A stretch of DNA of 37,631 nt. Origin: an uncultured bacterium (GTDB taxonomy: Bacteria; Verrucomicrobiota; Verrucomicrobiia; Verrucomicrobiales; Akkermansiaceae). Location: NCBI GenBank assembly GCA_965650215.1, contig CBFGOB010000001.1, positions 1 to 37,631 of the forward strand, written 5' to 3'. Of this stretch, positions 1 through 37,631 are shown piece by piece (the stretch's first letter is position 1; the number at the start of each line of letters is the position of its first letter). The translations under genes and the position numbers were made by a program. Under the pieces are notes generated by a model that was not told where the DNA came from, ran no database searches, and saw nothing but the letters and a program-made list of their open reading frames with translations.

Positions 1-2
1 CG

Positions 3-512
3 TGCGGGCATCTGGTTGCGATGATTGAGCGGGCGCGTGCCGCGGCAGTGGTTGGGCATGCGCCCGTGCTGCTGGGGTTGGAAATCCCAGAGGCTGCGGT
101 CTCAGGCGGGGGAGTGGGGCGCATGGCCCTGTTTCGCATCGAGACATGGCCGGGCCGCGATGACCGGGTGATGCCGGCCGTGAGGCTGGGCCGCTGGGTT
201 GAGATCGGTCGCGGGTTGGTGTTTTGTGCGGGTGAGCGGGACGGCTTGAGCAATCCGGTCGACGCCATGCCATGGCGGTTGGAGTCCTCCGGCAGTCCGG
301 CCGGAGGTGTCGTGGCGAGGATCATGGTTTTTGATGGAACAGGCCGCTTGGTGTATCCGGAGGGTCGCTTGCCTGTGGCGCTCGGGCTCGCCGAGGGGCG
401 TTATGTGGGAGGGCGCCCCATACTGCGCGGTAACGCGGACTCCGGCGCTGTGGCGGAGGATTGGATCCGTGTGGGTCGTCATGCGGGCCGTGCCCACTGG
501 ATCTCGAGATGA
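3..512 (+). CDS. GspH/FimT-like minor pseudopilin (Verru_Chthon cassette D-like), 5'-truncated by window edge
   Basis: Frame is open from the window start (..CGHLVAMIERARAAAV.., resembling the end of a pseudopilin N-terminal helix). It contains IMVFDGTGRL and a C-terminal IRVGRHAGRAHW strand. Its TGA overlaps the ATG of the next pilin-like gene (ATGA). Confidence 0.6.
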   Translation, partial: CGHLVAMIERARAAAVVGHAPVLLGLEIPEAAVSGGGVGRMALFRIETWPGRDDRVMPAVRLGRWVEIGRGLVFCAGERDGLSNPVDAMPWRLESSGSPAGGVVARIMVFDGTGRLVYPEGRLPVALGLAEGRYVGGRPILRGNADSGAVAEDWIRVGRHAGRAHWISR

Positions 513-949
513 AAGCCCGCGCATGCAACAATCGGTCGGGTTCCCTGTTGTTGGAAACCGTGTTGGCGTTGGCGGTCATGGCCGTCATGGTGCCGGTGGC
601 GATGATGGCCATCGGAAAGGCCTGCGACAGTGGACGGGAATTGCGGATCGAGACCTTGGGTCTGTGGACGGTGCCCGCCTGTCTCGTCGAGTGGAGTGCG
701 GCTGGCGAGCCTGCGGCGCTGGCGCTGGCTGCGGACGGGACGGTGCTTGGTGGCGTGGACGAGTCGGACTTCGACCGTGGAATGTTCGAATTCGAGGGGC
801 GGCGGGTGGCTTGTCTGTGCAGCATTGTGGACTTGGCCGGGGTGGCGGACGCATCCGGCCTGCGGCACCTCAGGATCCGTCTCGAATATCCTGCGGCAGC
901 GGCCTCCGCAGAGCGGCGGCGGATGGAATTCCACACCCTGATCCGATGA
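509..949 (+). CDS. Prepilin-type minor pseudopilin, GspI/PilV-like (Verru_Chthon B-like), 146 aa
   Basis: Start reassigned to ATG 509 (ATGA overlap). MKARACNNRSG|SLLLETVLALAVMAVMVPVAM gives a basic leader, Gly at -1, Glu at +5 and a hydrophobic helix. Confidence 0.72.
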   Translation: MKARACNNRSGSLLLETVLALAVMAVMVPVAMMAIGKACDSGRELRIETLGLWTVPACLVEWSAAGEPAALALAADGTVLGGVDESDFDRGMFEFEGRRVACLCSIVDLAGVADASGLRHLRIRLEYPAAAASAERRRMEFHTLIR

Positions 950-1683
950 TGAGGAGCGGATGTTCGGGGTTTACCCTGTTGGAAGTGCTGGTCTGCATGG
1001 CGCTTGCGGCGATGATTCTGTTAGGTTGTGTGTCGTTGTGCGGTGATGCGGCGGAATCGTACGGGCGGATCGAGGCCGGCATGGGCATGGACCGCGAGGC
1101 CCGCGCGGTGGTGAGGCAGCTGATGGAGGATCTTTCGTCCGCCACGGACCTGCGTGAGTGCATGTTCGAGGAATCCGCGGAGGCCTGGCCTGCGGATCGG
1201 ATCGGGTTCCACCTGCTGCAGGCCGAGTCCGGGCAGCCGGCCGGTGGATTTGCCGGTGACTTGTGTGCGGTCCGCTACGAGCTTCGCGAGGTTGCGCATG
1301 GCGGGCGCACCGAGCGCTGCCTTGTGCGGTCCTTGCATGACAGCGTGCGGACTTTCGGCGCCTTGGCTGAGGGTCGTGGAGATGACTTGTGGCGGATGGA
1401 TGATGCGGATGCTGAGCCGCTGGCCTTTGGCGTGTTGGCCTTCGAGCTTACCCGCATGTGCAGGGATGGGGAGGGGCGGTGGCGGCGCTGGAGCGAGGAG
1501 GACTCCGCCGGTCCGCAGGCCTTGGAATGCCGGCTGGTGATCGCGAACCGGCAACTGGCGGCACGTCTTGCAGCTGCTGGAAATGGAGCGCGGACCCTTG
1601 TTAATTATGAGGTGGCCGGGAGTCATCCCGACATGAATGTTTATTGCTCGATCTTGGCAGTGGGAGGACAGGGGGATGATTGA
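946..1683 (+). CDS. Prepilin-type N-terminal cleavage/methylation protein, GspJ/PilW-like (Verru_Chthon C-like), 245 aa
   Basis: Start at ATG 946 overlaps the previous stop. Canonical G|FTLLEVLVCMAL motif, followed by REARAVVRQLMEDL and GDLCAVRY. The upstream extension of ORF 307..1683 overlaps two other genes and is not real. Confidence 0.85.
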   Translation: MMRSGCSGFTLLEVLVCMALAAMILLGCVSLCGDAAESYGRIEAGMGMDREARAVVRQLMEDLSSATDLRECMFEESAEAWPADRIGFHLLQAESGQPAGGFAGDLCAVRYELREVAHGGRTERCLVRSLHDSVRTFGALAEGRGDDLWRMDDADAEPLAFGVLAFELTRMCRDGEGRWRRWSEEDSAGPQALECRLVIANRQLAARLAAAGNGARTLVNYEVAGSHPDMNVYCSILAVGGQGDD

Positions 1684-4654
1684 AGCCCGAGGACGCGGAG
1701 GATTCCGGCCCGGCATCGTGATGCCGGTGGTGCTGGTGGTCATGGCGGCGCTGGTCTTGCTGGCCATGGCGGCACTTTCGATCACAGGCATCGAGCGGCA
1801 GACGAGCCGGCTTTGGATCGATCAAACGAGGGCAAAGCTTGCCGTGATGTCGGGGTGCGAGGAAGTGCAGGGTTTGATGCAGCGCGAAATGGCCAACGAC
1901 GATTTCATCGTGCTGCAATCGGAGGCAGCGGTGGATGGCCCGCGTCTGTCCATGCCCCATGTTTTCGTGGCACGGCCGGTCCCGGACCGCGGGGGCATGG
2001 GGTGGCGTCATGTGCCCTTGTTCAGTTGGGATGCGGATTTTCCGCGGAGCGGGGATCCCGCTGCGCCCCTGATGGCATCTGAACCGGAAGCAGGTGGCCG
2101 TGCATGCTTCGACACTTTGCCCGGGTGGTCCGAGGCCAGACCGGCATGGCATCCGGTTTCCGATGGTCGTGGCCGGACGGCTGCCCGTTTTGCCTATTGG
2201 GTGGAGGACCTGCAGGGGCGCTTGGATCCGCGTCTTGCGGGCAACGATCGCGGCGAAAATGGCGGACACGTTCGGGATTGCGGGTCGATTGAAGCGGCCG
2301 GTGTTTTGTCCGAGTCCGGACCAGCGATGGATCAGGTGCCTCTCTATCCGTTGGATCCCAGGGCCTGCGATACCGATCAGCGCGAGGCGGTCCGCCGCCT
2401 GATCCGGCATCGTGACCGCTTGCGCTCACCCGAGTCGGCGGTGGCGGCGGCGTGGGAGGGTCGGGTGCCGGAGCGGCGGCAGGGAGTTTGGCAGGACCAG
2501 ACGGCACAGGCAATGGAGCGGTCACTGGTGGTCGGGATCCGTTCCTATCAGGAACAGGCAAGGGTTCCTTATCTGGGCAGCATTGACGCCGGGTGCATGG
2601 GCAGGCCGAAGATGAACCTCAACCGTTTGCTGGCGATCGAAAGGGATCGGGCGGTTGTGGAGATGGCGCAGTGGATGAAGCGGGCCCTGCCGGAATTCGA
2701 CACGCGCAAAGGCGGGTTTCCGGACGACTACCTCCGGAGCCTTGCGGCCAACACCCTTGACTATGCCGATCGGGACGACCTGCCGACCAGTGATGCGTCC
2801 GGCTATCTTGGGATCGATTCGTATCCGTTCCTCAGCGAGATCGTGCTGCACATCCATTTCCAGAAGTTGCAGCACGAGTCCGGCCGGTGGGTCTTGAAGT
2901 GGAGGTTGAGGCTGTTTGCCGAGTTGTGGAACATGAGCAACCGGGCGATATCCGGCGGGCAGGCGAGGGTCAGCTATGAAGTCAACCTGCGGCCCACGCC
3001 GATGGGAACCGGCGGGGTGATGCGTGCCTTCGATGATCCGAAGATCCTGTTGGATCCGCGGCAGAGCCAGCATGCGCTAGAGCGCGCAGGAAGTCTGTTC
3101 CTCAGCCCGCCGGTCGAGGTCGTGCTTCTGCCCGACGAGTATCGGTTCTATGAATTCGCCACGGTGGACTACACCTTGGATTGCGATCCGCAATTCGATG
3201 CATCGGGGGTGCCGGTGCCGGAGATCTTCGATTTGGCCGAACCCGAGTCGCAGTCGCGCGGGATGACATTGATGTGGAACGGGGTGCCGGTGCAGCGCGT
3301 TCCGAAAATATTGCGGGATCCTTACGGCTTGAGTGATTTCCGTACCGACAGGGCGCGCAAGGCCGCCAAGGCCTGCATTCCGGGCTTGAATTACGGCGGC
3401 TATGGCGAGTCGGTGAACAACCCCGGCGACCCGAGGATGGCAGCGCATCTGCGCGAGATCGCATTGGGGGAAAACGCCTATCCGGAAAACGTCAGCCCAC
3501 ACCGGCGCAACATCCGTCGGCGCAACATCTACGACAAGGATCCGAGTCCGCTGAAGTCGCGTCACTACGGTCGTGTGTTGCCATCGCAGTGGCCGGATGG
3601 CGGCCATGACTCGGCGGCGGGGGATTTCCTGGTCACGACCAGCGATGCGGCATTGCCGAACGATGAAAGCAAGTGGCCGCTCAGCGGGGTTCCGACGCCG
3701 TTGGCGGAAAACGCACCGCAGCGGATTTCGAACGCGGGGTGCTTCTCCAGTGTCACCGAGTTGGGGCGGATCTTTGATCCGATCCTATGGCAGCCTGCAT
3801 ATCCGGATCTGCCGGGGCAGCCGGGATCGGGTGCCGAGGACACGGCGACGCTCATTGGCCAGCCATACGGTCCGCGTTTGCCGACGATGCCCGGGAGGCG
3901 TCAGCGATGGCCCGAAGTGTCGGCGGCCTCGGTCCCGAGCGAGACCTGTGGCGGCGGCAACACGCTGAGGATCGGCAGGCCGGAGCATGGCAAGTTCGAC
4001 CGCCCCGGATTGCGGGCGAGTGACTTGTTGGATTTGTTTCATGTCGGAGTTCCGGGGTCCGGCGACGCCCGCGATCGTGAAGGCGCGGTGGTCCACATCG
4101 AGGGTCGGGTGAATCTTAACACGGCAGGCCGCGACGTGCTGCGCTGTCTGGCGGCAGGACCTTTGGTCCGGGATCCGGGGTTGTGCCGGGTCATCGAATG
4201 GCAGCATGACACCCGCGGGCCGCTGCGGCCGGTGACAGGGCCGCTTGCGCTGGATGCGCCGACGGATCAGCAAGTGGCGGATCGGGTCGCCGATGCCATC
4301 ATCCGCAGCCGTCCCTTCATCAGTCCGTCGCAGCTGCCGTTGGTGCGGACGGCCGACGGCAATCCGGTATTTGGCAATCCGGCGATGCATCCGGATGCGG
4401 AAAGCATCCAGTGGTCGGATGCGGCGGCCGAGGAGGTCTTTGCGCGGGTGCATGATGCGTCCACCGTGCGCTCGCGGAATTTCCGGGTATGGGTGGTGGG
4501 TCAGGCCTTGGGCGGCGCTGAGGATGCCCCCGAGGTGCTCGCCGAGTCGCGCCGGGTCTTCACCCTGTTTGTCGACCCCGGCGCAAGGCGCGCGGATGGG
4601 GGTATTGAGCCAAGAAATCAACGTGTTCGCATCCTTCATGAGAGATCGTTTTAA
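1676..4654 (+). CDS. Large GspK/PilX-like pseudopilin (Verru_Chthon cassette A-like), 992 aa
   Basis: Start ATG 1676 after GGAGG. G|IVMPVVLVVMAALVLLAMAALS..IERQTS lacks Glu+5, as in GspK/PilX. GspK-like motifs WVEDLQGRLD, KMNLNRL and GRVNLNTAGRDVLRCL are present, plus a C-terminal STVRSRNFRVWVVGQAL. Confidence 0.75.
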   Translation: MIEARGRGGFRPGIVMPVVLVVMAALVLLAMAALSITGIERQTSRLWIDQTRAKLAVMSGCEEVQGLMQREMANDDFIVLQSEAAVDGPRLSMPHVFVARPVPDRGGMGWRHVPLFSWDADFPRSGDPAAPLMASEPEAGGRACFDTLPGWSEARPAWHPVSDGRGRTAARFAYWVEDLQGRLDPRLAGNDRGENGGHVRDCGSIEAAGVLSESGPAMDQVPLYPLDPRACDTDQREAVRRLIRHRDRLRSPESAVAAAWEGRVPERRQGVWQDQTAQAMERSLVVGIRSYQEQARVPYLGSIDAGCMGRPKMNLNRLLAIERDRAVVEMAQWMKRALPEFDTRKGGFPDDYLRSLAANTLDYADRDDLPTSDASGYLGIDSYPFLSEIVLHIHFQKLQHESGRWVLKWRLRLFAELWNMSNRAISGGQARVSYEVNLRPTPMGTGGVMRAFDDPKILLDPRQSQHALERAGSLFLSPPVEVVLLPDEYRFYEFATVDYTLDCDPQFDASGVPVPEIFDLAEPESQSRGMTLMWNGVPVQRVPKILRDPYGLSDFRTDRARKAAKACIPGLNYGGYGESVNNPGDPRMAAHLREIALGENAYPENVSPHRRNIRRRNIYDKDPSPLKSRHYGRVLPSQWPDGGHDSAAGDFLVTTSDAALPNDESKWPLSGVPTPLAENAPQRISNAGCFSSVTELGRIFDPILWQPAYPDLPGQPGSGAEDTATLIGQPYGPRLPTMPGRRQRWPEVSAASVPSETCGGGNTLRIGRPEHGKFDRPGLRASDLLDLFHVGVPGSGDARDREGAVVHIEGRVNLNTAGRDVLRCLAAGPLVRDPGLCRVIEWQHDTRGPLRPVTGPLALDAPTDQQVADRVADAIIRSRPFISPSQLPLVRTADGNPVFGNPAMHPDAESIQWSDAAAEEVFARVHDASTVRSRNFRVWVVGQALGGAEDAPEVLAESRRVFTLFVDPGARRADGGIEPRNQRVRILHERSF

Positions 4655-5306
4655 GCCATGGAAGTGGTTGCCCCTGTGTTGGGCCTGCACGGTGGTCATG
4701 GCCGCGCCGGAGCAGGGATGCCTGCGGATTGTCAATGCGGTCGGCCATGGGGAAGGGCCATTGAAGGTTGTGGTCGACGGCCGGCCACTGGAGGTCAACG
4801 GTTACGCGCCGGGCGATGTCACGGGCCGGATCCTTCTGCCCGCGGGAACCCATCAGCTGCGTTTCGAACGGGCCGGCGTCTGGGTCGGCAACGCGCGTGT
4901 GGCCTTGGCGGCCGGGCAGTCCTGGATCGTGATTCCCTACGTTGAGGGGGTTCCCGAGTGGCGGGGCAGCGGGCCAAAGTGCCGCATCAAGGTGTTCCGC
5001 ATGGCATCGGAGGACGTCGGCGACCGGCGATGCGTGACCCTGCTTTCGCTGGTGGGTGGCGAGCCATTGCCCTTGAGGGTCCGCGATTTGGACCAGGGAT
5101 GGGTGGTGCGGCCCTTGTCAGGTTTCGAACCCCGGCAGATCGAGATCATCCAGCTGAGGGGGTACCTGCCGGTGATGCTTGGTCGGCGGCGCATGGCTTC
5201 GATCCCCCTTGGTTCGGCCGGAAACCACATCGTGGTGTTTTACGATTCCGGTGACGGCAAGGTGGCTTCCCTCGGCTTCAAGGACCATCAACCGCGCCAG
5301 GACTGA
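4638..5306 (+). CDS. Secreted beta-rich protein (DUF4397-like), last gene of the pseudopilin operon, 222 aa
   Basis: ATG 4638 overlaps the previous gene end. Signal-like MRDRFKPWKWLPLCWACTVVMA is followed by LRIVNAV..GPLKVVVDG..LPAGTHQLRF, which resembles DUF4397. Confidence 0.6.
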   Translation: MRDRFKPWKWLPLCWACTVVMAAPEQGCLRIVNAVGHGEGPLKVVVDGRPLEVNGYAPGDVTGRILLPAGTHQLRFERAGVWVGNARVALAAGQSWIVIPYVEGVPEWRGSGPKCRIKVFRMASEDVGDRRCVTLLSLVGGEPLPLRVRDLDQGWVVRPLSGFEPRQIEIIQLRGYLPVMLGRRRMASIPLGSAGNHIVVFYDSGDGKVASLGFKDHQPRQD

Positions 5307-5393
5307 AGCGGACGCGTTTGCCCTTGCCATGGATCGATGCCCGTAGGTAGATCGGCTTGCTTTGGGGCGATCGTGTCAAAGCCGAATGAAAAA

Positions 5394-5478
5394 GCCGTCG
5401 TGGCGGAATGGTAGACGCCACGGACTTAAAATCCGTTGAGGGGCAACCCTCGTGGGGGTTCGAGTCCCCCCGACGGCA
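5394..5478 (+). tRNA. trnL: tRNA-Leu, anticodon TAA
   Basis: Acceptor stem GCCGTCG/CGACGGC plus discriminator A. D-arm TGGCGGAATGGTAGACGC. Anticodon arm ACGGA-CTTAAAA-TCCGT. Long variable arm GAGGG-GCAA-CCCTC. T-arm GGGGG-TTCGAGT-CCCCC. CCA is not encoded. Confidence 0.97.
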
Positions 5479-5491
5479 CTTTCATTCTTTT

Positions 5492-5524
5492 GGGCCGCAG
5501 CCGTGGCTTGCGCCGTTATTTTTT
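5492..5524 (+). terminator. Possible intrinsic terminator between tRNA-Leu and the convergent glycan locus
   Basis: Imperfect GC hairpin (CGCAGC-CGTG-GCTTGCG) followed by TTATTTTTT, which overlaps the stop codon of the convergent gene. Confidence 0.35.
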
Positions 5525-7933
5525 GGGTTCGTGTGGCAGGCTGATCTCGATCGCCTGCTGGTTGCGGATGACGCGCAGCGTGACCGGTCCCGCTCCCGCC
5601 TTTTGGAGGGCGGTCAGGAATTGGTCCGTGTTGCTGACCTTGGCCTGGTTCACCTGTTGGATGAGGTCGTTGTCCTTGAGTCCGTGGCGTGCGGCGTCCG
5701 ATCCGACACGTACCCGGACCAGCTGCACCCCTCCATCCTCCTTGCTGACGCCGAAGGCGGAAAATTCCTCGCCCTGCAGGCTGTGAAGGGTGGCTCCCAG
5801 CCACACCTGGGATTTTTCGCCAAGCGGATTCATCACCCGATCGCCCTCGGCGCGCAGCGGCGGAATCACCGGCGTGCCAGCGCGTGCGCGCAGCGCGGGT
5901 TTTTTCACACCGAACTGGTCCATCGGGAAATTCCGGAAGCCGATCTGCAAGGCCGGCGATCCATCCTTCACGCGAAAGTCGCCGCGCGCGGGATCGGTGA
6001 ACATCGGATTACCACTGCGTGAATCCGCATCACCGCCGGATTCCCGGCATTTCTTCAGGTCGCTATCGAAGACGAACAGGTTCTGGTCCGACGCCTTGGC
6101 CCAACCCGCTGGTTGGCCGGTGTGCTTGTGGGCCGCCATCACGATGTTGCCGGTGAACGAGTCACCGCTGGCATCGAACCACACATGCGGGTGGAAGCCA
6201 TTGTTGATGAGGATGTTGTTGCTCGCCTTGCGGCCGTAGCCCTCGCGGAATTTCAGCCCGCCTGAGAGCATGAGGTTGTTGGTGATCTGATAGTTCGACG
6301 AGCCGTCGTCGAGGTCGATGTCCCAGCCGTGGTCACAGCGCCAGCGGCTGTCGCGGATGATGGTGGTTTCCATGGCATCGAGGTAGGGCAGCTTGGGATC
6401 CAGCTTCACTTCCGGTTCGGAAACGCCGCGATGGTTGCGATTCCAGAAGCGGTCGCGTCCCCAGGAGTTGAAGGATCCGTGGTCGTGGGTTTCGAGCACG
6501 GTGTCGAAGACGTCGCAGCGCTCGATGAGGTGTCCGCCCCAGGTGCCCTCGCTGATGTTGATGCCGGCACGGGCACAGTCGTGGATCGTGGTATCGCGCA
6601 CGGCGATGCGGCGGGACATCGAGATCTGCACGCCGGCCGGTTGGCGCTCGACGCGGCCGATGCCCTGGATCAGGCAGTCCTCGACGGCGGAGTCGGCCGG
6701 ATAGTTCTCCGTCTTCGGTCCGGGCGTGCGGTCGATTTTTTTCAAATCCTGTCCCTGGCCGTATTCAAACAGAGGATCGCGCACGGCGGCCGGATCGCCG
6801 ACGAAGCAGACGCCGCTGGCTCCGGCATCATGGATGTGGCAACCCTTGATGAGTGCGCGGCGGTTGTAGTGGTTCACGAACACCGCATTGCCGCCGGGTT
6901 GGTCGAATTCGCAATCGAGGATGCGGATGTCCTCGGTGCCGGTGAGCGTGACGGCTCCTCCGCGGTAGATCGCCCAGTCGGAGCGTAGCAGCGGTTCGCG
7001 GGTTTCCATGAAGGTGCGCGCGGTGTGGCGGAAGGTGAGGCCTTGCAGGTGGATGAAGCGCACCGGTTTTTCCAAGGATCCACGGAACTCGACAAGGTGC
7101 GCGAGTTCGACGACCTCGACGGCTGCCCGGTTCGGATCGGTGTCCGCCTGCGGCTTGAAATACAGCGTGTTCGTGGCTGCGTTGTGGAACCACTCGCCTG
7201 GGGCGTCGAGTTCCTCGAAGATGTTTTCGACCATGCGGAACTTCCGGTGCATGCCCATCTGGCGGTTGTTCTGCCAGCCGCCTTCGTAGGCGAGCGAGCC
7301 GTCGGGTTTCTTGCCGGTGATCCGGTAGTGGTATCCGCCCCAGCGCTGCTTGTGCATCGCGTGGATGTATCCTCCGGCGGGGCTCGCCCAGCGTGCGGCG
7401 CGTTCGTTGGAAACCGCATCCTCCGCGTATCCCTGATAGGCGGCGGTCTTCAGCGCCGGATTGAAATCCGGGTAGCGGGCCATGTGCTGGCGGCGGCCGT
7501 CGATGAACAGCTGGTCGATCGCCATGCCTGCCGGGGTGCTGGCCATGACGATGCCGTCCCGCCAGGGTTTCCAGTCGAGCTGCAGTTTCCTGCCGCCGCT
7601 GAGCACCGCCTTGCCCTCATTCACCGCGCGCCATACGACCGGGTGCTCCTTGGTGCCCGAATCCTCGGGGAGAAAGACCAGGGTTTCGGGGAGGTAGTGG
7701 ACGCCGTCCGCCAGATGGATCGTGACCGCTTCCTTTCCCGCCACCTTGCGCGCGGCGTCGCGTGCGGCTGTTGGAGTGGCGAATGGCGCGGCGGCGGATC
7801 CGGGGTTGGAATCCCTGCCTGCGGGAGACACGTGGAATTCCGCGGCTTGCGACGGCAGCAGCAGGAGGCCGATGGCGATGGCCGGCATGGAACCGGCGGT
7901 GCGCCGGCGTATGGGGGTGGGGATGGTCTGCAT
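5516..7933 (-). CDS. Right-handed beta-helix glycoside hydrolase, GH141-like (putative alpha-L-fucosidase), with C-terminal PDZ domain
   Basis: Signal peptide ends ..LLLLPSQA|AEFHVSPAGRDSNPGS..PFAT. Contains ELDAPGEWF, beta-helix repeats and WDIDLDDGSSNY. The C-terminus GGVQLVRVRVGSDAARHGLKDNDLIQQVN..LRVIRNQ is PDZ-like. ATG 7933 is preferred over TTG 7963. Confidence 0.78.
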   Translation of the reverse strand: MQTIPTPIRRRTAGSMPAIAIGLLLLPSQAAEFHVSPAGRDSNPGSAAAPFATPTAARDAARKVAGKEAVTIHLADGVHYLPETLVFLPEDSGTKEHPVVWRAVNEGKAVLSGGRKLQLDWKPWRDGIVMASTPAGMAIDQLFIDGRRQHMARYPDFNPALKTAAYQGYAEDAVSNERAARWASPAGGYIHAMHKQRWGGYHYRITGKKPDGSLAYEGGWQNNRQMGMHRKFRMVENIFEELDAPGEWFHNAATNTLYFKPQADTDPNRAAVEVVELAHLVEFRGSLEKPVRFIHLQGLTFRHTARTFMETREPLLRSDWAIYRGGAVTLTGTEDIRILDCEFDQPGGNAVFVNHYNRRALIKGCHIHDAGASGVCFVGDPAAVRDPLFEYGQGQDLKKIDRTPGPKTENYPADSAVEDCLIQGIGRVERQPAGVQISMSRRIAVRDTTIHDCARAGINISEGTWGGHLIERCDVFDTVLETHDHGSFNSWGRDRFWNRNHRGVSEPEVKLDPKLPYLDAMETTIIRDSRWRCDHGWDIDLDDGSSNYQITNNLMLSGGLKFREGYGRKASNNILINNGFHPHVWFDASGDSFTGNIVMAAHKHTGQPAGWAKASDQNLFVFDSDLKKCRESGGDADSRSGNPMFTDPARGDFRVKDGSPALQIGFRNFPMDQFGVKKPALRARAGTPVIPPLRAEGDRVMNPLGEKSQVWLGATLHSLQGEEFSAFGVSKEDGGVQLVRVRVGSDAARHGLKDNDLIQQVNQAKVSNTDQFLTALQKAGAGPVTLRVIRNQQAIEISLPHEPKK

Positions 7934-8080
7934 GGGTTGTTGGAATGGTGGTTGATGCTTCAAATGACAAAGGGCTGACAGGAGGTATGGCTCACATGCC
8001 GGGTGAATGGGTCATGGCTTCCAGTCCTGTTGAAATCAGTTCAATCCGTGGGACCAGTGGTTTGGGGTCGATGTTTCGGT

Positions 8081-10249
8081 TCATTTCGATTTTGAAGAAG
8101 CGGCTTTGCTGATGGTGATTTCCAGAACCTCTTCGGTTTTCAAGTCGAGCCACAGCACCAATTCGGTGGTGCCGACCTTGGTGACAAGTCCGGCGCGGAA
8201 ATCCTTTCCGGCCACCGCCTCGCGTCCGTTCAAGGACACCTTCACCGGCCCTCCATTCCATCCGGCAATCACCAGCGCGGGATGGATGGCGGGGCGCTGC
8301 GGGCTGCAGTCCAGCCGGAAGCGCAGCAAGTCCCGGGCATCGTCCTTGCCCAGGGACACGCAGTAGGCCCGCTGCGTCGGGTCGTAGCGTGCGGCGGTGA
8401 TGCCGTCCGGCACCTGCAGGTCCGGGGCTTGAAGCCAGGATTTCGCCAGTGGAATCAAGTCGCTTGCGGTGCCATCGGTCATGCCATGCAGCATGATCTT
8501 GGTCAGGTGCTGCTCGCCCTGTTCGTGAGGGGCCCAGTAGATGTGGGAAAGCGAGCTGTGCGACGGGCGGTCCGTCGCATATGCCCAGCGGCCGCCCGAC
8601 TCGATCTGTGTGACCGGCCAGTGGTTCCACCATGGGAAGATCGAGCGCTCGGGTTTGATTTCCCTCGCATAGCTGTCGACCATGACGCCATCCGGCGCGA
8701 CAATGACAAAGGGGCTGTGTGCGGCCTTGAGGTGGACGAGGTGGATGCTCGGCTCCGGGATATCCACCAGCCATGTGCGCCACGGATAGGATGGTTTTTC
8801 ATGGCGCAGGTATGCGGGGTATTCGAGTTTCTGTCCGTAAACCTTTCCCGGCGGGGATTTTTCCCAGGAGTAGGTGATGCTTTGACCCTTCAGGTTCGCG
8901 AGGGTCAGCCCCTCGGGCCGGATGTTGTCGTGTGGGGCGGTGCCGGGCGGATTGATCACGAGCGATTCATGGTATTCGCGGAATCCGCCGTCCAAGGGTC
9001 CTTTCCCCGGGATGGCGAGCGGGTATTTCGACGAGACGGTAATCCTGCGGACTCCGACACCATCGGGATAGAGGGTGTAATGCTCATCCACCCAGTCACC
9101 CCATCCGGTTTCGGGGTCCACATGGGCATGGGCGTAGTCGGTATAGAGCGGTGCGTAGCGCCAATGCACGACGACGCGGGCAGGCGTGTTTTCGATGATG
9201 CGGACATGGGATGTGCGGCATTGCTTGTCCGCCATCGGTTCCGCGCTGCCTGCGCGTGAGTTTTCGCCGGTTTCGAAAAACGCGTTGGAATACCAGATTG
9301 CGTTGTCGGTCACCCAGCAGGGGATGTAGCTGGTGCCGCGCCAGAACACGAAGCGGTAGGGTGCGCGGTCGAAGCGCACGAGGACGTCCGGATTTTCGCC
9401 CACCGGCCAGTAATGCTCCCAGGCATCGGTGTAGCGCAAGCGGGTGCTGATGGCGCCGAAGTCTCCCGGGCCATCCGGACCGGAAGGCATGCGGGGTGGA
9501 TTCAGTGGTCGCGCTCCGTCCGGGCGCTCCGCCTGATGGCGGGCGGCGATGGCGGCCGCGTCGAGAGCGCCGGCTTCGATCCGGACCTCATCGATCAAGC
9601 CATCGAGCGAGCACGGGATCAACTGTGGCTTCGCCGACTTCATGTCAGGCATTTGAACCGGCGAGTGCAGGATTTCCGGCGTGTGGTTGCGGCCGATCCG
9701 GAGATCCTGCTCCACCACTGGGATGAATGGTCCTTGGTTGGGCAGGGACGCGACTTCCTGACCGTTGACCCACAAGCGCATGCCGCTTTCCGGCGACCAA
9801 GTGCCTGCCAGATGGTTCCATTCATAGAGTGCCAGTTTCGTCTGCGAGCGGCACTCGAGCCACTTGCCGGATGCGGCCATCCACAAGCCGGGGTATCCTT
9901 CCGGGTGAAGGCCCAGGCGAAATCCTGCCTGCGCGTTCGAGCGGTGATCCACGACCGCGAGCATCGTCCATGGATATGCTTCCAGCGCCACCCATGCGCT
10001 GATCGTGAAGCCGCGGGAGAGGTCCGGAATCTGAGCCGCAGGGACATTGATCACGGTCCGGATGCCATCGAAACCCATGGCCCTGCCTTTCACTCCGGGT
10101 GGATGGGATGCATGGCCTTCGGATCGGGCGCCAGCCTGCGCGAGCGATGCCATGTCATCCATGGTCAAATGCAGGGAGTCAACCGCGTGTCCACCTTGGG
10201 CCAAAAGGCATGAGGCGATAGAAATGAGGATCAGCTTTCGGGAATCCAT
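8081..10249 (-). CDS. Secreted LamG (ConA-like) domain protein with uncharacterised ~450 aa C-terminal domain, 722 aa
   Basis: Start ATG 10249 gives signal peptide MDSRKLILISIASCLLAQGGHA. LamG motifs FTISAWV, WNHLAGTW, MRLWVNG and LDGLIDEVRI are present. The C-terminal part is Trp/His-rich with no family recognised. Confidence 0.8.
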   Translation of the reverse strand: MDSRKLILISIASCLLAQGGHAVDSLHLTMDDMASLAQAGARSEGHASHPPGVKGRAMGFDGIRTVINVPAAQIPDLSRGFTISAWVALEAYPWTMLAVVDHRSNAQAGFRLGLHPEGYPGLWMAASGKWLECRSQTKLALYEWNHLAGTWSPESGMRLWVNGQEVASLPNQGPFIPVVEQDLRIGRNHTPEILHSPVQMPDMKSAKPQLIPCSLDGLIDEVRIEAGALDAAAIAARHQAERPDGARPLNPPRMPSGPDGPGDFGAISTRLRYTDAWEHYWPVGENPDVLVRFDRAPYRFVFWRGTSYIPCWVTDNAIWYSNAFFETGENSRAGSAEPMADKQCRTSHVRIIENTPARVVVHWRYAPLYTDYAHAHVDPETGWGDWVDEHYTLYPDGVGVRRITVSSKYPLAIPGKGPLDGGFREYHESLVINPPGTAPHDNIRPEGLTLANLKGQSITYSWEKSPPGKVYGQKLEYPAYLRHEKPSYPWRTWLVDIPEPSIHLVHLKAAHSPFVIVAPDGVMVDSYAREIKPERSIFPWWNHWPVTQIESGGRWAYATDRPSHSSLSHIYWAPHEQGEQHLTKIMLHGMTDGTASDLIPLAKSWLQAPDLQVPDGITAARYDPTQRAYCVSLGKDDARDLLRFRLDCSPQRPAIHPALVIAGWNGGPVKVSLNGREAVAGKDFRAGLVTKVGTTELVLWLDLKTEEVLEITISKAASSKSK

Positions 10250-10268
10250 GCGCTTTCGGTGTCTGGGT

Positions 10269-12596
10269 TCAGGGGGTCCATTCGATGCGTTGTCCCGCTT
10301 TGGTGGAGTGGGATTGTTCTTTCCCCGCATGCCGGAGGACCAGCGGGCCGCCCAGATGGGAAAGAATGGTCGCGCGGGTGAGCGCCCCATCCTGCCACTC
10401 CATGTCGATTTCAAAGCCGCCGCGGGCGCGAAGTCCCTTCGCCGTGCCGTGGCTCCAGCCCTTGGGAAGTGCGGGCAGCAGGGTGACGCCGCCGTCGTGG
10501 CTTTGCAGCAGCATTTCGGCCACCGCCGCGCAGCCGCCGAAGTTGCCGTCGATCTGGAACGGCGGGTGCAGGCACATCAGGTTCGGGGCTCCGCGTCCGA
10601 TGAGCATCGAGAGCAATTTGTCCGCGCGGTCGCCATCGTGGAGCCTTGCCCAGAAGTTCGCTTTCCACGCCATCGACCAACCGGTCGAGGCATCGCCCCG
10701 GCGCTCGAGCGAGCGGCGGGCGCCTTCCAACAAGCCCGGGGTATTGCGGTTGATCTCGTTCCCCGGATGCAGGCCCCAGAGGTGGGATACGTGGCGGTGA
10801 TGGACTTCTGCTTCCTCGAAATCCTCCTGCCATTCCATGATGCGGCCGTCCTGTTTGAGTTTCGTGGGGGCGAGGCGCGCACGGGTTGCCTTGAGTTTCG
10901 CCGCGAATTCCCCGTCGTCACCGAGAATGGCCGCGGCCTCGGCGGTCGCATCGAACAAGCCGCGGATGATCTGCATGTCGTAGGTGGAGCCGGCGCAGAG
11001 CCAGGCCCTCACTCTCTTGCCGTCCTTGTTGGTGGTGAAATATTTGTTTTCAGGCGAACTTGAAGGCACGGTGACGAGGAATTTCGTTTTTGGATCCTCG
11101 ATGAGCACGGCGGCACAGAATTCGGCGGCACCGCGCAGCAGCGGGTAATGTCTCTTCAGGAAATCCTTATCGCGGGTGAACTCGTAGTGGGTCCAGACGT
11201 GTTGGACGAGCCACGCGCCACAGGTTGGTCCGGCCGAGGCGGACAGATAGCTGGGCGAAGTTTCAAACCACGGGTTTTGGGTGTGGTAGGCGGCCCAGCC
11301 CGGCGCGTTGAAGTAAGCTTTTGCCGTGCGTGCCCCTTCCTTGGCCATGCCTTCGAGGAAGCGCATCAGCGGCAGGTGGCAGTCGGCGAGATTGGTCACT
11401 TCGGCGGGCCAGTAGTTCATCTGCAGATTGATGTTCGTGTGGAAGTCGCCGCGCCATGCGGTCGAGTATTCCTCGGCCCAGATCCCTTGGAGATTGGTTG
11501 GCCAGCGCGAGTCCGGGCGCGACCCCGAAACCATCAGGTGTCGGCCATACTGGAAATACAGGGCGGCCAGTGACGGATCGGGCGAGCGTTGGTTGAGCTT
11601 CACTCGCTCCGGTGTCGGCAGCGCGGCATTCGGGCCGGCCGGCAGCGTGACCGTGCAACGCTGCATGTAGGACCCGTGGTCGGCCACCGCCGCGGCACGC
11701 AAGGCCGCCGCGGACTTTTGCCGTGCGGCGGTCAGCCGTTCGCGGGTTTGCTTTTCAAATCCGGCATCTCCCAGGCTGGTTCCCGCCGAGACGATCAGCA
11801 GCGCTTCGTCCGCGCCTTCGATGCTGATGCCTTGGTCGCTGGTGCTGGTTTTCCCACCAATGCTTTCCGCGCCTAACAGCGCGAGGATCCGCGTGCCTTC
11901 TCCGCCGCCACCGGGTTTGTTGAAGGGAAGCTGGCCGATGAGCGCATGCTGGTCTTTTTGCGCTTTGGCCGTGGCGTCCTGCTTGCGCGAAAGCGCGGCG
12001 CTGAATGTCAGTTTTTCCGTTCCTGTCGCCTTGAGGTGGACGACGATGACCTCGTCGGGTTTCGATACGAAGACTTCCCGTTTCTGGCCGGATCGATTCT
12101 GTTGGAAGATCGTCGTCGAGACCCCCTGCATCAGGTTCAGGTCACGGCGGTAACCGCTTGCCGCGCCATCACCGCCTTTTGGAAAGCGGATGGTCAGGTC
12201 GCCGAGAATCTGATAACAGCCGAATTGATCGGCATCCCACCAGCCCTTGATTCCGGCGGGATACTGGAAGTTTTGTTTCAGCAGGGCTTCGGTGCCGGTG
12301 AGATCGCCGGAAAACAACTTCGCGCGCACTTCGGGCAGGCACTTCCAGGCGTCGTAATGGTTTGGATCATAGGGTCCGCCGGACCAGACCGACGACTCGT
12401 TGAGCACGATGCGCCATTCATCGATACCGCCGAAATCCATCGCGCCGAGGCGGCCGTTGCCGACAGGACAGGAGCTGTGGAAACTTTTGGCGGGTTCGGT
12501 GAACCACACACTCATGGGCTCCGCGGGGGCATCCACAGCGCATGCGAGGGAGGAGCCAAGGACCAAGGAGCACAGCCCCATGTGGAGTCGGTGCAT
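10269..12596 (-). CDS. GH95 alpha-L-fucosidase
   Basis: Motifs PVGNGRLGAM, LNESSVWSG, FQYGRHLMVSGSR, NLQGIW, HTNINLQMNYWPAE, HHRHVSHLWGLHPG and HPPFQIDGNFG. Signal peptide starts at ATG 12596; ATG 12677 is an alternative start. Confidence 0.93.
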   Translation of the reverse strand: MHRLHMGLCSLVLGSSLACAVDAPAEPMSVWFTEPAKSFHSSCPVGNGRLGAMDFGGIDEWRIVLNESSVWSGGPYDPNHYDAWKCLPEVRAKLFSGDLTGTEALLKQNFQYPAGIKGWWDADQFGCYQILGDLTIRFPKGGDGAASGYRRDLNLMQGVSTTIFQQNRSGQKREVFVSKPDEVIVVHLKATGTEKLTFSAALSRKQDATAKAQKDQHALIGQLPFNKPGGGGEGTRILALLGAESIGGKTSTSDQGISIEGADEALLIVSAGTSLGDAGFEKQTRERLTAARQKSAAALRAAAVADHGSYMQRCTVTLPAGPNAALPTPERVKLNQRSPDPSLAALYFQYGRHLMVSGSRPDSRWPTNLQGIWAEEYSTAWRGDFHTNINLQMNYWPAEVTNLADCHLPLMRFLEGMAKEGARTAKAYFNAPGWAAYHTQNPWFETSPSYLSASAGPTCGAWLVQHVWTHYEFTRDKDFLKRHYPLLRGAAEFCAAVLIEDPKTKFLVTVPSSSPENKYFTTNKDGKRVRAWLCAGSTYDMQIIRGLFDATAEAAAILGDDGEFAAKLKATRARLAPTKLKQDGRIMEWQEDFEEAEVHHRHVSHLWGLHPGNEINRNTPGLLEGARRSLERRGDASTGWSMAWKANFWARLHDGDRADKLLSMLIGRGAPNLMCLHPPFQIDGNFGGCAAVAEMLLQSHDGGVTLLPALPKGWSHGTAKGLRARGGFEIDMEWQDGALTRATILSHLGGPLVLRHAGKEQSHSTKAGQRIEWTP

Positions 12597-12710
12597 CGTG
12601 TCTTTCAACCGATGGTGGCTCCGGACATCGCCGGATCGGCGGGTCATGGGGATGGAGGCAAGGACGGAGGGTCGCATATCGGTTGTTGAGTGATGGGGCT
12701 TGTGAGGGGT

Positions 12711-15700
12711 TCACTCCTGCGGCACGAATGCCAGATCGGTGAGCATGAGGTCGGGGCCGTGGAGGGTTGTGGCTTCGATGGTGACCTGGCCATCGTTGGT
12801 ATGTTCGCGGATGACAGGAAAGCGGATCCATTGGGCCTTGTCGAGATCGGGCAGGTTCAGGGTTTCTCCCTCGATCTGCACAGTGCCCCGGCGTCCCTTG
12901 CGGTCCGCATCGTGGAACCGGAGATGCAGGGTGCCCGGCACTCCGGCGCGGAGCTGGAGGACGACACGCAGTCGCTTGCCGAACCATGCGGAACCGGAAC
13001 CATCGCGACGCGCGCCATCGCCCTCCACGGTGTAGTGGACGCCCTCGGCGCGCGTCAGGATGTGATCGTCCTCGGCACGCAGCGGTTGTGCTTTCCCGAG
13101 TGCCGCCAGCCGTCCGGCAGCGCGCACGTAGAGATCGGCGGACGAGAACCCTTCCGGCAGCGCGGCGAGCGCACCGGCAGTGGCGGGGAAAAGGGCGTCG
13201 AGCGCTTCCCAGGAGAGGTTGAGCGCGGGGGCGAAGGCATCGCCGGCGGCATAGTCGAGCAGACTGCGTCGCAGCCCTGCGACTTCCGGATGGCGCGCGG
13301 CGCGATCCGCCGCCAGCGAGTATCCGGAAACCAGCAGCATGCCCGTGCCCGCGCGGCATTCGAAAATGGATCCCAGCTTGCGGTTGAGATGGAAGTCATC
13401 CACCGGCTGGGCGATGGGTTTCCAGTCATCCGGAACCAATCGTGTTAGATCGAAGGCCTTGGCGCCGGCGCAGATGTCGTGCCACAGCCAATCATTGAAA
13501 GCGGGGGTCGGGAAACCGGAGAAAGCCGGGTGCCCGTTGCGCACGACTAGCCCCATGGTTTGCGACTGTTGGCCTGGAAATAGTGGCGACGACCAGAAGA
13601 GCGGACGCCATGACGCCAGCGCGGTCGCTCCTGAGGCGCCCACGCGGTCGGTGAAAAACACCACGCGTCGGCCGGCAAGCAGCGCGGACTTGGCGGACTG
13701 CCAGTTGTCGGTGATCAGGACATTCGGCGGAATCGCGCCGCTCGATGCGGCCGGAAAAACCCAGAGGGGATAGCTATTGCGGATGTCTTGTCGTTCGATG
13801 GACTCAAGCGTCATCCGGAGTTCGGTGGGAGCGGCCATGCCGGCGAGTCCGGTGCGGATGTCACCCGCGCGGCCGACCATGCCGGGGTGCAGCGTCACGG
13901 CGGGCAGGGTGCCGCTGGCCAGTTCGCGCCCGTCCAGGGTCGCAAGCGTCCAGCGCAGCGTCAGTTCGAATTTTTCCTCCTGTCCCGAATGGTGGATGAG
14001 CGCGGCGGCCTCGAGAGTTTCGTCATTCCTCCAAACGCGCTTCCCGATTTCTAACAATGGCACGGTTGGCGCGCACCACTGGCGGAAGTCGGCGGGGCTG
14101 GTGACTCCCTTGTTGTTGTAAAAGACATCGCGCCAGCCGACCAGCGCCTCGCCCTGACCGGGAAAGTCCTGCATCGAAAGCAGTTGGAATCCGGCGCATG
14201 AAGGCGTGCGCAGGAAACCTTCGATTTCCTCGCGGTTGAGCAAGCGGTTGAGGGCGCCTGAGGCGGCGCTCAAAGCGGCCGCATCGTCGAGAATGCCATG
14301 GGCGTGTGCCTTTTCGCGCATTGCGGCGAGGCGGAATGGCTTGAGGGGTCCGGTGAATTTCACGAGCTCCGCCCAATCCGGATAGACCGGTATCTGCCCG
14401 GTTTCGTGGGCGATCAGCGGGACTTTGGCGGACGCGTAGGCGGTCTCATAATTCCAGCATGTGTTGGCGCTGGTCCGGCCGCGGATTTCGCCATGCCCTG
14501 GAATGCGCGGCGTGGCATTGTAATCGCATTGCGCGGAGATCGCGCGGGCGGTGGACGCGGCATAGAAGCGTCTGGGGTCATGGGCGCGCGCCTCGGCGAT
14601 CCACTGTCCAAGGACGTCGATATCCGCGCTACCCAACTCATTGCCGATGCAGAACAGGACAAAGGACGGATGATTCCCGTAGGCATCGATGATGCGGCGG
14701 ATTTCCGCGCGTGCGAACCCATCGGTGCTTCGGTCGTTCCTTCCGAGCCCCTGGGGATGGCTTGCGGTCTCCATTTCCGGCCGCTTGTTCGGCCTCGACA
14801 TCCAGCGGTCGATCCAGAACGGCGCCTCGACCTGCAGGTAAATGCCCAGCTCGTCGGCAGCCTCGAAGGCGGCGCGCGGCGGACACCAGGAGTGGAAGCG
14901 CGCATGGTTCAGGTTGTGCTCCCGGTAGATTTTCCAAATGCGGCGCCAGCTGTCGATGTCGGTCGGTGGGTGGCCGGTGAGCGGGAACGCCGCGCACTCC
15001 AGGTTGCCGCGGAAGAATGCCGGTTGGCCATTGATCGCGATGCGCTGACCGCTGCGGGTGATGCTGCGGAACCCGACGCGTTCGCGCAGCGGGGCGGCAT
15101 CCGCGCACGACGCATCCGAGCGGATTTCGATCTGGTAGAGTGGCTGGTCAAACTCGCTCCACCGCCGGGGAGTGGTGGCGAGCGGCAAGGTGACCTGATG
15201 GGTTTTCGCGCCGGCCTCGGCCTGCCAGCTGACATGCGACACTTCGTGTCCCTCGGGATCGGTCACGCGGATCGTGCCGCTGGCGCGGCTGCCGTCGGCG
15301 GTCGGTTCCAGGCCCAGTTCGGCGCGCAATTGCTGGGTTTCCGCATCCGGAAAGATCCGGGCAGCCATTGCCTCGCCTGGGGAGAAGGCGCGCAGTGCGA
15401 TTTTGCCGACCGCGCCATTCCATATTCCCTGCATCTGGTCGCCGTAGGCGTGGCCTTTGTCGCCGATCGGGTGGATCATGCGGTTGTCGATGCGCAGGGT
15501 GATGCGGCACGGGCCGGTCTCGATGCCGGTGCCCACGCGGCCCAGCGCATGCACGTGCGGCACGCAGAGCGAATCCGCGGGTGCGGACAGCTCCCGTCCA
15601 TTGAGCCAGACGCGGCTCTGCCACATCACGCGCTCCAGCACGAGTTCGACGCGGCGTCCACGCCAGGATTCGGGGATGTTGATTTCGCGCTGATACCAAG

Positions 15701-16010
15701 CCGGGCCGACCCAGTCGAATTCGCGTGTCAGGTATAGTTCTCCATCCGGAGCTTCGGTCCGGCGTGTGCCTTTGCCTGCCAGACCGGTGGTGCCCGGCAG
15801 ACCGATGGTGTCCGCAAATGCATCCGGCGAGTTCCACCAGGCGGAGGCGAGTCCCTTGTCACCGGCATCCATGGCAAAGCGCCAGGTTCCGCAGAGCGGG
15901 ATTTCCTCAGCCGCCGCGAGAGGGGAGAGCAGCGCTGCGCACAGGATCGGCAAAGCCATGGCCAAGGAAGCATTTCGCATGGGCTTGGGGGTGGAGCTGC
16001 GTGAATTCAT
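12711..16010 (-). CDS. GH2 glycoside hydrolase with extra C-terminal beta-sandwich/CBM-like module, 1099 aa
   Basis: GH2 sugar-binding domain (PLCGTWRF, GPAWYQREI, LERV), RRWSEFDQPLY, VGFRSI, NHARFHSWCPP, ADELGIYLQVE, acid/base IGNEL and nucleophile IAHETGQ. Has a signal peptide. Confidence 0.88.
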   Translation of the reverse strand: MNSRSSTPKPMRNASLAMALPILCAALLSPLAAAEEIPLCGTWRFAMDAGDKGLASAWWNSPDAFADTIGLPGTTGLAGKGTRRTEAPDGELYLTREFDWVGPAWYQREINIPESWRGRRVELVLERVMWQSRVWLNGRELSAPADSLCVPHVHALGRVGTGIETGPCRITLRIDNRMIHPIGDKGHAYGDQMQGIWNGAVGKIALRAFSPGEAMAARIFPDAETQQLRAELGLEPTADGSRASGTIRVTDPEGHEVSHVSWQAEAGAKTHQVTLPLATTPRRWSEFDQPLYQIEIRSDASCADAAPLRERVGFRSITRSGQRIAINGQPAFFRGNLECAAFPLTGHPPTDIDSWRRIWKIYREHNLNHARFHSWCPPRAAFEAADELGIYLQVEAPFWIDRWMSRPNKRPEMETASHPQGLGRNDRSTDGFARAEIRRIIDAYGNHPSFVLFCIGNELGSADIDVLGQWIAEARAHDPRRFYAASTARAISAQCDYNATPRIPGHGEIRGRTSANTCWNYETAYASAKVPLIAHETGQIPVYPDWAELVKFTGPLKPFRLAAMREKAHAHGILDDAAALSAASGALNRLLNREEIEGFLRTPSCAGFQLLSMQDFPGQGEALVGWRDVFYNNKGVTSPADFRQWCAPTVPLLEIGKRVWRNDETLEAAALIHHSGQEEKFELTLRWTLATLDGRELASGTLPAVTLHPGMVGRAGDIRTGLAGMAAPTELRMTLESIERQDIRNSYPLWVFPAASSGAIPPNVLITDNWQSAKSALLAGRRVVFFTDRVGASGATALASWRPLFWSSPLFPGQQSQTMGLVVRNGHPAFSGFPTPAFNDWLWHDICAGAKAFDLTRLVPDDWKPIAQPVDDFHLNRKLGSIFECRAGTGMLLVSGYSLAADRAARHPEVAGLRRSLLDYAAGDAFAPALNLSWEALDALFPATAGALAALPEGFSSADLYVRAAGRLAALGKAQPLRAEDDHILTRAEGVHYTVEGDGARRDGSGSAWFGKRLRVVLQLRAGVPGTLHLRFHDADRKGRRGTVQIEGETLNLPDLDKAQWIRFPVIREHTNDGQVTIEATTLHGPDLMLTDLAFVPQE

Positions 16011-16040
16011 TGGCGCGGCCGGATACCGGTGTGGGCGAGT
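15911..16040. repeat. Diverged direct repeat, copy 1 (GH2 signal-peptide region, start and upstream bases); copy 2 at 18256-18382
   Basis: 15948-16020 aligns without gaps to 18290-18362 with 60/73 identities by manual count, including exact runs of 19, 13 and 16 nt. Weaker similarity extends on both sides. Confidence 0.85.
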
Positions 16041-16061
16041 TTTCTTGAATCGATGGTGCTG

Positions 16062-17351
16062 TCAAAGTTTCCACGGCCCACGCATCTCGTAGCTGAGATG
16101 CTTGTTGGCTTCGTCGTCGTTGAAGCGTTCGGTCTTTGGATCCCAGACAAGCTTGCGACCGAGTTTAAGGCAGATGCCGGCGGCGAGGCAGAGGCTGGTG
16201 GCGCGATGCGCGACGCTGATTGGCGCGATCGTCTCCTTGCGCGATTTGCAACACTCGATGAAGTTTGTCTCGTGCTGGCGGGATTGACCGAGCCGAACCG
16301 GAAGGTCTTCAATCGGAGTGCGGAGCAGGTCGCGATTGCTGGATTTCATCGTTTGCCGGCAGAACAGCCAGTCCTTGTCGCCATGAAACTTCACGCCATG
16401 AGGATTGCGGCCGGTGTCGGTCATGGTGATGCGGCTGCCATCCTGCCAAGTGAATTGCAGTTCGTAGGTGAGCACGGTGTCAAACAAGCCGGACCTTGGA
16501 TAAACGCCTTTTCCCTCGATGGCGACAGGCCCGTGTTCCTCGGTGATGCCCAGTCCCCACAGGGCGAGGTCCATGTCATGGACGCCAAAACCCGAGACCC
16601 ATCCGGCTTTTGAGTAGTCGCTGATGAAATACCAGGCAGCCTGGTTTTTGAACGCCGCGCTGCGCATGTGGCGCCATGGCGTATAGGGTCTTTCCGGAGC
16701 AGGCCCTTGGAACAAATCCCAATCGAGCCAATCCGGCACGGGTTCGGGTGGGTGGTCGCCGGTAGCGAACCCGGGTGGCGAACCGATGGTGACCTGACGG
16801 ACCTCGCCGATCACCTTGTTGCGGACCATCGTGCAGACCTTGTGATTGGCGATGCTCGAGCGCAGCTGGGTGCCGTGCTGGAAGATCCGGTCGCTCTTGT
16901 GAATCACGTCCACCAGCGCGCGGCCCTCGGCGATGGTGTTGGACAGGGGTTTTTCGCAATAGACGTCCTTGCCGGACTCGATGGCGGCCTTGGCCTGCAG
17001 CACGTGCCAGTGGTCGGGGCTGGCGATGAGCACGGCATCGATGTCATCGCGGGCGAGCAATTCGCGGAAGTCACGGTAGCGCCGTTCGGCGGGAATCTGG
17101 GCAAGTTCTCCCGCCTCGTTCAGATGATTGCGGTTCACGTCGCAGACAGCGGTTACCCGGGCAGCCTTGCAGGACATGAAATTGCGGATGCCTCCCATCG
17201 CCTTGTTGCCCGTTCCGATCACGCCGACGCTGATCTTGTTGGATGGGGCATCCCCGCCAAACAACCGGGATGGCAGGATCATCGGCGCGGCGATGGCGGC
17301 GGCTCCGGTCTTGAGAAAACGGCGGCGGGTGGTGCTGCTCGCCTGGTTCAT
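16062..17351 (-). CDS. Tat-exported Gfo/Idh/MocA family NAD(P)-dependent oxidoreductase, 429 aa
   Basis: Start ATG 17351 (ATGA overlap). Twin-arginine signal TTRRRFLK, Rossmann motif VGVIGTGNKA, DAVLIASPDHWH, VYCEKPLS and LDWDLFQGPAP. Confidence 0.92.
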   Translation of the reverse strand: MNQASSTTRRRFLKTGAAAIAAPMILPSRLFGGDAPSNKISVGVIGTGNKAMGGIRNFMSCKAARVTAVCDVNRNHLNEAGELAQIPAERRYRDFRELLARDDIDAVLIASPDHWHVLQAKAAIESGKDVYCEKPLSNTIAEGRALVDVIHKSDRIFQHGTQLRSSIANHKVCTMVRNKVIGEVRQVTIGSPPGFATGDHPPEPVPDWLDWDLFQGPAPERPYTPWRHMRSAAFKNQAAWYFISDYSKAGWVSGFGVHDMDLALWGLGITEEHGPVAIEGKGVYPRSGLFDTVLTYELQFTWQDGSRITMTDTGRNPHGVKFHGDKDWLFCRQTMKSSNRDLLRTPIEDLPVRLGQSRQHETNFIECCKSRKETIAPISVAHRATSLCLAAGICLKLGRKLVWDPKTERFNDDEANKHLSYEMRGPWKL

Positions 17352-18352
17352 GGCCTTTGCCTTTCCTGATAGATCTGATGCTGGTTGCGGAGTTCTTTTT
17401 CGGAAGGTGCCGCGCCCTGGCGGATCCAGAAGCGGTATTGCAGGGTGAGCGGCCGGGCTTTCTCCAGGGCATGGCGGGTTTTGGCGTGCGGAAAGGCCGG
17501 CTGGAACCAGGATAGTTCCGGATACTGGATATGGTCCGCCGGGTAACCCGGATTCGTGGATTTCTCGAACACGGTGAGCGACATCGGCGTGGAGCTGCCC
17601 TGCCAGCGGCCAGCCGCCAAGTGCCAGGCGACGCGCGACGGGGTGTTTTCGGGATCGGCGTGGTGGAGCAGTTGCGTCCCCTCGATTTTCGGCATGCGGA
17701 TGTTGAGGCCGCCGTATTGGGTGGTGCCCCGGCGGGCAAGCGTGACGCCATCCTCCAACGCTTCGAAGCGCAGGGTGAGATCGATCCAACGACCATGCGC
17801 TCCGGACTGCCATGCGCGGATGATGGCTGTTTCCCGCACGACCGGCGTCTTGTCCTCCCACATCCAGCGGTTCAGAGCCTCGATTTCGACCCAAGCTTCG
17901 CCGCTGCGCGTTTCCATCTTGCCACTTGGCCGTGCCCAGACCCGCTGGAGGGCGTGCAAGTCGCCGGTTTCGCCCATGTATCCCACTTCCGGCCATGCCC
18001 AGTAAATGCCGCGATGATGCGGATGGTCCGGATTCCAGTCCGAAGTCAGGGGCATGCCGTCCAGATCACACAAGGGATGGATGTAGTTGCTGCGGGCTAG
18101 GGCGTATTTACCGTGTTTTTTCGAGCCGGAAAAATCCGCCGGGACAGGGACGTTCCTGTAGTGATAGACGAGCACCGTTTTGCCTGCCTCGGTGATGGTC
18201 ATCCGCCCGCTTGCTTCGTCGTATGTGGCGCGCGGCGCATCCGCGGCACGTGCCACCGCCGCGAGGGTCAGCAGCACGGCGCCAAAGACCGGCAAAGCCA
18301 TGGCCAAGCGATCGTGCCGCATGGGCTTGGACATGGCGATGCTTGGATTCAT
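17348..18352 (-). CDS. DUF6807 (PmoA-like, PF14100-type) secreted protein, 334 aa
   Basis: Start ATG 18352 overlaps the esterase stop. Family-like motifs RSNYIHPL and DHPHHRGIYWAW, plus YGGLNIR and LTLQYRFWI. Confidence 0.75.
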   Translation of the reverse strand: MNPSIAMSKPMRHDRLAMALPVFGAVLLTLAAVARAADAPRATYDEASGRMTITEAGKTVLVYHYRNVPVPADFSGSKKHGKYALARSNYIHPLCDLDGMPLTSDWNPDHPHHRGIYWAWPEVGYMGETGDLHALQRVWARPSGKMETRSGEAWVEIEALNRWMWEDKTPVVRETAIIRAWQSGAHGRWIDLTLRFEALEDGVTLARRGTTQYGGLNIRMPKIEGTQLLHHADPENTPSRVAWHLAAGRWQGSSTPMSLTVFEKSTNPGYPADHIQYPELSWFQPAFPHAKTRHALEKARPLTLQYRFWIRQGAAPSEKELRNQHQIYQERQRP

Positions 18353-18382
18353 TGGCGCGGCCAGTCGTCGGTGCGGAAGGGA
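18256..18382. repeat. Diverged direct repeat, copy 2 (3' end of esterase gene, ATGA junction and DUF6807 signal-peptide region)
   Basis: Partner of 15911-16040, offset 2342 bp in the core. Confidence 0.85.
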
Positions 18383-19824
18383 GTGGCGGGGAGGCCCGCT
18401 TGGTTGACGAGGTTGACCCATGGCGTGTTGCTGAAGGCATAACGGCAGGCGACCGGAGACTCGACCGCTTCCGCGCGCAATTCAACGGTCGTTCCCTTGA
18501 TCAGCGCTTGCGCGGGATGCCATTGGCGGTCGGCTCCGGCCAGCCAGAATCCGGCAGGTGCCTTGCCATCCTTGGTCGACAGGCCGTCGGCATGATCGAA
18601 CATGATGGTGACCTTCGGGCCATCGATCCGGTGTTTTGAAAAGACGGGTCCGCGTGCGGCGACCGGATCCTGATAGATGTCGTTGCGGGCGATGCGTGCC
18701 AAGCGATCGGCGATCGGCGCCTTGTCCGCCGGGTGGATGTTCTTCGGATCGCCGAGGTCGATGGTGTTGACCAGGGCGGCGTGGGGAATGGCGAGCCCCT
18801 TGGTCTGGGCTTCGCGGAACCAGGCCCAGGAGCCGGGATCGGCCACTCCCTTGTCCTCGCCGTATCCGGGAAGCATCACGCCGAGCACCTGGAGGTCCTC
18901 GCGCTGCCAGCGTTTGCGCAGTTCGCGGACCCAGGCCGGAAGGCTGGCGGCGTAGAGCTCGGGTTGGGCGCTGTTCGCTTCGCCCTGGTACCAGACGATG
19001 CCGCGGCAGCCGTAGGGGATGAGCGGGTGGAACATCGCGTTGTAGACGATGTTCGGTTGCCTGCGCACGAAGCTCATGCCGTCGCGGATGCCCATCTTCA
19101 TGGCTTTCTCCACCCGTTCCCGGGCGGATTGCGACTTCTGGAAGTCATCCATGATCTTCTTGAAATGCGGCAGTTCCGCCGTCAGTTCGATGGGCATCCA
19201 GCCTTCGATGAACGAGCTTCCCCAGCAGGTGACGATCGCCGCCACCGGGACGTTCAGCGATTTCTGCAGGTGGTAACTGAAGCCGAAGGCCACCGCGCTG
19301 CCGGGCAGGTCGGTGGACCATTGGCCGGCGCAGGCATCGGTGGGCCCGAAGGACGCGTTGGGTGGCACCTCGTAGCTGCGGATCGGCAGACCGGCGGACG
19401 CGTCCGCGAGCTTGGCGAGGTCGGCATCGCCGCCCCAGTTGTAGCGGGCCTTGGATTTCGTGCCCCAGCCGTATTGCATGTTCGACTGGCCCGAGCAGAT
19501 CCAGACCTCGCCGACCAGCACGTCCTGGAATTCCTTGCGGCTTCCTTTGGATTCGATCGTCATGACGCGTCCTTCCGCCGAGGCTGGCATGGCGGGAAGC
19601 CGGAGCATCCATTTGCCATCCGCGCCCGTGATGGCTTGCGCTTCCTTTCCGGCGAAGCGGGCGGTGACCGTATCGCCGGGATCGGCCTTGCCCCAGACGG
19701 GCACCGCCAGTTCACGTTGCAGGACCATGTGGTCGCCGAACATCGGGGAGACCTGGAGTTCGGCCTGGGCCAGCGTGATCAGAGGCAGGATGGCACAGGC
19801 GAGGATGGGGACTTGGTGTTTCAT
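18349..19824 (-). CDS. Sialate O-acetylesterase-like (SASA/SGNH) carbohydrate esterase, 491 aa
   Basis: FGDHMVLQR, VLVGEVWICSGQSNM (catalytic Ser), GIVWYQGEAN, NIHPADK (His) and a C-terminal PFRTDDW. Has a signal peptide. Confidence 0.92.
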   Translation of the reverse strand: MKHQVPILACAILPLITLAQAELQVSPMFGDHMVLQRELAVPVWGKADPGDTVTARFAGKEAQAITGADGKWMLRLPAMPASAEGRVMTIESKGSRKEFQDVLVGEVWICSGQSNMQYGWGTKSKARYNWGGDADLAKLADASAGLPIRSYEVPPNASFGPTDACAGQWSTDLPGSAVAFGFSYHLQKSLNVPVAAIVTCWGSSFIEGWMPIELTAELPHFKKIMDDFQKSQSARERVEKAMKMGIRDGMSFVRRQPNIVYNAMFHPLIPYGCRGIVWYQGEANSAQPELYAASLPAWVRELRKRWQREDLQVLGVMLPGYGEDKGVADPGSWAWFREAQTKGLAIPHAALVNTIDLGDPKNIHPADKAPIADRLARIARNDIYQDPVAARGPVFSKHRIDGPKVTIMFDHADGLSTKDGKAPAGFWLAGADRQWHPAQALIKGTTVELRAEAVESPVACRYAFSNTPWVNLVNQAGLPATPFRTDDWPRQ

Positions 19825-19838
19825 GGGTGCCGGGGCAA

Positions 19839-21125
19839 TTATCTGTTAGAGTTGGTTTTGGGCAGTGGGTTGACCGCGATTTCATCGAGGAACAGCGATG
19901 CGTTGCCGAGGTGGAAGGTCAGTTTGATGAACCGCACTTCAGGGCGGCCGATGTCGAAGAACAGCAGGCACGCCTGCGGGCCCGCCATGTCGGGGTCCTT
20001 GCGTTTCGGCTGGAGGGTGAAGCCGTTGTTCCGATGGGTCGCCAGCACCTCATAGTGCTGGCCGTCCTTCGAGGTGGCGAGATCCGCCTTGGCGGGAAAG
20101 CCGATGCCATCCGCTTCGTGGAGCAGCAGATTGGCGGCGATGGCCGCCACGTCCTGCGGCTTGTCCAGATCCACCACCAGCTCCACGGTTTTGGCCGAGG
20201 GCTTGAAAGCGACCCAACCCTTGCCTTTCGGGTCGTTTCCGCTGTAGGTGCCGTCAGTCAGTGCCGCGAGTGCGGCGGGTCCGGCCTCGGGCGTGGTGCC
20301 GCTGCTGCGTTTCCCAATTGCCGCGTGGGTCGAGATCTCGGTCGCGGTGTTGAAGAAGTGGGCGTTGAAGATGGTTTCATCGGGCTTCAGCTGGGGATCG
20401 ATCAGCTTGCAGGCGGCACGGGCAAAGCGCTGCCCGAGCGTCCGGTAGCCGGCATTCGGAAAGTGTTCGCCGTTGGCTTCATAGACGCTCCATGGGTTGA
20501 TGCCCGCATTGAGATCGTCCGTATCGACCCAGGCACCGTTGGCGTTTTCCTCGCCGAGTTTGACCTGGGCCTCGCGCACCGCTTGCTTGCCTGGCGAATG
20601 TTTGCCATTCGGCCGGTGGTCGTTGATGCGGCCCAGCACGAAGCGGATGTCATCGCGGTTCAGGTCGGCCTTGAGCTGGTCGATGATGCCGAGGAAGCTT
20701 TTCCCGTACACCGCCCCCCATCCGGCGCTGCCGTCCGCCTCGCCCTGCATCCAGATGAAGGTGACGCTGGAGAACTTCCGGTCGCCGGCCTTTTTGCGCA
20801 CGTTCTCCATCAGCTTGTCGTAGAGCACCCCGTTCTTTTCCCCCTCCTTGAGTTGGAAAGCGTCACCTTCCGGCGGGGTCCACTTCTTGTACCACTGCCG
20901 GATCGGCTGGCTCGGATGCGAGTGGGTGACGACCGTGACCTGATCCTTGCCGAAGACCTTGGCCACCGCTTCTTCAAACGACTGCGGCAGCGGGTGCCGC
21001 ATGTTCGATTGTCCGGAGAGGATGAAGAGGTGTCCGGAAGCGCCGGTGTCCGATGGCGCAGCGGGCAAGCCACCGGCAAGCGCGAGGCTGCCCAGGACTC
21101 CGGCGAGCTTGCGTTGCAGTTTCAT
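19839..21125 (-). CDS. SASA/CE6-like acetylesterase with C-terminal discoidin/F5-8C-like domain, 428 aa
   Basis: Start ATG 21125 gives a signal peptide. Motifs HLFILSGQSNM, FIWMQGEAD, VDTDDLN and EHFPNAGYRTLGQRFA. C-terminal LTDG..W..LVVDL..RFIKL..LFLDEIAV module. Confidence 0.82.
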   Translation of the reverse strand: MKLQRKLAGVLGSLALAGGLPAAPSDTGASGHLFILSGQSNMRHPLPQSFEEAVAKVFGKDQVTVVTHSHPSQPIRQWYKKWTPPEGDAFQLKEGEKNGVLYDKLMENVRKKAGDRKFSSVTFIWMQGEADGSAGWGAVYGKSFLGIIDQLKADLNRDDIRFVLGRINDHRPNGKHSPGKQAVREAQVKLGEENANGAWVDTDDLNAGINPWSVYEANGEHFPNAGYRTLGQRFARAACKLIDPQLKPDETIFNAHFFNTATEISTHAAIGKRSSGTTPEAGPAALAALTDGTYSGNDPKGKGWVAFKPSAKTVELVVDLDKPQDVAAIAANLLLHEADGIGFPAKADLATSKDGQHYEVLATHRNNGFTLQPKRKDPDMAGPQACLLFFDIGRPEVRFIKLTFHLGNASLFLDEIAVNPLPKTNSNR

Positions 21126-21133
21126 GATGGATT

Positions 21134-23152
21134 TCAGTTGGATGGCTTGTTCCGCCCCTGGAGTTCGAGCATCGCCTTGCCGCAAGCCTCGCCGATTTCG
21201 AGGAAGGATTCGGCGTTCGAGTGATAGACGGTGGCATATCCTCCAGGAGATTGGTTGGGTGCGCGGAAGAAGGGCTTCGTATCGACGCTTTTCACATTGC
21301 CGGAAAATTCCGGGTGTTTCGCCGCATCGCCCACCGCCATCTGCGCGGCGTGGATCTTGCCATCGTCAAATGCCACCGCTCCCACGACCACCGGCAGCTC
21401 CGGTGCCTTGAGGTCGCGGCGCAGGTCGCGGATCAGGTTGGCGAGGTTCTTTTCGTAAGCCGCCTTGTGGGCGGGCGACTGGCTGTCGGAGATCCCGTGG
21501 AACCACAGCATGCCGGCAATCTCGTAGCCTTGATTCTTGTAGCCGGGAAGGAAGCGCGGCAGCTGGGCGAGCGAATCGTTCACCGCGTTGACCAGTTCCA
21601 GGTATTCCTGACCGCTCTGCAGATAGGTCTTGAGGTCCAGCCAGCGGTCGATCTGTTCCAGCCCGTTCCAGGTGTCTTCGGCATTGCCGGGGTTTTTGAA
21701 AACCGCGGCCTTGCCGTCGAAATGCTGCATGACCCTGCCTTGGTAGCCGCCGGTGATCGAGTCGCCGATCAAGAGCACGCGCGGCAGCGGCTTGGTGGTT
21801 TTGGTGCGGGAGGCAAGCGCGCCTTCGATGGTTTGGATTACCTGGGGCGCGAGGTTGCCGACGTCATGGACGTTGTTGCTTTTGGCGGCTCCCTGACGGC
21901 GGGTTTCGGCGTTGAGGTCGTTGATGATCACCCCGTTTTCCTTCATCACCTTTTCCGCCACCCGGTTGAAGGCGTCCTCGTCCGCATTCAACCTGCCGGG
22001 TTCGCCCGGCCATACCGGAGTCACCGATCCCCAGATGAGGGTCGCGCCGGTCTTCTTCATCTTGCCAACCAGCACGCGCAGGTTCTTCTCGAAATCCTCG
22101 ACCGAGGTGATGTTGTGGCCGGAGAAGTATTTCGAGGTCGAATCGCGGTAGGTCGCATCCCAGACGCCGTGGTTGAAGTGGATGACATCCCAGGTGCCGG
22201 ACAGGTCGGGATCTCCACCGCTCGATGGCGGCATGTAGTCGTGCCCGAGGGATCGGGCGTCGCCGGGAAACCAGATCGTGTTGGTAGTTGCGAAGCGCAG
22301 CAGGAACACCGGCTCGTCGAAATGGTCGCCCAGGGTCTTGCCCAGGGTGAGGGCGGGGCCGACGCCTTGCGCCAGCTGCAGGGGGGTGCCCGGCGCGCGC
22401 GTGTTGTTGTAAATCGGATGGGCGTCGTAGAGTGTCACGTCGTCGCGTTTCATGTCCTTGAGGAACGCGTATTGCGGCTTCTCGGCCATCAGCGTCTCCA
22501 AGGTGCCGGGGAGTCCGACCTGCGGCACGCGGATGTCCTGTCCCGGCTTGCGGAAGAAGACCGTGCGGAACGTGTGGCGTTTCCCCTTTTCGAGGGTCAA
22601 TGGGCTGACGCGCGCCTTTGCCTGGCCGGGCTCGCGCCGCCAGACCTCCTTGCCGTCGACAGTGGTGAGGTTGAAGGCCGCCTCTCCATCCGCGATATGG
22701 ATTTCGTATTGGCCCGACTTGGGCACGGTGAGGTATCCCCGCAGCACCGTGGTGTAGCCTTCCTTGGACGCCAGTTCCGGCAGCAGGGCGAAGGGCTTGG
22801 GTTTCCTCTTGGCCGCCTGGTTTTCGCCGAGGCCAACAAGGCCGGTCCATTCCGGCGTGAGTTTGTCATAGTCCGTGCCGGCCTGGTAAGCACCTGTATA
22901 GACCGCGGCGTTCACATGGCGTCCGGCTTCGTCCTTCGCTGGTTTTTCATTCGGGTAGAACACCGCGTCCCGGCCCTCGGTGCGGCCGGAGATTGCGCCG
23001 GGGTCGAGGCAGTTCCCGTCGCCGGCGAGAATGAACACTTTCACCGGCTGGTCGGATCCGGCGGCAGGCAGGCCAAAAGCCGGGATCAAGCCAAACGCGG
23101 CGATCGGCAGAAGAGAGAGCGGTCGTGCATGATTCCAAGGCATGCGCGGCAT
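21134..23152 (-). CDS. Multidomain esterase-like protein: degenerate SASA scaffold with inserted PA14-like domain and circularly permuted SGNH/GDSL hydrolase
   Basis: SASA segments VKVFILAGDGN, GP.LTLG..LGDHFDEPV..RSLGHDYMPPSS and YEIAGMLWFHG..YEKNLANLIRDLR..NAESFLEIGEA. Inserts are VLRGYLTVPKSGQYEI..LEKGKRH (PA14-like) and WDVIHFNHG..NNVH..LPRVLLIGDS..GNAEDT (SGNH). Start at 23152 or 23143. Confidence 0.8.
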   Translation of the reverse strand: MPRMPWNHARPLSLLPIAAFGLIPAFGLPAAGSDQPVKVFILAGDGNCLDPGAISGRTEGRDAVFYPNEKPAKDEAGRHVNAAVYTGAYQAGTDYDKLTPEWTGLVGLGENQAAKRKPKPFALLPELASKEGYTTVLRGYLTVPKSGQYEIHIADGEAAFNLTTVDGKEVWRREPGQAKARVSPLTLEKGKRHTFRTVFFRKPGQDIRVPQVGLPGTLETLMAEKPQYAFLKDMKRDDVTLYDAHPIYNNTRAPGTPLQLAQGVGPALTLGKTLGDHFDEPVFLLRFATTNTIWFPGDARSLGHDYMPPSSGGDPDLSGTWDVIHFNHGVWDATYRDSTSKYFSGHNITSVEDFEKNLRVLVGKMKKTGATLIWGSVTPVWPGEPGRLNADEDAFNRVAEKVMKENGVIINDLNAETRRQGAAKSNNVHDVGNLAPQVIQTIEGALASRTKTTKPLPRVLLIGDSITGGYQGRVMQHFDGKAAVFKNPGNAEDTWNGLEQIDRWLDLKTYLQSGQEYLELVNAVNDSLAQLPRFLPGYKNQGYEIAGMLWFHGISDSQSPAHKAAYEKNLANLIRDLRRDLKAPELPVVVGAVAFDDGKIHAAQMAVGDAAKHPEFSGNVKSVDTKPFFRAPNQSPGGYATVYHSNAESFLEIGEACGKAMLELQGRNKPSN

Positions 23153-23328
23153 ACGTGGCGGGAAGTGGCCATGTTGCTTGCGGATGTAGGCTCTTTGCAT
23201 GGAAACTATCCCTTTAACAAGACACTTGTCGTTCATGCGCGGACTCTTGAGGCTCGGTTCAGTGTGGCGGTGATGTCCTGTGGGCCTGGGTTGACCGTGG
23301 TGGCGCTGAAGGTTTGGTTTTGGGAAGA

Positions 23329-23574
23329 GGAATTGGAGATCGGATGATCGTGACTTGGGGATCGCGGTCTTGGTTTGAGTTCGTCACTTGAAACCATGGA
23401 TTCTGCGGATTTTGGGGTGAGTGCAACGAATCATCAGGATCCGAATCATGATCTCCGTTGAATCCGTCACTATTCAGGCAATCCGTGGTTCAAAAAACGT
23501 TCGCACTTCAGTTCGGCTTCTGGATTCAGGCTTGGGCACGCGATGGAAATGCAATCTCCCGATCTCCCAATTCC
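23329..23574. repeat. Nested imperfect inverted-repeat element (REP/MITE-like) in intergenic region
   Basis: Outer arms GGAATTGGAGATCGG (23329-23343) and CCGATCTCCCAATTCC (23559-23574). Inner arms TTGAAACCATGGATT (23388-23402) and AATCCGTGGTTCAA (23480-23493). Confidence 0.6.
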
Positions 23575-26262
23575 TTATTGGGGTGGATCGCCAACTCGAG
23601 TCATGGGGATCAGGGTGACGGGGCCGAGCAGGCCGGAGGCTTCGATCGGCCATGACGAGGCGTCGAATCGCTTGTAGTGGTGGTCGACGAAGTTGATGTC
23701 GTGGAACTTTTTCCACGCGATCTTGCGCTGATCGAGATCGCGGATGCGGTTGGCGGAGAGGTTGGTGACCTCGATCTCGATCGTGTTCCCGCCCTCCCGC
23801 AGGAATTCGGTGACGTCCAGGCGGAAGGGATGGGCGATGAGCATGCCGGCGGGTTTGCCGTTGATGCGGATGCGCGCGCTTTCGCGGACCTCGCCGAGGT
23901 CGAGGATCCAGCGGGTCGTGGACTTTGCGGGGGCATTGAGGGTGGTCGAGTAGTTGGCCGTGCCGGCGAAGCGTTTGGCTTCGGGGTCGGCGGATTCCGT
24001 CCACGAGCCAAGTGTGGTAACGCTGGCCGCTGCGGGCAGGACCGGGCCGCCTTCGAGGAAGCGGATGGCCCACGGTCCCGACACCGCGAGGGCTTCGCCC
24101 GCCGGTTGCAGCATGGGCCAGAAGGCTTCGTTGCCCTCCTCGTGTTCCCGGACGCGGAGAATGCGGGACTCGCCCGGCTGGATTTGCAGATGGACGGAGG
24201 TGATTGCGTTTTGGGTCCGCGTGTGAGCCTTGCCGAGGGCGCCGGTCATCGGATCCATGAGAACGGCGGACTTGCAAGGCGCGGTGATCGCTATCCATTC
24301 GTCCACGGGGTTTGCCGACTGGTTGGCGATGAAGTACAGAACCTCACCTGGAAGTTTGCGGCGGATGCATCGGAGCCCGTGGTCCGCCATCGCTTCGCGG
24401 GAGATCCCTGTTTTTGCCATCAGGTCGGCGAGATCGTCGCCGAGCAGGATGCGTCCTTGGCCAAGCGGGGCGATGCCATCCGAAAATTCCAGGCCGTCTA
24501 GCAGCATTTTCAGCTGCTGCTCCCGTTCGTTGTGCTTGTGCCAGCCGGGCACGTTTTGCGGCAGGTGTTTCCAGATCACGATGCTGGCACCGGCATCGGC
24601 GAGTCCGATCAGGTGGCGCACGGTCCCGATGTTCATGAACTGCGCTGCGGGGACCACGATGGTTTGGTAGGTGCTGCCGCCTTGGGTGATGAGCTGTTGG
24701 TTTTGAAAGCGGGTTTGTTCAAGCTGCGAGTCCGAAATGAAGTCGAAGCTGTGGCCCTGTTGCATCAGCCATCGGCCGGCCTCGCCACAGGCCAGGTCTT
24801 CGATCCATGAGGGGCGATGCACCGAGAAGCGTGTTTCGTTTTTTCCGCCGCTCATCCAAAGATCATACACCGGCCAATAGAGCAGGATGTCGTGGTGTGC
24901 TTGCCCTTGCTGGAGGACGCTTTGGCAGCGGGTGAGGTAGGCGTTGAGTGCCGGGATGTCGCGGAAGATGGAGTTGCGTGCGTTCACCTGGGTGGAGGCA
25001 TAGAACAACCAGCCCGGCCACTCGGTTTTCTCCGGCGAATAGCAGGTGCCGTGATAATAGATGCCGTTGATCCCGCAGAGCAGCAGCCGGTCCGCCTCGG
25101 GTTTGAGGTGGGAAAGCGCGGTGTGGAAGTGGTTTCTCAGCCAGGTGAAGCTTTCCGAGATCACGAGGTTCCGCCCGGCCACGTGGGCGGCGGAGGAGGC
25201 GAAGCGGTGGACCATCTCGCTGTGCGGCTGGTCGAGGGATGAATGCGGGTCGCGCCGATAGCCGGGGATGTTGAAGTGGTTGGCCCCGAAGACTTCGGTT
25301 TCCGGAATGCTGGCCGCCGCATACATGTCGAGCAGGTTGGCGGGTGCGCCGTGGGCCTGCATGCGAAGTCCGCTGCCGCGCTCCTCGCTCCAGCCCGCGA
25401 TGTGTCCCACGCATTCCAACAACAGATCCGAGAGGGTTTCGCGGTAGTCGCAGAGGACGCGACGGACTTCTTCGGGATCGCCAGTGCCAGCGAGGGCGGC
25501 GGCGTGGGCGTGGATGTCGTAGCCGCGCGATTGTTCGAAGCGCAGCGGCAGTTCGGGGGCCCAGTTGCCGGGATTCTCGAAGGAGTCGTAGTAGAAGGCC
25601 CGCGGTGGCAGTCCCTTGCCTTCGCGGAAGCGATCGGCCAGCCAATCGAAGTGGAATTTCACCGCCGCCGGGGAATACGGGTTGATGCACAAGCCTGCGC
25701 CGCCGGGACCGGGGCGCTTCACGCGGTCGCGGCGGACGAGGACCTCGATTTTTCCATCCTTCACGGCAAACGAGCGCTCGGAATGTTCCGGGGTGACATG
25801 GGGGCCGCCGAGCCGCCAGCCGGAGGACGGGGTGAGGTCGATGTGCATGCCGAGCCGCCTGGCCTCGTTGACCGTGTGATTGAACATTTGAAACCACTCG
25901 GGGGAGAAAATCGGGATGGTCCGGTTTTCCTCGCCCTTCACGCCGTAGATGCCGATCACGCCCATGTTGCCCCAGCCAGCGTGGCGGTAGGTTTCGAGGT
26001 TCCAGGTCAGATCCTCCCGAGTCACCGCGCTCCCGGGCCACCACCAATAGGATCCGGGACGCGCCTCGGGATGGACTTCCGGCCAGCCGGGCGAAGGGTT
26101 CCCATGGAGGAAATAAGCATCGGGGGGGGGCCAGGCGGGGCTGAGATCGGGCGAGGCCGGGTCGCTCGGCACGGTGGATGGATCGGCGGCGGGCGAGGAC
26201 TGGAGCGCTGCACAGGCGAAGAGCGCAGCGCCCCTTGGCATGATGTGAAGCGGAGTTCTCAT
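23575..26262 (-). CDS. GH106 alpha-L-rhamnosidase-like glycoside hydrolase, 895 aa
   Basis: EARPGSYWWWPGSAVTREDLTWNLE, SGWRLGGP, FYYDSFE, MQAHGAP, IPETEVF, FASSAAH..SESFTW, GINGIYYHG, YLTRCQSVLQQG and C-terminal LDLGEV..SGLLGPVTL. Confidence 0.9.
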   Translation of the reverse strand: MRTPLHIMPRGAALFACAALQSSPAADPSTVPSDPASPDLSPAWPPPDAYFLHGNPSPGWPEVHPEARPGSYWWWPGSAVTREDLTWNLETYRHAGWGNMGVIGIYGVKGEENRTIPIFSPEWFQMFNHTVNEARRLGMHIDLTPSSGWRLGGPHVTPEHSERSFAVKDGKIEVLVRRDRVKRPGPGGAGLCINPYSPAAVKFHFDWLADRFREGKGLPPRAFYYDSFENPGNWAPELPLRFEQSRGYDIHAHAAALAGTGDPEEVRRVLCDYRETLSDLLLECVGHIAGWSEERGSGLRMQAHGAPANLLDMYAAASIPETEVFGANHFNIPGYRRDPHSSLDQPHSEMVHRFASSAAHVAGRNLVISESFTWLRNHFHTALSHLKPEADRLLLCGINGIYYHGTCYSPEKTEWPGWLFYASTQVNARNSIFRDIPALNAYLTRCQSVLQQGQAHHDILLYWPVYDLWMSGGKNETRFSVHRPSWIEDLACGEAGRWLMQQGHSFDFISDSQLEQTRFQNQQLITQGGSTYQTIVVPAAQFMNIGTVRHLIGLADAGASIVIWKHLPQNVPGWHKHNEREQQLKMLLDGLEFSDGIAPLGQGRILLGDDLADLMAKTGISREAMADHGLRCIRRKLPGEVLYFIANQSANPVDEWIAITAPCKSAVLMDPMTGALGKAHTRTQNAITSVHLQIQPGESRILRVREHEEGNEAFWPMLQPAGEALAVSGPWAIRFLEGGPVLPAAASVTTLGSWTESADPEAKRFAGTANYSTTLNAPAKSTTRWILDLGEVRESARIRINGKPAGMLIAHPFRLDVTEFLREGGNTIEIEVTNLSANRIRDLDQRKIAWKKFHDINFVDHHYKRFDASSWPIEASGLLGPVTLIPMTRVGDPPQ

Positions 26263-26302
26263 GGGTGGAAAACCGGACAGCGATCTCCGTAAGGTTCTGG
26301 GT

Positions 26303-27661
26303 TTATTCCAGGCGGATCACGGTGGCGATGGGGTCGGGCAGTGTCGGGGTGAGGTGGATGATGGCTTGTTCGTCCTTGCGTGTGACCTTGAGGGACCCAC
26401 CATTGGCGAGCAAGGTGGCTTTGGAGCCGGGAAGCGCGATGGTGATCGTGCCATCGGCGGGGCGGGAGAAGAGGTGGAGGTAATGGACCTTGCCTTTGGT
26501 GGTGATGCGGCCGTCGAAGGCCGGGGTGCCGAGCGGTGCTCTGGTGGTGCCGCGGATCGCTTCGGCGTTGGTGTCCATCCATTTGCCGATCGCCGTCATG
26601 GTGTCGATGCTGGGTTGGGGGATGGAACCATCACCCGTGGGTCCGACGTTGAGCAGGAAGTTGCCACCCTTGCTGGCGATGTCGACCAACTTGCGGATGA
26701 TCGCTTCCGGGGATTTCCAGTGGTGGTCGTGCTCGTTGTATCCCCAGGTGCCGTTCATCGTCATGCAGGTTTCCCAGTCTCCTGCGGGGATGTTCTTTGC
26801 GGGGATGTGCTGTTCGGGCGTGATAAAGTCTCCGAATTGGTGATCGAGTGTGGAACCGCTTTTGCCGGTCGCCATGTTCCAACCGGATTCCTCGGTGCGG
26901 AAGAGCCGGTTGTTGATGATGACTGCGGGTTGTTTGGCGCGGACCTTTTGGATCAGATCGAAGGCCCGCCAGCCCTCTTGTCCCTGAAGGTCGGGGGCGC
27001 TGTAGTCGAACCACATGAGGTCCACCTTGCCGTAGTCCGAGATCAACTCATCCACCTGTGCGTGCAGGAAATCGACGTACTTCGCATGGTCGCGGGTGCC
27101 ATTGGGGTAGGGGTCTCCCTTGAGCGGATGCGGGAGGATGTTCGTCCGGTTGTATGCATACTGGTCGTGGTGCCAGTCGATCAGCGAATGATAGAAACCG
27201 ACGCGCAAGCCTTCGGCGCGGCAGGCATCGACGAATTCCCGGACCAGATCGCGGTTCAATGCCGCGCCGGCGTGGAAATCGCCGAACTCCGAATCGTGCA
27301 GGGCGAATCCGTCGTGGTGCTTGGTGGTGAGCACGACATATCCGCATCCGGCGGCTTTCGCGAGCTTGGCCCACTCCGCTGCGAAGCCCGTCTTGGGTTG
27401 CAAGGTGGGAATGGCCGCCTTGGCATAGGAGCCGGTATCGGCCCTGACTTTGAGTGGCACAAAGATGCCCTCGGGCTCATCAGCGGGTTTGCCGTTCCAG
27501 TTGCCGGCGAGACCCGAGTAGATCCCCCAGTGCACGAACATCCCGAAGCGCGCATCGCGCCACCAGGCCATGCGGGCATCGCGATCGGCAGGGGTCTCGG
27601 ACCGGACGCCTGTGACCGACAGAAGCGCAAGCGCGAGGATGCGAAGCGGGATGGATTTCAT
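26303..27661 (-). CDS. GH29 alpha-L-fucosidase family protein (paralogue A), 452 aa
   Basis: WWRDARFGMFVHWG, TTKHHDGF, nucleophile MWFDYS, FITPEQ, WETCMTM and GGNFLLNVGP. Signal peptide from ATG 27661. Confidence 0.93.
   Translation of the reverse strand: MKSIPLRILALALLSVTGVRSETPADRDARMAWWRDARFGMFVHWGIYSGLAGNWNGKPADEPEGIFVPLKVRADTGSYAKAAIPTLQPKTGFAAEWAKLAKAAGCGYVVLTTKHHDGFALHDSEFGDFHAGAALNRDLVREFVDACRAEGLRVGFYHSLIDWHHDQYAYNRTNILPHPLKGDPYPNGTRDHAKYVDFLHAQVDELISDYGKVDLMWFDYSAPDLQGQEGWRAFDLIQKVRAKQPAVIINNRLFRTEESGWNMATGKSGSTLDHQFGDFITPEQHIPAKNIPAGDWETCMTMNGTWGYNEHDHHWKSPEAIIRKLVDIASKGGNFLLNVGPTGDGSIPQPSIDTMTAIGKWMDTNAEAIRGTTRAPLGTPAFDGRITTKGKVHYLHLFSRPADGTITIALPGSKATLLANGGSLKVTRKDEQAIIHLTPTLPDPIATVIRLE
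26543..26721. repeat. 179-bp perfect direct repeat inside GH29 paralogue A; identical to 29994-30172
   Basis: Manual alignment found no mismatch from GGTGGTGCCGCGGATCGC to GGATTTCCAGT. The flanks diverge immediately. Confidence 0.9.
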
Positions 27662-27686
27662 GGGGGTGATCTTAAGCAGAAAAATC

Positions 27687-27815
27687 AATCGCAGCTGAAC
27701 GCGGATGCTAGGATGCCAGGAGACTTGTGAAACATGGGGAATTCGCCCGCTGGGTGAATGCTAGGTTCAACGCGAATCTTTGATGATCTGCGTGAATCTG
27801 CGGCCATCGGCGGTT
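27687..27815. repeat. Degenerate inverted repeat with 10-nt periodic arms (AACCGCAGAT/ATCTGCGGTT type)
   Basis: Left arm AATCGCAGCTGAACGCGGAT (27687-27706). Right arm ATCTGCGTGA-ATCTGCGGCC-ATCGGCGGTT (27786-27815), abutting the stop of the upstream gene. Confidence 0.6.
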
Positions 27816-29707
27816 CAATTGGAGCTGGCGGCTGGTTCAAGGGGCCAAACCCTGACGGACTTGCCGGACAAGGGTTTTTCCAACGGGCCGGGAAACGGAT
27901 TCTCCGGGTTGCGCTTGTTGCCGAAATAATCGGTGTTGATCGTCAGCGGCGAAGCATCGGGATTTTCGTAAGCACCGCCTGTCACTTTCGGCTTGCCGAG
28001 CAGATCGGTGGTCACGGGTTGGCAACGGGCCTTTTCACGCCACTCCTCTTCCGTGTTGAGGGTGAGATGCCAGCCATCGTCTTTCTGCTCGAGCCTCACG
28101 CCCACATCGACCTCCGGCAACGCCAGCGCCGCGGTGTCGAACTTCAGCGGGGTCGCGCCTTTCGGGAAGACATTGCCGGCGGCGAAACACGGCCACATCG
28201 TCGTGTTGATGGGTTTCCGGCGGTCCTCGGCTGCAGTGATGATGTTGTTGTAAAAGCGGTGATCGCCACTGTGGCCATCCGCGCAGGGATGCATTCCCGC
28301 GATCGCCGTGTCATGTGCCTTCAGAAACGGCGTGATGCGGTTGTCGCCCACCATGGAGCGAATCCTTCCCACGATCAAATTGTGCGCGAATGCCATGCCA
28401 ACGGCATTCACGGTCATGGCTGTGCGGGACATGAGCAGATTGTTGGAAAGCAGCATCGGGCCATGCTGCATTTCCAGGAACAGATCCTCGCTGTTGTTGC
28501 GCATCAGATTCCCCTCAAGGCGCACGCCCTGCCCCATCCAGTCCAGCCAGATTCCGGACCGGCTGCAGTTGTAGATATGGTTGTGGCTGATGACCATATC
28601 CACCGCGCCGTGGAACTTGATGCCGGCCATTTCGGCACCGGTGTACAGCTTGCGGACATGGATGTCGTGGATCTCGTTGCCGGTCACGGTGCTGTAGGCG
28701 CAGCCGAGGCTGCCGACGATCCCCGTTTGTTCGCAGTGGGAGATCCTGTTGTTGCGAACCAGATGGCTACCGATGGTTTCCTTGTTCCAACCGTTCTTCA
28801 GCGCGCGTTCGATGGTGGCGACATAGCCGCCGGTTCCGCCTTTCATTTCCTTCTGCAGCCATTCCGGCTTGTCCCTGATCGCCTCACCATTGTCCCATTC
28901 ATCGCCGTATTTCCCCAACGCCACGCCGGCGCATGGAGAATACGCGATGCGGTTGTTCTCGATGATCCAGCCCTTGCACCAGTAGGCGGTGATGATCCCG
29001 ATCTGCGCGGCGGTGGGAGGCGCCCACGGCGAGGCGGCAGCCCGCAACTCGAAGCCCCGCACGGTCAGGTAATTGATGCCTGTTTTCGACGGCGTGAACA
29101 CGGTTTTGCGGACGTTGATCTCCACATTCTTCTCGTTCGGATCGACGTCCTTGAACTGTGCGAGGATCGTGGTGTTCGCATCATCCACCGTGGCAAACCA
29201 GAATGGATTGTTGCCAACCGGCTTCATCACTTCCTCCTGTTTGACGGTTTCCGTGAGCCAGTGCCCGTCGAGATACACCGCGCCGGTGTGGTAGCCACCG
29301 CGATTGCCGCACCAGTCGCCACGAACGACATCCGAGAACGGATTGAAATCGCCGAAGAACGTGTTCGGAAGGATCACCTTCCAGGTGTCATTCGAGACCT
29401 TCGTCCAGCCTTTGACCGGCTCAGCGCCGGTGATGACGGCCTTTGCTCCCGCAGCGGCCTGATAGATGATGCGTTTCTCATCCGACGCGCCGCCCCGCGG
29501 CGGGTCAATCCGCTCGCGATAGATGCCTTCATGAACGGTGATGGTGTCGCCGGGCCGGGCGACATCGGCGGCACGCTGGATCGTGCGAAACGGCTTGTTT
29601 TCCGTGCCAGGGTTCCCGTCATCCCCCTTCGGGGCGACGTGGATTTCCGCGGCATGGGCAAGCGCCGAAGCGAGGGTGATGAGGGTCAGGTATTGGGCCG
29701 TTTTCAT
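27815..29707 (-). CDS. GH120-like beta-xylosidase (DUF1565 / right-handed beta-helix), 630 aa
   Basis: EIHVAPKGDDGNPGT..PFRTIQRAA..PGDTITVHEGIYRERIDPPRGG, VEINVRKTVF, WAPPTAAQIG, KGWIIENN, IGSHLVRNN, GAEMAGIKFHG and GIWLDW. Has a signal peptide. Confidence 0.85.
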   Translation of the reverse strand: MKTAQYLTLITLASALAHAAEIHVAPKGDDGNPGTENKPFRTIQRAADVARPGDTITVHEGIYRERIDPPRGGASDEKRIIYQAAAGAKAVITGAEPVKGWTKVSNDTWKVILPNTFFGDFNPFSDVVRGDWCGNRGGYHTGAVYLDGHWLTETVKQEEVMKPVGNNPFWFATVDDANTTILAQFKDVDPNEKNVEINVRKTVFTPSKTGINYLTVRGFELRAAASPWAPPTAAQIGIITAYWCKGWIIENNRIAYSPCAGVALGKYGDEWDNGEAIRDKPEWLQKEMKGGTGGYVATIERALKNGWNKETIGSHLVRNNRISHCEQTGIVGSLGCAYSTVTGNEIHDIHVRKLYTGAEMAGIKFHGAVDMVISHNHIYNCSRSGIWLDWMGQGVRLEGNLMRNNSEDLFLEMQHGPMLLSNNLLMSRTAMTVNAVGMAFAHNLIVGRIRSMVGDNRITPFLKAHDTAIAGMHPCADGHSGDHRFYNNIITAAEDRRKPINTTMWPCFAAGNVFPKGATPLKFDTAALALPEVDVGVRLEQKDDGWHLTLNTEEEWREKARCQPVTTDLLGKPKVTGGAYENPDASPLTINTDYFGNKRNPENPFPGPLEKPLSGKSVRVWPLEPAASSN

Positions 29708-29753
29708 GTCTTCAAATGGTTCAAGGATTTGTCTTTCTGGATTTGAGGAAGGA

Positions 29754-31112
29754 TCATTCCAGGCGGATCACGCTGGCGATGGGATCGGGGAGGGTCGGCG
29801 GAAGGTGGATGATCGCTTGTTCGCCCTTGCGCGCGACCTTGAGGACCTCTCCACTGGTCAGCAGGGTGGCCTTGGTGCCGGGAAGCTTGATGGAGATCTC
29901 GCCGGTGGCGGGGCGGGAGAAGAGGTGGAGGTAGTGGGTTTTTCCTTTGGTGGTGATGCGGCCGTCGAAGTTGGGAATGCCGAGCGGTGATTGGGTGGTG
30001 CCGCGGATCGCTTCGGCGTTGGTGTCCATCCATTTGCCGATCGCCGTCATGGTGTCGATGCTGGGTTGGGGGATGGAACCATCACCCGTGGGTCCGACGT
30101 TGAGCAGGAAGTTGCCACCCTTGCTGGCGATGTCGACCAACTTGCGGATGATCGCTTCCGGGGATTTCCAGTCCTGATCGTGCACCGAATACCCCCAGAC
30201 CCCGTTCATGGTCATGCAGGTTTCCCAATCCGCTTCAGATATTCCGCTTTCGGGGATGTGTTGTTCCGGCGTGATGAAGTCGCCAAATTGGGTGTCGAGC
30301 GTGGTGCCGCTGGAACCGGTTTTCACGTTCCATCCCGCCTCTTCGCTGCGGAAGAGCCGGTTGTTCATGATGATGCCCGGCTGTTTTGCCCGGACCATCT
30401 TCATCAAGTCGAAGGCACGCCATGCTTCCTGTCCCTGAAAGTCCGGTGCGCTGTAATCGAACCACATGACATCCACCTTGCCATAGTTTGAAAGCAGTTC
30501 ATCCACCTGGGTGTGAAGATAGTCGACGTATTTCGCATGCTCGCGAAGGCCGTTTGGGTAGGGTTTGCCCTTGAGCGGATGATGAAGCGTCGTTGAACGG
30601 TTGTATTCATACTGGTCGTGATGCCAGTCGATCAGCGAATGATAGAAACCGACGCGCAGGCCTTCGGCGCGGCAGGCATCGACGAATTCACGGACCAGAT
30701 CCCGCTCCAGTACCGAGCCGGCGTCGAAATCACCGGCCTTCGAATCATGAAGGGCGAAGCCATCGTGGTGTTTGGTGGTCAGCACCACGTAGCGGCAGCC
30801 GGCGGCTTTCGCGAGCTTGATCCATTCGCGTGCGAATCCCGCCTTGGGACTGAACTGCTGAATGCCGGCCTTGGCATAAACAGCCGTGTCCACCTTGGCT
30901 TTCAATGGGATGGAGATCGAGTCGGGATCAACGATCATCCTGCCATTCCAGTTGCCGGCGAGACCGGAGTAGAGTCCCCAGTGGACAAACATCCCGAAGC
31001 GTGCCTCCCTCCACCAGGACATGCGGGCATCACGATCCGCCGCGGTTTCGGCCCGGACGCAGGAGGCTGACAGAAAAAGCAGGGCGAAGGTGCGCAGGAG
31101 GCTGGATTTCAT
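29754..31112 (-). CDS. GH29 alpha-L-fucosidase family protein (paralogue B), 452 aa
   Basis: WWREARFGMFVHWG, TTKHHDGF, MWFDYS, FITPEQ and GGNFLLNVGP. Signal peptide from ATG 31112. Confidence 0.93.
   Translation of the reverse strand: MKSSLLRTFALLFLSASCVRAETAADRDARMSWWREARFGMFVHWGLYSGLAGNWNGRMIVDPDSISIPLKAKVDTAVYAKAGIQQFSPKAGFAREWIKLAKAAGCRYVVLTTKHHDGFALHDSKAGDFDAGSVLERDLVREFVDACRAEGLRVGFYHSLIDWHHDQYEYNRSTTLHHPLKGKPYPNGLREHAKYVDYLHTQVDELLSNYGKVDVMWFDYSAPDFQGQEAWRAFDLMKMVRAKQPGIIMNNRLFRSEEAGWNVKTGSSGTTLDTQFGDFITPEQHIPESGISEADWETCMTMNGVWGYSVHDQDWKSPEAIIRKLVDIASKGGNFLLNVGPTGDGSIPQPSIDTMTAIGKWMDTNAEAIRGTTQSPLGIPNFDGRITTKGKTHYLHLFSRPATGEISIKLPGTKATLLTSGEVLKVARKGEQAIIHLPPTLPDPIASVIRLE
29994..30172. 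repeat. 179-bp perfect direct repeat inside GH29 paralogue B; identical to 26543-26721
   Basis: See partner copy; offset 3451 bp. Confidence 0.9.
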
Positions 31113-31156
31113 GGGAGTGGGGATTCGAGGTGGGAGACCGTCCGGATGCAAGCGGA

Positions 31157-32515
31157 TCACTCGAGGCGGATGACCGTTGCCACCGGATCGGGCAATGCCG
31201 GAGGAAGCTGGATCACGGCCCGTTCGCCATTGCGCCATGCCTTGAGGGCTTGATTTTCATGCAGCAATGTCGCCTTGGTGCCGGGAAGCTTGATGGAGAT
31301 CTCGCCGCTGGCGGGGCGGGAGAAGAGGTGGAGGTAATGGGCCTTCCCTTTGGCCGTGATGCGGCCGTCGAAGTCCGGCAGGCCGATCGGTGATCTGGTG
31401 GTGCCGCGGATCGCTTCGGCGTTGGTGTCCATCCATTTGCCGGTGGCCGTCATGATATTGACGCTCGGTTGTGGGATCGAACCGTCAGCGGTCGGTCCGA
31501 TGTTGAGGAGGAAGTTGCCGCCCTTGCTGGCGATGTCGATGAGGGTGCGGATGATCGTTTCCGGCGACTTCCAGTTGTGATCGTATTCGCTGAATCCCCA
31601 GGTGCCGTTCATCGTCATGCAGGTTTCCCAGTCCATTCGGGCGTCAAAGGCGTTGGGGACATGCTGTTCGGGGGTGGCAAAATCACCAAAGCCCCCATCG
31701 AGCGGACGGCTGATGTCGGCACCGCCATCGATGCTGAAGCCTGCTTCCGGTCGGCGGAACAGGCGGTTGTTCATGATGAGGTGCGGCTGTTTTTTGCGGC
31801 ACTTGTCCATCAAGTCGCCGGCCCTCCACGCCTCGTCTCCGTCAAAGCCGAACGAGCTGTAATCCCACCAGACGATGTCCACCTTGCCGTAGTTCGACAT
31901 CAATTCATCGACCTGGCCATGAAGGAAATCGACGTAGCGGTTGTGGTCGCGCGGGCCGTGACTCATCCGTATGCCGTCTTTGGGGTAAGACGGAGCGGTG
32001 GCCTTGGTGTAATCGTATTGCGGGTGGTGCCAATCGATCACCGAGTGGTAGAAACCGACACGCAGGCCCTCCTTGCGCAGCGCCCCGGTGATTTCCCGGA
32101 CCAGGTCGCGGTTGAGCACATCACCGGCATCGAACTGGGTGAGCTTCGAATCGTGCAAGGCGAAGCCATCGTGGAATTTGGTGGTGAACACCACATACTG
32201 GCAGCCGGCCTGCCGGGCGAGTTTCGCCCATGCGGTGGCAAAGTCCGGTTTTGGTTGGAAATCCGGGATGGTTGCGGCGGCGTAGCTGTGGGTATCCGCA
32301 TCGACCAGCCGTTGCGTGTGTTCCAGGTTCTGGTCGCCGGGCACCGGCTTGCCCTTCCATGTTCCGGCCAGTGACGAATAGAGTCCGTAGGTGACGAACA
32401 TTCCGAAGCGCGCCTCGCGCCACCAGGCCATGCGGGCATCACGATCCATCCCGGCCCGCGCTCCCGTGGCGAAGCACAGGGACAAGGAGCCAATTTGAAG
32501 CAGCTTGGATTTCAT
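31157..32515 (-). CDS. GH29 family protein with atypical -1 subsite (paralogue C), 452 aa
   Basis: FGMFVTYG (normally VHWG), TTKFHDGF (normally KHHDG), VWWDYS, FATPEQ and GGNFLLNIGP. Signal peptide from ATG 32515. Confidence 0.92.
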   Translation of the reverse strand: MKSKLLQIGSLSLCFATGARAGMDRDARMAWWREARFGMFVTYGLYSSLAGTWKGKPVPGDQNLEHTQRLVDADTHSYAAATIPDFQPKPDFATAWAKLARQAGCQYVVFTTKFHDGFALHDSKLTQFDAGDVLNRDLVREITGALRKEGLRVGFYHSVIDWHHPQYDYTKATAPSYPKDGIRMSHGPRDHNRYVDFLHGQVDELMSNYGKVDIVWWDYSSFGFDGDEAWRAGDLMDKCRKKQPHLIMNNRLFRRPEAGFSIDGGADISRPLDGGFGDFATPEQHVPNAFDARMDWETCMTMNGTWGFSEYDHNWKSPETIIRTLIDIASKGGNFLLNIGPTADGSIPQPSVNIMTATGKWMDTNAEAIRGTTRSPIGLPDFDGRITAKGKAHYLHLFSRPASGEISIKLPGTKATLLHENQALKAWRNGERAVIQLPPALPDPVATVIRLE

Positions 32516-32550
32516 CGGACTGCTAGAGATCCACAGGGTGGGGGTGAAGA

Positions 32551-33603
32551 TCAGTTGCGATCGGCGGCTTCCGCCTTGCGGATCATGTTCCCGACCTCGC
32601 GGAGGGTTTGGAGGTCGATTTCCCGGAGTTTGCCTTCCGGGTTGGGGCCGACGTTGAGGGAGAAGATGTTGCCGAATTTGCGTGCGCCCTGGTAGTCCGC
32701 GAAAATTTTCGCGGCCGGATGGCACAGGTTGTCGTGTTCAGGCAGCGAGTAGAACCACTCCGCGCCGCCCTTGTGGTCCGGCAGGATCGGGTAGGTGAAT
32801 TCGGCGAGGAGGTAGCCGCGGTAATTCGTCTCCGCGTCCTTGTTGTAGCGGGTGGTGCTGGCATCGCCGATTTTTCCCGGGCGGCCTTTTTCCCGGAGGT
32901 TGAGTCGTCCGGCGGGTTCGCCGTGGTTGAAGCCGACGAAGCTGTTGGGTTGGAATTGGTGAACCCACCGGACGGTGTCCGCGTGGGACAGGCCGCCGTT
33001 ACCGGTCGCATGGTCCATCCACCAGAATTCGATCGGGCCGTAGCGGGTGAGCAGCTCCTTGAGCTGGGCTTTTTTCATTTCCGGATTCACGCCACCTTCC
33101 ATGCCGAGGCCGTTTCCCCCCTTGCCATCCTTGGCGCCGGGCCAGTTCCAATCGCCTTCGGAGAAATAGAGCGCCAGCTTCAGCCCATGTTTGTCGCAGG
33201 ATTTCTTCAGTTTTGCGAGGACATCGATGCCGAGCGGGCTGTTGGTGACCTTCTTGTCGGTGGTTTCGGTGTCCCACAGGCAAAAGCCGTCGTGATGCTT
33301 CGCGAGAAAAAGGATGTAGCCCATTCCGGCGTCCTTGGCGGTCTGGCACCATTGATCGGTGTCGCATCCGGTCACCTTGAAGTAGGAGGCATCCTTGTCC
33401 TGCGTCGGCGTCCATTCACGGCCGGAAAACGTGCTGAACGACCAACAGACGAACATGCCCCAGCGGAGGTCGAGGATCTGTTGGGCGCGCACCTCGTCGG
33501 GCAGGCGGGCCTGGGGGGTATGGTTTTCTGCGGCAACCGGAAGGATCGATACGGCAATCCACATGACCGCGAGACGGATGATGGGGGAGAAGGAGGATTT
33601 CAT
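32551..33603 (-). CDS. Divergent single-domain GH29 family protein (paralogue D), 350 aa
   Basis: LRWGMFVCWSFSTFSGREW, DTDQW, LAKHHDGFCLWDT, QLKELLTRYGPIEFWWMD and LNVGPNPEG. No C-terminal beta-sandwich. Signal peptide MKSSFSPIIRLAVMWIAVSILPVAA from ATG 33603. Confidence 0.88.
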   Translation of the reverse strand: MKSSFSPIIRLAVMWIAVSILPVAAENHTPQARLPDEVRAQQILDLRWGMFVCWSFSTFSGREWTPTQDKDASYFKVTGCDTDQWCQTAKDAGMGYILFLAKHHDGFCLWDTETTDKKVTNSPLGIDVLAKLKKSCDKHGLKLALYFSEGDWNWPGAKDGKGGNGLGMEGGVNPEMKKAQLKELLTRYGPIEFWWMDHATGNGGLSHADTVRWVHQFQPNSFVGFNHGEPAGRLNLREKGRPGKIGDASTTRYNKDAETNYRGYLLAEFTYPILPDHKGGAEWFYSLPEHDNLCHPAAKIFADYQGARKFGNIFSLNVGPNPEGKLREIDLQTLREVGNMIRKAEAADRN

Positions 33604-33786
33604 GAAATCGAGATCGCGGACAATGCCATCTGGGGTCACGCAGCCGTTCCGCCACCGCCAGCACACCCGGGGACGTGCCGGGCTTGGCGGTTTTTTGAAA
33701 TCGGACGCAAACTCTTCTGCATCCACAGCGCGCATGGGAGCGATATGATCAGCAGGGATGAATGGTTCATGTTCAAGTGATGACAT
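33604..33786 (-). pseudogene. Relic N-terminus of a GH106-type glycosidase gene, in frame with the start of GH29 paralogue D
   Basis: Translates AEEFASDFKKPPSPARPRVCWRWRNGCVTPDGIVRDLDFMK, matching the GH106 N-terminal pattern F..PP..ARP..WW.W..G.VT..GI..DL..MK (compare EARPGSYWWWPGSAVTREDL in the intact GH106 here). A signal-like MNHSSLLIISLPC (ATG 33770) lies upstream in a shifted frame. Confidence 0.72.
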
Positions 33787-33848
33787 ATGGTCGGTTGTTC
33801 AAGCTGGTGTGGACCATCGCTCCCAGCGCTCCAGGATCCAGGACGCGC

Positions 33849-35198
33849 CTATTCCAAGCGGATCACCGTGGCGATGGGATCGGGGAGTGCCGGAGGAAGA
33901 TGGATGACGGTCTGGTTTTCATGCCGGGTGAGCTTGAGGGTCTCTCCACCGGCCAACAGTTTTGCCGTGTTGCCCGGAAAGGCGACGGTGATCGTGCCGT
34001 CGGCGGGGCGTGAGAAGAGGTGGAGGTAATGGACCTTCCCTTTCGTCGTGACGCGGCCGTCGAAGTTCGGCAGGCCGACGGGTGACTTCGTGGTGCCGCG
34101 GATTGCCTCGGCGTTGGTATTCATCCACTTGCCGGTGGCGGTCATGATGTCGATGCTGGGTTGTGGGATCGAGCCGTCGCCCGTGGGTCCGATGTTGAGC
34201 AGGTAATTGCCGCCCTTGCTGGTGATGTCGATGAGGGTGCGGATGATCGTTTCCGGCGACTTCCAGTGATGGTCGTGTTCGCTGAAGCCCCAGGTGCCGT
34301 TCATGGTCATGCAGGTTTCCCAGTCCATCCTGGCATCGAAGGCATCGGGAACGTGCTGTTCGGGGGTGCCGAAGTCGCCGAATTTCACATCGAGCGGACG
34401 GCTGATGTCAGCACCGCCGCTGTTGCTCGCCCCCGATTCGGGGCGGCGGAACAACCGGTTGTTCATGATGATCTGCGGTTGTTTCTCACGACACATCGCG
34501 ATCAGGTCGGTGGCGCGCCAAGCCTTGTCGCCATCGAAGCCGGGCCAGCTGTAGTCCCACCAGACGATGTCCACCTTGCCGTAATTCGTCATCAGCTCGC
34601 GGGTCTGGCCGTGGAGGAAATCGATGTAGCGCTGGTGGTTGCGGGTGCCGGGGTTGAGCAGCTTTCCGCGTTCCGGATAAGGCAGCTTGCCGGCATTGGC
34701 GAAGTCATACTGCGGGTGGTGCCAATCGATGAGCGAATGGTAGAAGCCGACGCGCAGGCCCTCCTTGCGCAGCGCCTCGGTGATTTCGCGGACCAGGTCG
34801 CGGTTGAGGAGGTCGCCGGCGTCGTATTGGGTGAGCTGCGAGTCATGCAGGGCGAAGCCGTCGTGGTGCTTGGTGGTGAAGACGACGTAGCTGCAGCCGG
34901 CCTGCTTCGCGAGGCGTGCCCATTCGGTGGCGAATCCCGGTTTCGGGGTGAACCTGGGGATGGCGGCGCGGGCGTATTCGTGGGTGTCGGCACCGACGAA
35001 TTTCTGGATCCATTCCATGCCGCCACCTTTTGCCGCCTTGCCCTCCCAGGTCCCGGCGAGCCCGGAGTAGAGTCCCCAGTGGACGAACATGCCGAAGCGG
35101 GCTTCGCGCCACCAGGCGATGCGGGTGTCGCGGTCGATCTCGGCGGCGGCCGCGAATCCTGCGAGGAGGAGAGAGAGGCTGGCGATGCGTGGAATCAT
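33849..35198 (-). CDS. GH29 alpha-L-fucosidase (paralogue E, canonical active site), 449 aa
   Basis: FGMFVHWG, MEWIQ, TTKHHDGF, VWWDYS, FGTPEQ and GGNYLLNIGP. Has a signal peptide. Confidence 0.94.
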   Translation of the reverse strand: MIPRIASLSLLLAGFAAAAEIDRDTRIAWWREARFGMFVHWGLYSGLAGTWEGKAAKGGGMEWIQKFVGADTHEYARAAIPRFTPKPGFATEWARLAKQAGCSYVVFTTKHHDGFALHDSQLTQYDAGDLLNRDLVREITEALRKEGLRVGFYHSLIDWHHPQYDFANAGKLPYPERGKLLNPGTRNHQRYIDFLHGQTRELMTNYGKVDIVWWDYSWPGFDGDKAWRATDLIAMCREKQPQIIMNNRLFRRPESGASNSGGADISRPLDVKFGDFGTPEQHVPDAFDARMDWETCMTMNGTWGFSEHDHHWKSPETIIRTLIDITSKGGNYLLNIGPTGDGSIPQPSIDIMTATGKWMNTNAEAIRGTTKSPVGLPNFDGRVTTKGKVHYLHLFSRPADGTITVAFPGNTAKLLAGGETLKLTRHENQTVIHLPPALPDPIATVIRLE

Positions 35199-35241
35199 GA
35201 GTGGATGATTGGGATGTTAGAATGTCGCGGTGTCGCTGCGT

Positions 35242-37631
35242 TCACTTGCGTTTCAGGACGAACCACGGGCATTTCCAACTGTTGCCGTTTTTGCTCTGGA
35301 AGCCGCCGGCCTCGATGAAGAGGTAATCGCTGCCGTTGCGCGATTCGACGCGCATCTGGAGCGCTTCGTTCTTGCGAAGATCCATGAGCATGTCCCCGGA
35401 CCAGATGAGCAGCAGGTCGCCGGTCGAACCGTCGGGTTTCAATTCGAGCGCTTGCAGCGGTGCGCGTTTGGCTTCCCCCGGCGTTGCCGGATCGAATTCG
35501 GCGGGATCGGTGACGGTGCCCACGGTTTGCCATGAGCCGGCGAGTTTCGGGTTGGCGGCGAAGCTTCCATCCCAGAGGAATTTGCCTGCTGCCGGGTCGA
35601 GGTCGTTGGCATCGGGGTCCTGCAGGGCCTGCCATGCCGAGGAAGTCATCGGCAGCGCGCTGGCGGACTGGACGATTTCCTTTTCGGTGAGCGCAGGCAT
35701 TTCAAACTCCTGGATCCAGAGCATCAGCTGGCGGCTTTGGATGCCCTTGTGGTTGCCCATGAAGCCGATGTAGGCGATGTCCGTCTCGCCATTCTGGAAC
35801 TCCGGCCACCAGTCGCGGTGAATGTGGCCGCCGAAGGGTTTCGCTCCGCCGCGGCGGTCGACCTTGCTCTTGTTTTCGAAGAACAGCTTGCCGTTGATGT
35901 AGAGGCGTCCGCCTTCGCCGGCACCGACGTGGGACATGCCGCCGAGGCGGAGTTCGTAGCGGTGGCCTTCCTTGAATTTCGGGAACTTGAACTTGCCGCG
36001 CAGCAGCAGGACCTCCTTTTCCCAGAGGGTTTTCGCCGGTTCGCCGTGGCGGCAGAAGTCCAGCGGGCAGGCCCCTGCCTTGGATGCGAGCTTGCCGTTG
36101 ACCGCGCCGAAGGGCTGCAGTCCGGATTTCCAACCGGCCTTGGCCGGATCAAAGGACGGCTTGAACCAATCGTCGAGTCCCTGCGGCAGGGTGATCGGGC
36201 GATAGCGGGGTTTTTCCAGATCCCAGGCCTGCTTTTCGGGCGGATCGAAGCTCAGGTAGTGGAAGCCCATCTCGGTCGGCTTCGGGCCAAAGTCGCGCCA
36301 CTGGTAGCTGTCGACGCCGATCCGGCGGTAGAGATCCGCGAGCTCGAGCGTTTTGGCGCTGCGGTAGTGATAACTGGCCGGGATCATTTCGTTGCTCATC
36401 TCCTTGAGCAGGAATTCGCGGTTTTCGCCGATGAAGCGCGGGATGAGGCGGGTCTTGATGAGTCGTCCGACCTCTTTTTTCAGCTCCGGGCTGAATTGTT
36501 CCGGGTCGGCCTTGAGGAAGAGCTCTTCGTAGGGAAGCGTGGTGCCGGGACTGCGTTCCTTGGCAACCTGATAGAGCACATCGAATCCCCCGGGGACGTT
36601 CGCGATCGTCTCGGCGAGGAATTCGCGGATCGTCGGATTGACCGTGGTGTTGACCTGTTCGATCGGGTGTTTGTATTCGATGTAATTGGCGTAGGCTTCC
36701 TTGAATGACTCGCGGGCAAGAGCCTGGACTTCCGGCGAGGCGTTTTTGAGCATTTCGGGCATTTTGCCCCAGCGGATCGGGTTGACGATGCCGTAGACAT
36801 GGTTGTTTTGCAGCAGCTTGCCGATGGCGGGCAGGACTTTCTGATAGCAGCGGAGGTCGGCGACCACGGGGGTCAGCGCATAGAGCGCGGAATTCTGGAA
36901 CCACCACTCCTCATGGGCAAGGTAAGGGATGATGATGTCGACCTGGGAGGCGATCCAATCCTGTGGCGCGCGTGCGGCGACCAGCAGGGCCATGTCCTTC
37001 ACGAACCAGGACTCCTTGGGGTCTGACAGCATCGTGCGCAGGCGTTCCAGGCGGGCCGGGCTCAGCTCGCCGTCCTTCTCCAGATACTCGAGGGCGGTGC
37101 GGCGGACGCGGGCGTCGTCGTGGGCGAGCAAGCCGTCGAGCAGGGAGGCATCGTGCTGGCCGATCTCGTCGCGGTAAATCGTGCGCACCCCGTAGTTCGG
37201 ATGATGGAGGAAATGGAGGAGTTGTTCGCGCGTGCGCTTGGTGGCGCCTTTGGTCGATATGAGCGCGAGCCCGGTCGATGTCGCGAAGTTTTCCTTGGAG
37301 AGGTCGGGCACGCTGCCGTCGGGGAGTTTGGCGCCGACGATCGATTCGAAATCGTCGTCTTCCGCCGTGCCCCAGGGGCGTTCGGGGAGCTGATAGGGTT
37401 TCGAGAATTTCGTGGGGGGTGCGCCGGTCAGGCGCAGGGTTTTGCGCGGGACGGTGAAGGTCAGCGCGTATCCCGCGCCCCATTCCGGGTTGTCGTAGCG
37501 TTCGCCGCCGAGGATGCCGAAGGATCCATCGAAGCGGCGGGAGAGTTCATAGTGCCATTTGCGGTTCTCCATGAATTCGCGGTAGTGTTTCGGCGTTTTT
37601 TCATGGAGCAGTCCCATCGACGCGCTGCGCC
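35242..37631 (-). CDS. Large DUF6288-like protein with HEAT/ARM-like helical region; 5' end outside window
   Basis: Frame is open to the window edge (..RSASMGLL..). WHYELSRRFDGSFGILGG..YALTFTVPRKTLRLTG resembles DUF6288 proteins. HEAT-like LLAHDDARVRRTAL and LSDPKESWFVKD are followed by beta-rich C-terminal modules. Confidence 0.62.
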   Translation of the reverse strand, partial: RSASMGLLHEKTPKHYREFMENRKWHYELSRRFDGSFGILGGERYDNPEWGAGYALTFTVPRKTLRLTGAPPTKFSKPYQLPERPWGTAEDDDFESIVGAKLPDGSVPDLSKENFATSTGLALISTKGATKRTREQLLHFLHHPNYGVRTIYRDEIGQHDASLLDGLLAHDDARVRRTALEYLEKDGELSPARLERLRTMLSDPKESWFVKDMALLVAARAPQDWIASQVDIIIPYLAHEEWWFQNSALYALTPVVADLRCYQKVLPAIGKLLQNNHVYGIVNPIRWGKMPEMLKNASPEVQALARESFKEAYANYIEYKHPIEQVNTTVNPTIREFLAETIANVPGGFDVLYQVAKERSPGTTLPYEELFLKADPEQFSPELKKEVGRLIKTRLIPRFIGENREFLLKEMSNEMIPASYHYRSAKTLELADLYRRIGVDSYQWRDFGPKPTEMGFHYLSFDPPEKQAWDLEKPRYRPITLPQGLDDWFKPSFDPAKAGWKSGLQPFGAVNGKLASKAGACPLDFCRHGEPAKTLWEKEVLLLRGKFKFPKFKEGHRYELRLGGMSHVGAGEGGRLYINGKLFFENKSKVDRRGGAKPFGGHIHRDWWPEFQNGETDIAYIGFMGNHKGIQSRQLMLWIQEFEMPALTEKEIVQSASALPMTSSAWQALQDPDANDLDPAAGKFLWDGSFAANPKLAGSWQTVGTVTDPAEFDPATPGEAKRAPLQALELKPDGSTGDLLLIWSGDMLMDLRKNEALQMRVESRNGSDYLFIEAGGFQSKNGNSWKCPWFVLKRK

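Follow-up and report, generated by a model that had tools for sequence, protein, structure and literature searches.

A circularly permuted SGNH domain nested in a dead SASA/CE6 domain: a likely secreted O-acetylesterase, probably for fucose-rich glycans

How does one esterase-like domain come to lie inside another, and which of the two does the cutting? This question is raised by a gene from an uncultured Akkermansiaceae bacterium. The window, which is the whole stretch of 37,631 nucleotides analyzed here, contains a reading frame which a sequence-only reading had described as a SASA esterase with altered catalytic motifs, interrupted by a PA14-like module and by an SGNH module in permuted order. 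We call the outer domain the host and the inserted SGNH module the guest. All motifs were found in the reading frame where they had been placed, and the chain is laid out as follows.

21134..23152, minus strand: whole open reading frame, 672 aa (P0001); the open frame also reaches an ATG at 23236
23060..23152, minus strand: putative signal peptide, residues 1-31, with low pLDDT; homologues have a hydrophobic N-terminal 10-mer
22985..23047, minus strand: first SASA strand of the host and its dead block I, GDGN instead of GQSN (23012-23023; Asp45 invariant, no Ser)
22517..22984, minus strand: PA14-like beta module, residues 57-212
22217..22516, minus strand: host middle segment, residues 213-312, with a loop specific to nested proteins (H245-P-x-x-N249-N250-T251) and with Arg286, which is Lys in intact hosts
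21803..22198, minus strand: guest, originally C-terminal part, residues 319-450, with block III HFNxGxWD (Asn327, Asp332; WDVIHFNHG at 22166-22192), block V NxH (NNVHDV at 21860-21877) and a shortened post-His loop
21866-21868, minus strand: codon of guest block V His429
21638..21793, minus strand: guest, originally N-terminal part, residues 454-505, with block I GDS and block II GN (Gly489, Asn490; GNAEDT at 21671-21688)
21758-21760, minus strand: codon of guest Ser465 (GDS)
21149..21625, minus strand: host C-terminal segment, residues 510-668, with block III WFHG..D (WFHG at 21494-21505) and VYHSNAE (21209-21229)
21227-21229, minus strand: codon of Val642, which replaces the host catalytic His

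A start near 23152 is favoured since a median of 31 residues precedes the first strand in homologues; the hydrophobic N-terminal 10-mer occurs in 112 of 116 of them. Pfam matches of P0001 to SASA (PF03629, E 2.6e-15, 57.1 bits against a cut-off of 24.8), Lipase_GDSL_2 (E 3.1e-10) and PA14 (PF07691, E 1.6e-6, 31.2 bits against a cut-off of 24) all exceed the curated cut-offs, while NCBIfam gave no match for the four proteins scanned. The AlphaFold model of the full chain has a pLDDT of 90.5 and a pTM of 0.86. A scan for promoters and terminators stayed at chance level.

The homologue search returned 889 matches among 7997 scored candidates, and the best 120 of the 889 were taken. The query and 115 of these 120 form a 116-row alignment, from which the self match, three partial proteins and one long fusion were left out. 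A second set comprises the 163 distinct nested homologues having all host and guest segments, which share this architecture. We considered a misassembled or chimeric gene and rejected it: 116 full-length homologues align, and each domain junction lies within one contig of run X1, in which two contigs overlap by 30 bases inside the guest and which may be the source sample and not independent. A genome scan gave 74 loci, and the titles of nested forms are Verrucomicrobiota, Planctomycetota, Lentisphaeria, Kiritimatiellia or unassigned. Four of 41 genomes of this and related species proved to contain a contiguous permuted guest, which indicates a patchy accessory gene. Two nested genes stand in tandem at three loci (L026:473-5530, L031:1997-6235 and L020), and several genomes hold more than one copy.

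The outer segments do form a SASA fold in the predicted model, as had been supposed: segments 34-666 align to the SASA/CE6 acetylesterase At4g34215 (2apj) with a Z of 23.0 (rmsd 3.4, 225 aligned), and also to CAC0529 (1zmb, Z 22.3), NanS (3pt5, Z 19.6) and the CE20 enzyme XacXaeA (7kmm, Z 21.4). Fold and motif order are shared with SASA/CE6 enzymes; the nested host differs in having lost the Gln and Ser of block I and the His of block V, in reading QG[I] instead of QGE and in carrying two large inserts. Passages of PMC9487903 describe block I Gln and Ser as required in SASA enzymes. The change from GQSN to GDGN, without Ser, extends to the whole family: block I is GD followed by Glu, Ala, Asp, Gly or Gln in 163/163 nested proteins, with Asp in place of Gln in all of them and Ser in none. 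The register of the host His, previously uncertain, could be settled. Val642, not His644, aligns to the catalytic His in the YHYNRNAE motif of intact relatives, and this column holds His in 2% of the 163 nested proteins (P0042 and P0123 among them) versus 94% of 54 intact hosts, which were picked by GQSN so that their Gln and Ser counts hold by construction. WFHG had been listed as another sign of inactivation, and this part did not stand: it is only a minor variant (Gln in 90/116, His in 26/116). Block III QGE as such is not kept in the host (Q90/H26, then G, then I89/L8/V5/E5/T4; n=116), and the intact sister P0125 likewise lacks the block III Glu (QGH). The host catalytic residues Ser, Gln and His are lost across the nested family, and database names such as "sialate O-acetylesterase" for nested proteins describe the dead domain.

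What does the dead host do? Asp45 and Arg286 are invariant in the 163 nested proteins and differ from intact hosts, and H245, P246, N249, N250, T251, Y510, Q515, E519 and R533 occur in more than 90% of nested hosts and are rare or absent in intact ones. Such newly conserved residues could mean that the host was re-tooled, with Asp45, Glu46, Arg286 and the HPxxNNT loop forming a new catalytic site (for example for acid-base chemistry on glycan) in a bifunctional protein. We regard this as very unlikely: different residues (E, A, D, G, Q) occur at position 46, nothing conserved stands out as a second catalytic partner, and an Asp-Arg plug of the old site, or an interface, would be the simpler explanation. 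A covariation analysis by MI-APC (163 rows, effective number 87) picked out mainly variable columns, and no usable contacts emerged. The dead host is instead likely to be a scaffold, a docked platform with a putative glycan-binding surface. Indirect support for this role comes from the host-specific invariant residues and from linkers of nearly fixed length, namely nine residues in 146/163 and in 138/163 proteins, with the internal linker the same in 159/163. Such linkers, together with the high whole-chain pTM of the model, suggest rigid docking of guest and host. SASA domains without GQSN or His and without a guest also exist (P0135, P0205, P0228 and P0259), and P0160 contains a dead SASA domain as well, so death of the host does not need the insert.

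Pfam and Foldseek agree on the PA14-like insert that had been noticed after host motif I, the segment matching the PA14 structures 6xa5, 5j6y and 5a3l. The module is present in 128/163 and missing in 35/163 nested proteins. The calcium-dependent sugar-binding motif of PA14 domains is DcisD, and Asp-Asp was found in 5/116 proteins at the segment judged equivalent (residues 148-162), in a tentative register. Among PA14-bearing hosts that have no guest, 22/25 keep GQSN; of the three exceptions, two appear to be truncated at the N-terminus and P0135 is degenerate. The module was inherited from the intact host parent and is dispensable in nested members.

The guest is an exact circular permutant of a normal-order SGNH domain. 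Its blocks run III-V-I-II, as had been read, and it matches normal-order relatives in swapped halves: residues 89-231 of P0276 correspond to query residues 319-455 (52%) and residues 35-86 to query residues 454-505 (62%), which places the cut point in the short loop between the block II helix and the block III strand. Searching with a guest profile recovers BT3161 (4h08) as two pieces in swapped order (E 1.9e-12), and 4h08 was the only Foldseek match of the guest with E < 0.001. Modelled alone, the guest is predicted to be one domain of five strands (pLDDT 95.2, pTM 0.92) in which both SGNH halves pack together. An order-dependent structural aligner matched guest residues 1-130 to C-terminal parts of SGNH enzymes and residues 1-190 to HAD-type folds, with Z of only 7-9. 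The sheet order is 21345 in SGNH and 54123 in HAD proteins, and with these orders the pattern is what a permuted sheet predicts. No solved chain among the matches listed aligns as an SGNH enzyme over the entire permuted guest, and Pfam gave no match to the 57-aa block I-II half alone.

Conservation in the guest is high. GDS is kept in 163/163, the His in 162/163 and HFNxGxxD in 163/163 nested proteins, and Ser465, His429, Asn327, Asp332 and Asn490 are invariant in 116/116. Gly489 of block II, which was assigned by alignment to the normal-order parent, is found in 113/116. The assignment of WDVIHFNHG to block III was right as to location; the canonical GxND Asn is absent, its position being taken by Trp331 (GVWD; Trp in 114/116), and Asn327 sits elsewhere. 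Block III of 4h08 is likewise non-canonical. Block V is NxH or DxH and has no conserved DxxH acid: position 426 varies, and of 162 proteins 115 have Asn, 46 have Asp and one has Glu at position 427.

The invariant Ser465 and His429 point to the guest as the supplier of catalysis. Ser465 would act as nucleophile and His429 as base, with tuning by Asn/Asp427 (NxH/DxH), perhaps via a water as in CE20, and the oxyanion hole could be formed by Gly489 together with Asn327 or Asn490. At a probability of roughly two in three, we read the protein as a dead SASA/CE6 host with a permuted, inserted SGNH guest that does the cutting, likely a secreted O-acetylesterase and probably acting on fucose-rich glycans. 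No biochemical characterization of any member or close parent was found in the literature searched, 4h08 being a structure only. Alternatively, both SGNH domains could be dead and the protein a glycan-binding accessory of fucosidase loci whose guest Ser and His are kept for a ligand. The non-canonical block III, the missing DxxH acid and the shortened post-His loop would fit such a role, as would the existence of doubly degenerate GDSL-SASA fusions (P0160, P0201 and P0206) and the intact SASA esterases adjoining the nested gene. However, these degenerate fusions have lost the His, whereas five guest residues are strictly invariant, and passages of PMC9487903 and PMC12313940 describe CE2 and CE20 enzymes that are active with a dyad or with a triad anchored by Asn. 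A doubly dead protein is therefore distinctly unlikely in our judgement. The three fusions join a normal-order GDSL domain without block V His end to end with a SASA domain with degenerate motifs, and they form a separate clade (97).

Permuted SGNH enzymes (AlgX, PatB1) and insertions into SASA cores (CE20) are known already; the cut point and the nesting set the present family apart, and no description of either was found in the literature searched. CE20 enzymes (XacXaeA, Fl8CE20_II and PpCE20_II) have a SASA-type core split by an inserted domain, as in the nested host, and residue numbering places their insert between blocks II and III, apparently as in the nested protein. Passages of PMC12313940 and PMC8245568 describe the CE20 inserted domain as docking over the active site, and those of PMC12313940 describe active enzymes in which the anchor is Asp or Asn and works via water. 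In CE20, however, catalysis is done by the host, the insert is a beta-sandwich without catalytic function, and these roles appear reversed in the nested protein. CE20 enzymes also combine an active GQSNM/DxH core with two flanking beta-sandwiches, whereas the nested protein has no GQSN and no flanks, and its core spans from the signal peptide to the chain end.

AlgX, AlgJ and PatB1 (DHHW) resemble the guest in having a permuted SGNH core with Ser and His kept and a DxH-type block V, as given in passages of PMC9487903, and 4nzk aligns to guest residues 19-188 with a Z of 7.5 (rmsd 4.3, 149 aligned). This likeness raises the possibility that the guest is an O-acyltransferase of their kind, with Trp331 shielding the acyl-enzyme from water, since the known permuted SGNH enzymes in those passages are transferases with an altered block III and DxH. 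The order described there is H-S-G-N with a cut before block V, whereas the guest is N-H-S-G with a cut between II and III; the guest has a separate origin from a BT3161-like parent and is nested within another SGNH domain. P0001 has no match to the ALGX/DHHW Pfam families at E 0.1. Both cut point and ancestry thus argue against a transferase, as do the degradative neighbours (GH29, GH95, sulfatases and GH106) and the fusion of guest parents to fucosidases, and we give this idea very little weight. The direct guest parent is found among BT3161-like Lipase_GDSL_2 proteins (4h08) and the short-loop, fucosidase-fused P0276 and P0422, which have the HFNxG block and the short His loop in common with the guest; unlike the guest, this subfamily has normal order and is free or fused end to end.

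Both parent types are still alive. Intact PA14-SASA proteins are 40-44% identical to the nested host and normal-order SGNH proteins are 52-62% identical to the guest. In a guest tree of both halves (74 rows), the permuted guests are monophyletic (100/98) and fall among short-loop normal-order singles (100/99), with the first repeats of P0127-type tandem genes just outside these singles; a tree of the C-half only (95 rows) agrees. The host tree (87 rows) was subsampled and built by a quick method; in it the nested hosts make up a single clade (SH-aLRT 100), whose sister is the intact, PA14-bearing P0125 plus the partial P0150 (support 84). Proteins without PA14 arise in at least three places inside the nested clade. 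Host and guest each have a single origin, and several lineages later dropped PA14. Taken with the PA14 hosts that keep GQSN and have no guest, the two trees indicate that PA14 came first and that the guest entered once. In two places (G000 contig C244:250-3100 and L060:5313-8428) the gene of an intact PA14-SASA protein and a normal-order gene of the guest family overlap, so both parent types are adjacent there.

Tandem duplication of BT3161-like genes has occurred many times independently, repeats pairing within P0151, P0157, P0161, P0168, P0174, P0177, P0185 and P0470, and the guest aligns in one stretch to the middle part of tandem P0127 (52%). Together these make permutation by duplication a likely route. 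Among the 28 tandem proteins flagged (112 proteins read; some repeats missed by the pattern), none had the guest's short His loop. We propose that an intact PA14-SASA protein took in, once, the III-V-I-II middle of a duplicated SGNH gene, and that the loss of the host triad would fall on the same stem branch as the entry of the guest. P0138, a single protein of 250 aa on a contig of 1130 bases, consists of a signal-like N-terminus followed at once by a permuted guest, lacks a host, and branches with weak support (94/72) as the sister of all nested guests. It may be a free-standing permuted intermediate, or it may be a deletion product given its LDPxxYL junction-like tail. No other free-standing permutants were seen among 118 short matches (fragments aside) or 36 metagenome loci.

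What the guest would cut is suggested by its surroundings. The neighbours used in this argument are as follows.

19839..21185, minus strand: downstream neighbour, SASA with intact GQSN and an F5/8-like module
18349..19824, minus strand: second downstream SASA-family esterase, intact GQSNM
23575..37617, minus strand: upstream co-oriented genes, with GH106, GH29 fucosidase matches (four full, one partial), a beta-helix GH120/GH141-like protein and DUF6288
10269..12677, minus strand: GH95 fucosidase (Pfam), same co-oriented run

At L024:4108-6996, a homologue of the first downstream neighbour forms a single-frame fusion with a nested protein that lacks PA14. DUF6288, frequently accompanied by PDZ and HEAT, is found repeatedly next to nested genes; it lies at 35242-37617 in the window, has about 20 matches in the same genome, and no mention of it was found in the literature searched. 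The window also contains a 1005-aa reading frame without a Pfam match at E 0.1 (1637-4654, plus strand), a 777-aa frame with a Laminin_G_3 match only (8081-10414, minus strand) and a GFO/IDH/MocA oxidoreductase (16062-17996, minus strand). The latter has a Tat signal at residue 223 of the listed frame, so its real start codon probably lies well downstream of the ATG given for the frame.

Among 37 short-loop normal-order parents longer than 413 aa, the fusion partner is GH29 in 32 and GH95 in one (33/37), though these proteins are kin. Nested loci of at least 9 kb carry a fucosidase in 16/39 cases (23/39 have none) versus 0/13 other GDSL loci, and the contrast is weaker for loci of all lengths (26/76 versus 5/30); three of the queries behind these counts came from nested loci and find themselves, and kin are not independent. 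The four nearest frames at 38 nested loci include fucosidases (12), DUF6288 (10) and sulfatases (7). The signal-like N-terminus, the fucosidase cluster, the parent fusions and the locus counts together support an O-acetylesterase of fucose-rich glycans, which would free these glycans of acetyl blocks for the fucosidases. Another possibility is that the guest is an active esterase of general purpose or for other acetylated glycans (xylan, rhamnogalacturonan or sialic acids), the link to fucose merely reflecting the lifestyle of the hosts. GH43/GH10 and BNR neighbours at L004, L005 and L007 and a GH43 fusion (P0031) are consistent with this, and the genome itself is rich in fucosidase matches (about 26 in 3.0 Mb). 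Still, the great majority of the direct fusions of the nearest parents are to fucosidases, and we consider other glycans unlikely. Passages of PMC6017418 summarize the fucoidan deacetylase Fud of Luteolibacter algae H18, an organism of the same kind with the activity predicted for the nested protein; the two could be related. The passages on fucoidan in PMC13668718 and PMC11685898 name no SGNH enzyme.

Returning to the fucose-directed esterase, we tentatively envisage a catalytic hand-over, an idea that we hold with less than even confidence. A guest in a loop on the active-site side would have replaced a working SASA enzyme, and the host pocket (Asp45, Arg286, the HPxxNNT loop, Tyr510, Gln515 and Arg533) would have been rebuilt as a putative site for acetylated fucose-rich glycan feeding the guest. 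If true, this would be a new carbohydrate esterase family and a new SGNH permutation, with both parents alive and a possible free-standing intermediate in P0138. One protein records circular permutation, domain insertion and pseudoenzyme formation, and the record is unusually complete with parents of 40-60% identity. The "sialate O-acetylesterase" labels in databases point at the dead domain of these proteins, which constitute, for Verrucomicrobiota and Planctomycetota, a candidate family of deacetylases for fucose-rich glycans.

Follow-up and report, generated by a model that had tools for sequence, protein, structure and literature searches.

The window, the whole 37,631-nt stretch of DNA analysed here, comes from a freshwater-type bacterium and carries five GH29 genes, designated A to E, within a run of genes on the same strand (Table 1). 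An earlier note had reported five GH29 genes at this place; all five open reading frames lie on the minus strand, matched Pfam PF01120 (E-values 5.5e-32 to 9e-81, 112–272 bits; curated cut-off, 25.2) and contained no stops or frameshifts. Among the neighboring products, the Gfo/Idh/MocA oxidoreductase matched glycoside 3-dehydrogenase below the cut-off. Fucose isomerase and BMC shell genes were present in the genome. Parts of the gene run recurred elsewhere: DUF6288 relatives were also found close to the GH29 genes of L024, L102 and G245; the A-type gene of G245 was accompanied by esterases, GH95 and GH2, homologues of two of the three acetylesterases coming after it; and in L021 a GH120-like gene (85% identical) was located between E-type and A-type genes.

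Table 1. Features of the GH29 gene run (positions in the window)
Feature	Position	Strand	Remarks
Protein with beta-helix and PDZ domain	5516-7963	(-)	together with the LamG gene (5516..10414), distal end of the same-strand run
LamG-domain protein	8081-10414	(-)	see preceding row
GH95 glycosidase gene	10269-12677	(-)	
GH2 glycosidase gene	12711-16010	(-)	
DUF6807 protein and Gfo/Idh/MocA oxidoreductase	16062..18421	(-)	
Three SASA-family (PF03629) acetylesterase genes	18349..23236	(-)	21134-23236, 19839-21185, 18349-19824
GH106 alpha-L-rhamnosidase-family gene	23575..26262	(-)	directly downstream of A
GH29 gene A	26303..27661	(-)	452 aa; hydrophobic leader by inspection; likely start 27661
179-nt tract in A	26543..26721	(-)	same sequence as B at 29994-30172
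Pocket loop codons of A (Glu64-Gly65-Ile66-Phe67)	27461..27472	(-)	unchanged at the protein level in two orthologues for which DNA was available
GH120-like beta-helix protein	27815..29707	(-)	between B and A
GH29 gene B	29754..31112	(-)	452 aa; likely start 31112; 78% identical to A
GH29 gene C	31157..32515	(-)	452 aa; likely start 32515
GH29 gene D	32551..33603	(-)	350 aa, catalytic domain only; likely start 33603
GH29 gene E	33849..35198	(-)	449 aa; likely start 35198; canonical pocket; 72% identical to C
DUF6288/HEAT protein	35242..37617	(-)	upstream of E; reaches contig end

The catalytic motifs were as the earlier note had read them. The nucleophile Asp of all five (WFD in A and B, WWD in C and E, WMD in D) lies at the end of strand 4 and aligned with Asp186 of 6GN6, and the TPEQ Glu of A, B, C and E aligned with Glu239. 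The models of A and C matched GH29 structures with a (beta/alpha)8-type catalytic fold. The full HWG/EW/KHHDG set was confined to E; C has TYG, EH and KFHDG, with the codons ACC-TAC and TTC as claimed, and D has CWS. Residue roles in the -1 subsite were taken from Table 10 of PMC11796335 and transferred to A–E via the alignment of E with 6GN6, which places the substituted residues among the hydrogen-bond partners of that subsite. The axial O4 partners, His34 and His128, are kept in A, B and E, both gone in C, and His34 is gone in D; the O3/O2 partners, Glu66 and Trp67, are kept in D and E, both gone in A and B, and Trp is gone in C. The O2 partner His129 is kept in all five, as are the C6-methyl pocket columns Phe32, Trp222 and Trp/Phe290 in A, B, C and E, with matching residues in D. 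As judged from sequence, A–E are likely to be intact GH29 enzymes inside a glycan-degrading gene cluster, with retaining hydrolysis predicted. The note had discounted single-base errors in C; sequencing or assembly error was ruled out by recurrence of the variants in other protein clusters and by a near-identical strain in run X1, in which the pocket codons of A and C were the same and those of B differed by one silent change. X1 and the source sample may be connected. No RNA data set was listed as containing the sequence.

Motifs DEPEGIF in A and DPDSIS in B were present as described, but their reading as EG and DS in place of EW is probably not right. By register, the Glu-Trp pair is likely replaced by Ile66-Phe67 in A, with an acid, Glu64, two residues upstream, and likely by Ile66-Ser67 in B, with Asp64 as the upstream acid. 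This register was based on a gapless alignment and on the helix start in AlphaFold models (helix 65–71 in A, 64–70 in C); one MAFFT alignment agreed with it and two others gapped the Glu column, so that it is likely, not certain. A keeps His44, His115, His116, Tyr157, Trp217, Asp219, Arg252, Glu283 and Trp306, and B keeps the catalytic residues. A and B would have lost both O3 partners and kept the O2 and O4 histidines, the cavity of B being presumably the larger. Two of the six changes fixed in the A/B clade fall on pocket columns, a weak enrichment (P 0.06).

Among 333 clade relatives, 293 had a canonical pocket, and A/B-type and C-type pockets occurred in 7 and 4 other protein clusters, respectively, the A/B-type and C-type relatives being 66–85% identical. 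An A-, a B- and a C-type cluster each list a 130,378-bp contig, presumably the same one. The catalytic Asp, the Arg, the Tyr and both pocket Trp were invariant in the clade (333/333 each), and the Glu nearly so (332/333). With A as query, a close clade member was found in 11 of 400 family genomes, an A-type match in G245 only; with C as query, a close clade member was found in 11 of 208 other genus genomes, exceeding 700 bits in G245 only.

In C, the equivalents of His34, Trp35, Trp67 and His128 are Thr42, Tyr43, His66 and Phe114, and Glu65, His115, Asp218, Arg251 and Glu283 are kept. The earlier note proposed that A and B open the O2/O3 side and that C and D remodel the O4 side; C alters the O2/O3 side (Trp to His) in addition to O4. 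Three of the seven changes fixed in the C clade lie on pocket columns, which make up 12 of 165 conserved columns (P 0.009, post hoc). Clade pockets form a graded series: EW (293), EH (17), Thr+EH (2), Thr+EH+Tyr (1) and Thr+EH+Phe (4). The change of His34 to Thr/Val together with His128 to Phe was found again in a separate lineage of five (AU p 4e-5), and the sequences indicate that the paired O4-histidine loss arose twice, convergently. C and E are neighbors, 72% identical and three pocket contacts apart, with natural intermediates; E, with its canonical pocket, is a built-in control and likely removes plain fucose.

D has Cys53 at the His34-equivalent position and keeps Glu-Trp, both KHH histidines, the nucleophile Asp197 and Arg233; the Cys was invariant (121 of 121). 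Its candidate acid/base residues are Glu238 (121/121) and Glu268 (120/121). A Glu stands five positions past the conserved Arg, which would match the GH29B spacing. The first loop of D aligned without gaps to 4ZRX and 3UES, and GH29A and GH29B chains scored alike (96–102 bits). A plasmid search with D as query gave only matches below 60% identity. Trees built with the pocket columns left out placed A+B and C+E in different clades, and D, only 29% identical, belongs to a separate, widespread subfamily. The five genes therefore represent three lineages, not the one paralogue array first described, and identities and trees rule out a single recent tandem expansion.

We propose, with a probability of roughly 0.45, that A–D act as exo-enzymes on fucose with an O-methyl or similar cap, the cap being at O3 for A and B and at O4 for C and D, with E as a plain fucosidase. 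A–D would be retaining exo-glycosidases acting on L-fucose with a small substituent, for which an O-methyl ether is the likeliest candidate. The nucleophile, the adjacent Arg and Tyr, the aromatic C6-methyl pocket and, in A, B, C and E, the Glu acid/base are all retained, and the side chains that hydrogen-bond one particular hydroxyl are replaced by smaller or apolar residues. With the O3 partners lost and the O2 and O4 histidines kept, A and B would take 3-O-methyl-L-fucose; with both O4 histidines replaced (Thr, Phe) and the O2/O3 Trp shrunk to His, C would take 4-O-methyl or di-O-methyl fucose; D, losing one O4 His to Cys, would show a milder O4-side change. The neighboring genes suggest as target a heteropolysaccharide (slime of algae, cyanobacteria or bacteria) that is secreted, O-acetylated and free of sulfate and has a high content of 6-deoxy sugars, from which the esterases would remove acetyl groups while methyl ethers would persist and require glycosidases of their own. 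Botryococcus exopolysaccharide is reported to contain 3-O-methylfucose (PMC8750022, excerpt). A sulfated substrate is disfavored, since no basic residue was gained and none of the 29 sulfatase matches in the genome was on the contig. With lower probability, the cluster may read methylation position by position, A and B taking 3-O-methyl, C 4-O- or di-O-methyl, D a second O4 modification and E bare fucose; such sequence-predicted enzymes would be the first GH29 methyl-fucosidases, reached through stepwise, convergent and traceable pocket mutations. The literature searched, in the parts available, reported no O-methyl-fucosidase activity in GH29, its passages on methyl-fucose concerning GH139.

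All five enzymes may instead be alpha-L-fucosidases that differ in linkage or aglycone or in how far a branch on the fucose is accepted, the loop after strand 1 having been rebuilt so that Glu64/Asp64 (A/B) and His66 (C) replace the lost contacts. All three histidines are kept in A and B, whose acid stands three residues before Phe/Ser, the spacing of the E-I-G-W loop of another GH29 protein of the same genome (G000:C146), and the upstream acid could restore the O3 contact, which counts against capped fucose. Of 153 domains in the wider group, 30 deviate, mostly at Glu/Trp, the commonest deviation in distant relatives; GH29A linkage preference varies widely (PMC11189522, excerpt), and a canonical E is retained alongside. 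However, this explanation is unlikely: none of the 153 distant representative domains shares the loss of both O4 histidines, which makes C hard to explain, and true fucosidases have invariant O4 histidines (PMC9774334, excerpt). Moreover, the Ser of B could not replace an indole contact, and the five best PDB alignments of the G000:C146 protein show adjacent Glu-Trp and in no case E-x-x-W.

Another explanation is that A–D cut other 6-deoxy-L-sugars. For A and B these would be colitose or an N-acetyl sugar (L-FucNAc, for example), for C and D a C4 epimer, for example L-quinovose, and for C alternatively a sugar like L-rhamnose. Colitose is a 3-deoxy sugar, L-quinovose a C4 epimer, and L-rhamnose is changed at C2 and C4. 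Epimers and deoxy sugars suit the identical contact losses, an argument against capped fucose; the apolar Ile-Phe for both O3 partners in A suits a 3-deoxy sugar well, a GH106 rhamnosidase adjoins, and loss of His34 has already given GH29 L-glucosidases/L-quinovosidases. Among these are ClAgl29A/B, alpha-L-glucosidases of Cecembia lonarensis (7XSF–7XSH), a precedent for pocket retuning that is 22–23% identical to C. Their signature is Asp34, Asp66 and Phe125 with His128 kept, whereas C has Glu66 and Thr125 and loses His128; the Asp34/Asp66/Phe125 set was found in none of A–E, and Thr125 was present in 333 of 333 clade members. His129, in all five, favors an equatorial O2 together with Trp67, and ClAgl29 enzymes with both residues barely cut pNP-L-Rha. 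Cys variants of His34 showed no real L-glucoside activity. Such specificities are, on the whole, unlikely. The literature searched reported no GH29 acting on colitose. L-Galactoside specificity likewise lacked its published signature: BpGH29, an exo-alpha-L-galactosidase (7LJJ/7LK7) and also a GH29 enzyme with shifted -1 specificity, is changed at O6 (Asp327), and the matching column is Cys in 6GN6 and in 332 of 333 relatives, so that it does not separate A–C from E.

That A–D are slow or dead enzymes retained as scaffolds or for binding glycans, or else duplicates in decay, is very improbable in spite of the very low rates of published His34 variants (PMC9774334, excerpt), an inactive Verrucomicrobium GH139 proposed as a binding protein (PMC12282258, excerpt) and the slightly higher dN/dS of A than of E, because frames are intact, catalytic residues are invariant, identical replacements persist across 15–34% divergence with a convergent origin, and dN/dS between orthologues is at most 0.20. 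Pairwise NG86 estimates for 10 genes, with dS biased by high GC and no B-type or true C-type orthologue pair among them, were 0.17–0.20 for the A orthologues and 0.11 for E, the intervals of A and E overlapping; C, compared with the nearest relative for which DNA was available, gave 0.15. The earlier note would have been refuted if A–D were simply inactive and under relaxed selection; relaxed selection does not fit, given that purifying selection preserves the variants in other genomes. Decay is effectively excluded, whereas a binding role keeps a low probability.

The best sequence and fold match of A, C and E was aLfuk1, the GH29A alpha-L-fucosidase of Paenibacillus thiaminolyticus (6GN6; E-value 6e-90 with E, 37–38% identity across A, C and E, TM 0.83 with the A model, and Z 47.4 and rmsd 2.1 over 407 with the C model). 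Like A, C and E, it has the nucleophile, the PEQ acid/base, the Arg, the Tyr, the C6 pocket and a C-terminal beta-sandwich, but its full His/Glu/Trp/His/His set is shared by E only, and the first loops and leaders are longer in A–C. The earlier note's interpretation is supported in part, and its idea has a precedent: in 2022, His34 substitutions including Thr and Cys were listed and five such enzymes assayed (PMC9774334, excerpt). These verrucomicrobial GH29s of Coraliomargarita akajimensis, several close in locus number, carry Cys (Caka_0506, Caka_0536), Val (Caka_0522, 0523) or Phe (0074) and showed at most 12 nmol/min/mg on pNP-Fuc/Glc/Gal (same excerpt). The Cys of Caka_0506 and Caka_0536 is the change of D, the likeness being to the described residue only; that account, in its available part, concerns His34 and does not describe Glu/Trp or His128 variants. 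Their near-inactivity is consistent with a missing substrate, and equally with poor enzymes; with the C/E pair, this substrate question becomes directly testable.

GH139 BT0984, a 2-O-methyl-alpha-L-fucosidase, shows that cleaving methylated fucose calls for an enzyme of its own, one whose -1 pocket is reshaped, but it differs from GH29 in fold and in its inverting mechanism, and the same excerpt states that GH29 targets unmethylated fucose only (PMC12282258). Genome surveys of glycan degraders count GH29 genes as plain fucosidases (PMC13668718, excerpt); if some GH29 enzymes cut methylated or altered 6-deoxy sugars, such counts are misleading, and these enzymes would add to the tools with which slime polysaccharides of algae and bacteria are sequenced. 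A–E are a good set for enzyme discovery. Finally, the tract identical between A and B covers codons 314–373, away from the pocket motifs, and is likely the result of gene conversion.

The five GH29 genes A–E belong to a same-strand run that encodes, in order, a DUF6288 protein, GH29 E, D, C and B, a GH120-like protein, GH29 A, a GH106, three SASA-family acetylesterases, a DUF6807 protein, a Gfo/Idh/MocA oxidoreductase, a GH2, a GH95, a LamG protein and a beta-helix/PDZ protein. Contig C1, all of which is the window, is part of a 3.0-Mb draft genome that carries fucose isomerase and BMC shell genes. The closest named relatives of the cluster proteins were from Luteolibacter and other Verrucomicrobiota, and the best-matching sequencing run was a freshwater sediment metagenome. 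None of the 13 GH29 matches in the genome contained an internal stop. Eight lay outside the window; one was a fragment and the other seven retained the first pocket His (four were fully canonical), indicating that in this assembly loss of His34 (Thermotoga maritima numbering) is confined to the cluster.

Every motif and codon that the earlier note had listed for A–E was found in the sequence. Contig pieces from X1, a sequencing run with a near-identical strain, spanned the pocket regions at >99% identity. Those over A, B and C differed from the window at 16, 2 and 2 positions, respectively, and a pocket-loop codon was hit only once, silently, in B. Because a relation between X1 and the source sample is possible, recurrence of the variants in other proteins is the stronger control.

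The best solved relative, by both sequence and fold, was aLfuk1 (6GN6), which the predicted models of A (pLDDT 92.8) and C (pLDDT 91.8) matched with a TM of 0.83 and a Z of 47.4 (rmsd 2.1 over 407 residues), respectively. In aLfuk1, the sugar is contacted by His23 (O4), Glu34 (O3), Trp35 (O2 and O3), His82 (O4 or O3) and His83 (O2); Asp186 is the nucleophile and Glu239 the acid/base, Tyr125 and Arg218 are also listed, and Phe21, Trp184 and Trp267 form the C6 pocket (Table 10, PMC11796335). Counting along the E/6GN6 alignment matched each of these residues, the TPEQ Glu among them, to its anticipated motif in E. A and B retain His34, His128 and His129 and lack Glu66-Trp67. The loop at this position is as long in A and B as in E and aligns without gaps, and helix starts in the models agree, which suggests that Glu-Trp is replaced by Ile-Phe in A and Ile-Ser in B and that the acid lies two residues upstream. 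Since larger MAFFT alignments placed a gap in this loop and the A and C models were driven by alignments with many canonical rows, this register is likely rather than shown. The C pocket has Thr34, His67 and Phe128; that of D is changed only at Cys34.

Among 333 non-duplicate relatives, a sample biased towards A and C kin (the queries), 293 were canonical, 17 had His67 alone, two Thr34 and His67, five were of the C type (Phe128 in four, Tyr128 in one), nine were of the A/B type and two were unreadable. The remaining five formed a further type with Val/Thr34, Phe128 and Gly/Cys129. The catalytic and C6-pocket columns were invariant (the acid/base Glu in 332/333). A 130,378-bp contig, listed by an A-, a B- and a C-type protein cluster, is presumed to carry the gene cluster a second time. 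Another locus, L021, has consecutive E-type, GH120-like and A-type genes (83–88% identity), and G245, another genome of the genus, carries GH95, A-type, two esterase and GH2 genes (48–84%). Pairwise dN/dS was 0.17–0.20 among three A genes, 0.18 for B and one A orthologue, 0.15–0.22 for C and His67-type relatives and 0.11 for E. In post hoc tests, pocket columns held 3/7 fixed clade changes for C (P 0.009), 3/11 for the further type (P 0.03) and, weakly, 2/6 for A/B (P 0.06). A single clade of the C and further types, a grouping picked after seeing the first tree, was rejected (AU p 4e-5), indicating that the pair His34 to Thr/Val and His128 to Phe arose twice. Of 153 domains drawn from 150 representatives as a wider background, 123 were canonical and the other 30 differed mostly at Glu/Trp; His34 differed in two, His128 in three and both in none, which makes C the unusual variant. 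Changes such as those in A/B are more common. The pocket variants are real, conserved and selected, within a known family.

The further type (loci in L023, L024 and L026, and proteins P0141 and P0168) keeps Glu-Trp and lacks the O2 and O4 partners with O3 retained, as would be expected of an enzyme for L-rhamnose or a 2,4-disubstituted fucose. Some of its GH29 domains are parts of long multi-domain ORFs. The P0141 cluster comprises 22 proteins, of which one carries the name hexosaminidase. The 17 relatives with Trp67 to His alone (P0004, P0009–P0028; mostly KHHE) may represent an O2/O3 variant, and their state appears ancestral to that of C. A recurring O3-side variant, Glu66 to Ser or Cys with Trp67 kept (Tyr in P0366), occurred in the distant relatives P0347, P0348, P0353, P0361, P0366, P0408, P0409 and P0432.

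The five genes had been read as one paralogue array, which the phylogeny does not bear out. A, B, C and E are 62–78% identical, whereas D is 29% identical to A and belongs to a large subfamily of its own (all 120 matches listed were 69–85% identical, with names from Planctomycetota, Bacteroidota, Kiritimatiellae and KSB1), in which Cys34 was present in 121/121. When the pocket columns were left out of the trees, which used 68 of the 333 rows and then 38 of those 68 (quick method, SH-aLRT only), A and B fell in a clade of nine (support 99–100) and C and E in another. E nested within the His67 group, so it may either have regained Trp or had its backbone homogenised with C. Exact tracts of 179 nt (A/B), 49 nt (A/C) and 44 nt (C/E), all in the C-terminal third, and sharing below 179 nt between B and C, are likely to reflect gene conversion that spared the pocket motifs. 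The 179-nt tract may alternatively be a collapsed assembly; the X1 pieces listed break around both copies, as at a real repeat.

The retaining machinery is intact by homology and the methyl pocket is kept, so a 6-deoxy-L-hexose at a chain end is the probable target of cleavage. Each variant would exchange one hydroxyl's partners for smaller or greasy side chains, as a capped hydroxyl needs. The earlier note had A and B opening O2/O3 and C and D remodelling O4; with the O2 and O4 histidines kept in A and B, the change there would concern O3, that in C O4 together with a looser O2/O3 side, and that in D, weakly, O4. A methyl cap is favoured over acetyl, which the cluster esterases would remove, and over sulfate, since no basic residue was gained and none of the genome's 29 sulfatase matches is on contig C1. 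That the variants are instead compensated fucosidases differing in linkage preference seems rather unlikely. Colitose and L-quinovose are deoxy or epimeric sugars, and cleavage of such deoxy, amino or epimeric sugars by A–D is unlikely. Non-catalytic binding is improbable.

Both 3-O-methylfucose and 3-O-methylrhamnose are reported from Botryococcus slime (PMC8750022). Variation of this kind is already published: L-glucosidases were discovered by the same His34-variant approach, with 14 residues, Thr and Cys among them, listed at His34, and five Coraliomargarita His34 variants had very low activity, their substrates being left open (PMC9774334). ClAgl29 was extended to L-quinovoside, with little L-rhamnoside activity (PMC11368710). 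According to PMC12282258, methylfucose is not a GH29 substrate, and for the 2-O-methyl form GH139 is the sole known family. The open-access text searched contained no report of a GH29 methyl-fucosidase, of these pocket types, of their stepwise and convergent history or of their co-location with a canonical control. The cluster setting makes the pocket variants easy to test.

Directly upstream of the D start, in frame, 34 residues match the GH106 N-terminus (30.4 bits; cut-off 29) with weak likeness to the cluster's own GH106; the stretch is probably what is left of a rhamnosidase gene since lost. In L023, a relative of the LamG protein (70% identity) is joined in frame to a GH29 of the Val34/Phe128/Gly129 type. 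An ORF group facing the glycan cluster, which we take to be of the pilin/pseudopilin type typical of Verrucomicrobiota, includes a 1005-aa ORF with no Pfam match.

Coordinates of the features (window positions unless a contig or locus is named)
Feature	Position	Strand
Same-strand gene run	37617 to 5516	-
GH29 A	26303..27661	-
GH29 B	29754..31112	-
GH29 C	31157..32515	-
GH29 D	32551..33603	-
GH29 E	33849..35198	-
179-nt tract, A and B copies	26543-26721 = 29994-30172	
Silent X1 difference (B)	30918	
GH106-like stretch	33595-33696	-
LamG protein	8081-10414	
LamG relative	L023:2526-4610	
Further-type GH29	L023:4608-5993, L024:8596-9963, L026:1353-2717	
Three other GH29 genes of this genome (G000) with non-standard first loop or no KHHDG match, His34 kept	G000:C146:5181-6737, C21:8603-9589, C289:3156-4118	
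ORF group	461-5306	+
N-methyl motif ORF	307-1683	
1005-aa ORF	1637-4654	+
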